Position numbers and translations under genes: made by a program. A DNA stretch of 63,076 nucleotides, filler included, from Dugesia japonica (lineage: Eukaryota), in the NCBI GenBank assembly GCA_001938525.1. It is 6 parts of 6 records of this genome, joined end to end, with 100 filler letters (N's around TTAATTAATTAA, not from the genome) between each part and the next. Parts side by side here need not be neighbours in the genome. Positions count along the whole stretch, not along the records: positions 1 to 9,363 come from MQRL01613530.1; 5 more parts are not named here. One strand, written 5' to 3'. The notes under the pieces were generated by a model. That model saw only the letters and a list, made by a program, of their open reading frames with translations, had not been told where the DNA came from and did not search any database. Positions 1-63,076 of the stretch are shown one piece after another. Numbering within the stretch: the stretch's first letter is position 1; each line of letters opens with the position of its first letter.

Positions 1-3000
1 AAGAATTTATCCAACAAGTTGAAAAGAACGTGGAAAACGTAATGCGGCACAAATTGACGTCGACGAAACTTACCGCATTTTTATTGAAGTAATGTTTGGA
101 TGATAAAGTAATGAAAGAAGAAGTAGCTAGATTTGAGTATACAGAATCTCTTCTCAAATTAAAATCAGATAATGAAAATTAAGATCAACGAGGACTGACT
201 CCAGTGAAATATATAAAAGAAATTCTGAAATCAGTTGAGGAAAGAAATCGAAATACAAATATTTCGGTTCTCAATAAACCAAGTTATGCCCCAAAAAAAT
301 ACAATGCAGTTCCATATCATCAAAGAAATGTTTGAGATGATTGGAAGACAAAATTACGGTTACGAATCAGGAAATCAATATTAAACGAACAATGAAAGAC
401 AACTTCAAAGAAGACCAACCCATACAAAATCAATGAATTCTGACAATTATCAGAAAACTAATTAATGCTAAAGATGCCAAGAATTTGGCCATATCAGAAG
501 AAATTGTCCAAATTTGCGTTGCTCAACGTGTCAAAAGAGAGAAAATTTAAATAGAAATTGCTTTGAATCAAGGAACAATTACAGAGAGAAGAATATTACA
601 AAATAGATTTTACCAATAGATATGATAATTATAGATCTTACAATTTTGAAGAGAGGAGATCGAGTTTCTGCACTGGATGATGTCTGTTCTCAAACTGCCG
701 ATGCTTAGATGATGACGGAAAACTACGAAGCTTCAACCAAAAGGGAAATGATTGGAGCTATTCAGATGAAATAAGTGATGTCTTTGATTCGAGATTTATT
801 AAATAGGAAGGTGATAATGTGAATGTATGTGACTGTATGTCTATTTATAATGTATGTTTGAATGAAGGCTCTGAAAATTATGTAGATATTTTAGTTAATT
901 CAAATAATTCTTTTGATTATTTTGATAGTTATTTTAATAATGAATTGGATGTATTGGTTAAACTTTGAAAATAATGAAAATTTTTCTTTAACTATTAATA
1001 GAAATAATGTGATTATTGGAGATAAGTTTGATAAAAGGCCGTTTGATTGTGTATATTTGAATGAAATTATTTTTGAGTGTTTGTTTTATACAGGGGTAAA
1101 AGGTTCTAAGGGGTTTAAAGAAATAAATGGAGTTTTAGAATCAATAGAAAAATCTTTGAAAATATTTTGAGCAAATAGAAAATATTTGTTCACTGTTTTA
1201 TAAATTTAAGATATAAAGAATTATTTGTGTATCTGACGAAATTCCCGTTCTTAAGATTATCATGAATAATTTTGTATTCTACGTTTACAACAATGCTCAG
1301 TTTTTTTTATTAAAATTTATTACTGATTTACAATGAATATTATTACTGCGACTACCTGACCGACTATGTTTCTTTGTTCGTTTACAGAGTTGACAAAACG
1401 CCTCTCCAATGTATGTAGCAATACATACATTACAATCATATTTATAAATAAGATTCGAAACCAATCAATAAGGAGTCTTAGACTTATTACTGATCGCATT
1501 AATACTTTTACAAAACCGAGACACAATTTTAACATTTGGGAGATTTACTGAACATTTTAGCAAACCATTTTTAAAATATTAAAAACCTCGGATTAATGAA
1601 CTTTTAAAACATAATAAATTTTATCAACTTAATTAGGTTAATCAGTTTTTAATAAGCTTTTCCTCATTTCAATTATTTATTTATTTTACAATTAAAATTT
1701 GTATTTTACATATGTTTCGTACAGTCTAAAGTGTTATAATTTTCAATGTAATTAAGAAATCTCTTTCGATGATTTGACAACCAATATGAATTTCCAATTA
1801 AGCAATTTTTTTGGTTTTTAGAATATTTTGTTTCTTTAATACTAAGATATAAAAGTATTAGAAATAGGTTTATCATGGCATTGGGTATAATCCCTGAAAT
1901 TATAATAGGAATAGATATTTTAGAAAAATTAATTATAGCTTTAGTGAATATGAATGCATTAATTTCTCGTCAAGATATGAAACATAAAGATTTATGTAAT
2001 TTAGAAGATAAACCTTTGAAAGAAATAACAGATATTGATAGATAGGAAGCTTTAAAATCAAAAAACATTATAGAAAAAACTTATCCATTATATAAAGCAA
2101 TATTTTTATGGCAAGTAAGTTGGATATAGGAAAAACAAATATCTTAAAGCATTTTATTTTGACAAATTGTGAACCAATTGTTGAACCTCAAAGACGACAA
2201 CCAATACATTATGATGAGAAAATTAAGGAAATTATTCAGAATTTGGAGGATAATAAAATAATATCGAAATGCAAATCCCCATGAAATTCCTCAATTGTAT
2301 GTGTTCAAAAGAAGAATTCAGCTGATATTAGAAGCAAATCGTCACCAAATAAAACGGCAATTTCGAACGATTATTGTTGTGTCGTAGATAAATTATTCAG
2401 AAATTGAGAAGAATAATATTTGGAAAAAAAGCTAAGTAAAGATAAATTTGAAAGCTAAGATAAATTTTTGATCAATGAGGATATATCAAATTAAATGAAG
2501 CTTAGAAAAAATGTATTAAACACGAATCCAAGAAATGACAATAATACAGAAGAGTTTCAAAATTGGTGACTATTAGTTAAATTTAAAGTCTCACAAGTCT
2601 CTATAAATTGTTTATTGATTATTACAAAAAAAGAATATGAAATAATAATTCACAAATTTCAAACAAATAATCTGAGAAATCTTAATAAAATGTTTTTCAA
2701 AAATATTGGTTTTCTAAAATTCCAAAATAATTATTTTTAAATCTCATTTTAGAAAATAATTTTATAATTTAACAACATGTAAAATTTTAACTTAAATTTA
2801 AAATATTTTTGTTTTACATATATATTTATTTAGTTTTCAACCTTATAATTTTTAAAATTTTATATTTTAAAAATTTCAAAAAAACCAATCTTAATATTGA
2901 ATATAAAAATTTAAAAATCTCAGACATCCGAAATTCATGAATCGATACTCACAGTGACAAAGTTTGAAGTAAAATTAATGTCAGAAATAAACAAGAAAAG

Positions 3001-3350
3001 CGATACGATGGTCCATATACTATAATTGATAAACTACATGATAGTAATTAAAAAATTAAGATAAATGACGGTACTGAAATTTTTCGAAATATTTAATGGC
3101 TTATGTTTTGTCCCCGCCATATCGAACGGGGGAGATGAGAGTGGAATATATTTCTGAAAATTAAATATTGATTTAACCGGATATATGTTGTGATTGATGC
3201 GACTCGTATGAACAATATGAATGAATGATATAATATATTTCTTGAATCATCCACTCATATTCCCCATATTTAAGAGTGCAATTGGTGTGTATTTGGCACT
3301 TTTTATTAGAATATAGTTTTAATGAATTAAATTTAGTTCTGAATACTGAT
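1..3350 (+). mobile_element. Decayed, rearranged Ty3/Gypsy LTR retrotransposon (gag, pol fragments, integrase C-terminus, PPT)
   Basis: Zn knuckle C*RCQEFGHIRRNC at ~466-510; gag end EASTKREMIGAIQMK* (~730-777) resembles the gag end at 44840-44880; RT N-terminal motifs SKLDIGKT and CKSP*NS at ~2110-2290; integrase QIKRQFRTI at ~2345; RYDGPYTIIDKLHD at ~3000-3045; purine tract GAACGGGGGAGA followed by TG at ~3124-3137. Many stops and frameshifts. Confidence 0.75.
1180..1600 (-). mobile_element. Penelope-like element GIY-YIG endonuclease remnant nested in the Gypsy copy
   Basis: Minus strand reads SNLIYKYDCNVCIATYIGEAFCQLCKRTKKH (~1365-1460), matching the PLE-type IY-x-CxxC-x-YIG...R...H motif. 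Confidence 0.7.
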
Positions 3351-3352
3351 AT

Positions 3353-3389
<37 letters not shown>

Positions 3390-3999
3390 ATTATTATTAT
3401 TAATAATAATAATTATGATCATGTATAGATTCTTCCTTAATAGTATAAAATATATCTTTGTTTAAAATAATTTCCGTGTATTCTTTATGGGAGATCGAAT
3501 AAAATATAAAATATTTGTAATCTCAAAATTTTTTGTTAATATAACTTTTCTTGTAATCAGTTCTATTTATGTGAGAGGAATTAATTATTCAACGGAGACC
3601 ATATGTATGGATAAATGATGATTGTAATGATTCTAGAAATTTGTTGCTCACATTTCGTTGTCTCATTGATTTCTTGTGTTAACAATGCTAGTTAGACAAA
3701 CAAAAATAAACAAAATAATTACCTTTTATTTTTTTATTTACTTATATCTAAAGAATGAAATTATGTAAATAAATTGTTTATTTATCCTTCCGTGTTCAAA
3801 GTTTATATACATATAGGTTGAGGGAAAAGTATTGTCGCTTTTTCATATACAAACTTTAAAGCAAAGATATATTTAGTTTCCGATTAATATTTTTATATTT
3901 ATTGATAAATAATAATAAGACAGGCAAGCTTTTATCAAAATAACACATTATTTTGTTATTTTAGGTTTGTTTGTATAATGTAAAACGCTATATAATAAA

Positions 4000-4734
4000 C
4001 AATGACAACGGCGCAAATTAGAATATGTTTTTTATATGAATTTAAGTTTAAAAAACGAGATGCTCAGCGTTGGTACAAACGATTCTGTTCTGGAGACACA
4101 TTCATAGAAAACCAGTGTCTGTAAAAAAAATCGAAACCGATTAATCGTAATAAAGAACTTAGGTTTTCGGTTTATTTGAAAATATGTATTAAAAGAAAAG
4201 TTTCTGTACGGGAAGAAAATAATCATCTGCATCTATAAAGGATTAGGTTTTGGTAATTATTGTCCGATTTGGAACATTTGAAAATATGTGAAAATCTGGA
4301 ATTAACAGAATTGGCTACATACTAATTAGATCATTCTAACTTTTCAACAAAGTCTATTTAAAGTTTGCCTGAAAACCTTTTTAAACAACTTTATCCGGGC
4401 AACAATAAAGTTGAAAGTTAATGTTCGGCAAATTTAGAAGAATTAAAAGAAGTGATCAAGTCAAACGATTACCTACAAACAGACGTTCAAAAAGCTATTC
4501 AAAAAGCTTTAGTGTTTTTAAAACATTATTTTTTAACAATTGCAATTATTGCGAGAATAATTGTTGGACATAACCATTGATCGTTTTATTGAATTCATTT
4601 ATTATAAAAGCTTAGATCAAAACGTTTTCAAAAAAAGTCAATTCCTGACGAAGACAAGGTCGAAATATCGAATTATTACCCAATATCAATAAATAAAACC
4701 AAAACTTTGATCTAAGCTTTTATATTAAATGAAT
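4000..4734 (+). mobile_element. Penelope-like element remnant with terminal repeat (pLTR) present as inverted plus direct copy
   Basis: Degenerate RT-thumb-like peptide (LEELKEVIKSNDYL, cf. NGYP) at ~4435-4480. It is followed by the repeat unit 4536-4734 shared with 15109-15250, 30242-30312, 32100-32302 and 49420-49575. A 29-bp inverted repeat lies at 4593-4621 / 4706-4734 (1 mismatch). Confidence 0.6.
4640..4674 (+). ncRNA. Minimal type-I hammerhead ribozyme
   Basis: AATTC-CTGACGA-A-GAC-AAG-GTC-GAAA-TATC-GAATT. Intact CUGANGA/GAAA core, stem I AATTC/GAATT, stem II GAC/GTC, palindromic loop-less stem III (ATAT), predicted AUC cleavage after 4669. Confidence 0.8.
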
Positions 4735-4929
4735 ATTATTTTTTAAATTTAAAATAAACTTAGTTTTGTTCTAGATTTTATTTAGTTTTTATTTTTCGAT
4801 TTATGATTAAAAAAATATTAATATTTATATTGATAGATATAATATTCCAGGTTTACTCATTTGTACCTGTTTTTAAATTCTCATATATTTACGTATCATT
4901 ATGTATTCTCCATTTTTAATTATTTACCA

Positions 4930-5823
4930 TATAATTATACAATTGAAAGACGTTTACAGCGTTCTTTAAGAGAATCATAACCAAGAAACTAGATGGGGAT
5001 TTTTATAGAGGAAGTAAATAATTTCAAATGTTTAGAAATAATGAAATAAAACAAAACTGCTCCAATTATTTTAAAATACAAATATTCAAAATTTCTAGTT
5101 CCCTCTTCATTCAAATATCAAAAACTATTGCCAAAAGTTCTTAAAAATCAAAACCTTAACCGAAAACCGCGGTTTTGTAAAAGTGCAAAATACACTTGTC
5201 CTTGTAAGAAGCAATCGGTGGAAAAGATTTGGAGTTTTGCGAGTTTGAACAAACGAACATATAGATAATCTAGGCATATTAAAATATAATAGGTATATAT
5301 GAATATGTCTGAAATCGAAAGTTCTGTCAAAATTTCAAGGCTGTCGCTGAAACCATTTCGGAGTTTATTGATTTTGAACAAACGAACATTTACATTTATA
5401 TTTATACAGATTATTTTATTGCAAGTAAAGGTTCATAAAATAAAGTTAAATAATTTCTTATTCATTGATAATATTTATGGATTGTCTATCATTCCAATTA
5501 TAGTTAGAATTTCGTTTGCTATTATATGTCGTCAACTAATCGACATGATAGATAATAATATTTACTCATATATTACTAGCATCAACTTGGAAAAGAAATT
5601 ATTAGAAAGAGATTATTTCTGTCTTGTTTATTATTGAACTTCTAACTCTAATCCTTAGATATAGAAGTTTGAAATAAATTTACAAAAGTGGATTACACCT
5701 ATTTATAAGTACATTACCATTGGACAACATCAATAAGGAAACAGTTTATCAGCTAGCAATGAAGTTTAAGAATGTTATTTTCATAAATATTTTGATTTTA
5801 TGATATATCAGAATAGTATAAAC

Positions 5824-5890
<67 letters not shown>

Positions 5891-5969
5891 NNNNNNNNNN
5901 NNNNNNNNNNNNNNNNNNNNNNNNNNNNNNNNNNNNNNNNNNNNNNNNNNNNNNNNNNNNNNNNNNNNN

Positions 5970-6034
<65 letters not shown>

Positions 6035-8000
6035 AATATAATATTGATTTGATATAAAGTATTCTTTCTAAAACTCCAAATTCACTGAGGATCCCAAAAG
6101 AACTTTATCATACCTGCTTTACTTATTAAGTAATAGTCATTAGAATAATTGAAAACAGTTACTATTCTAGATATTGTCCATACTCGACTTTATAATATTC
6201 TCTTCTCTGGTGTTTATGGTATAATCATATATAATTTTTAAATTATTGAAAACTGCTAATTGTATCAAAAACTTGAAGAAAATACAAGGAAACGTATTTA
6301 AGTAATATTTTGGAAATAGTATTGACCTTATAAGTTCTTTTAAAGAACTTTTTGAACTTTAATATTGTATGTTGTCACACTTGATGTGAATCTATGTGAT
6401 CTATTTGTTAAGATACAAAACATATTGATTTTGGCACGACATCAGTTATTTGTTTATGATTCAAATATTTTGAAAAATATTCTCAATGAAATTTTTTGCA
6501 AAAAAAATGATTTCATAATCAAATCATTTTCAGTAATGAAAGAAAAATAATTTAATAGAAAAATTTAATGTAAAATCTGATCGTAAAAAAATTCAGAATA
6601 TTTTAGTAATTTACTTTTTTTCTTTTCATGATTTCGTTAGTAGTGTCTGACATTTTCGCAATTCAATCGGTATGGCCAACAGATGGAATAATATATTTGT
6701 TAAGTATTTTTACGCCTAGAAATTATTTAACACGTTCACATAATCCAGAAATTACTTATTCAATTAACCAGTAATAACTAATATGAAAACTAAATTATTT
6801 TTCTTGTGGAAAATATGGATTTTTTTACAGAAAAAAAGTTTATATCGTTTTTTCAGTTGGTTTCTGTGAATCTTTTTAATAATCAAAATGAGTAAAACAA
6901 TTTGATAAATGATAACAAATTAGCGTGAAATATTTACATGTAAATTTTTAACTATGCTAAATTGGGTAACGTGATTAAGCTGTGGTTAATATTAGACAAT
7001 TAATATCAGAGGTTTCACGTCAGGAATATTCTGATAGTCTTGCTAATAATTATTAGTTTGGTGCATAATTAATACGGCTTTTCTTTCAGTAAAAATAAAC
7101 TTTTATTTTAATTGATTTTCGTTATTTTTAAAAACAATTTTTCTCTATTCTTAGATAAGAAAGACGCGTATTGAAAATTATCCTTATTCGTATCAAAGTT
7201 GCTTGATATATAAATATTATTCTTGGGTTGTACTTGAATTTACATCGATAAGTATATTTTGGATGATTTCGCTACATTTCTCATTGATAAAATGTCATTT
7301 AATTACATTCTTAGTTTTAGTAGTTAAGATTTTACGTGACTTCACTGATGCATTTGGGACCATAAGTTTTGTATTGCTTTCATGAATTTTTATCAGCACA
7401 TTATTAGATGTTTATTTAATTGATTTTCATTGACTGAAACCAGGTTCCTCAAAGTCGTTGCTTTATTCGACTAAACAGGATAAGATAATCATAATATGTT
7501 TAGTAAATGTGGGATCATAATTCACTTGTCCAACACAATGTTGTTTTATGTAAAAGATTTAATTCTTTTGGAATGAGGTTTGCTGCCAAAACCTCCGAAC
7601 ATAAACTATATCTACTGAACCTATTAATATGGCAAGGTCTTTAACAAGCTCTCTCGTAGTCAAATGACAATTTGCAATTACTCTGCGTTTTATTTATTGA
7701 TGCTGATTGACAACCAGAAAATATGGAAATCATAGTATTTCCCGACGTACTTTGAATATGAAGATGCCACTTGAATACCATCTTTTTTATAGTGATTGAT
7801 AAACAAATGCTTTTTAGGTCATTTTAAGCGTTTCCGTAGCGTTAATTTTATTTTTCAAACAAATTTTAGTTCAACGTTCTTGTTAAAATATATATCACCT
7901 ATTTCCAAAAAAGAGCAAGGTCAAATATTTAATACGAATAAACAAATAAACTATGTAACTAAAATTTTGACTAACATACGAGAAAAGAGTTTTTTTGACT
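4930..8000. mobile_element. Highly decayed Penelope-like RT/endonuclease fragments in mixed orientation
   Basis: RFCKSAKYTCPCKK at ~5170-5210 shares the RFCKS stretch with the PLE fragment at ~1500; LDIEV at ~5655; GVYG at ~6210; TLDV at ~6378; an EN-like GCQSA fragment on the minus strand at ~7700. Motifs are short and boundaries uncertain. Confidence 0.35.
5826..6033. repeat. (ATT)n microsatellite spanning a gap
   Basis: Direct tandem ATT repeats. Similar tracts at ~3355-3412, 19168-19230, 61059-61099 and 63010-63076. Confidence 0.95.
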
Positions 8001-8137
8001 ATGACTTTCGCGCAAGTTTAAGATTAAAAGTTATGTTCTTTATGAATACAGACTTTTATTTAAGAAAAAATAAAATAAAATGGATCCTTGAAGAAAATTA
8101 TTGACAAAATAAAACACAAAATCTCAAGAGTTAAGTA

Positions 8138-8531
8138 CACCAATACATCACTTTGCGACAATAACTAGTTTAAAAAATAAATTGTCGCAAGCAAAACGTT
8201 GCCACTCGAAATAACTTTTTATATGTAAATATACTAAAACTTTTCTGATCCGTTCCAATGCTAAATCAAAACCATTTATTCAAAAAAAAACAATTTATAG
8301 TTTCTAATGAATTTATTTATTCTATATAGAATATTAAAGTTAAGAAATCATTAAATTTAAAATAAAACGTAACAATTAAATCTTATTTTCCTCAAATTAA
8401 ATAAAAATCATATATTTATGAAAAATCAGACTCTAGCGTTATTGGAAATGTCGCAAAACTATTAGCCGATTTTTTTTTCATCGCAATGCGAAACATCGCA
8501 AAATCAAATGTCGCAAAGTGAGGTATTGGTG
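8138..8531. mobile_element. MITE of Tc1/mariner-pogo (Tigger-like) type
   Basis: TIRs CACCAATACATCACTTTGCGACA / TGTCGCAAAGTGAGGTATTGGTG (1 mismatch in 23), flanked by TA on both sides, with internal TGTCGCAA repeats. Confidence 0.85.
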
Positions 8532-9139
8532 TATTCTGATTTCTACTTTTTGCTTTAAGTGAAAATTATTGATAATCAATTAATAAATGATAAATTTATA
8601 TCAATTTATATCCATTTCTAAGAGGAAATAATTCATAGTTGTCATACTCCCAACTAATGCAAAAGTAGGTGAGGTATTTCCTGAAAATGGTGATAATTAT
8701 TTTGTTAAAATTGAGAAGACAGCGTCAGGAACTAATGTGTGTTACTTTCTACGAGCAAGGAAATAAAATATTTTAACTATTTTTATTATAGGCTGAATTA
8801 TTATTATGGCTAAATTATAAAAATAATTTATTTTCGATATATATTTATAATAATATAAACTAAACTATAGGAGATAGAAGATTATTTATACTCAGCATTA
8901 ATATGCATTTAAATAAACTATTTATAATTTTTATTTATTATCCAATTTTCAATCGGGAATTTTTTACAAAAAAATTATATTAATGAAAAGTTTTTTTTAG
9001 TAGAATTAAATCTAAATTATTAATAGTTAACGATTTGTAATGGTTACAGTGACTACCTTTAAGAAAGCCACTTGAAAATAGTTAGGAATTTAGATTCGGT
9101 TTATGAGATTTTGTTTAATAGTTGTGTAATATATGATAC

Positions 9140-9363
9140 TTTCCACAATATGTTTCCACAATATATTGCCACAATATATTTCCACAATATATTTATAAAT
9201 ATATATTTCCACAATATATTTCCACAATATATTTCTACAAAATATCTCCACAATATATTTCTACAATATATTTCCACAAAATATTTCCTCAATATATTTC
9301 CACAATATATTTCCACAATATATTTCCACAATATATTTCCACAATATATTTCCACAATATATT
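9140..9363. repeat. 13-bp minisatellite (CCACAATATATTT)n
   Basis: About 17 tandem copies running into a gap. Confidence 0.9.
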
Positions 9364-10909
9364 NNNNNNNNNNNNNNNNNNNNNNNNNNNNNNNNNNNNN
9401 NNNNNNNTTAATTAATTAANNNNNNNNNNNNNNNNNNNNNNNNNNNNNNNNNNNNNNNNNNNNCACTATAGATTAATTTATTTTCTTATTATATTTGTCA
9501 GGCGAGTATTGCACCCAGAATCCGGTGTATATGGGGTGCAGAAGTACAGATGTCAAATGGAATTTGAATTCATTTTAGAGATATAATATCCTAACCTAAA
9601 CATACAATTAATCGAAATATAAAATTCNNNNNNNNNNNNNNNNNNNNNATACCAAATATATTATTGATTGAGTTCACAGTGTTATGACATTCTTTGATAA
9701 TTTTAATTATTAAAAAATGTTTGACTACTTTCGAATCTTCACAAATAATTGACAACTAAATTTAAAGAAACTATTTAAAATGTGTATATACTTTTTGATA
9801 TATTTTTTCAATCAAAGCTGTAATTTAGATGGGAAACCAGAGATTGCATAAGTCTATACGCTGAATTATCTTTGAGCATTTTAGCGTATGATTTTTGAAT
9901 TCTTCGGAACATAAAATGTTCACTTAAAACTACCTAAAATATAGGCATTTTACTTTTTTATGTCCCTAGAAGCGTGAAAATTTTCATTATTAGATTTATG
10001 TTAATTCATATGAATTTCTGTTAATAATGCTTTTTGGTCTGCCAAATTGAGGATTTTTGTTAGGATAGGTGCAGGAACATTATACAAATTGGTAACTGTT
10101 GTACTTTAGACGCGATCTCCAATTTTATTTTACCGACCGAGTTCCTAATTTTCCGCCTAAACCAGTATAAAATAAAGAAGTAAACAGATATTTTGTACAT
10201 CAAGTTTTAACGCCTTGTTGTAATTATTTAGAAGCCTTATTGTCACAGAACTTGAGTTCGCTATTGTATACTCTCTTACTACATTTCAGTATAATAAAAA
10301 AAGTATAAAATTTTATAGTACATTTATTTTATTACAATANNNNNNNNNNNNNNNNNNNNNNNNNNNNNNNNNNNNNNNNNNNNNNNNNNNNNNNNNNNNN
10401 NNNNNNNNNNNNNNNNNNNNNNNNNNNNNNNNNNNNNNNNNNNNNNNNNNNNNNNNNNNNNNNNNNNNNNNNNNNNNNNNNNNNNNNNNNNNNNNNNNNN
10501 NNNNNNNNNNNNNNNNNNNNNNNNNAATTTGCAAAGTTTTTATAAGGACTTATATTTAAAATTAATTAGTTAATCAACTTAAGTTTAGTTCGTATGACAA
10601 CTAATTCTTGTCATTAAACACAATATAATAATGTACGGAAGCTTCTATTATAAAACATCAATATAACATGAAATTTCTATTTAAGGAAAAAAGTATTTTC
10701 AAATATTTAAAAAGAATTACAAAACTTCAAAAATTAGGAAATAAAATTTTAATAATATCAAATACCAACAAAATATTTATGTGACTGATTATTGAGAATA
10801 TTTTACATTTAGCAATAGCAAGTGACATTCCAGTTAAAGTTTTAAAAACTTAATAAATATAAGTAAAGTCGTAATTGAAATCTACAAAACGATTTAATTC
10901 AATGTACAT

Positions 10910-11630
10910 TTAAATGAATTCATTAAAATAAAAGCTTCGATCAAAATTTGTTTTTTTTTGGTTTCTGATAGTAATTCTATACTTTGACACTTTTTCTGCA
11001 TAACATNATAATTTATGTATTTCTTCTATTGTCTCATGTATTTTTTCATCCGAAATTTTAATTTTCTTGATTAAATCTGTTTCTTCAGAAATGTTTAATT
11101 GATTCTCTTTTTCCTTTTCAATTATGTTCAGTATCCTCGTTTTAATCTTCCCTTTCTTGGCATCTTCGTGTGACATTAGACGTTGTACCCATACCTCGCA
11201 TCATGGTCTAGATAACATATCTGCATTGCCATGTTGAATTCTTTTTTTTATATTCCAAAATCATGTCTAGACTACTCAGATAATTAATCCATATCTGGAA
11301 TTGTGACTTAATTGGTTTCTTCGTCGTCATCATGAAAATCAGGGCTTTATGATTTGTTCTAAGAGTAAATCTTCTACCGTACAAGTAATGTTTGAAGTCC
11401 ATGCAAAANNNNNNNNNNNNNNNNNNNNNNNNNNNNGTGATGCAATATCCCTTTTTATGTTTTGTCATTGAGTATGATTTATAGACAACAACTCTTTCTC
11501 TTCTTTCTTTATCTCTCTGTGACGATACTGCTCCAAGTGTATCAAAACTGGCATCTGTGGCTAATATAAATTCTTTGTTAATGTCTTTTAAACACAATAT
11601 TGATGCAGTCATTAGAGATTTCTTTAGTTA
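10910..11630 (-). mobile_element. Gypsy pol fragment (RNase H and linker)
   Basis: FILATDASFDTLGAV, FKHYLYGRRFTLRTNHKAL, WINYLSSLD. Confidence 0.9.
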
Positions 11631-11639
11631 GATGTTAGT

Positions 11640-12985
11640 TGAAAAAGTGTACGAATATATAAGAAACAAATACATTGAGAAGAACTTGTGGAACCAAATG
11701 CAGAAGATAGTTCGTAGTTGTGAAATTTGTCAGAAGACCAAAGTAGTGACAACAGCAAATAAGGAGAAGACTATTGATATTGAAGATATGATATTGAGAA
11801 ATTCATAAAGCGATGTGAATGGTATTTTGAAACTAAAACATCACCCATGTTAAACAACAGGAGAGATTAGTTTCTTGTTTGTTAGATGAAGATTTGTTGG
11901 AAGAATATGCAGAGACGTTGAAAAAAGTTGAAAGTTTTCAATCTCGCTTACGTATGGCATTTGAGAAAGAGAAAGATGTTATTAAAGATTTTCAAAATTT
12001 GATTAACTACAGGTGGGGAAATGAAGAGTTTCAAGTTTATTTTAAAAATGTAAAAGATTTAGTAAAAAGATTATTTACAAATAAAGATTTTACTGAGGAA
12101 AAAATGGTAGCAAAGATGCTAGTATATTGTTCAGATAACAAAATCGTTGAAGAAGAAGTAACTTTGCAAAAACGAGAGAATATAGAAGAAATTGAAGAAA
12201 CAAATACGTTAGTAGATCGAGTAGAGAAAAACAGAGATCAAGTCAATGCATTTAAAAGTTACGCGAGTGTTACAAGTCAAAATTATCAGAAACCTGTAAA
12301 TCATACCGTGAATAGACATGTGGATCAGAGAAAGGAAAAATAAAATATCGAATGTTGGTTATGTCATACTATCGGTCATAATAAAGCCAATTGTCCAACG
12401 GAAAAAGTGATAGAGTGTTGGACTTGTCATAAAACAGGACATTTAAGTCGAGATTGTTCAAATAATTTTTTTTATTTATTTATTTGAATTTATTTATTTT
12501 TTTAATTTTATTTGAAGTTTTTGATGTATTTATTTGAAGTCATATTAACAGATATACGTGGNNNNNNNNNNNNNNNNNNNNNNNNNNNNNNNNNNNNNNN
12601 NNNNNNNNNNNNNNNNNNNNNNNNNNNNNNNNNNNNNNNNNNNNNNNNNNNNNNNNNNNAAGCTATTTTTGAAAAGTGGATATTGAGATTTGGATGTCCA
12701 AGAGAGATAAGACTAGATTGTGGAAAAGCTTTTTAATCCAGAGTTATGAGAGAGTTTGTTCTGAAGCTAGATATTAAACTTTGCTTTTCGATTACCTATT
12801 ATCATAATGCAAACGGACAAATTGAAAGACAGTTCAGGACAATTCGAGATTTAATTAATGCAAAATTTCAGGAAAGAAAGACAACAGATTGGGCAGATCT
12901 TTTACTGGAAATATAATTTACAATGAATGCAACAAAACAGAAGACGACTGGAAAGAGCCCGGGGGAGATCTTATTTGGAAGCACT
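11640..12985 (+). mobile_element. Scrambled Gypsy fragments: integrase Zn finger, gag with two Zn knuckles, integrase core
   Basis: VRSCEICQKTK at ~11710; gag ORF 11879-12343; CWLCHTIGHNKANC and CWTCHKTGHLSRDC at 12353-12457; WILRFGCPREIRLDCG and YHNANGQIERQFRTI at 12677-12845. Confidence 0.85.
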
Positions 12986-14399
12986 TAAAAATGCAATTGA
13001 AATGTTACAAATTTTTCGTATAGACTTGATTCTTCTTATGCACCAAGAAATATAAAAAATATTTTCAAAATGTGATAAAATATATTTATTTTAAAATATA
13101 ATTAATTCTGTAGGTATTTCTTATAGNAAACGAATTCATTCAACTTGTATATTTGCTTAGTTGAATGGTTATTGTTTAATAATCATCTAAAATGCGAAAT
13201 TATCCTCATAAAATATGTATGGCTTATGGAATAATTTATTAACATTCCCACTTGAGTAACAAATAAATACTTTTTAGTGTATTATATGAAGGAAACCTTT
13301 GATAATTGACAGAATAACTCAGCGAGTAAAATATTTTTGTACCATAAATTAATTAACTGAAATTACAAATCATTTGTTTACAAATTAAAAAGTTTTCGTT
13401 AAACGTAATTGATTAAAATAATTTGTTTATATTAAATTTCACAAATTACATTACAAAAGTTAATAAATAATTGAAAAATTTCAAAATTTATTGAAATTAA
13501 TCAAATTTATTTGTTGGTTCATATGTTGGAGTAAAATACATTTAATACTCAAAATTATAATGTAGACAGAGAGACAAGAATCCATTGACAAGACAGAGTG
13601 GATAAAAAATTGAGAAGTATAATAGTAAAAATGAAGATAAAAAGTACATGAACCCAAACTTACATTCTGAAATTCTATTCCTTGTTATTTGAAGTATTGG
13701 GTTGAGTAAAAAGTCTTTTTGTATTTTTTTATTGAATTAAATAAGCAAAATATTGAAAGTCTAATTCATTTAAAACATGAGAAATATATGTTTTAATATT
13801 CAATATATTAATATTAAATATATTAATATTCAAAGTATTGCGCTCATTGTACGAACCTTATTCTTTAAAAATTTATTCTTATGAGTTGCAATTATAGGAA
13901 AAATAAATCATTTAGAAACATAATTGAGACTGATTTAAATATATAACTTTTCATTATTGGTTTTATGAATTTTATGCAACACACTACAAATACTAAAAAG
14001 ATTCCGCAAGATTTATAATGATTTATAACTTCTTTAATTCTTTCAGAACAACTACTTATACTTGCTAAGCACTTATTTAAAATCAATTTCTTATTGGTTT
14101 CTAGTAACAACCACACTGCAATACACTGCAATACAATACGAATAGTGTTTGTTAGATTCCAGGTTGGTAACACTTGTTTAGATGTTTATACTAATTTCTT
14201 GATAATTTGTATAAATAAAAATTTGTTTAGTAAATTCTGTTAATTAATTCTGTTCTCAAAGAGTTAAATAATATGACGAAATTACAAATACAATTACGAA
14301 CACGGTAAGCAACAAAATTTAATAACAAATAAAACTTAATTAGGNNNNNNNNNNNNNNNTTTTTTAACCAACGAAATCAGTTTTCATCAATATTTTATA

Positions 14400-15250
14400 C
14401 TGTCATTCTTTTAAGACAAATGAAGTTATTTATCGATACTTAAGTAAAGCTGTTTCGTAAAACTAAATTATATTGTTGATAACAAATGAAGTTATGTTCA
14501 TGTAAATTAAATTTGTTTTGTCAGCGTTAAACGAAATTTATCCTTGCACAAACCAAATTGAAGTTGTTGATACCAGTCGATAATTGGATTCAAATAGATT
14601 GAATCAGTGACCGATTCCAAATCAAAGTCAGGTTCAAGAGAAAACAATGCAAAATAGTCAGATACTTTCAAATCAAAATTTTCTTTGAAATTCCACTAGT
14701 TTTCCAGAAAAAACAAATTCTATTCAGCGGATTTTAGAAATATAACTTTAAGAAAACATGTCAAACAAAGTTAATTTCGTATCAGTTTTTTATATCTCAG
14801 TTTTTTGATAATGAATGATAGACATTTAATGCCTAATATTAAATGCTTGGTACCAGAACACTTGATTTTGCAATGTCTATATATATGTTGTTCACTTGCA
14901 TATTGGTTGTATCTATTTTAAGGTAAAGAATTCTCGCAATACATTAATAATTATGTCGTAGGCTCAGTTGTTCGTTATCAATCAAGATGATCTATGTTCA
15001 TCATTTGAGAACAGCGAAAGAATGCAACTAAAACTTTGAAAAACGAAAGGATTCTCCAAAAAATTAATTAGAAATAAATTAAATTATTTAGAATTAGAAA
15101 ATAATTTTACAATTACAATCATTGCGAGAATAATTGTTGGACGTAACTATTGATCGTTTTTCAGATTTCATTAAAATAAAAGTGTCATCAAATTATTTTT
15201 GTTTTTGATAGTATTTCCAATTTTCGACTTTGTCTTCATAAGAAATTGAC
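14400..15250. mobile_element. Penelope-like remnant with pLTR (minus strand) carrying a degenerate hammerhead
   Basis: 15109-15250 is homologous to the 4536-4734 repeat. Minus strand 15213-15247 reads AATTT-CTTATGA-A-GAC-AAA-GTC-GAAA-ATTG-GAAAT, with a mutated core. Confidence 0.6.
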
Positions 15251-15401
15251 TTAACAATAATTTTGAAAATCAAGTTACTATAAATAGATGACAAATTTCA
15301 GAATTTTCAGAATAATCCCAGAAAATTTTGAAATAAAACAATCCTTTACCATTCATTATGAGAAATTATTAAATTAAAATCAAAATGAATATAAAATATT
15401 A

Positions 15402-16648
15402 TTAGGCTGTAAATAAATAAATGGCAATTTTTATTCTTCATCGGCAAATGAACAGATCTCAGCTTATACAAAATTTTATTAAACAAAACACCATCACTAT
15501 TTACACATTTCTCTCAACAGGTTACAAGTTTATTTATCTTAATAGAATAGAAATCCGGAGTTCTGTATTTAACTAATTTCGAGAAGGCATTATTGAAGAT
15601 TTTCCTGTTCAAAAAATTGTCTAAATGTTTGAAAAAATGTTAATAAGTGGGAAAGAAGTCTGATAAGTATGAATGTCAGACAGAATTTTATAGATGACTA
15701 ACTTAATTTTAATAGAGTAGATTGTGCAATGTGTAGCCCATTGTTGTCATGGAGAAGTAGAGGCTTCTTTCTATTGACAAGGGTCAAATAGCTTAGCTTC
15801 GATTTCTGATTCATTTCATTGATTCGATCTAAATACTCTTCTACCATAATTATTTCACCAATATTCAAGAAGCTGCAATGGATCAGACCATTAGAAGACC
15901 ACAAAATAGTCATTAAAACTTTCCGTTCGCACAGCTTTGGCTTAGTAAAATTTTTAGAAGCTTCATTTTGATCTAACCATTGTGCAGAATGTCATCAGTT
16001 AACTTAAAGTATTCTCTTCATGCTGCACGACACAATCCAATTACGTAATGGTTCGCATTTGTTTCACAAAATAAGTGCTAACGATACTTCAAAACGACAA
16101 AAATTCTTTGAATTTTTTTGATTCTTGAGGTATATATTTGTTGTGTATCCTTGATTTTCAAATGTCTCGCAAATGGTTTGAAAGTTTCATAACTTATTGC
16201 TTAGTTCAGAAGCATATTCCTGAACCGTTGTACACGAATTAATTTCAACTAATTTCTTAAATTGATCATTTTCAATTGCAGGGTTCTATCAATGGCCTTC
16301 TTCATCGTAAAGACTTTCATTCCAGTTTTAAATATCTGAAACTAAAATTCAGTGATACCCTCATTTGATGTTTCATTATCAAATATACGGTCGCTATTTC
16401 AAGAGGTTTGTGCAGATGTGTTACCTTTTTCCAACTCAGTAAAATTATTCTTATCTGATTATTGTTTATCTATTTTATAAATGCCAGGAAAACTTTCAAT
16501 AATTAACTTAAACTTTTATTATATTACTTCAATCAGAAAACGCGCCTCAAAATGATGAAATAATTTAGAATAATAAAACATGATTTTATTTAAAAAACCG
16601 TGATTAAAAACAATTCCAAAAATCGCAATTTAATTCTTTACAACATAA
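15402..16648 (-). mobile_element. Full-length but decayed mariner transposon
   Basis: Imperfect TIRs TTAGGCTGTAAATAAATAAATGGCAATTTTT / (rc) TTATGTTGTAAAGAATTAAATTGCGATTTTT with TA on both flanks, ~1.25 kb. Transposase remnants MTILWSSNGLIH, LLLHDN and a YSPDLAP-like motif; multiple stops. Confidence 0.88.
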
Positions 16649-16919
16649 TATTATACTTACAATAAAAATGAATTCAAATACTTTAATAAAATTCAATAAT
16701 TGCAAGTGACAAAATTAATTTACACAATAACTTTACTGGAAAATTTACGACTAATTAATTTCAAAAAATTACAAAATTAATTACATGAATCAATTACTAA
16801 AATATAACAATATATCTACTTCTTTATAATTAGTTCCGAAGACGTCAACGCTCATAAAGGGACGATGGTGGAAAGATTTGTCTCATTAAAATACATTTTC
16901 AAGTAGAAATCCAAATATT

Positions 16920-17792
16920 AACTGAATAAAAAGGAACAAGTCATTTTAAATTCTTTCGTGCGCCGATTGAGTCAACGTTATTTGTTCTGGCATCATCAAA
17001 ATAAACTGCTGTTTCACACATAATCAAGGTTTTTTGAATATTTAAATACACAATACGTGATTTTAAATATTTCATGTAATTAACAGCTCGTGCAATCAAT
17101 TCAGTGTTGGATAACGTGGTCAAATTGGTAGTGCGTCTAAGACTAAAACCATTTCTTTTCATTAATCCGTTAATCCAGTTTCCAGTGGCTTTTAACTTAA
17201 TATTTAATTATTTTCCTAAGGCAATTGCCCTCTCATGAATATATCCTCGAGTAACTTTCATCTTTCGTATTCTGAGATCTATGATATCATCATATAAAAC
17301 TTGCTCCATAGATCCCAGACTGGTTTTCTTCCCTGCACCGGCTGCTCTTTTCATTGATGAAGTTTGTTTGGTAAGTCTGTCTCTGTTCTTAAACCACTGA
17401 TGAAACATCGATTGGTAGTATATTTCTGCATTTTTTGCTTCAAAGTATTTCTTTGCGGCATAACATGTCTTGTCTAGCAACATAACCTCAATAACTTCTT
17501 TTTTGAAAGCAACTGTAAATGTTCGTTTAACCATTAAAAAATTTAAAATTTGTTATTTATTAATTTTCAGTAAAACAAGAAAGAAGAAATATCGTTTATT
17601 TAATTTCCTTATAAACGAAGCAGTATTAAATATGATTTGTGGCGGGAATAAAATTTTGAGTCATTTGAGTAGTGATATTATTTGAGTAATGATACTATTT
17701 AAATAGTATCACCAATCTGCTGCCACTTTTAGGGATATTATTTAGGCAGTGATATTATTTAGGTCAGTGATACTATTTGGCGAAATCCGTTA
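16920..17792 (-). mobile_element. pogo/Tigger-like DNA transposon, 5' part (HTH-psq/CENP-B HTH, start of DDE domain)
   Basis: ORFs MVKRTFTVAFKKEVI... and KATGNWINGLMKRNGFSLRRTT...IMCETAVYFD (cf. MDET). Subterminal repeats GTGATA(T/C)TATTT and terminus ...AAATCCGTTA. Confidence 0.85.
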
Positions 17793-18067
17793 ATAAAATA
17801 TAATTACATCTAATAATCAATATATCTCAATATAAAATTAATAATTCAAAATACAGACATAAAATTTTATATAAATCATTTCAAAAATACAATTAACTAT
17901 AATACTCTCAATTATTATAATAATGATAACTCTGATATAATACTAATAATAACTCTAATGCAATAATNNNNNNNNNNNNNNNNNNNNNNNNNNNNNNNNN
18001 NNNNNNNNNNNTTAATTAATTAANNNNNNNNNNNNNNNNNNNNNNNNNNNNNNNNNNNNNNNNNNNN

Positions 18068-19040
18068 CACCATACGGAAAAAAATATTAGAGAAGTAGAT
18101 ATTAAAGTTTAGGTCTCCAAGAGAAATTCGAATTAATTGTGAAAAAGCATTTGAGTCGAAATCAATGAAAGATTTTTCAGCTGAACATTGACTTTCCCTC
18201 AGGTTTTTGAGTCTATATCATCCTAACACAAATAGGCAAATCGACAGGCAGTTTAGAACTATGAGGGATATGATTAATACAACGCTTAAAGAAAGGAAAT
18301 CTTCAGATTGGGCAGATGTATTACCAGAGATAGAATTCACCTTAAATGCTACAAAACAAAAACTATTGGGAAATGCCCTGCTGAAATCGTATTTGGGGAG
18401 AGAATCAGCAGAGAAAAATGGTGTGAAAACAATACTCAAAGAGTGAACAAAGAACAAAAAGAAGAAATATTACCCAAAAGAAAATTCGAGATAAGTGATG
18501 AATTTTTGGTGATAGCTGATACAAGAAACAAGAACCCAGATCGTTTTGAAAGACCTTATAAAATCAAAAGAAAGGTTCATGACAGACGTTACATCCTGGA
18601 AAATAAGAACGGAAAAATTTGCGAAAGAAACGTAGAGAAGGTCAAATAATTTCTTAAAAAGGTGGATGTAAGTGTGTTAAAAAGCAAAGTTAAATTTTTG
18701 TGTGATTGGTGATCATATTTTTTAAATCTTTTGCTGAAAAAAAAAGATTTAAAGTTTTAATGAAGAATTTAAATGACAAAAATTCGTTTTAAATGTTAAA
18801 TTAAAAATTTTCAGAAATTTATTTTAATTTTAAATAAATAAGTAAAATTGTTTGAAATAAATGAAATTAATTTTAGTTAAATTAAGTTTAATTTAAAAAA
18901 TTCAAAAAATGATGATAATAATGTAAATTTTTAATAAATAAAATTTTCAAAATGAAAGAAATTGACATAAATAAATAAATAAAATGTTTGAAATAAATAA
19001 ATTACAGTTTTAGATTTTGAAAAATGATCACCAATGAAAA
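18068..19040 (+). mobile_element. Gypsy integrase C-terminus, PPT and 3' LTR
   Basis: YHPNTNRQIDRQFRTMR, WADVLPEIEFTLNAT. PPT AAAAAGGTGGA then TGTAAG at ~18667; the LTR start resembles the one at 55773 (minus). Confidence 0.88.
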
Positions 19041-19167
19041 NNNNNNNNNNNNNNNNNNNNNNNNNNNNNNNNNNNNNNNNNNNNNNNNNNNNNNNNNNNN
19101 NNNNNNNNNNNNNNNNNNNNNNNNNNNNNNNNNNNNNNNNNNNNNNNNNNNNNNNNNNNNNNNNNNN

Positions 19168-19231
<64 letters not shown>

Positions 19232-20224
19232 AAATTATTATCATTATTATTAATATAGTAACTATTATTTTTTTAACTATTAATTTCATTATTATATTTT
19301 ATTCACTTTTATTATTACCTTCTGACAAACTGAAATCTTGATGTTGTAAAATTACTGAAGTGATGCTTGCCCGTTTACATTTGCGATTGTGATCACTCTT
19401 GCCATATTTATTGTGTGGCATATCGGCATCATTGCAAAAATATTTGCTCTGAAATATTTTTGTATTTAAATATTTTATCATTATTATATTAAAAACTAAA
19501 ATCATCTTTAATGTACATTTTTCACTAATAAAACTGGAAAATTCATAAGACGTCATTATTATTACATAATGTTCTATTATTTCTTTACTTAATATAATTT
19601 TTAAGTTTCAATAGTATTTTTATAAAATACAATGTACAATAACGAAAAATGTAAATCAAAATATTTTAGGTATTTTTTCGTTCCCACATGATGATTAATT
19701 ATTTTATTCTTAAATTAAATCAGATAAATTTTAAATTAAATTATTGAAATCAATTAAACAAAAATTTATTTGTACAAAGGAAAACTATCGGAGTATAAAA
19801 GATGAAATAGGAATAATTTAGGAATCTATGAATTTTACCTTTGCTTGTGACTGATGAGCAATTAAACTTTAAAAATATTCGCTTGTCGTATACTTGCATG
19901 AGATTTTTTAAAATTTTTTAAAGGTTTTAAACTTTTGAGGACACAAATTTTCTCTTGTAAGATGAGCAATTAAAGGATGAACAATGTAATGTAATTAGTT
20001 CAGTTATATTTCCAGTAAAACAAAATATTAAAAACTAATCACATTGGGAAGCAAAATGGTAATGAAGCTATTCCATCTTCTAAAATTATTCTTTTATTAT
20101 CATATGAAGTTATTTTTTTTACTTTTTTCTATATTTGTAAAAAAATATCAAAACTTCATTGAATGACATGGTGATTTATTTATTATTCTTAAGAAATGGT
20201 TTAATTTACATACAAGTAATGTCT

Positions 20225-20835
20225 GTTACAGTAAACATGTAAATCCGAATCATAGACTCCTGAAAATCTTGAGTATAAACTGCAGCTTCTACGTGCAAAA
20301 AACAACATTTATGGGTTGCAGCTAATACGTTATGCAGCTTCATCAAATAAAAACAGTTTAACTCAAAAATAAACTTATTTATTTACCTTCTTTTTCTCAA
20401 CATCACACTCTTCAAGACCGTCATCGTTTTCATCATCAATAACTGTAAAATTTTCTAGCGATTTGATAAGTTCAGGAACGCCAGGATTGTTTTGATCAGA
20501 CTAATTCATATTCATTTCATTTTCTTCAATTTCGATATTATCGTCATTCTCACCGAAGTAAAACACGAAACCCATTCAGAATGGTCGAAATGTTAACTTC
20601 CCATAAGGATACAATCCAGTCAAAAATAGTGTCCCAGTCAGCGTTTTTCATATTTCCCGACTTTGTATGTTTAATATTTTCATTATCTTTGTTGATCCAG
20701 TTCTCCCAAATCTTATGCAATTTTGACTTAAAATATCGGTTAACATTAAGGTCTAAAGACTACACCTTTGGTGTTTATCGGGCTGGAATAATAGCAATTT
20801 TGGATTCTTTCTTAATTTTATCACACATTTTTATT
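20225..20835 (-). mobile_element. pogo-like transposase C-terminal remnant and 3' end
   Basis: Minus strand reads IAIIPAR*TPKV*SLDLNVNRYFKSKLHKIWENW (cf. IPGGCT..LQPLDV.VN..FK), followed by an acidic tail. Confidence 0.75.
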
Positions 20836-21492
20836 TTTTATTAAAATTTAAAAGCTTGACGTTAAATTAAAAAATTTATTTTTTATTGTTTAAAGCGTTG
20901 TGTCGTGAGCATTTATACATGATATTATTATTAATATTATTATTAAAATGTTTTTATTGGTGCGAATTTTCATACCTTTGGCGCAAATATTCACACCTAA
21001 TAATGCAAATAATAACTTTTTATTGACTTGTAAATTTTCAAAAATTATAATTTTTATTATTATTAAAATCTTTTTATAGATATGAATTTCATACCTTTGA
21101 TGTATTTTATAGGTTGAATTTTCAGACTTAACTGTAAACAATGATTTTTTATCAACATGTCAATTTTCAAAAATTATTTTTGTTTCATAAAATTATATTG
21201 TTGTTGAAAAGGTCTCAGTCGAACAATTTTAAATTGTAAAAAATGAATAATTTTATGTAAGCCTTTGCTTAATTACTAGTTGCAATAGATGCATACTCGT
21301 ATTTTGTGAGTTTCTATTATTTAATGTTTGCTAAAATTGATATGATTTGTAAATATTTATATTAATTGTGGCGATTAGTTGATATTTGCTAGAATTTATA
21401 TGATTCGATAAAATTGGTTTTTACAGTTATGATTGGTTTTTTTGACGACTTTTTTTTGAAAAAAAATTCACTTTTACAAACATTACTCTTAG

Positions 21493-21990
21493 TGCTTTTG
21501 CAAATTATTTGGAAAACCCTGTCCAAGGAGATTACAGACTTGAAAATGATACTAACCAAGAAGAAGAAAAAGAAAATATCATTGTAACCATCAATATTAA
21601 TGAAGAAAAAAGCGTCATTAAAGATGAAAATATGTAAGATTTACACCCTAATAAGGAAGACGATGGTGCTTGCTTTGAATATTTGAATAAAAAATATGAA
21701 CATTATTATGGCAAGAGTTTAATTTATCATTACTATATTTAATTGTCTTTTTAGATTTAGCTAAACAGATATTGAATGAAAGGTTTCCAGAATATTATAA
21801 TGACTGTGAACTGTTGACTACAATGGAATATTTCAATCTTATCTGGCAAACAACTAGAATTGATATGGATCTAATTATGAACGACTTCATTCAGGAACTG
21901 AGATTTAAGTTCCCGAAAAATATAAACTAGACTTATTATGAAATTTTAAAAGAAAATATTTTGAGTATGGCAGAAGCCTTTGAAAACTAG
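21493..21990 (+). pseudogene. Two-exon pseudogene fragment of unknown function
   Basis: Exon-like blocks 21493-21710 and 21755-21990 are joined in frame by a 44-nt GC-AG intron. They read AFANYLENPVQ...ENM*DLHP...YY/DLAKQILNERFPEYY...NIN*TYY...AFEN*, with two internal stops. Confidence 0.4.
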
Positions 21991-22204
21991 TGTCCTAAAA
22001 ATAAATACTTTTCTTGAAAATTGTTTTGTTTTATTTGCTATTATAAATTAATAAAGTTAATTTATTTTAAGATTTTATAAGTAGTAAAATAATAATTGTA
22101 TCTTATTGTAAATAGTTTTTAATTATGAATGCAAAAGGCATGCAATAGGAATGCAATACAGACGCAAATACCTAAGAAATTTAAAAAATGCCATATGTCT
22201 ACAT

Positions 22205-23120
22205 TTTGCATGTTTACTATGTAAATAATACAAAGTAATTATGCAAATAATATACTTATAAACCCTATAATACACGGTTACTTTGTATTAATACACACAA
22301 AATCCTTATAATTCATGATTGCTATGTAAATAATACAAGGTAACTATGTAAAGAACAGACTCATAAACCATATAATACACTGTTACAATGTAAATTATAC
22401 ACATAAAAATCATATATTAAATGGTTGTTATGTAAATATTACATGATACCTAAGCAAATAANACACTCGTAAATCTTATAATTCTAATTATACAAGGTTG
22501 TTATGTAAATAATACCCCCATAAGTTTATACTACACGGCAAATATGTAAATATTAAACACCTTATACAGGTTTACTATGTAAATAATACACTCATAAACC
22601 ATATATTTCATGGTTACTATGTAAATAATACAAAGTAGATATGCAAATAATACACTCATTAACCCTGTAGATATCAAAATAATTACTTATACGTTTTTTA
22701 ATAGACTTGCTATATATATTGAAAACCTTTGCTTTTTATCATTTTGTATAGACAAATTCCCAGCTTAAATGTTTTTATGAAAAATATTTTTTATAGAAAA
22801 ATGTTCTATGTTTTTATCATTTTGTATAGGAAATTGTCACCACAAATATGTTTTGTATAGAAAATTGCATCGCTAATCGGTTATGAGATTTATTATTAGA
22901 AATTGCATCACTAATAAACATTTTTATTAGAAATTGCATCACTAATGAGAACTTTTATTAAAAATTAAGTCGCTAATGAGATTTTTTATAGAAAACTGTC
23001 ACTAGTAATATGTTTTTTATAGAAACATTACATGACTAATATTTTTTTAAAGACCAAAACTACATGATTAATATGTTTTTTAAAGAAAGTTAACTAGCAA
23101 ATATGTTTTTAAGAAATAAA
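22205..23120. repeat. Two adjacent degenerate tandem arrays
   Basis: Motif GGTTACTATGTAAATAATACA recurs over 22205-22665. Motif TTTTATAGAAAATTGCATCACTAAT (~30-bp period) recurs over 22740-23120. Confidence 0.75.
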
Positions 23121-26100
23121 GTTCTGTTTTTATTATCTTGTAAACAAAACAATAATTATGTAAATATCGCAGAGACTCCCCTCTTTGATATGGGGTCCCC
23201 TCCGAATTGTTCCAGTGTGCCTCTATCTATCTTCTTTCATGTATTCAATTTATTTAATACTTATATCACACAAGACCATGACATCCATTAAATAAATACA
23301 CTCAATAAAATAATTGTTGAAATATTGTGACCCGTTAGATTATGATTTAATTTCATTTTGATAACTTATTAGTTCTGATTTAAGAAACATTACATAGAAG
23401 TGAGAATAAGTTTTCAGAAATTTTGAAGAAGTATATAAAAATGTTTAGAAATACATGGAAGAATAGAATATGTTCCATTCACATACTCTATTTATTTAAA
23501 TCAATCTCTCACACCGTAATATTAACATCANNNNNNNNNNNNNNNNNNNNNNNNNNNNNNNNNNNNNNNNNNNNNNNNNNNNNNNNNNNNNNNNNNNNNN
23601 NNNNNNNNNNNNNNNNNATGATCTATATTTAATTCAACTTAATACATTCATCATTTGCTTCATTAATCACACTATATTACTTGAACATACTCTCATATAA
23701 ATTATTATAGTCCTTCAATCTATTAATTTAATTCAATACACTTATATATAAAACCAATGAACTCAATTACTTAATACATATTTATCCAGATTATCTAATA
23801 AATACAATGCATTTTATAAACCAAATACATACATAAAAATCTAAACAACCAATCTACAATCACGACTACCATTCAATCTATAATAAAAGAAACTCTCAAT
23901 ACACACATAATCATTTACTCACTTAACCGTTCAATAAACTGTATTTACCTTAGTCATTATTTTTGTACATATAATAAACCAAATACAACAAAATACATGC
24001 AATGAATCAAACGAATATAATATCTATATTACATCTAGTTAACTTTTATACATTAAATGTTGCTTAAATACAATAAATATGTATAATTTACTTGATTAAT
24101 TCTCACTAAATACACTTCGTTACCCACTAAATCCATTCATAAATCATTGATCCAGCTAAATATTCTCACAAACACTCACTAAACATGCATATCAATCAAC
24201 TGTAACTACTGAATATTCTATCAAAAATAGCCGTTAAATCCGTGTAATGTATTTCATTTACCACCAATTGCTTTATTGAACCATCTTAATCTTTTTAATT
24301 TAATTCAATCCATCATTCATTTATCTACATATTCTTACAATGCACTCTATACCACAAATAAACCAGTCAGTTATTTTTAAAATTTAACTCAGATCAAATG
24401 TAAGTGACAACTAAATTTATAACAACTGCAAAATTTAACTTATAATAAAACTTACAACAGAAATAATTAAAAATTAATTAATATAATCCATTACATGGAA
24501 ATTATAATCAATTATTCTAAGATTCCATGCCAATAAACCTAATGTCTAGGTCAACACAGTAAATTTTAAATAAAACATATAAATTAAATTGAAATATTAA
24601 AACAAGGGAAAATTCCCAATATATAAATTGAAATAATTTTAAACAAAATTTAAAATAAAAATTTTGCGTGAAATGAAAGGTTTTTAAAAATGCAAAAATT
24701 TTGAAATAACAAAAAAATCGGTAATATATTTTTTATTGAAAAATTGACAGTCTTTTTAATTTTACTATAAAAAAACATATTTACATTGCGACTTTTCCAA
24801 ATCACTTACATTATTACACACAAATATGTGCTGCCACCTATTTACATTGAAAATATAGCAGATCACTTTTTACACACAAAAGGGGGAGGGGTTATCTAGG
24901 GCGCTACTATCATATTACTATTAAAAACATGAATTCCAACAAACTGTTATAAAAACTTATAAAAAACCATATAGGAAAATAATAAAACCCCTTTAATATT
25001 CATAACTTTGATGTAATTTACATGATTTGATCAAATTATTTAATAATCTGTAGAGTATTATTTACCTAAAGTTGTGTTTCTCTGAGGTTTCATGAGTTTT
25101 TTGTGAGGTTTTCTATACTTCTAAATACCCTGTAAGTCTCTAGGATTCCTTAAATAAGCTCCATAATATATAGAAAATAAATATAAATATCATTATAAAC
25201 AAACAATAAATATGTATTTATTTAAATAAAAATGAATTCTGAAGGAAGTATTCCATTTTTTACTGTATTGATTAAATCGCCAAACGTGTTGAGAATGAAA
25301 ATCCTGCAAGCGTTTCCCACCTTTGTTGTTGATGATTCGGAAGACATTATCAAAAGGTTTGTTAGTTGAGATATACCTAACAAACCAGGGCTCAAAAGGA
25401 TTCATTGAAATGTAATAAAAGGTCTATATTTTCTCTGGTAAATACAAAGAATAGAAAATTAATGAGAAAGATTTTGCATAAACAAGAAAGTGATTTTATA
25501 TCAGTACTTATACCAATTGTTTTAGCATTATTAGATGTTACTCATCTCGAACAAACTATGCCTTACAATAAAAACTAATTTTGATATAAATATTTATTAA
25601 TATATTAGGTGTAATGATCTGTGAGAATATTTAAACGTGTACCGGTGGTATTTAGGGCCCTAAATTATGATTGAATGAATAAATATAAGTCCTCTTTAGG
25701 ACCAAAAATAATGATTGATTGATTAAACAACTCAAAGTCTTATATTTTTAAAGGATTTATATTTAATTAATTTGTTTAAATGAATAAATTGAAAAAATAA
25801 CAAGAAAATATATATGCACCCCGAATTACTTGAAAACCATAATTACGATTGCTTATATTAATTACAAGAGGAAATTATCCAAAGAAAGTATTAGTAAAAT
25901 GAAATTTCCAATTGGAAACCCGACGGAAATAGATAAATACTAGGGTTGAAGAAACCTAAAAAAGGGATAATTTACAAAATAATATTAAAGGCAAGCGATT
26001 AGTGTTGCTAATGACTTGTAACTAATTTAAGTTATAGAGTTAATTTATATAAATTATCAAGAATGATCAAGTGTATATTTGAACCAAAATGGTATCCAGC

Positions 26101-26196
26101 TTAATAGGGTTTAATACGGTTTGGTTTTTATATGGATCATTTTTATATAGTTTAATATAATTATATGAGGGTTTTAAACCGCTTTATAGTCTCATA

Positions 26197-26575
26197 AGTA
26201 GTGAGACATGTCAGCATGACACCACCCCTCCTAGACAAAGAACATGACTCATTGACAAAAAGAACAAAGACAATGACTCATCGGGATGATTCATCGATTA
26301 CTAAGACAAAGACGATGACTCGAAGGTATGACTCATAACGATGAGTCATCGTTTTCCTATATCAGTATGAATCATCCTGTATGACTCATCGAGGGCTGAA
26401 ACAAAGAGCATGACTCATCGCGATAAGTCATCGATGACTAAAACGAAGACAATGAGTCATCGGATGAGTCATCCTTTTTCCTAGAACAAAGACCATGACT
26501 CATCGTTTTTCTAGATCAGTATGACACCACCCCCCTTTAGACAAAGAAAATTTCTAGATCAGTATGACTCATCGT
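26197..26575. repeat. Array of ATGA(C/G)TCAT palindromes (AP-1/TRE-type motif); possible terminal repeat of a DNA transposon
   Basis: Ten perfect ATGASTCAT copies (26244, 26273, 26328, 26341, 26381, 26410, 26452, 26464, 26495, 26564) plus variants. ATGACACCACCCC..TAGACAAAGAA is duplicated at 26216 and 26521. The array begins with AGTAGT at 26197. Confidence 0.8.
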
Positions 26576-26984
26576 TTTTTTTCAAATTTTCAAAAATTTT
26601 TTTTTTAAAATTGTTTGTTTTATTATTTTTTATTTATTTATTTTTTTTTCAAAGTAAACAAAAGAAACAAATCAAGTTATTAAACATCAATTAAAAACAA
26701 GACAACATCAATACGATAAAAATTACATCAACAACAAACAAAATTTATGGAAATCTTTCCTCAATAACGGTCCGCATTACCCAGTATGTACATGGATTGG
26801 TTTCACATATTGATATTATTTCAAATTTTCTTTCGAAAAGGTATAAAACCCTCTCGATATCAATCAACTCTTCTTTCAGAACATNNNNNNNNNNNNNNNN
26901 NNNNNNNNNNNNNNNNNNNNNNNNNNNNTTAATTAATTAANNNNNNNNNNNNNNNNNNNNNNNNNNNNNNNNNNNNNNNNNNNN

Positions 26985-27458
26985 TCATCAATATGAATAT
27001 ATCATCAGTAATCATCAATATGAATATATCATCAGTACTCATCAATATAAATATATCATCAGTAGTCATCAAAATGAATATATCATCAGTAATCATCAAT
27101 ATGAATATATCATCAGTANNNNNNNNNNNNNNNNNNNNNNNNNNNNNNNNNNNNNNNNNNNNNNNNNNNNNNNNNNNNNNNNNNNNNNNNNNNNNNNNNN
27201 NNNNNNNNNNNNNNNNNNNNNNNNNNNNNNNNNNNNNNNNNNNNNNNNTCAGTAATCATCAATATGAATAAGATCATCAGTAGTCATCAATATGAATATA
27301 TCATCAGCAGTGATCAATATGAATATATCATCAGTAATCATCAATATGAATAAGATCATCAGTAGTCATCAATATGAATATATCATCAGCAGTGATCAAT
27401 ATGAATATATTATCAGTAGTCATCAATATGAATAAGATCATCAGTAGTCATCAATATG
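26985..27458. repeat. 27-bp minisatellite (ATCAATATGAATATATCATCAGTA(A/G)TC)n
   Basis: Tandem copies on both sides of an internal gap; these account for the INMNISSVI pseudo-ORF. Confidence 0.92.
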
Positions 27459-27467
27459 TACTTATTC

Positions 27468-30078
27468 AAAAAAAAATAAATCTTTATTTATCATAACACA
27501 CTGGATCACTAGTCCATGAAACAAGTCCAATTAGGTACAGATGAATCCGTAACCTTGATTTTTCTTTTAAACTTATAACTTTTTCTTAGAGAAGCGGAGT
27601 TTTAATCAAACTCAGCTCAGACATCAATGCAGAGGAATACCATCAATTGTGTTGAATCTTGCCTTATTAATCATATGGTCCCGGAAAATCCGATTGCTAG
27701 TCTTGATGACCTTTTCTATCAAAGCCTGAGCTATTTATTTAATTTCTCTATTGTTAAGTCCAATGGCCTTGAGAGCTCTCTGATTTGCAGGATCATACGA
27801 TCCTTGGGTACCAAGGACAATAGCATTGAGTGTAACTTCTTTGTGGTACTTGGCTCCAAGATCTTTCCGAACCTGTTCATATTTTATTTTATTGTCAGCT
27901 CGAGCTTTCTTGAAACCTTCGAGAGAGTCATGGGGAACTTTGACGTCCAGAATGTGGATCCTGTTATTCCTATTGCATGTAATAACCAGATCAGGTCTCA
28001 GTTTGGCATCGAGACCTTGCAATGAGCAGTCATACTGTACGTCAAAGCCCCATTTTCGGAAGATCGCAGCTGTCCTTTCCATAATTCTATTGTGCTTGTT
28101 GTATTTCTGGTGGTTCATAGCTGGACAATGGTTGAAGATGTGCGTTTGTGTCTCAGCATGAGAACCGCACTGTTTACAGTGAGTAGGCATATTCATTTTG
28201 ATCCGGAAAGGATTGTAGTTTGTACGGAGAAGGTTGTTTCTAGCACGAACAATAAATAGGAAATCCCTCTCTGTGACATTGACTTTTTTCATGAATTTGC
28301 TGCTGTAATCCGAGGCAGCAATTGAATTGGCTATGAAGATTTGCGTGGAAAGTTTGCACCAGTTTTGAAAATAAGTAAATCCAATTTCTTTGTGTAGGGC
28401 TTTGCAAATCTTTGATTTGGATTCGTTGTTGAAGATTTTGCTAGTTTCTTTGTTATATTCAGCCAGGCCAGAAAGACGTAAGGATATTTGATTTTCGTCT
28501 CTATAGAATGTGATTTTCAGATTATGGGCTTCCTTTAGTCGATTGATAGCCAATCTGACCCTAGTCCACCAGGAGGCGACGACATCAGCTTTATCCTGTG
28601 GTGGGATAGTGTGGTTGATCCAGTCTAGACATTTATCTAGAGAGAAATTGGCCTCCTTCCTAAAGCGATGTTTGCCTGTTAGCTCCAATTCACGAGTGGC
28701 AAATTCTCTGAAAACCTCGGTGTCTGAATTCAGTGTTCGCAAAGCATGGACAATGATTTTGATGTAGTACTCATCTATAGAGGGCGTCAAACCGAGTCCG
28801 CCAAGATTAGAAGGTACATACAGAAAGGCATTGGTTTGGCTGGTGTTAGGTGCCTCAATGATTTCCTTAATGATTTTCTTAATAACTTGGTCATAACCAG
28901 GTTGGCCAGTGGAACCATCGACAGGTTTATGATGAGGGTTGTTGAGCTTCATACATAGGATGTTCCGGTTTCTCATTGAGTATATCAGTCTCGAATGTAT
29001 GAACATTTTGTATGCTTGAATTTTCTGAGTAGGGTGGAGATCAGATTGTGCCACTTTGGTGTAATTGTCAATGGCCTTGGATATGATTTTCTCAAAGTTG
29101 CATTTTTTCTTCTCACCAAAGGGTACACCCAAATAATTGTAGAGATTTTCTTCGTCAATGATTGGAAGTTTCTCTCCATATATTTGTAATTCATTGGAAA
29201 TGAATTGCTGGTTGATAGTGAAATATCCACATTTACTGGGCCTGAACTTGAGTTGATAAATTTCGCAGAGGCCAACTATATGGTTAATCATGGCGGCACT
29301 CTTCCTTTGATTATTTGTCATTAGTACCAGATCATTTGCATATGCAAGGATAGCTTTTTTGAATCCAGAGTTTATAAACGGGAATTTCAATGCAGTATCN
29401 TTGATCATAAAATCAATAGTGAGGCTGAAAAGTGTCATTGACATAGGACACACTTGTTTTACACCTTTATGAATGGCGATATCACTAGTGTTGATGTCGA
29501 GGCAGCTGTAGCTGGTATAGACATCAGTGTAGAGATCCCTGGGAAGATGGAGAGTATCTTTGTGAAGACCCATTCTCTTGAGAGTATTCCATATAAGTTC
29601 ATGCGGTAGACTTACAAAGGCATCTGCTAGATCAAGCCAGGTTAGGTTAAGGTTAGTTTTCTCTCCCTCCGTTTTCTCTTTAATTATTTGAATAGTGGCA
29701 TTGTGTTGTGAGCAGCCATCGGAGACATTTACAGCATTCTGTGTAATAGAGAGAAGGGATCCGTTCTTAATCCATTGGAGGAGATGGTAGTTAATAATAA
29801 TTACAAATATTCTCTAGGAGGTGTCAAGAACAGCAATTGGCCTCCATGAGGAAACAAGGTGAGAATGCTCTTCCTTACCTGGTTTAAGAATAAGGGTTGT
29901 GTGAAATCTCTTCCATTGGTTAGGAATATCTTTTTGGTTAAGAACTTTGTTATATAGTTCTTTAAGAAAACAATGACTATTGTCTAGTTTGATCCAGTCT
30001 GAATAGCTAATTTTGTCAAGGCCTGGTAAGGATTTGTTAGCACAGCCAAAAGCATATTCAATTTCTTGGAAGCAATCC
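27468..30078 (-). mobile_element. 5'-truncated non-LTR retrotransposon with restriction-like endonuclease (R2 group, probably NeSL/R5-like)
   Basis: RT motifs KSLPGLDKI, WRPIAV, WLDLADAF, GVKQVCPMS, YANDLVL and YLGVP; CCHC finger CKQCGSHAETQTHIFNHC; KHN; RLE motifs LRPDL and ILDVKVP. One stop at ~29815; a frameshift at ~27738 restores the C-terminus to TGA at 27624-27626; AATAAA near 27485. Confidence 0.93.
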
Positions 30079-30241
30079 TAAAATAAATATAATTTACAAT
30101 AATTAAATTAAATAATTAAATATAAAATAAGAATTAAAATTNNNNNNNNNNNNNNNNNNNNNNNNNNNNNNNNNNNNNNNNNNNNNNNNNNNNNNNNNNN
30201 NNNNNNNNNNNNNNNNNNNNNNNNNNNNNNNNNNNNNNNNN

Positions 30242-30312
30242 ATATCGATTTGTTATCTAATATCAATAATTAAAACCTAAATTTTGATCTAAGCTTTTAT
30301 ATTAAATGAATT
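30242..30312 (+). repeat. Partial Penelope-like pLTR copy (hammerhead core falls in the gap)
   Basis: ATATCGATTTG...TTTGATCTAAGCTTTTATATTAAATGAAT matches 4665-4734. Confidence 0.7.
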
Positions 30313-30344
30313 ATAATTATTATTATTATAAGGAAATAATTTCA

Positions 30345-30612
30345 ACCAAAAGAAATTAAGATAAATTTTTTTTATGAAATTATTGATTTCTGCTTGTAAT
30401 TTTTTTATTGTTTTAATTTGATAATAAAAATCTGTGTTTAATTAATTGTTGAGATTTGCAAAATAAATTATCGTTAGAGGATGTAACTAACATGGTGGCA
30501 GTGGTAAATACCAATTATATTATAGATAGATTATTACCAAATGTGTTCTGCAGAGGAACTAATATTGAAAAATTCATAAAGCTTTGTGAATTGTATTTTG
30601 AAGCTAAAAACA
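30345..30612 (+). mobile_element. Gypsy LTR end, tRNA-Leu-like PBS and gag N-terminus
   Basis: ...CTAACA|TGGTGGCAGTGGT (30493-30505) is complementary to a eukaryotic tRNA-Leu 3' end. Reads MVAVVNTNYIIDRLLPNVFCRGTNIEKFIKLCELYF, homologous to the gag starts at 43824(+), 42545(-) and ~11790(+). Confidence 0.8.
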
Positions 30613-32070
30613 TTGCACGAATTTTGTCTATGGAAATTCGCTCTGCTTGTACTTGTCACATTACTTCAAAAACTTTACTATCTTCATTTTTCCAAGTTAC
30701 CAGATATAGACTTGATAAATTGTCTTCAGTGGTCTTCTTAATTTGTGTTTGATCCATCCAAATTTGAATTGATCAATTCCTTGTAGCATGAATGTTTTCT
30801 TGACTCTATACAATCTGAGGCAACTGTTTCGTAATTCTTTTGGAACCATTTTTTGTCCATCAGAGCATAATGGTAGAACAATACCATTTGGTAAACAGAT
30901 AGTACCATCAAAAACTGTTTGGCGAGGTGATAACTTTAAATCTTTCCCAGCCGCGTTACGGATTCTTAAAATTGTGTATAGAAAATTTTCTAAAATATTG
31001 CGTTTAGCATTAGTTCCTCGAGTTTGTAAAGCATATTTTAGAGAACTGTTAAATCTTTCTATTTTTCCATTGCACTGTTAGGTATGCCATGAGGTATTCC
31101 ATGGTGTGGTATGCATATGTTCAATTCCAAAGGATTCGCAGAAATCGTTAAATCTTTCAGATATAAATTGTCTACCATTGTGACTAACTATAATTTCTGG
31201 TATTTCAAAGTGAAATATACATTCTTTAGTTAAGGCTTTTATAATGTTTTCAGATGTAATTCGTTTCAGAGCTACTACTTCTGTTCATGAAGTATCATGA
31301 TCAATCATTGTTAGTATAAACCTTTTGTTGTTATTGACTTGTTAAGAACCAACCAAATCTATGTGCAATGCTTTGGATTTTCCTCGATTCGGAATCGATC
31401 CTAACGGTGCTTTTGTGTACTGAGTAATTTTGTTGGCTTAATATATTTGACAAAAGCTGCACCATTTACGAATTTGGGATTTTATACCTGGTCAAAGATA
31501 AGTCAAACTGTAAGTTTCTTTGTTGTGATTCTAAATGTTTCTTCATGAATCAGTAACCATTGAATAGCTCAGTTTTTAGTTGAACATGCGATGAAATCAT
31601 GTATTGGTAACATTGTTTGGAATTATCCATTGATAAAAGACCATTTTTCCCATAAATCTTCTTAACGCTTTGAATGTTTTTGGAACAGACATATTACTGA
31701 TGGCTTCAATCTTAGATTGTTTTGGCTTTATACATTTTGAAGAGATTGTAAAACCAAGAAATTCTACCACGGACTTGTTGAACTGACATTTTTTGGTTTT
31801 AATCTGCAGCTTATTCTTACGTAATACTTCCTTTATGATGCTCGTCGAGTGAACTAAAATATCAAAAATATATACCGAAATAAAAGCACGGCAGTCTAGC
31901 AAACATTTATCCATGTGTCGTTGGAATTTTTGTGAAGCATTTTTCAGTCTTAATGGCATGCTTTTATTTTCCAATAATCCAAATAGAGTTATAATAGCCG
32001 TTTTATGACTGTCCTCCTCATTGATTGGGATTGGCTGATAAGCTTTCTTAAGATCTAAAGTAAATAATTA
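30613..32070 (-). mobile_element. Gypsy pol fragment (RT, integrase) of a second family
   Basis: DLRKAY..IPINEEDSHKTAIITLFGL, LKNASQKFQRHMD, CQFNKSVVEFLGF; integrase HIDLVG and SHNGRQFIS. Confidence 0.85.
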
Positions 32071-32099
32071 TTTCGTTGTAGTAATAATAATTTAAAATA

Positions 32100-32302
32100 A
32101 AAGATTCAATCAAAATTTTCAAAAAAAAATTTGATAACAATTCGATATTTCGACCTTGTCTTTGTCAGGTCGAAATATTGAGTTGTTATAAAATATCAAT
32201 AAAAAAATACAAAAATTTTGATCGAAGCTTTTATTTTAAATGAATTCTGTAAAACGATCAATGGTTATGTTCAACAATTATTCTCATAATAATTGCAATT
32301 GT
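32100..32302. mobile_element. Penelope-like pLTR with head-to-head inverted junction inside the hammerhead
   Basis: Minus strand 32138-32169 reads C-CTGACAA-A-GAC-AAG-GTC-GAAA-TATC-GAATTG. It is fused to plus-strand GGTCGAAATATTGAGTTG..., which continues into the pLTR. Confidence 0.75.
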
Positions 32303-32933
32303 AAAAGAATTATTATTATTATTATTATTATTACAAGGAAATAATTATTAATTAATAATTTTGGCCAATAGAAAGCGATTTAATTGTATATTAATATTTT
32401 AATGGTTCCATTATCATATGATAATATAAGTGAGATAGCTGTGTGAATGGAAATAAATGATGTCTAAAAATAGTTGGGATTTTGAAAATATATTATCAAT
32501 TGAAGATTTAATTATTATTANNNNNNNNNNNNNNNNNNNNNNNNNNNNNNNNNNNNNNNNNNNNNNNNNNNNNNNNNNNNNNNNNNNNNNNNNNNNNNNN
32601 NNNNNNNNNNNNNNNNNNNNNNNNNNNNNNNNNNNNNNNNNNNNNNNNNNNNNNNNNNNNNNNNNNNNNNNNNNNNNNNNNNNNNNNNNNNNNNNNNNNN
32701 NNNNNNNNNNNNNNNNNNNNNNNNNNNNNNNNNNNNNNNNNNNNNNNNNNNNNNNNNNNNNNNNNNNNNNNNNNNNNNNNNNCATCAAATAATCAATAAA
32801 AATTCAGCAATTTATATGATTAATCTGTTATTGGTCAGTATTCAAGTTTAATACACGCACAAATGTTTTTTCTCATTTTATTAATGCGAGTAGTAAAGTG
32901 AACACAATTTTAGAAATTTACGTTGGACTGATT

Positions 32934-33114
32934 ATGGCTATTATAATTTTCTATATTTTATTTCTATTTTGTGCACTTAATGGGTTTTTATCTAAAGATA
33001 GCTGTGAATTGTCATTAGAATCTCTGAATGGTATTAATAAATCAGTAATATTTCTCAAAAATTATTATTCTGAAATTGATTTGGATGGATTATATGGATT
33101 TCAATTGCTGGAAA
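32934..33114 (+). CDS. C16orf89: UPF0764/C16orf89-like secreted protein, exon 1
   Basis: Signal peptide MAIIIFYILFLFCALNG, then LNGINKSVIFLKNYYSEIDLDGLYGFQLLE (cf. family L.AL..A..FL....EINLDG..G). Phase-1 GT donor at 33115. Confidence 0.75.
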
Positions 33115-33599
33115 GTAGTTCATTTATTTTAAATTTCAAATGAATAGTCATTTCGCATTTAAAAAAAATTTTAAGAAATTAATAACATTTTATTTAACTC
33201 TATTAAGATGCAGTAGTTGTTACAATGATTGCGATTTAACAATCTACAGTTTTCATGAAATGAAAATTTATAATTCTTTTATTAAATAAAATGAGTGAAA
33301 TAATAGTTTTCGGAATTTAAAGTGTACTTAATGCAAACATTCTTGATCAATAATAATAATAATAATGCAATATTAATTATAAATGATTAAAATGACTATT
33401 AAAATGAATATGATAACTTTCTGATCGATTCTAATGGACAATAGATCTTTGCTACAAAATTGTTAATCTTTTATCGAAATTTTATTGGTTTATTTAAAGC
33501 ATAATTTTTTTTAGTAAATTAAATTAAATCTCAAAAATTNATTTTTTATTAATATTATAATATTAATACTCTCATTTTTCACTAATTCTTTCAAAATTA

Positions 33600-34260
33600 T
33601 TTTAATTATTGGCAGTCTTTGAAAATTTTTTTTATTTATTGAAATCTTTTAATTATTTGTAATTCTCGAAAATCTTTAAAATTATTTNCAATTATTTATT
33701 TTTTAAAAATATTTAAGATTATTTATTTTAAAATTATTTAAAATTATTTATTTTCAAAAATATTTAAGATTATTTATTCTAAAATTATTAAATATTATTT
33801 ATTTTAATATTATTTAAAATTATTTATTTTAAAAATCATTTATTTTAAAATTATTTAAAATTATTTATTTTAAAAATCATTTATTTTAAAATTATTTAAA
33901 ATTATTTATTTTAAAAATCATTTATTTTAAAATTATTTATTTTAAAAATCATTTATTTTAAAATTATTTATTTTAAAAATTATTTATTTTAAAATTCATT
34001 TATTTTAAAATTATTTAAAATTATTTATTTTTTAAAATGATTTAAAATTCTCAACCATTGCAGCTATTGAAAAACTTTCAAATTATTTAAAATAATTAAT
34101 TCCAAAATTATCTGAAATTTTTTCCAACTATCGGAATTACTGAAAATCCTTGGTAATTTTAATTATTGAAAAAAATTACTGAAAAAATTCTAATTTTTGT
34201 AATTAGTGAAAATTTTTCTGAAAATTTTAATAATTGAAAAAATATTTTAATTATTGTTAA
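33600..34260. repeat. AT-only low-complexity tandem repeat (TTATTTATTTTAAAA-like)
   Basis: Repeated ATTATTTAAAATTATTTATTTTAAAA units. Confidence 0.8.
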
Positions 34261-34289
34261 TAATTATTATTGTTATAATAATTATTGTT

Positions 34290-34960
34290 ATTAATCACGT
34301 TTATCCTAGGTTTCTCCCCTTTAATTAATATTTGTTCATGTTTCTTTCTGTGAAGTGTAGAAATGTAGCCTGTTCCTAATGTTTTCCATGNNNNNNNNNN
34401 NNNNNNNNNNNNNNNNNNNNNNNNNNNNNNNNNNNNNNNNNNNNNNNNNNNNNNNNNNNNNNNNNNNNNNNNNNNNNNNNNNNNNNNNNNNNNNNNNNNN
34501 NNNNNNNNNNNNNNNNNNNNNNNNNNNNNNNNNNNNNNNNNNNNTGTAAGTGACATTTTTCTTATTGCATATATTTCTACCATCACAAATGATTCATTTG
34601 GGACCACAAAAAGTCTGTCTTGATTTCTGTAATTGGATACCCAAAGGTGCTTGCGTTTTAAATATAATTCTTGGATTGTGTTTTAGTTTCGACTTTTTNA
34701 TTATATTTTGCATGATTTGGCTACATTTCAACTTGGTAGTTCGTTTCTTTGTTTATATCACATGATCTTCTTAGTATAGATACCTCAAAGCCGCAAGAAT
34801 TTGTCAGTATCTCTTGCACTATTTATATTTACCATAGGTTCTTGTCGGTCTTGACGGTAACCAGTCTTTAAAATCTGAGTTCTTGTGGCTAAAGATTTGT
34901 AATTGCTCTTCGCTTTATGAGTAAATTGACAATATGTTATTACTTCGCTTTCTAATGATA
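34290..34960 (-). mobile_element. Probable Gypsy integrase remnant
   Basis: Minus strand gives IKTDFCGP (~34600-34625) and WLPSRPTRTY (~34835-34865). Short motifs only. Confidence 0.3.
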
Positions 34961-34999
34961 ACCTTTGAACACTGAATATTTATTTTTATTTCAATCACC

Positions 35000-37900
35000 G
35001 TTCATGCAAATATATCATCAATCGTGATAATCTCGCACTTCCTTCTTTAGCTGCTTTTTTTTCGTTCGAGAAGTTTGGCATAGTGTATACACGTTCGATA
35101 CGAGTGCATTCTCTCGATCTGCGTATGCTAAGATGATGTCAGTCATCATACCACTGGTTTGATCCAGGGCTATAAATTGTTTTCATAATCTTTTTTCTCG
35201 CATAACTGCGAATTTACCTGCATCCGTTAGTTTATCTCAGCTTTCAATTTTTTTGATATCAGAATTCATTTTCCATTGCTTCGCAAAGGCTGACATCGTT
35301 ACAGTAACTTTTGTATGGTCGGTCGCTGCAATTAGTTATAGTCAAAACCAATTATCGTAAAGATTATTATAATATAAAATGATTTATCATTCCTTAACAC
35401 TTAGGCGAGTTATATGTATCTTTAAGAAATATGAAAGTGAACTTTTGATCATAATCTGCAGTAATAAATTGAACGTGCGAAAATGAAATGAAAACATCCT
35501 TAAAATTCTTTGCCACTGTATGCCATTTCTGGCGAAGTAAAATCTTGCCATCAGAGAACACAACAAATCAATCAATAAAGATGAAGGATACTCTAGAAAT
35601 ACTTTGGAATTGAGTGGCTACATTGTAAGTATAATCCAGTTCTTTGGAAGTACATAATCAAACTGAAGCTATCAAAGAAAACAGTGTTCTCTTACTAGTC
35701 GCCACTAATTCAAAATGAGCTTATTGCTTGCATGGGAGAAAGTGCTAGGGAATCAATCATCAAAGACATCCACAATGCAAATTATTTTGCAATTATGTTT
35801 AACAGTACATTGAGACTCTCTAACGTTGACCAGATTTCTGAAATCAATTGTTATGTATCAATTAATAATGACAATGTTTCCATCAAGGAGGCATTCATTG
35901 ACTTTATTCCGGCTGAGAAGAATACGGGCTTCTATATAGACAATTGCCATGTCCAACATTTGGCTAATGCTGCTAAAATGACTGGAGTGCGTACTGGTGT
36001 CCAGCGTTGAATACAGTAGATTATTAAACATGCTTACTTTATCCCATGCAATATAGACAGTTTAGAGTTGTCTGGTATCCACGCCGCTGCTCTTTCGGCA
36101 AATACCACTACCTTCTTCGTGACGGTTGAAAGAATATTTGCATTCTTTTCAGCATCAACTCACATATGGGACATCTTAATGAATGTTCTAGGAAACGTTC
36201 CCCTCGGACAAATTCCCCGGACAATATCCCATCGGACGAAATAATTACAATTTTGAAGAAAGTAAAATATTATAAATATTATAAATTAAATAGAACTTTC
36301 TAAAAATTGAAAAATTAAAATGCAATTTTACTGAAAAAGTTGTTTGTTTATTTTAGTATTAAATTATATTTTTTTATAAAAGAAAAAAAGCATACAAAAA
36401 TCTATTTAAAACCCTAAATCATGAGCAATGCCACGTAAATGGTTCAATTTGTTACGAAGATTCAATTTGTTTCGAAGATTCGAGCCTTTAGATATGAATA
36501 AGTCTTTCTTTCAGGTTGAGTTGCGTGGCCAGCAAGAGCTTGTGCCAAGGGTACTTGCTGCAGGGCTTGTTCACGTTTGATGCAGTCGAGGAAACTCCCA
36601 AAATTAGGATGATTACAACCAAACATTTGATTGGAAACATCTGTGTCATCCTTCAACAGAGTTGTTTGTTCTCGGAAGTTCATATTGTGATCGTTGGTAC
36701 ATATTCCAAATATCACTTTCAACGATTGGTGGGTGAAATCGTTGTTTTAGACCGTGTTCCTGGGTCTTTCTATAGATATTTTTGCTGAAGTGGAATAAGC
36801 ATCCGTTGTTATTTTGTATTCATATGGTAAGATAAAATCTTCAGCAGATAACGGAACTGGAATTCTCTTGTTATAGTTGAAACTGATTGCGTGATGATTT
36901 GTTGAGGAGTTTCTTTTGTTTCTTCAGCCCATGTCTTCATTTTTTGCATTACTGTGAGAATTTCTCTTCTTGTTGGATCGTGTTTATGTGTATTGAAAAG
37001 AAAAAAATATATAATTTTCCTCAAAATTATAATTATTTTGTCCGTGGTAAATTGTCCTAGACTCATTATGCTTATTAAAATTTGCTTATACAATTTTTTT
37101 CGGTTTTAATATCATAAATAATTATTTTAAAAAACTAGAACTTGCAATTGAAAAGAAAAAAATATTTTACTTTCCTCAAAATTTTAATTATTTTGTCCGG
37201 GGTGATATTGTCCTGATACCCTTATGAAGGATATATTAAAGACTTTGAAACGTGTTTCAGGTACGTGATGAAGTGCGAGGTTTGATTTTATTTGTGCCTT
37301 TCACAATAACCTAGAAGAAATTATGCTGACCTTAGAAGACCTTCAGGATGGCGTATCTGAGACCTTTAAAACTTAATCATATGCCAACTAACTTCTGAAA
37401 AGCAATTTGTCATTCACATTCGTAACCTATCTGCAATTCTAGAATCCAATACTAAAAGAGACTGACTATGAACAACGGTACCTCCAAACACCTAGACTTG
37501 GCACTGATGAATGTGCTGCTAAGATGAATTCACTACTATTATTTCTTGGCATAGAGACACAAACTGATATCAATAACCGCATAATCTGTACTAAAATGGA
37601 CATCAGCGTTGGAAATATTACATTAGATAGTATAGTGGACGCTCATCAAAATCCTGCTGAACTTCAACATTCTGTTTCGGTACTTCGTACTATGTGGCAA
37701 GCTACAATGAGTCACCTCAAATTATGCAACCTGGCTATTCCTTCTATTGACAGGGAAAAATTCCTGCATTACTTTGAAGCAAAGAAGATCAGGGAAATGT
37801 GGCATATATGCATGTGTGTGTTTAAACGCCTTTAGCCTTTATGTAACTATGGAATAAATTATACAATATTTTTTTGTTATTTGTCATTGATATTACTTAG

Positions 37901-38080
37901 TAAAAAGTAAAGTTTACTAATCTTCATTTTTAACAAACTTAAGGAGTGCCACATTCCAACTACGTCACTTATAAGATGAGAGAGTTCACACCTATTATTG
38001 TTTACACAAATGAAGTTTAAATGTTATTAACGTATGGACAATATTCCGTTGTTCTGGTGCACACTTTGTCACCTACTTAT
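35000..38080 (+). mobile_element. Decayed hAT (Tip100/ZMYM1-like) transposon, interrupted by a MULE
   Basis: SPLIQNELI...YFAIMFNST...VDQ, YFIPC...SLEL, FFSAST..WDIL, then after the insertion LKRVSGT**SARF (cf. LK.LS.TRW.AR). Confidence 0.82.
36184..37220 (-). mobile_element. Internally deleted Mutator/MULE-like element nested in the hAT
   Basis: Long imperfect TIRs with CGGACAA repeats (36184-36270 vs 37160-37220, extra copy at 37010-37064). Target duplication CTTAATGAA / CTTATGAA. ORF remnants HKHDP...ETPQQII and HPNFGSFLDCIKREQ. Confidence 0.78.
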
Positions 38081-38209
38081 TATTACGGTTTCTTGTATAT
38101 AACCCTACATTTTATCATCTCTTTCTGTTGATTATCATTAATGATTAAGTTTACTACTCTTTGTTTGTAAAATTATTAGCTTGTATTATTTTAACTTTAC
38201 TTTATTAAG

Positions 38210-38522
38210 ATTATTTGAAAACAATAACAAGATTTGAAGTTGAAAAGACATGTCAAGAAAAAGGAGATGATATTTATGCGAAAATTGAAAATCAAGCGAA
38301 GGTTCTGTCAGAAATAATAAAAATGTCTAAAATTGAAGTAAAGAAGGCAGATCCAAAATATTATAAAAATATTGTAAACGTTACGAAGTCCTTCATCAAA
38401 TTAAATACCCAATATAAATTTCTACGAGGTATTGAAAAAATCAAAAAGATTCGAAACCAAAATAGTGATAATGATTATAATGAAGAATTAGGCGATTCCT
38501 GTTTAAAAGAAATTACTGACAA
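38210..38522 (+). CDS. C16orf89: UPF0764/C16orf89-like protein, exon 2
   Basis: AG acceptor at 38208-38209, in phase with exon 1. KKADPKYY and YNEELGDSCLKEI match family motifs (DPKY; E..SD.CL..L). Phase-2 GT donor at 38523. Confidence 0.78.
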
Positions 38523-38736
38523 GTACTTGCGAATTTCATTATTTATTATTAATTTATTATATATTATTATCAAATGAAATGGAATTAAATTGTATTTATT
38601 TAACAAAAGAGGTATTTTAAAAGTTATGCAGAAGTATAAATCAAATTGAGAAAAACAACAATAATGATTTAAATACTATAGCCCTACTATGACCTTCATT
38701 AATTTAGCAAAACTGATTTCATTAAAATCATTGTGA

Positions 38737-39935
38737 TAAGGGCTGTGATGCAGTCCAATGTTTAATTGTGCTCCACTCCATGCTCCATGGACAATTTATT
38801 AAAAATTTCACATTATAAAAGTTGAAAGAAAAAGAATTTTTTTACTGTAAATTAACTAAATAAACTTTATTTCAAGCTGTTACATTTATGAACTAATTAA
38901 ATACAAACGATATCGANNNNNNNNNNNNNNNNNNNGAACTAAAACTGCTGAGAGTAAGTCTTCTTTCATCGATTACCTTAAGTCATTCAATATTAATTTT
39001 AGACTTGAAAATAGTTTCTCGACACTTGCTTGAGTAGCGGGTATACTGTCGACTAGCATATTGAATTCGTTCGGATAATTTTAAATTGCCTCGAAGACTG
39101 ATTTTACTTTTAGCCTACCTATGCTCACCATTATTTAAAAAATCTTCATTAAAAAATCGTTCAAACTCTTCTTCGTTGGTATTGTATATTTCTAGCTCTT
39201 TCTCAAAATCATCATCTTCTGAAGAATTTATGCTATGACAGTGGCATCATTATTTCCTTGTCTATCTGTTATTTATTGTAGTTCTTTACTCGGTTGCATT
39301 TTATTAAAACTTCGAAGAATATTTTGTTTCTCAAGCCTTTGGGGGATATCTAAGAGTTCTTCTTTAGCTTTCAATTTNNNNNNNNNNNNNNNNNNNGCTC
39401 GACATAAACTCCAGCAAGGAAATGCGTGTTTTCAAAAAGATTTTCTTCGCGTTTTCGCATGGATGATAAAATTTTGAATACGATTAGACTCGTATTTTCT
39501 TTCATAAATCAAAATTATTTTATTTTCCATCTTGCATGTTGCGAATTTCTCGTATTGATTTCATATTTAATTTCAAAGATGTTTCTTCAGTAAATCGAAT
39601 ATCTATCATGGAGGACAATTTTGTATTTTTATTTGTTGGCTAAACTTACTTGCTACTCCTAAAACAATACATTTACATATTAATAATGATGTTTTTTCTG
39701 TAAAAATTAACTAGATCAAAAACAAACAGTTTTATGATAAATCAGCATAAAAACTATTAAATTATAACAAAATTTTTAATTTTTTTATTACTTTAAAGTT
39801 TAAATTTAAACTAAAGGTTTATTAGATACGTTTTAACATATTTCTATAAAGCAAATATTGTTGGAAAAATTGTCAAAATATGGCGTGAACGTCTAAGTAA
39901 TTACATAAATTGGAAAAATACTCTTTCAGGCCCTA
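38737..39935 (-). mobile_element. Internally deleted hAT element in intron 2
   Basis: Dimerisation-domain motif IPATQASVEKLFSSLKLILNDLR*SMKEDLLSAVL (minus, ~38940-39050). TA(A)GGGC...GCCCTA candidate ends. Confidence 0.75.
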
Positions 39936-40125
39936 TTCTCTAGTGAGCTCTTATTTTCGAAAAAATTTGGTAGTAAAATATATTTCCTAATTTTATATTC
40001 TATTTCAAACTGTTACAATGTTTTATTTTACATATTCTGTATTAATTTATTTAAATAGTATTGCATATAAAATGAACAGAAAAGTAATTGTGATAAAGTT
40101 TATCATTAGTTAAATCTATTTTTAG

Positions 40126-40228
40126 TTGTACAATATCAGATAAATGTTACTTTAATTTTGTGATATCTCCAATTGGAGAGGAATATGTTGCTACTCATCA
40201 AGCTATATATTTAGGTCTTTATATAAAG
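40126..40228 (+). CDS. C16orf89: UPF0764/C16orf89-like protein, exon 3
   Basis: tttag| acceptor, phase 2 to 0. CTISDKC...YVATHQAIYL matches the family C..S..C...Y.L(T/S)HQLL(Y/F) motif. AAG|gt donor. Confidence 0.8.
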
Positions 40229-40278
40229 GTTCGGCATTCAGTTCTATTATAAACACAAATTAATACTTTATTTTTCAG

Positions 40279-40432
40279 AATAAATGCTTTTTGAATAAAA
40301 GTAATCTGAATATAGATTCTTTGCATCAAAAACTTGAGAAAACTTGTTTGAAATTAAAACAGTTCAATGATGAATTTTCACAACGCAAAATGAAAATCAC
40401 AGATATTACTATGGATCTATTTTTAGAAATAA
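40279..40432 (+). CDS. C16orf89: UPF0764/C16orf89-like protein, exon 4 (downstream exons not found)
   Basis: ttttcag| acceptor after a 50-nt intron. Reads NKC...EKTC...TMDLFLEI (cf. RD(I/L)F(M/L)E). Strong A|gtaagc donor. Confidence 0.8.
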
Positions 40433-41319
40433 GTAAGCTTCGTAACTTTATAATTTTTTGAATAATAAGTATTATAAAAAATAATTTTGTAAATATTGGA
40501 AAATAAGAATTTTCAATCAAAAATAGAAAGATGTAACTGAAAAATTAGTTTAACTAAAGAAATTTTTGCTCCGAAATTTTATCGGACCAATAAAAATTAT
40601 TTATATTATTCCAGTATTGAAGAAGTTGAAATGAAATCATTTCTCATACAAATTTATGAACCGCATAAAACCAAATTTATATATTTTCAAGCATATTGAA
40701 AGAATTGATTAGATTTTAATAAATGAAAATAACGTCATTTTTAAAAATATTTTATTGGTAATACATATTTCGGAAAAATCTGTGTCCATAATCAGTTACA
40801 GTCGTTCATAAAGAGATAAAACTAATTACGTAATCAATCCAATAAAATAAGACTNNNNNNNNNNNNNNNNNNNNNNNNNNNNNNNNNNNNNNNNNNNNNN
40901 NNNNNNNNNNNNNNNNNNNNNNNNNGCCCCGATTGCAATTCTTTCAAAATAATTATTAAACCACTGTTCTTAACCGTTTTTTCATCAATGCTTATCTTGC
41001 CTTTTCTATTTTTGTTCCAAGAGGCATGATCTCAAACCGAACGTTTTTACTTTGTTGAATATCTGCACTAATATGTGTACCTGGAGAACCAAGAAACCTA
41101 TATAATCGAATAAATGCGATTACATATGAAGAGGTAAATACAAGATCGACAGACATTTGACATAAAATTGTTTTCATATAAAATTTAATTGATATAATAC
41201 TTATTTGACAAAAAATTTTNNNNNNNNNNNNNNNNNNNNNNNNNNNNNNNNNNNNNNNNNNNNTTAATTAATTAANNNNNNNNNNNNNNNNNNNNNNNNN
41301 NNNNNNNNNNNNNNNNNNN

Positions 41320-42550
41320 TGAATTAATTCCTTTGTCTTTATAAATCCTGGATGGCCCATGTTGTTTTGATAATATTCTATTATTTTCTTTTTACTATGA
41401 GACGTGAAATCATTTTTTAAAACTCGAATAATTGGCTTCTCATCATTTTTTTTCTCGATCAGTTTCACATTTCTTCGTTTTTTTAGTTCATTATGTCTGA
41501 GTTCACATTGTTCACATTCCAGTCGGCTCATATAGTCTGCATTTATGTGTAATCTGACATGTCAGTGTTCAATATCAAAATCATATTCCTCTAATTCTGT
41601 GATCCAAGTAAAATACTGTGATGTATATTTGGATTTTACCAACTTTTGAGCCACAATAATGCTTNNNNNNNNNNNNNNNNNNNNNNNNNNNNNNNNNNNN
41701 NNNNNNNNNNNNNNNNNNNNNNNNNNNNNNNNNNNNNNNNNNNNNNNNNNNNNNNNNNNNNNNNNNNNNNNNNNNNNNNNNNNNNNNNNNNNNNNNNNNN
41801 NNNNNNNNNNNNNNNNNNNNNNNNNNNNNNNNNNNNNNNNNNNNNNNNNNNNNNNNNNNNACTTGCATCTGTATCTAATATGAACATACCTTTTTTCAGA
41901 GGATAAGATTAAACTGGGGCTGTTGTTAGACGTAACAGTATCTCTTTATATGCTTCTTTTCTTTCAGCATTCCAAATTATTTGTTTTTTTATGTATTTCT
42001 GATTTATGCTTAGTTTGTCTTGTTTCAGTATAGTTTCTAAAGGTTAAACTACATACGCAAAATCTTTTATAAATTTTCTATAATAGTTACAGAAAGCTAT
42101 AAAGCAATGTAGATTTGAGTAACATCCTGGTTCTGAAAAATTTCGAACTTTTTCTATCTTTATTGGATCTGTTTTTATACCTTCGGCCGTAATTCTATAT
42201 TCCAAATGAAACTTCCTTTAGCAATAAATTACATTTGTCAGATTTTAATTTAACTACTGATTCTTCTATTCTAACTAACACTACTTCCAATCGACTGAGA
42301 TGTTGTTCATACGAGTTTCCAAATATTAAAACATCGTCCAGATAAATAAGACATTGTTCCCAATTTTCCTTTAGCAATATCAGATGCGTAAGTCGTTAAA
42401 ATGTTGCTGTTGTTTTACATGGGTGATGTTTTTAGCTTAAAAATACAATTCACACTGCTTGATGAATTTCTGAATATCATCTCCTCTGCAGAACACATTC
42501 GGCAATAAACTCTCTGTAATAGAATCGGTATTTACCGCTGTCACTATCTT
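41320..42550 (-). mobile_element. Gypsy fragment: gag N-terminus fused directly to RT, RNase H
   Basis: IVTAVNTDSITESLLPNVFCRGDDIQKFIKQCELYF (42545-42435) runs straight into CLIYLDDVLIF, then FILDTDAS, NADYMSR and GHPGFIKT. Confidence 0.85.
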
Positions 42551-43701
42551 AGGTAAATTTTCAATTGGTAATTCATTTTGAAAATCACTACTAATATTTT
42601 GAGACATCATTTATTTTTCTACTACAACACATGTTTCATAATATAAATAATATTGAAATACAAGCATTTCAATACTAATATTTATATAACTCAATTTCTA
42701 TTGGATGAAATTATTAATTAATAATTATTTCCTCATAATATATATTTATGCTTTAATTAATATAAATTACTTTGTATGNNNNNNNNNNNNNNNNNNNNNN
42801 NNNNNNNNNNNNNNNNNNNNNNNNNNNNNNNNNNNNNNNNNNNNNNNNNNNNNNNNNNNNNNNNNNNNNNNNNNNNNNNNNNNNNNNNNNNNNNNNNNNN
42901 NNNNNNNNNNNNNNNNNNNNNNNNNNNNNNNNNNNNNNNNNNNNNNNNTCATGTTAATGTATACCGGGGGAATAATGATATTAATTATGTTATTGTTAGT
43001 AACCTCTAAATATCTCATGTGTAAAATATTTTATATTATAATCAATTATTTCATCTAAATATAATTTTTTTAAGTTTTCATTATTTACTTTTAACCACCT
43101 TCTCATCTACAAAAATAATTTCACATTATTTATGATGATTTGTGGTATTTTGACTTCATTCTATATTTATATTTATTATCAAGCTATGTTTCTCTTTTGA
43201 AAAAACTCTTAATATCATGAATTGATTTTTACTTTTAAATAATTTTTTTTCAATTTTATTTACAGTATTATATACATTTAAGTTTTACAATTTGATGTTA
43301 TTATTTTTTTTGAGCTTCGGATTTCAAATTCATATTTTTGCTTTCTTTTCTCAACTATTACACTATATTGATAACGTAATAATGCAATAATAATTAAATC
43401 GGATCGCAGAGAAAATTGTAGTTTCTTTTCAGGAAAATAGCTAAACTAAAATTGGGGAATTGTAGAAATTGAGAAATAATAAGTAAAATAAATAAAAGAA
43501 AACAAAGTAAAATTATAAATATAAATTTAATTAAACTCGAAAAGTTCAAAATGAAACATCAAATTGAAACAAAACGTGAGTATTCATAGATGAATATCAT
43601 AATTCCTAATTTAAGAGCCAGGGTAACAGTCAAAAACGTATTATATTTGATGGCTTTCAAATCAAAAATCAGTAAATTTGTCAACATTAAAATAATTTAG
43701 T

Positions 43702-43824
43702 CTTGAAAAACTTTGTTTAAATATTCTGAATTAGCATATGAATTTTTGTAAAATAAATTTTGAAGTTATTGAAATTATTTTATGGATATATAAACTGAAC
43801 CCAAAAACTTACCGACAGCTAACA
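43702..43824 (+). repeat. 5' LTR (partial)
   Basis: Matches 47481-47604 with about 8 differences in 124 nt by manual alignment; ends CTAACA. Confidence 0.9.
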
Positions 43825-43836
43825 TGGCGACTACTA
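43825..43836 (+). promoter_or_regulatory. Primer-binding site (TGGCGACT..., tRNA-Arg-like) overlapping the gag start codon
   Basis: TGG directly follows the LTR-terminal CA. The identity of the priming tRNA is tentative. Confidence 0.65.
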
Positions 43837-44828
43837 CCACGGATTTATTAATTAGCAGATAATTACCTGAGAGATTCCACGGAGGGGATAACCTAGAATA
43901 ATTCATTACAGATTGTTAACGATTTTTCAGTGTCACCAAAACAAATCTGAAAATGCAGAAAATTTTGGTAACTGCCTTGTTGGATAAAGAATTATTGGAA
44001 GAATACGAAACAGCAGAAGGAAAATCGTTTGAAGAAAAACTCAGTATTGCCTTCCAGAAACCAAGTTCTTTAATCGAAGATATGAAAGAAGCTTTAAGTT
44101 ATGAACAAGGCAATGATTCGGTAGAGATATTCATCGATAAAATCAAAAAATTGACAAAAACGTTAATTATTCATGAATAAGAAATAGAAAAATGCTTATT
44201 AATCCATTGTATTGGAGATAAAGATGTAAAAAAGAAATAGAAATGCGAGAATTAAGAACATCAGAACAAATCAGATCAACAATAAAGAAAGTTGAAAAGG
44301 TAAATAAAGCAATTGGTCAAATTAATGTTCTTAGAAGCTCAAAAACAAAGAATGTCCGAAGTGATAGAGACGTGGTTCAGAAGTGACAGTTGAAAGATAC
44401 AAATATGAAAATTAATAAATATGATGAAAATAGACTAATTCCAGTTTGTTGGACATGCCAAAACCATGGCATATAAACAGAGACTGCTAAATGAAAAGTA
44501 TTCAATGCTATGCATCTGGAGCATTGGGATACATGCGCAGAGAATGCCCAACAATTCAGTGTGGAAGATGTCTTCTGCGGGGACATAAAACAACAGAGTG
44601 TTACACAAATTTAGAAAGAAGAAGGAAAGCGAGAATAGTTGATAATATAAATTATAAAAGACATGATAATTTCAGAAATCAGAGTAATGAGACTAGAGAT
44701 TTCATGAACAGAAATCAACAGAGGAACAGACAAAATCAAAAAATGATTGCAGCTATCGGTTCAAATGCGGAGACACCAGTAGAAGAACAAACCAATGAAC
44801 TAACTGGGGAATATGAAGCTATAGAGTA

Positions 44829-44859
44829 CCCAAAATGTTACGCTTCTTCTAGAGAGGCG
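44829..44859 (+). promoter_or_regulatory. Candidate -1 ribosomal frameshift signal (gag-pol)
   Basis: C_CCA_AAA heptamer in X_XXY_YYZ phase, 5-nt spacer, hairpin CGCTTC-TTCTAGA-GAGGCG. The -1 frame is open from 44853 to 45338, running into the protease. Confidence 0.6.
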
Positions 44860-47459
44860 ATGGTCGAAGCAATTTATTAGTTAATTTTGATGTTGATAAT
44901 GATATTGGCTATAATAATTTAAATAAAATAGAGTATTTTAATTTAAATAAAAGTAATATTAAAAGTTCAGCTAGTAATAAATTATATAATATATATAGTA
45001 ATAATTTTTTAAATTCTAAATATGATAATTATATTATAAATAATAATGATGACAACAATAATGGACAAAATAAAACGTTAGATGATAATGAGTATATTAA
45101 TTGGAGAGTTACAGAGAAGATTAATAAATTTATTAAAAAAGACTTTGATGTAAATGAAAATGAAATAATAGAAGGTACAGATGATTATATCGATCAGAAA
45201 TTTTTAACTATAGATGAAAGGAAACGACCAAGAATAACCTATATTAAAATGCAAGGCAGACCAAGTATAACGATAAGTATCCAAGGTCGTGAGATGAAGT
45301 TGCAGGTGCGCGAGTTAATTATCAAAAACAATACTAGATAAATTAGAATATGTAGAAATAATTAAAACCAATGAATTATTAAGATGTGCGAATGATAGTT
45401 AATTAAAAGCAATGGGTAAAATTCATATTAATGTCAAATTAGGAAATAAAGAGAAGAAAATAACATTAATAGTGGTAAAAAATATTATTCTGGATATTAT
45501 TGGAGGTATTGAGTTTCAAAATCAATCCGGCATAAAATTGAAACGGATAGAGAAAACAAAAGAAAGGACAGGATATTTTATATGTGATATAGAAGCAAAG
45601 TATGGCAGGAAAATCACGGATGATGAAAGATTACGATGAGCAAAAGAAATTTTGAAATTGACCAAAAATAATAGATTAATGGAAATCGCGCAAAGAAATA
45701 ANNNNNNNNNNNNNNNNNACAAGTGGGATATTGGGTGCACTGCTTTAATTCAACACAGAATTAAAACAAATGGAGGGCCGATAAATATAAAACCGAGGAA
45801 GGTAAATTTAGAAGGTAAAATAAATGAGACTTTAAAAAATTTACAGGACAATGATATAATCAGGAGATGCAACTCACCTTGGAATACAACTTTGGTATGT
45901 GTATGGAAAAAAGAAAGAAAGATATCAGACTGTGTCTAGATTTTAGACAATTGAATCAAATTACGGAAAGACAAGCTGCTCTATGCTAAATGTCGAAGAG
46001 ATTTTAGATACATTATATGGTTCTAAATATTTTAGCTCTATCTATCTATACAATGCTTATTATCAAGTAAGTCTTGATAAAGAATCGCTAGAAAAAATGG
46101 CGTTTTCCACAAAAGAGGGTCAATTTTGTTTTAATAGAATGNNNNNNNNNNNNNNNNNNNNNNNNNNNNNNNNNNNNNNNNNNNNNNNNNNNNNNNNNNN
46201 NNNNNNNNNNNNNNNNNNNNNNNNNNNNNNNNNNNNNNNNNNNNNNNNNNNNNNNGATTCTATGAAAACACACTATATTATATTGGAAAAGGTTTTAAAT
46301 ACAATTAAAGACGCAGGATTAAGAATTAATTCAGAAAAATGTCAACTGTTAAAATAATAAGTTAAGTTTTTAGGTTATATTATAAACGACGAAGGTATTC
46401 AAACAGATCCGAGTAAAATAGAAATTATCCAGTCATTTCAAAGATCAAAATGTGTTAAAAACTTGAGGAGTTTCTTAGGCATATTCAAATATTATCGGAA
46501 GTTTATTAGAGATTATGCAAAGAAATCAAAACCATTAGAAGCTATGTGTGGGAAAAATAATTCAAAATCAATATGATTTGATTTATTTGAAAAAGCATTC
46601 GAAGAAATGAAATTAGCATTAATAAGCTCTCCAATATTTATATTCCCAGATTTTCGAAAAGAATTTATACTCGACACCGATGCAAGTTTTAATACGATTG
46701 GAGTTTTATTATCTCAAAAGGATGAATATGGACATGAACATGTAATATCATATAGATCTCATTCCATGAATGATCATAAACGGGGTTACTGTATTACAAG
46801 AAAAGAATTGTTGGCGATCTACTATAAATAAACAAGATGAAAAGACAATAGTCCAAGTTTTACTGAATAATTGGATACTAAAATTTGGGACACCGGAGGA
46901 ATTTAACGTAGATTGTGGGAAAGGCTTTGAAGTAAAGGGTTTAAAAGAAGTGAAAAGTGCTGCAGGAATTGAGCTAATATTCTCTAGTCCATACCATCAC
47001 AATGGCGTGGTAGAAAGACAGTTTCGAACCATTAGAGAAAACATAAATGCATCATTAAAAAATCGACTCAACACGAATTGGGCAGATATGTTACCAGAAA
47101 TTGAGTACACTTTGAATTCGACAACTCAGAAAACCAACGGAGTAAGTTCAGCAGAAATTGTATTTGGAAGGAAAATAAATAGATCAAAATGGTTTAGTAA
47201 CAGCAAAGTAGATAGATAAGCAAAGATGATTAAAATTGTAACACAAAAGAAGGAAGGTAACATAAGAACAGCACCGAATTTGGATGTTGGATACGATGTT
47301 CTAATTAAACAAGAAATATGTAATAAAGATCAAGATAGATATGCATGACCATATATGGTCATCAAGAAAATTCATGAAAGAAGCTATTTACTAAGAGATG
47401 TTACAGGAAAAATAGTGATTATAAATATAGAGAAGATTAAAGATTTTAAAAAAGGAGGA

Positions 47460-47604
47460 TGTTAGGAGTTTAAAAATAAACTTGAAGAACTTTGTTTAAA
47501 TATTCTGAATTAGCATATTAATTATTTGTTAAATAAAATTTGAAGTTATTGAAATTATTTTATGGATATGGAAACTGAACCCAATAACTTACCGACAGCT
47601 AACA
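47460..47604 (+). repeat. 3' LTR
   Basis: TGTTAG...CTAACA inverted termini, immediately after the PPT. Confidence 0.92.
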
Positions 47605-48206
47605 ATAACTAAACAAGTAGTAAATAAAGCCAACTAAGATGTCACATAAACAATATCTTGCTATCAATATTTGTCGGAGTTATTTTTTTAAAATTCGCCT
47701 AAATAAAATCCCAGCAATATTATTAGCTCACCATAGCACCTAGGACTCATGTCACGGGTAATAATTCCAGAATCATATCCCTTGTTTTTATTTAAAATGA
47801 TCAAAAAATATTCTTTTAGAAACAAAAACCTACATTTTAAAAGCTAAATCAAAATATTATTAAAATGTGTTAAAAAGCAAGAAATTTAGGGAAAATTTTA
47901 AAAAATTTTGTTGAAATTTTTTTATTTTCAAATAAATATTTTTTGGGACGTTAAGCAAATCTAGGTGTTTCTAGGTACATTAATGAGCAAGTGAACAAAT
48001 AAAAATATCTTCATCAATAAAATTAAAATTTGGCCATGTTTTAAAAAAACTTTTCAAAATGTAGGTATACTAATGAAGAAAATAGGAACATCTGTGTATT
48101 TTGGATTAATTTAGTTTTTAATTCTAATTTATTTTATTGTATGTAGTAATATTGTGAACGTTGATGAATCAAATATTTTTGTTAAATTTTTAATAACGTG
48201 TCATAT

Positions 48207-48650
48207 CAGAGGTGTACCTAGAGTGTTTGGCGCCCGGGGACAAGTTTCATATTTTGCGCCCCCCAACTGAAAAATTAAGAGTCCTCCAATGTAACGGCTA
48301 CTAAAGTAAAGACTAAAGAAGAAACTTATGCAGACAAAACATGTGGTTAGTTAAACAAGAAGTAATACAAACGAAATCTTATATCCAAATAAGATGTATG
48401 TTTCTGGTCATAGGTTACGAAATATGCAGTCTATAGACTAGGTTTAGCAATATTAAATTCACACAATAAGATTGATAGTGCATAACAAAAGGTTGACTGC
48501 AAGAGAGTGATGAACCTTCAATCTTGATAGATATCATAATAAAAACGATACAAAAAATACACAATACAAATTTTTCAAACTCCATTTTGGCGCCCCTCTA
48601 GTCTGGCGACCGGGGACACTTGTCCCCCCTGCCCCCTAGCTACGCCTCTG
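48207..48650. mobile_element. hAT-type MITE
   Basis: TIRs CAGAGGTGTACCTAG / CTAGCTACGCCTCTG; 8-bp TSD TGTCATAT / TGTTATAT; GC-rich GGCGCCC subterminal motifs. Confidence 0.9.
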
Positions 48651-49427
48651 TGTTATATTCAAATATCCATTTTTATTAATAATTTTTATTAATAATAATA
48701 TTTAATATTAATAATATAATATTAAATCAATTGTATTTTAATATTGATGGAGTACTGCTTAATTTTCAGGAATTTTCAGAACATAGTTGGAATGGATTTT
48801 CGAGGAATTAATATTGTTATAAATATAATTTGGAAATGCAATAGACTTTTCATTAATGCAAATTATGTTAAGGTCAGAGATTAATGAAATAAATGTATGT
48901 ATACCTTACAATTTTAGTATTATATTATAAACCCAGTGGTTTTTGTTTGTTTGTTTGTGCGTGATGCTCAATATTATTTAGAAAATTACAAACAACTTTA
49001 AAAATTGTGATTCTTTGTTATAGATTTTGAATTTTGAATTATTAATATATCAAAACCCAGTGATGTTTGTTTGTTCCTTTGTGTGTGGTGCTCAAAATTT
49101 TAAATTGTAAACTAAAGCTAAAAGACGAAGGCAGGAGAGTGAACATGATCAGGAAATTTCCGGAAGTAATTTATGTGCCAAATAAGTAGGGGGTTGGTGG
49201 GAAAATCAATCCAGAGAAGTGGTCAGTCGGACAACAGGAAGAAAGAAAGCAGGCAGTAGGCACTGATATAGAGCAAAATAATATATCTGAAGGAAGACCT
49301 GAGCAATTTTTTTAAAATTAAAATCATTAAAATTAAAAGTATAAAAAAAGTAAAAAAAATTAACCAATAAAATTTCGATAAAATTTAAAGAATTGAGTAT
49401 TGTATTGAATATCTCAAGAAGCCAACA

Positions 49428-49463
49428 TGTTCCTGAAGAAGACTANNGTCGAAAATTTGAACG
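49428..49463 (+). ncRNA. Minimal type-I hammerhead ribozyme in a Penelope-like pLTR (49420-49575)
   Basis: TGTTC-CTGAAGA-A-GAC-TANN-GTC-GAAA-ATTT-GAACG. Core intact, stem I GTTC/GAAC, stem II GAC/GTC, palindromic stem III AATT. Confidence 0.72.
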
Positions 49464-49738
49464 TTTTTACAAATAAACTTTATTTTGATCGAAGCTTTTT
49501 CTTATATTAATGAAATCTCAAATGCGATCAATGGTTAATTGTCCAACAATTATTCTCACAATAATTGTAATTATAAAATAAATATTATTAATTTAATCAA
49601 AATGGTTAATTTAAAGTGTCCAATTGAAAGCCAGTAAATAAAGTTAAAATATAATCATTACACGAAATTATTTTTTATTGACATTAGTGCAGTATTTCCT
49701 TTAGATTGTTTGATTGTTATTTTAAAATAATAAATTTT

Positions 49739-50679
49739 CTAAAGAAATCGTTTGTAGATGAGATGTCGAATAACCAATAATAATAGCAAACTGATCAAAC
49801 ACTTCTTAAAAATTAAATTTTGATATCCGCTATTGCAGTAGGATGAATAACAGCAACTTAAACTACCATCAGAACTTCCTGGTGTGCATGAAGAAGCACA
49901 ATATCTATGAGTATAACTTGGATAATCAATTGTGGCGCATGCTGTGCAGCCACCTGTAAAGGTTGATTCAGTTACTTGAAATGGTTTTGAACACATTAAA
50001 CAAGAATGACAGCCTATACCTAAACAAAATAAATAATTATTTTATAACTTAAATGTTAAAACGAATTTCATTTTATATTTTATTGAATATTTACCTGGAA
50101 TATCATAATTACAATAATTGCTGTTACAACAATATCTATATCCACCTAGATAATTGCCTGGTGAACAAGATTCTAGACATTCTTTCCGTGTAAACGAAGA
50201 ATACACAGAAGTAGCACATGCACCGCAACCATACGTTACTGAGTCTGCCGATGATGCTACACAGGTTGAACATTCATAGCACGTTGTTAGAGAAGAACTT
50301 ACTAAATTGAATCAAAACAAAATCATTTTTGAAAAGTTTTCAAATAAATATTAAAATGATATTAAATAATTCTTTACGTGGAGTATTGTAGTTGCAATAA
50401 CTAGTTGTACAACAAGACAAATATCCTCCTTGATAACTGCCTGGTATACATTTTGATGCACATACTTTCTGTGTATAACTTTGATACACAATAGTAGCGC
50501 ATAAATCACAGCCAGATAACAAAACGCCGGGAGATGATGATGTACACGATGTGCAATTATAGCAATTTATACATTGTACATTATTATATGATAAAACTAA
50601 TGAATATTTAATGAAATTTCATAATAACAAAATTACTTATCACAAATATTAACAGCAGAAATAATAATTTGGATCTCAT
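49739..50679 (-). CDS. Three-domain Ly6/uPAR (three-finger, CD59-like) secreted, probably GPI-anchored protein, 249 aa, 4 exons
   Basis: Exons 50679-50637, 50596-50378, 50301-50095 and 50019-49739; GT-AG introns of 40, 76 and 75 nt, all phase 1; no internal stop. Signal peptide MRSKLLFLLLIFVIILS. Each domain follows CxxCxxC..CxxC..CxxxC..CCxxxxCN. Hydrophobic C-terminal tail LISLLLLLVI. Confidence 0.9.
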
Positions 50680-51336
50680 AGCAATTATACTGATAAAATT
50701 TTATTTTGCGTTACATTTATGAAAGAAACTACACTGTCAAATAAATAATTAGTTCTATTGTTATATTGCTAACTTGGATTTATATGAAAATGATTTTTTA
50801 GTTACTATATTTTTGTAATTAACTATGAATATGCACCATTTCTAATAGATAATTAGATCAATGAAATAATAACGATAATAATAATAATANNNNNNNNNNN
50901 NNNNNNNNNNNNNNNNNNNNNNNNNNNNNNNNNTTAATTAATTAANNNNNNNNNNNNNNNNNNNNNNNNNNNNNNNNNNNNNNNNNNNNTTTTTACCATA
51001 TTAATGGAATCTTTAAATAACATTGACCATATAATTATGGAACCTTTAATCATAAACCATATTACTATGAAACCTTTAAATGACATTTGCCTAAATTTCA
51101 ATTGATATTAAATTTATACTAAATGAACTTAAAAAATTACATATAAAATAATTAACATAGAAAAAAATAAATTAACCCACCATTTTTAATTTTAAATACA
51201 ATTATGATATTATGAAATTGAAAAATCAATATATTTATTGATTTTTTAATTTCATTACCATAAATGTATTTGAAATTAAAAATATAAAATACTAATTTAA
51301 TTTACCATAATTACAATTATGGTAATATGCAATTAA

Positions 51337-52432
51337 CCCTTTTCCTGCGTATGATGAGTATGTGTCGTCATAAAATTCTAATCTCAAAAGCGTATGACGA
51401 GTAGGTCTCGTCATGACTGCTACTGAGTTACGTTGTGATTTAATGATGCGTCGAGTAGTACAATAACTATAAATATACTAAAAAAATATTATGCTCTAGA
51501 TAGTTTATTTTAGCATATCTATTTCACTGGAAATATTTCATTTCGGTGTCGAATTTACTGAAAATTTTCCCATGATTAAAATTATTGTTTAGTTTCTGTT
51601 TATAGAAATAGAAACTCGATATAAATTTTCATAAAAATTTATAAACCGTTGTCAATATTATTGAATTTATTATTAAATTGAAAAGTATCATTATGACAGC
51701 GAGACGTAAATTTGCATCTTCTCAAGTTAGAGATTTATTGGCGCCTTTGCAAGATTCGGACGACAGTGATATTCATATTATGGATTCAAGTGGTGGAGAG
51801 CCTGAAAATGGAAAAAAATGGAACACTGTTGCAATGGGTGATAGTTCAGGTTCAGATGCGGATGGAGTTGCTGATGAATGGATAAATGGAAGAAAGTTTC
51901 AACCTGTTTTCCTTCAATATCAAGGGAATGCTGGTATCCATGTAAATACAACTGATTTTGAACTTGTTGACTTCCTTCGCTTGTTCACTGATGATGACTT
52001 ACTAAATTGCTTTGTTATTTAAACAAAAAAATATGCAGACCAGTGGAATACAAAGAATCCAGGCTTACTAGCGAAATAGATATGTCGTTTTCATAAGTGT
52101 ATCCCTGTTAACACGGATGACATGTTTAAATCTATTGGTCTGACACTGTTGATGGAACTTGTAAAGAAATCGTGTATTGATTTGTTTTGGTCACAGAATG
52201 AATTATTCAAAATGCCTGTCTTTCGTCGTGTTATGTCTCGAGAGAGATATGAAATAATCATGTGAATTTACCATTGGTTGACAACGATAATGCTCCAGAT
52301 CGGCAGTATAAAAACGGGACAGGTTGTTCAACATTTGACCATTGATTGATGATCAAAATGAAAAGTTTTGGAGATTCTACACTCCTGACCAAAATGTGGN
52401 ACACGATGAATCACTTTTACTATGAAAGGAAA
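51337..52432 (+). mobile_element. piggyBac-like transposon, 5' half, decayed
   Basis: TTAA|CCCTTTTCCTG terminus with CGTATGA(T/C)GAGTA..TCGTCAT repeats. Acidic N-terminus, LFTDDDLL..TKKYA, MSRERYEII, YTPDQNVxHDESLLL*KG. Confidence 0.88.
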
Positions 52433-55400
52433 TTTTTAATGAATGCAAAAGGGATGCAACCCAGCGACACGTGATTAGGAATTTTAGACTTACCCATTCA
52501 TTGCAAATTATCAAAACTGTTAAAAAAAAATACATTTATTTTAAAAAAATTATCATTTTTAATAAAAATCATGAAATTACCGATTTTTCAAAAAATTATA
52601 ACATCACACACAATCCTAGAAAAAATTCATTTAAATCTTATTACCACCAATAATTAATTTTCTTTCCCCCGATATCAGTATCCTCCGAAGGAAATTTTCT
52701 TTAACACCTTTATACTACTAACAAAAATTAACCAATCAAATTATTGATTAAAAAGTTTTCAATCACCCTCCACCTCTACACCATTATACTCCCCGTCACA
52801 TCACCTTTCCAACAAGCCATCACCCACAGAAATCCATCAACAACCAACAACCCTATATCCTACCAAAAAATCAACGTACGATAACTAATACATTGTGCAA
52901 CTACATTTTGTAGACCAAACCATCCACCCATCTCATATCATATTAAGATAAATGTCTAAAAAATCAAGTGTTCGGTTAAATTTATTAACAAATTTTCTTC
53001 TGGTATAGACATTTGGTATGGATAAGATCGAATCTAAATTACCCTTTTCTTTTTGTTCTGTTTTAAAATCTCGTCAAAGACAAAAGTGCCAATGGAAAGA
53101 ATTCTTTCTAAGCTTATTACTGAATCCGAAAAAAGTAAAATAATTGCATCTAATTTGTTTGGTGAGACATTTTGCTATTATGAATAATGAATTCTTTACA
53201 TGTTCTTAAAATTTNNNTTTTTTATTTATTACTTAAAACACAGTTTTTGTATTAGACAGTTTTTTCTAGATTAATAATACAATTCAAATAACTATAGTAA
53301 AGACTGAGAGATATAAATGTAGCCTTAATCTTAAATTACGGGATCTTGTAATGATTTTGGACAACAAAACCACTTCTTTTAAAGAGTGATTACTTGTTTA
53401 AATAAATCAATAACATTATTTTAAATATTTTATATGACATTATTATTTTAAAAATTGCTTAATTTAACTGATGCTATTTCCGTGGTACATGTCTAAAATG
53501 TGCTAAAAATTTATACAAGATTTATTATAGCTTAAATTACCAAAACTGATTTCTTATTTATCAGTTTAGTTATTCTTTAACTTATCTGAGTAATTTTAAT
53601 TTGGCCTATAATATTATTTCTACNTACTTAAAGTTTAATACTCTTTTAACTTTTTGTCTTTATTTAGTCCTATTTAATGTTAAATTTGTTCTATTAAAAA
53701 TATTTATGAGATTTTAACTTTTAAGTTTAATGGATTTTCATTACATTTAATCGTACTTTTTTTGGTCGATAACGAACTTATTTAAAGTTTAGAAAATTGT
53801 TATTGAAGTCGTTTAATATTCAAATTTATTGTTTATAGAATTACTTTAATATTATTTATTATGGTATTACTGAATGAATTGTCAATTATTCTTGTTACTG
53901 ATATTTTATCAAATTAATCTAGATTTGAATATTTATAATCTATTTGTTTTCTACAAATCGAAAAAGTAGAGATTTTGAAGTAGAATTCATGCGATAATCG
54001 AGAAATATTCATTGAAATAAGTGCTGAAAATATGCTTTAAAAATAATCATCTGAAGTATATTTTGATCAATAAATTTGAAGAACTGATATGGAATAATTC
54101 CTAATTACCAATTTATTTTTAATTTTTCCAAACATTTTAAAAAAAGTAAATTTTAAAAAGAATTTAATATTTTATTATTGTTATTGAAGTAATGGAATGA
54201 TAAATATAACACTATAATCTAAAAATCTATTTATTAATAGATTTTATACGAATTTTATAATTATTGTACACTTGTTTTATCCACCCAGCCATTTAGCTAC
54301 TTCTGCGGTTGCAGCCATTTCTTGTATTGAAGTAAAAAAAACAATGGTAGTTTTGATTCGAATAGAACAATAGCAGCGGGTACATAATCATTATTAAGCT
54401 GATCCTATTTAACTTTGGACCTGATGGAATGAATTATTATCTATATAAATATAGTCACTTCTATAATATTATATATTACTATTGAATTTTATCCGCATAA
54501 TTTATCAGCACGGGGAGATATGAAATACTAGGGTTTCCATTATGTCCCATCATATAATTACGTAAATAACAAAATGTCAGAAATAAGTTACCGTAATATA
54601 AAATGTACTCGATCCCAACAATAATTCTTTGAATAATCAAATCTGAACAGAGGTTGACTAGACTACAACAGCTTTTTTACAATTTCAGGTATGCAGAATT
54701 TCTGGAACACTCAGACGAAACCGATTTAGCTGTCATCGCAAAAATGTTTTAATCGACTAATCCTTCTAACTGCGTAGTGAAGTTGCACGCCAAATAATGA
54801 ATCGACTGATTATTTATTTTAATAGATCATTGTATTTCAATCATCTTATTTCTTATTTGTTTTGTAGACGGAAGAGGGTTGGTTCTAATATTATGAAACA
54901 GGAGAAATACTACAAATAAAATATGTTTGAATTCCGTGGAGTCCTCATGGATCGAAAAAATTTTACTCTACTGAGTGTATCAACTAAAGACAAAAAGATC
55001 ATTTTGAATAGCGGGCATTCTATTACTGGAGACCCAAATAAGAAATTAACAATGTTTTTTTATCCATTATGTTACATAACAAATACTTCCTATGAATATG
55101 AGAAAAAGTGTTTTTATTTTTTGTTACCAAAGATTATTAAATGTACAAAGACGAATCAAACATTGTTAAATGAAGGAAGATAAATTAAAGATTATTAAAT
55201 GATTAAAGATAGTTAAATGAAATCAAATGAAGGAAGACTAATAAAAGATTATCAAAAGAAGACCGCCGAATTAAATGGTACTAAATAAAATTTAATAAAG
55301 ACAAATGAATGAAATTTTGAATATTGGGAGTCGAACGAAGTTCAAAAAGAAAAGACAAGAAGATGAACTAAAGATGAATGGAAAAATCAAATGAGATTTA

Positions 55401-55599
55401 CCGTTGATCGTGGGAGATAAAGATATAGTAGTTAAAAGGAAAAGATTAAATAGAAATAGAAAGAAAGATGAAAGTGGATTATCGAATGCATCGAGTAGAA
55501 AACGTAATTCATCAATGAAATGAAGATTTACTGGTTGTTAGATGAGTTTGAAATACTCAACGGATCATAAATGTCAAATTTCAATTCCATAGAAAATTT

Positions 55600-57922
55600 A
55601 TTCACAAACAAAACCATAACTAACACTATTTGTTTATTCAAACAACTTAAAATCTCATGTTTTAATTGATGATCACTTCTTCATCTATAATTTAAATTTA
55701 AAATAAAAAATTTTAAGAAAAATGATCACGATTTACACAAAAATTTTAACTTGCTTTTCAAAAAATACTCACATCCCCCTTTATAAGAAATTTTTAGATC
55801 TTCTCTATGTTTCTTTCGAGGCTTTTTCCGTTTGTAATTTCCAGGATGTAACGTCTGTCATGAACCTTTCCTTTGATCTTAGAGGGTTCTTCATAACGAT
55901 CTTGGTTCTTGTTTCTTGTTTAAACTTACACTAAGACCTCATCCCCAACCTTGAATTGTTTTTTGGTCAATCTCTCTTTTTCTTGTTCTTTGTACTCTTT
56001 TTGAGTATTTATTTCGTACTATTTTTGTCTGCTTATTCTCTTCCCAAATACGATTTCATCAGGGTTTTTCTCGTTGGTTTTCTGTTTTGTAGCATTCAAG
56101 GTAAATTCTATCTCTGGCAATACATCTGCCTGATCTGCGGGCTTCATTTTTCTAAGTGTCGCATTTATCATACTCCGCAAAGTTCTAAACTGTCTCCCCA
56201 TTTTTCCATTTGTGTTATGATGATATGGACTCGAAAACTTAAGGATAATTTCATGTTCAGCTGCAAAATCTCTCATTGATTTAGACTCAAATACTCTTCC
56301 TTAAATAACTCTAACTTTTCTCGTACACCCGAGCTTTAATATTCACTTATCCATTTTTGATTTCTATATGGTATTTTCATCTTGTCTCCCCATTGCTATC
56401 AAGGCTACATACTTACTGCATTGATCTATTATACCGACAACATATTCTTTTCTGACCTCTTGTCTTCTGCAATGGTCCACATACATCTTTAAATAACAAC
56501 TCAAAAATGCTGGCTGGCTGTGTCATTTTCGTTTCTTTCTTTGATTTTCTTGACAAGAATAGCTTTTTGGCATGTTATGCAGCTTTAAACAATTTCTTGT
56601 ATTTTGCTCCACAAATGTTTCGCTTTATATTTATACTTCATATACATTGCTACTTTTGCTGCTCCAGTATGATATTATAGATGGTGTATCTTCATTTTAA
56701 CTTCTTCTATTTTATCATCAGGTATCCATGTTTTCTCATCATTCTCACCAAAATTGCCTTGTTTTTCTTGAATATCTACTGTATTTAACATCCTTGTTAT
56801 TAATTTTCCATTCTTGGATTTTTATGTGACATTAAACATTGTGCGCATGTATTACATGTACGCCTTGACAGCATATTCGCATTTGTATGAAGTGATCCTT
56901 TTCTGTATTCCAATTTTATATCTAAACTACTCAAATAAATAATCCAGGTTTGAAACTGTGATGTGATNNNNNNNNNNNNNNNNNNNNNNNNNNNNNNNNN
57001 NNNNNNNNNNNNNNNNNNNNNNNCATATAAGTAATGTTTGAAATGAATACAAAAGTAGTAAATTGAGAGTAATTCTTTCCGCGTAGTACAATATCCTTTC
57101 TCATGACTCCTCATTGAGTTTGATCCATATGCAATTACTCTTTCTTTCCCATTCCTGGTACTGCCCCAATCATTTCAAAACTCGCATCCGTGTCTAAAAT
57201 AAATTCTCTATTTATATCTGGAAAACATAATATTGGAGATATCATTAGTGCGTCTTTCATTTCAATAAAAACTTCTTCTAATTCAGTCGCCCATTCAATT
57301 TTCTTGTTAATTGGCCCACTACACAGCTGTTCCAGCAGTCTGGCTTTCTTTGAATAATCTTTAATAAACTTGCGATAGTAATTGGAAATTTTCAAAAAGA
57401 TTCTAATTTTCTTAACGCATTTTGGTTTACCAAAGTTTTTAATTGATTCTATTTTAGTTGGATTTGTTTTGACACCATCTTTACTGATAACGTGTCCCAA
57501 AAGTATGATCTCCTTTTGCATGAATCGATATATCTTCAGTTTAACTCTTAGACCAGCCTTCTTAATTTCTGTTAATACGTTATTGATTATTTCCTAGTGT
57601 TTCTTCTTTGTTTCGGTAAATATGAGAATATCATCTAGATAAACCATCACTCCTTTTATTTTCACGATCAATTTATTCATTATTTCCTGGAACGTACCTG
57701 GTACTGCCGCGACTCCAAAAGGCATTCTATTGAAACAAAATTACCCTTGTTTGGTGGNNNNNNNNNNNNNNNNNNNNNNNNNNNNNNNNNNNNNNNNNNN
57801 NNNNNNNNNNNNNNNNNNNNNNNNNNNNNNNNNNNNNNNNNNNNNNNNNNNNNNNNNNAGCATTCCATTCACATTTGGCATAGGAAAAGCTTGTCTTTTT
57901 GTTATTGTGTTGAGATCACAAA
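55600..57922 (-). mobile_element. Gypsy pol (RT, RNase H, integrase), PPT and 3' LTR start
   Basis: RQAFPMPNV, RMPFG, VYLDDILIF, FILDTDAS, CITCQK, SSPYHHNTNG. PPT AAAGGGGGA then TGTGAG at 55773; same family as 18068-19040. Confidence 0.92.
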
Positions 57923-57984
57923 GCAATAGACACATGTATCACAAATCAATAAACACATATACATAGCATGTAAATAAATATATA

Positions 57985-58155
57985 TTCGAGATGCAATACA
58001 ACGAAAAGCAGATTCGAGATACAATACAACGAAAAGCCGAATCAAATCAATATCCCCTGGATCCAAACTTGCTGGTCATCAAAAGTTATCTGATCCTATT
58101 AGACTTTAATGCCATGTTAATTATCTGATCCTATTAAACTTTAATTTCATGTTGT
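57985..58155. repeat. Two short tandem duplications within a non-Gypsy insert
   Basis: ATTCGAGAT(G/A)CAATACAACGAAAAGC x2; TTATCTGATCCTATTA(G/A)ACTTTAAT..CATGTT x2. Confidence 0.7.
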
Positions 58156-58861
58156 GTTGGTGACTTTATTTATTTTTAAGTACAAAATTCTCTGTTGAAT
58201 TTTTTGAGTTATTGAATTATTTCTATGTAGAAAATTTTTGTGAAAAAAAGAAATTTTTATTGATTTTGTTACTCTAATATGAAATGGAATTTATTTATTT
58301 ATTTTTGGATTAATCTTTATTTGGGAAATTTCTGTGTAAAAAGGAATTTTATTGATTTTTTTTGCAATAGAATTTTATTTATTTATTTTAAAATGAATGG
58401 ATTAATTGAAATTTCTAAATAATAAATACAGGAGATATTTATTTTATTGGTTAATATTTATTTTATTACTTATGTAATTATTGTGTGTGGTGCAATTTAC
58501 TGATCAGAATTAGCATAAATACTGATCTGTTTCAGTGGTTGTTCAGACAAAAGCTTTCAATTAGCATCCAACCTCTCTGGCTACATCGCTAATTTGAATT
58601 TAAAATAAGCTAATAAGGTCTAGTATTTGTAACCATATATTGTTATATACACCAAAAATAAATTATTGTAAAAGATATATTCTTGATTTATTTATACAAG
58701 GTACCTACACATATATTACACTATTTATAAAAAACGATATATATTATATAATATTGTAGCGACATATCAAGGGTAAAATTAACACCCGTAAATTCACAAA
58801 CATATTTTCATTCAGTAGTTTTAAATTAACGAACCATAAAATAACTTGTTTGAGTGGAAAT

Positions 58862-59165
58862 ACCTAACAATTGCATTGAGCTGTCTAAAGTCTTAAAATA
58901 ATCGTATATCCTTTCTTTCATTTTCCAAAAGCAGATTAATGGCGTATTCTATGGAGAATTACATTTCCGGATGATACCGTTATCATATAGATTTTTAATG
59001 GCCTCTTCAATCTTCTCTTTTAGATTTATTGGTCGACGATATAGTTTTATGTTGATTTGATCTCTTTTAGTGATTATTCGATGCTTCGTTAACTGTGTGC
59101 CTTCTATGTCCCATTTATCCGCCATTTTCAAAACATACTCATAGAGTATCATAAATTTAGTATAA
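58862..59165 (-). mobile_element. Gypsy RT N-terminal fragment
   Basis: ADKWDIEGTQLTKHRIIT...IIRKCNSP*N...DFRQLN. Confidence 0.85.
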
Positions 59166-59652
59166 CGTAAGAATATCCTTGATTTATCCTAATTTTATTT
59201 GATAACTGTAATGTAGTAATTTGTTAAATTTTTTTGAGTTGTTAAAATCGTAATTGAATTTGAAAAATTTATCATTCTATTTCATTCTTCATAATTTAAT
59301 TGTTTTGATAGGATAACATTTTTACATTAATTTATTATATTATTTTATTTGAATAATATTTTACAATCACTAATTATTATAATTATTAGCTTAACTTATT
59401 GGTTTTCACCTTTGTTAATGATATTATTAGTTTGCCTAATTTATTTTCATGAATTCATTGTATTGTTTATTTTATTGTTTTTCGATGCGAAACTTTAATC
59501 GAATTAACGAATAGAGTAATTTCATAAGTAAATTTATTTTTGTAAATTGCATTGATTAAACTTACTAGATTACAGTGGTATTTGAATTTGGTTTGAATTA
59601 CTTAACAGTTTGAATGATAAACACATATTGAAAGAAAATTATCCGTTTCATT

Positions 59653-60100
59653 TTAGTTGTTATCATCGACTAATGGCGAGCCAGGGAGTGAGAGTTCCTG
59701 AGAACAATAAGGGAAAAAGTCTTCGCCGTGAAGTATCATCTTCTTGCTCGTATAAAAATTTAAAATGGCAAATGAATCACCAGACTTAAATTAAACGGTG
59801 TAATAATGTAATAAAAATGTTCCTACAAATTCATGAATTCAATCATTTAGTATGTCACAAAGAATATCATTAATGGATCATCATAACATGTTGAATATAA
59901 ATAATATATTCTTGTAATTGGTGAATTAGTTTTAGTTATCATATAAGTAAACTCACGAAAGCAAATACAATAAATNNNNNNNNNNNNNNNNNNNNNNNNN
60001 NNNNNNNNNNNNNNNNNNNNNNNNNTTCAGAATGGACAACGGGGTAGATGAACAACACGTGAGGTGTTGTAAAATTTCTTACGGCTTCGGGATATCGACC
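59653..60100 (-). other. Two candidate exons of an unidentified gene
   Basis: GC-enriched blocks with AG acceptors: 60100-60027 (GRYPEAVRNFTTPHVLFIYPVVHSE) and 59784-59653 (SGDSFAILNFY...LVDDNN*). No homology recognised. Confidence 0.3.
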
Positions 60101-60694
60101 CTAGAAATTAAATCATAGTGAATGAAAACTAGTTGTTGATATTTTCTATTTATTTGGGTCCATTTTAAATAGTATTTTACTCAAAGATATTTTTCGCTAA
60201 CTAGCATAAGATGATTTGTTCAGATGCCTTTCGTAGTTTATTTGAGGTTGTTTCACCCTATTACATTAAGAATAATTTTATTGTAAATATTTACCAAACT
60301 TTAATGAGAAATATTGATCACTAATTTATTTAATACTGCGTTTTTAAGAAAATAATTCAGTCTGGAAAAATAAACCCTGTGAGTAGACTTTAAAGTTTAT
60401 TTGTTAAATAAAATTCTTCTTATGATAAATGAACGCCAATTAAAAACAAATTTAATAAGCAATGTCAAATCATGATAAAGATGTGGATCAATAATGAACT
60501 GAAAACATTTCCATAAGTGATGAAATGATTGTTTTAGAAAGCATTCTCTTATTTATTCATTCANNNNNNNNNNNNNNNNNNNNNNNNNNNNNNNNNNNNN
60601 NNNNNNNNNNNNNGATAACATACTTTCTTCGATTAGATTTTTGTCTTATTTTTGAAAGAATAAGTTATGAACAAACTAACAAATATTACTGAAT

Positions 60695-60897
60695 AATATG
60701 AGTCATACTATTTAAGTAGTATAACCGCAAAATAAAAAGTTAGATAATTAATCAGTTTGGTCAGACACATACTATTTTTATAAGATATTCAAATATGAAT
60801 ATAGATTTGAGCAAATAATAAGTATATATTTTATGGTCATACTATTTGAAGACCGAAAAAGTTCGATTGTGGTCATACTATTTCGTAATATCCGTTA
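60695..60897. mobile_element. pogo-family transposon end / MITE fragment
   Basis: Repeated GTCATACTATTT and terminus TTCGTAATATCCGTTA resemble 17660-17792. Confidence 0.55.
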
Positions 60898-61058
60898 GTA
60901 TAATTTTTATTATGAAATATCGATAAAGAAATCGAATTCAAAGAAGTTACTAGATATATTAAACAACGCCAAACATCAATTCATACAGTTTTAATTAGTA
61001 AAGTTAATAAAACAGCATAAATGAACGACGGCTTAAGAACTCTTTATAATAAAATAAG

Positions 61059-61119
<61 letters not shown>

Positions 61120-61510
61120 NNNNNNNNNNNNNNNNNNNNNNNNNNNNNNNNNNNNNNNNNNNNNNNNNNNNNNNNNNNNNNNNNNNNNNNNNNNNNNNNN
61201 NNNNNNNNNNNNNNNNNNNNNNNNNNNNNNNNNNNNNNNNNTAGTATTTTTAGACAACTTAATTTTGTTTTTAGTGCCATAAATCTGTAGAAAGATTATT
61301 TCCATATTTCACTGATTATTGAAAATATTAAAAGAACGGTATACAAATAGATTAAATAAAGAATATTAGAGAATTTAAATAAAAATTTCTTAAAATGTAA
61401 CAAAAAAATAAAAATGTAAATTCACAAAAATTTTNNNNNNAAAAAAAACAGTTCTTCAAATTCATTTAAAAATCGAAAATAAAACAAGTAATTTATGATT
61501 ATTTTACATT

Positions 61511-61732
61511 CTATCCATGAGGATCCATTGAACTTTGAATGTAATCATGGAGATTATCAGGATCAAATCTTCGAAATTCGTAATTTTTCAGTTGTTTTTG
61601 TTTTGGTTTGAATCCATTTGGATATTTATCGAAATGAGATTTGGTCTTGAAATAGAAATCATCGTAATCATCGTCGAATGTCAATACAGTAGTAACTAAT
61701 GCTATTAGTAAGATCCGAATTTTCAAATTCAT
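61511..61732 (-). CDS. Small secreted protein (73 aa) or first exon of a secreted protein
   Basis: ATG start, signal peptide MNLKIRILLIALVTTVLT, acidic then basic mature region, an RR site and a terminal Gly before TAG. Confidence 0.45.
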   Translation of the reverse strand: MNLKIRILLIALVTTVLTFDDDYDDFYFKTKSHFDKYPNGFKPKQKQLKNYEFRRFDPDNLHDYIQSSMDPHG

Positions 61733-63008
61733 CTAAATTATTGAGATAAAGTGATTAGAATCAATCCTTATTCAAATCTCATTTAATTAGTTTATCAATG
61801 AATTTCTTTCTCATTTCTATCCTTTGTCGTCTGATTGTACTAGAAAGTACCATCATATAAAAATACGTTTAAAACTATAACAGAGATATATTTATTTAAA
61901 TTCACCTGTAGAAACTTCTCAGNTTTATGTGAGGATAGAATATAAAAAATAACCAAAAAAACCAAAAAAAATAATTAAAGAAAAATTGAAAAAATACCGC
62001 AGTTAAATATTAAACACTAAAATTAAAATATTTTTTTAAAAAGTTTAAATTTAAAATTTGAAATTTTTACTTATATCAAACAACAAAGGGTTAAAGGTTA
62101 ATTAATTCAAGATCATAGTCATAATTTTATAATTTTATTATATATATATATATAATTTAATGTTTTGTGTCATTAGAACGAATGAAAACAAAATTAAAAT
62201 TAATTTAAATTTATGATTATGATTATGGATAAATAATTCTTAATATATTTATGAATAGAGGGTTTTTTAAAATTATTTCTATCGTTTTTAAAAAACAAAT
62301 TTAAATTTAATCGAATTGTGAAATTACATTTTCTTATATACTTATGCAAATCAAATTATTTCATCTAGTTAATTTTTTTTCTATTTTTTGTTTTAATTTA
62401 CATATTTTGTAATTTTAAACGATTACATATTGAAATTTAAAAATAAAAATAAATCTAAGATAATTATAATTTTATGTATTATAATATATAATATATCATA
62501 ATAAATAATTTTCTTTTTTATATATTTCTGTAAATCAAATGCATTATTTATTATTACTAAGTAAAAATATAAATTCAATATGAATTACATTTTATTCAAA
62601 CAAAGTCTAGAAATTTAATTAATTAAGATTATCAGATTATTTTACTAATAAAATAATTGAAATTAATAATAAATTATATGAAAGTACTAACCGAGTTATA
62701 ATAGAAATTCGAATGAAACAATTTGAATTTGCAACAGTTTATATATTGTTGCAACCTACCAATGATTAGTTTGAGTAAATTTGTTATTTTGTTATTATTC
62801 TCATTTCATCCGATCTTGTCTAATTTGTAATTAATTTTAGAAATCAGATATTTCTTTTTACATATTTGCTTCCTGTAAATTTATCTGAAAACTGATGTTG
62901 TTGACATTATTATAAACATCAATTAATGAAATTGAATTCCATTATCCATTTTAATATTATTAATAATTTTGTTTTTATTAAAATTATTATACAATTATAA
63001 TGATTACA

Positions 63009-63076
<68 letters not shown>

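Follow-up and report, generated by a model that had tools for sequence, protein, structure and literature searches.

The 63,076-nt stretch of the Dugesia japonica genome analyzed here (the window) is AT-rich, mostly 21–30% GC per 2 kb, gapped, and full of decayed LTR-retroelement, mariner, and IS4-like fragments (the last presumably piggyBac-type), together with one non-LTR reverse transcriptase (RT). Decayed gypsy-like LTR fragments at 11200–12500, 18069–18678, 30700–32067, 41270–41950, 44490–47220, and 55760–57600 carry RT, RNase H, integrase, and zinc-knuckle matches, and a DDE_Tnp_1_7 transposase remnant lies at 51645–52262 (+). Minisatellites occupy 9140–9363, 26985–27458, 22210–22482, and 33675–34089, with repeat lengths of 13, 27/82, 106, and 16–41 bp, respectively. 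At 49739–50618 (−) there are at least three tandem, related cysteine-rich exons of the Ly6/uPAR (CD59-like) type, for which atlas matches of 0.86–0.88 are leads only. Five 100-base spacers (44 N, 12 bases, 44 N; at 9364–9463, 17968–18067, 26885–26984, 41220–41319, and 50890–50989) are assembly linkers rather than biology, and the one that was read contains a TTAA repeat.

Self-comparison of the window revealed that a hammerhead motif at 4640–4674 heads a repeat of 100–160 nt, present as eight arms at six loci. A profile built from these eight arms gave no matches in the reversed window, which served as a control. The features are as follows:

4525–4536 (+): left copy of the 12-bp target-site duplication (TSD) of unit A, ATTATTTTTTAA
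4537–4628 (−): unit A, inverted arm, 5′-truncated, with a 56-nt tail (4537–4592) and without the hammerhead
4632–4734 (+): unit A, forward arm; begins at the fixed 5′ start and stops at the short 3′ end
4640–4674 (+): hammerhead of copy A, intact minimal type I; stem I of 5 bp, stem II of 3 bp with a 3-nt loop
4735–4746 (+): right copy of the 12-bp TSD of unit A
10902–11001 (−): unit F, decayed sixth copy, short 3′ end
15100–15108 and 15256–15264: 9-bp TSD of unit B
15109–15255 (−): unit B, solo, with tail; core at 15222–15242 broken (G5>U, G17)
30242–30313 (+): unit E, 3′ part only, following a 100-N gap; short 3′ end, then an (ATT)n run
32090–32168 (−): unit C, forward arm; G8>A core, no 5′ strand in stem I, short 3′ end
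32167–32309 (+): unit C, inverted arm; begins at loop II and reaches the long (tail) end, with an (ATT)n run after it
49421–49583 (+): unit D, solo, with tail and intact core; no TSD found

The original prediction had counted five copies in 63 kb. The decayed copy had been missed, and so had the body of about 65–130 nt behind the hammerhead, the two inverted arms, and the two TSDs.

Copy A reads AATTC-CTGACGA-A-GAC-AAG-GTC-GAAA-TAT-C-GAATT, with an extra A between A9 and G10.1, the loop-less palindrome ATAT, C17, and a predicted cut at 4669/4670. Copy D (49427–49464, +) is also a complete motif with an exact core and two N within loop II; it has the palindrome AATT, U17, and a stem I containing GTTC/GAAC, with six stem I pairs over its length and a predicted cut at 49458/49459. 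To these two sites, and to no site in 300 dinucleotide shuffles, we could match exactly a full descriptor comprising the core, a stem II of at least 3 bp, a palindromic 15.2/16.2, U16.1, H17, and a stem I of at least 4 bp. The loose core pattern, by comparison, is not significant, giving eight window matches against a chance mean of 3.99, with 8 of 100 shuffles equally high. In control metagenome contigs the pattern matched 54 times, with palindrome, H17, and stem I together in none of the 54, which we take as chance, and a scan over viral contigs gave no matches. Rfam returned nothing on the window at gathering scores and, on 4500–4760, five chance matches (E 1.1–8.2) with no hammerheads among them.

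The conserved core (C3 U4 G5 A6 N7 G8 A9 / G12 A13 A14 A15.1 / U16.1 H17), and with it an intact motif, is thus found at two of the six loci. A change of G5 and a G at position 17 both inactivate hammerheads, and copy B carries the two together (CTTATGA, with G17). Copy C has CTGACAA in its core (32148–32168, −), and its inverted arm stands in place of the 5′ strand of stem I; the effect of mutating G8 is documented in the accessible text of PMC11167929. Copy E is visible only from the palindrome onward, any core falling inside the 100-N gap, and the core of copy F is unrecognizable. The proposal that four copies share the CTGANGA core therefore stands for 4640 (+) and 49428 (+) and fails for 15213 (−) and 32138 (−), while that of a fifth, gap-cut copy at 30242 stands for the part from the palindrome onward and not for the core. 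The four aligned copies all have the extra nucleotide between A9 and G10.1 and the G10.1–C11.1 pair, and stem III is a palindromic 15.2/16.2 without loop III, ATAT in copies A and C and AATT in B and D.

These traits (the extra nucleotide 9/10.1, G10.1–C11.1, a palindromic 15.2/16.2, and sequence families with compensations) are those given for minimal hammerheads in the accessible text of PMC4209133. The hammerheads of Penelope-like elements (PLEs) described there also share the CUGANGA core, a loop-less stem III, a short stem I, mostly solo copies, and close opposite-strand pairs. Core, extra nucleotide, and palindromic stem III thus bear out the assignment to the PLE type. The differences are that stem II is 3 bp with a 3-nt loop here and 7–8 bp in S. 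mansoni, that it spans 4–7 bp across 12 rows of that paper's Fig. S3, and that no ORF is linked to the window units. The planarian row in the supplement (S. mediterranea, 5-bp stem II) is another sequence.

To gauge conservation across the family we used read and contig alignments, for which reads needed 80% likeness, the core itself aids alignment, and few independent events are involved. Among the substitutions listed for the alignment on 4626–4692, those above 10% in RNA reads fall at N7, at 4656 and 4658 in loop II, at 15.2 and 16.2, and at H17 (C>A), as well as at 4675 and at the 3′ flank positions 4679, 4681, and 4683. At the invariant core sites, single substitutions among those listed reach at most 6.9% in RNA and 3.5% in DNA, with two G12 changes together amounting to 10.9% in run X23. 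Loss of G or C within the core (0.8–3.5% in DNA) is similar to that outside (1.9% at 4637), the pattern that neutral decay of inserted copies would give. At position 17 the blocking G is the rarest substitution, at 0.10–0.16% versus 2.1–2.9% for A and U in DNA, and at 0.5–4.6% versus 24–28% for A in RNA.

Changes at paired positions appear compensatory. For the palindrome swap, 4666 T>A and 4667 A>T occur at 0.54/0.48% in X1, 0.51/0.43% in X2, 16.0/14.4% in X22, and 16.6/17.2% in X23; these frequencies are matched per run rather than linked per read, and the swap may be one inherited event. About 95% of DNA contig depth has G for A at 4675, and the family therefore has a sixth stem I pair; the stem I lengths given in the original prediction were too short for the family as for copy D. 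Relative to the family, copy D has three stem I pairs changed on both sides, all of them still paired (C-G to A-U, A-U to U-G, and A-U to G-C). The compensatory changes claimed between 4640 and 49428 hold up in this way, the ATAT and AATT palindromes and the GTTC/GAAC stem being as described. Neither an absence of covariation nor a core as variable as its flanks, two outcomes that the prediction had set against itself, was what we found in these alignments. The covariation in the four-copy alignment is by itself marginal: four pairs are changed on both sides, 23 of 500 shuffles reach that number, and one of the four depends on the non-homologous strand of copy C. This weakness, the invariance of stem II, the chance that the swap happened only once, and the lack of an Rfam hammerhead match all count against reading the units as PLE inserts.

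The arms terminate at two alternative 3′ ends, 56 nt apart, each used by four of the eight. Short-end arms (A forward, C forward, E, and F) stop just after AATGAAT, C forward four bases sooner, and tail-end arms (A inverted, C inverted, B, and D) run about 56 nt further. An open frame of 21–22 codons starts at the short end in three of the four tails and is broken in copy D; conservation of these sites may have another cause than coding. Inverted arms occur at two of the six loci, where units A and C form head-to-head fold-backs in which a truncated, tail-bearing inverted arm sits 5′ of the forward arm. Neither tandem (head-to-tail) copies of the unit nor a direct pLTR pair flanking a PLE ORF was found in the window. 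A second repeat, at 32063–32091, 32321–32510, 30322–30613, and 42426–42740, has an AT-rich start that follows units C and E, and at unit C both arms are bordered, in inverted orientation, by the first 29 bases of this second repeat. Unit C may be a later inverted duplication, or the second repeat may be an insertion hot spot.

TSDs bound two of the four testable units (12 bp at A and 9 bp at B); none was found at units C and D, which counts against the PLE-insert reading. The matches were noticed before the random-pair test, in which 3 of 3000 random boundary pairs reached 12 bp and 18 of 3000 reached 9 bp; the boundaries chosen are consistent with the alignment as well as with the mapped reads. 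ATT occurs in each of the two TSDs, and (ATT)n runs border units C and E. A transposase-mobilized fold-back DNA element of the MITE kind, in which the hammerhead is an inherited bystander, would fit the folding of unit A into a long hairpin (z −5.46) and its TSD, and decayed mariner transposase remnants do adjoin unit A (3995–4230, +) and unit B (15400–16400, −, with a Transposase_1 match at 15698–15991). The arms are unequal, however, and do not always meet at the same point; unit B, a solo copy, has a TSD but no inverted ends; the TSD lengths differ; and frequent variants spare the catalytic core. Mariner TSDs are TA, and those of units A and B are not. We do not count the mariner remnants, which are situated beyond the TSDs, among the parts of the units. 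We regard a fold-back DNA origin as extremely unlikely.

The same anatomy is familiar from PLE insertions, which often combine an inverted truncated copy with a tail at one end only (PMC8557442, PMC3846280). As far as the accessible text of these papers goes, EN+ PLE units such as Adineta vaga Pen2a share with ours the head-to-head inverted truncated copy, the tail on one arm, and AT-rich and (AAT)n targets, with TSDs of 8–10 bp in Adineta Penelope units and of 12 and 9 bp here. The pLTR plus tail of Pen2a covers the first 22 codons (PMC3846280), which resembles the 21–22 codon frame of three of our four tails, a frame tied to no protein. The units differ in being only 100–220 nt long without an ORF between repeats, and their 56-nt tail compares with the 30–40 nt published for EN+ PLEs, which counts against the PLE-insert reading. 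Architecture, inverted arms, tail, and TSDs nonetheless uphold the PLE connection that had been proposed.

Public sequencing runs extend the family well beyond the window, where its density is one locus per 10 kb. Alignment on 4460–4800 recovered 27,200 contigs from X1 and 4,302 from X4 (neither contig counts nor summed contig depth being a copy number), and 2,188 of 13.6 million reads from X22 and 66 of 10.5 million from X21, with depth restricted to about 4520–4735. Loose ends pile at 4630–4633, in 459 contigs at three places in X1 and in 551 at four places in X2. Because these contigs end loosely there, we set several hundred genomic loci as a floor, and we estimate thousands or more; the description of a high-copy family is borne out by the X1 contigs and the six window loci. 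Upstream of 4630–4633 the flanks are unrelated, with an agreement of 0.42–0.48 in all four runs, DNA and RNA alike. Joints link 4555–4594 to 4630–4643 in many contigs (among the joints listed, 15 of 73), and strand-changing joints occur at 4632–4653 in DNA and RNA; these joints are inverted arms of variable length attached to the fixed start. Past the tail end the flanks are heterogeneous at 4532 (agreement of 0.45–0.47 in X1, X4, and X22, and of 0.67 in five X21 reads), so that no continuing ORF is seen, which again counts against the PLE-insert reading.

These ends bear on whether the units descend from a full-length PLE without any short template, as ordinary 5′-truncated remnants or as solo pLTRs produced by recombination. 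Most solo minimal hammerheads are read as truncated PLEs in the accessible text of PMC4209133, and solo unit B with its TSD could also have come from recombination between direct pLTRs. The tail region is moreover about twice as deep as the core (4.7M versus 2.2M in X1, and 1568 versus 592 reads deep in X22), and truncation is therefore common. Random truncation predicts scattered 5′ ends and shared upstream sequence, however, and what we observe is the pile at 4630–4633 preceded by unrelated flanks. We therefore judge this origin distinctly unlikely.

A Pfam scan covered 27 ORFs across the window and 150 of the 173 ORFs of at least 45 aa near the copies, 177 in total; of the 173, 19 were already covered and 4 lying in a tandem repeat were left aside. 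These 177 window ORFs gave no match to a PLE reverse transcriptase or to GIY-YIG, which counts against the PLE-insert reading. PLE proteins are poorly modeled by Pfam. Because no PLE ORF is seen among the window ORFs, we do not file the units as autonomous PLEs. The RT at 27735–29813 (−) is an unlikely partner, being a restriction-endonuclease-type non-LTR element rather than a PLE. Its 692-aa frame has RVT_1, zf-RVT, and a C-terminal CCHC plus PD..D-type nuclease motif, and it has only six homologues, 24–34% identical, the best of which carries PF02902 (Ulp1 protease); we take this last feature to suggest a NeSL-like clade. The 27-bp minisatellite array lies just past the 3′ end of this element.

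We next consider cleavage. Of the aligned X22 and X23 reads, 96–97% extend beyond the repeat into unlike sequence; both mate strands are represented, at ratios of about 2:1 and 1.5:1. The repeat is therefore read mainly inside other transcripts. No pile of read starts or ends was seen at any place, the predicted cut included, in these oligo-dT/cDNA, fragmented libraries, which are a weak test of cleavage. Depth just past the predicted cut is 0.77–0.85 of that just before it on both strands, so that neither strand shows a specific loss. For 4639–4675, the monomer hammerhead fold has a predicted energy of −2.8 kcal/mol, near the minimum of −3.3. In the homodimer minimum of −11.9 the two strands exchange stems I and II and the palindrome stays unpaired, so that this fold speaks neither for nor against the active dimer. 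PLE hammerheads reportedly cleave as dimers, a result attributed to work by Lunse and colleagues in 2016. Self-cutting by the hammerhead is a prediction from its sequence, and inserted copies are expected to be inactive because the head-to-head partner lies on the other strand and the window holds no tandem pair. The claim of a self-cleaving family gains no support from the window copies: most are broken, the second copy of a head-to-head pair lies on the opposite strand, and poly(A) reads show no cut, weak as that test is.

A non-LTR retrozyme would instead make tandem transcripts that self-cleave to monomers and circles, which are reverse-transcribed, the window holding solo offspring. The accessible text of two sources (PMC7229834; bioRxiv 10.64898/2026.07.22.740005) describes such elements as short, AT-rich, non-coding, likely PLE-mobilized, and provided with a type I hammerhead, as the low-GC units here are, and monomer-rich retrozyme families related to PLE pLTRs appear in the second. 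The retrozymes of PMC7229834, however, have canonical rather than minimal hammerheads in tandem repeats of 150–450 bp, and the window contains no tandem array of the unit and does contain inverted arms and tails. There is no sign of circles in the oligo-dT and cDNA libraries, no backward-going joint occurs among the joints listed (15 of 73 on 4460–4800), and the reads run into unlike sequence with no pile of starts or ends at the cut. The units also have their start upstream of the core and not at the cut site; with no tandem copies in the window either, the suggestion of a retrozyme-like family, in the published sense, is not supported. A retrozyme origin is, in our assessment, very unlikely.

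We return to the PLE-insert reading and to a PLE whose activity has been measured, Poseidon_Ac of Anolis (Frangieh et al. 2024, PMC11167929). According to the accessible text, the anole protein nicks at ATT and initiates reverse transcription at two internal positions, and these define the tail; it uses uncut RNA, its hammerhead is active only when protein-bound, and cleavage is dispensable for insertion in vitro. The family described here resembles it in having what would be two internal RT starts downstream of the hammerhead, an ATT preference, an uncut RNA substrate, and an absence of RNA-seq ends at the cut site. It differs in that the Poseidon_Ac ORF begins at stem II and none does so in the core here, where there is no ATG because N7 is mostly C or A; for the window units, furthermore, activity is predicted rather than measured.

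We consider it likely that a PLE enzyme made the dispersed 100–160 nt inserts by copying the front end of a Penelope-type RNA that had not been cut. That RNA may be the leader of an autonomous PLE or a dedicated non-autonomous master. From the observed anatomy, boundaries, and abundance of the units, and from frequent variants that spare the core, we infer the following route. The RNA would start about 13 nt upstream of C3, near 4632, where 4638–4644 fit what we take to be the initiator consensus YYANWYY, a lead only. A PLE protein would nick AT-rich, ATT-containing DNA, and its reverse transcription would begin about 100 or 160 nt into the RNA, at alternative internal sites that correspond to the short end and the tail end. 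Synthesis would then run to the 5′ end of the RNA, yielding short units; the template would be uncut RNA because the inserts retain sequence 5′ of the cut site. A second, truncated copy would often be laid head-to-head, and repair would leave a duplication of 9–12 bp. Only in source elements would the hammerhead be active, either dimerized or assisted by the PLE protein; inserted copies would decay neutrally, being read passively inside other transcripts.

By its testable features, the repeat appears to work like a PLE pLTR-plus-tail insertion with a minimal hammerhead, combining the sequence hallmarks of both. It is set apart by a stem II of only 3 bp, by a tail of 56 nt, and by the predominance of units lacking an ORF. 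We found no paper devoted to this family, which Repbase, Dfam, or Lunse et al. 2016 may hold; the best reading is that the kind of element has already been published (PMC4209133, accessible text) and that the family itself is new. Its value is accordingly modest, the kind being known, but repeat annotation is affected, since the motif is missed by Rfam.

A bolder reading, which we hold to be unlikely, is that the repeat constitutes a self-perpetuating, ORF-less mini-Penelope lineage, a SINE equivalent of about 160 nt, with the hammerhead and its unusually small 3-bp stem II under selection across subfamilies and cleaving in trans between separate RNAs or on the PLE protein. If so, the many host transcripts with intact copies would be conditional cleavage targets, and the hammerhead would have been kept even though solo and head-to-head copies cannot dimerize in cis. 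The role of PLE hammerheads is called unclear in the accessible text of PMC8557442. Given its very large size, its fixed start and two alternative ends, its intact TSDs, and its subfamilies, the family is well suited to asking whether insertions use uncut RNA and to studying how the inverted arm forms.
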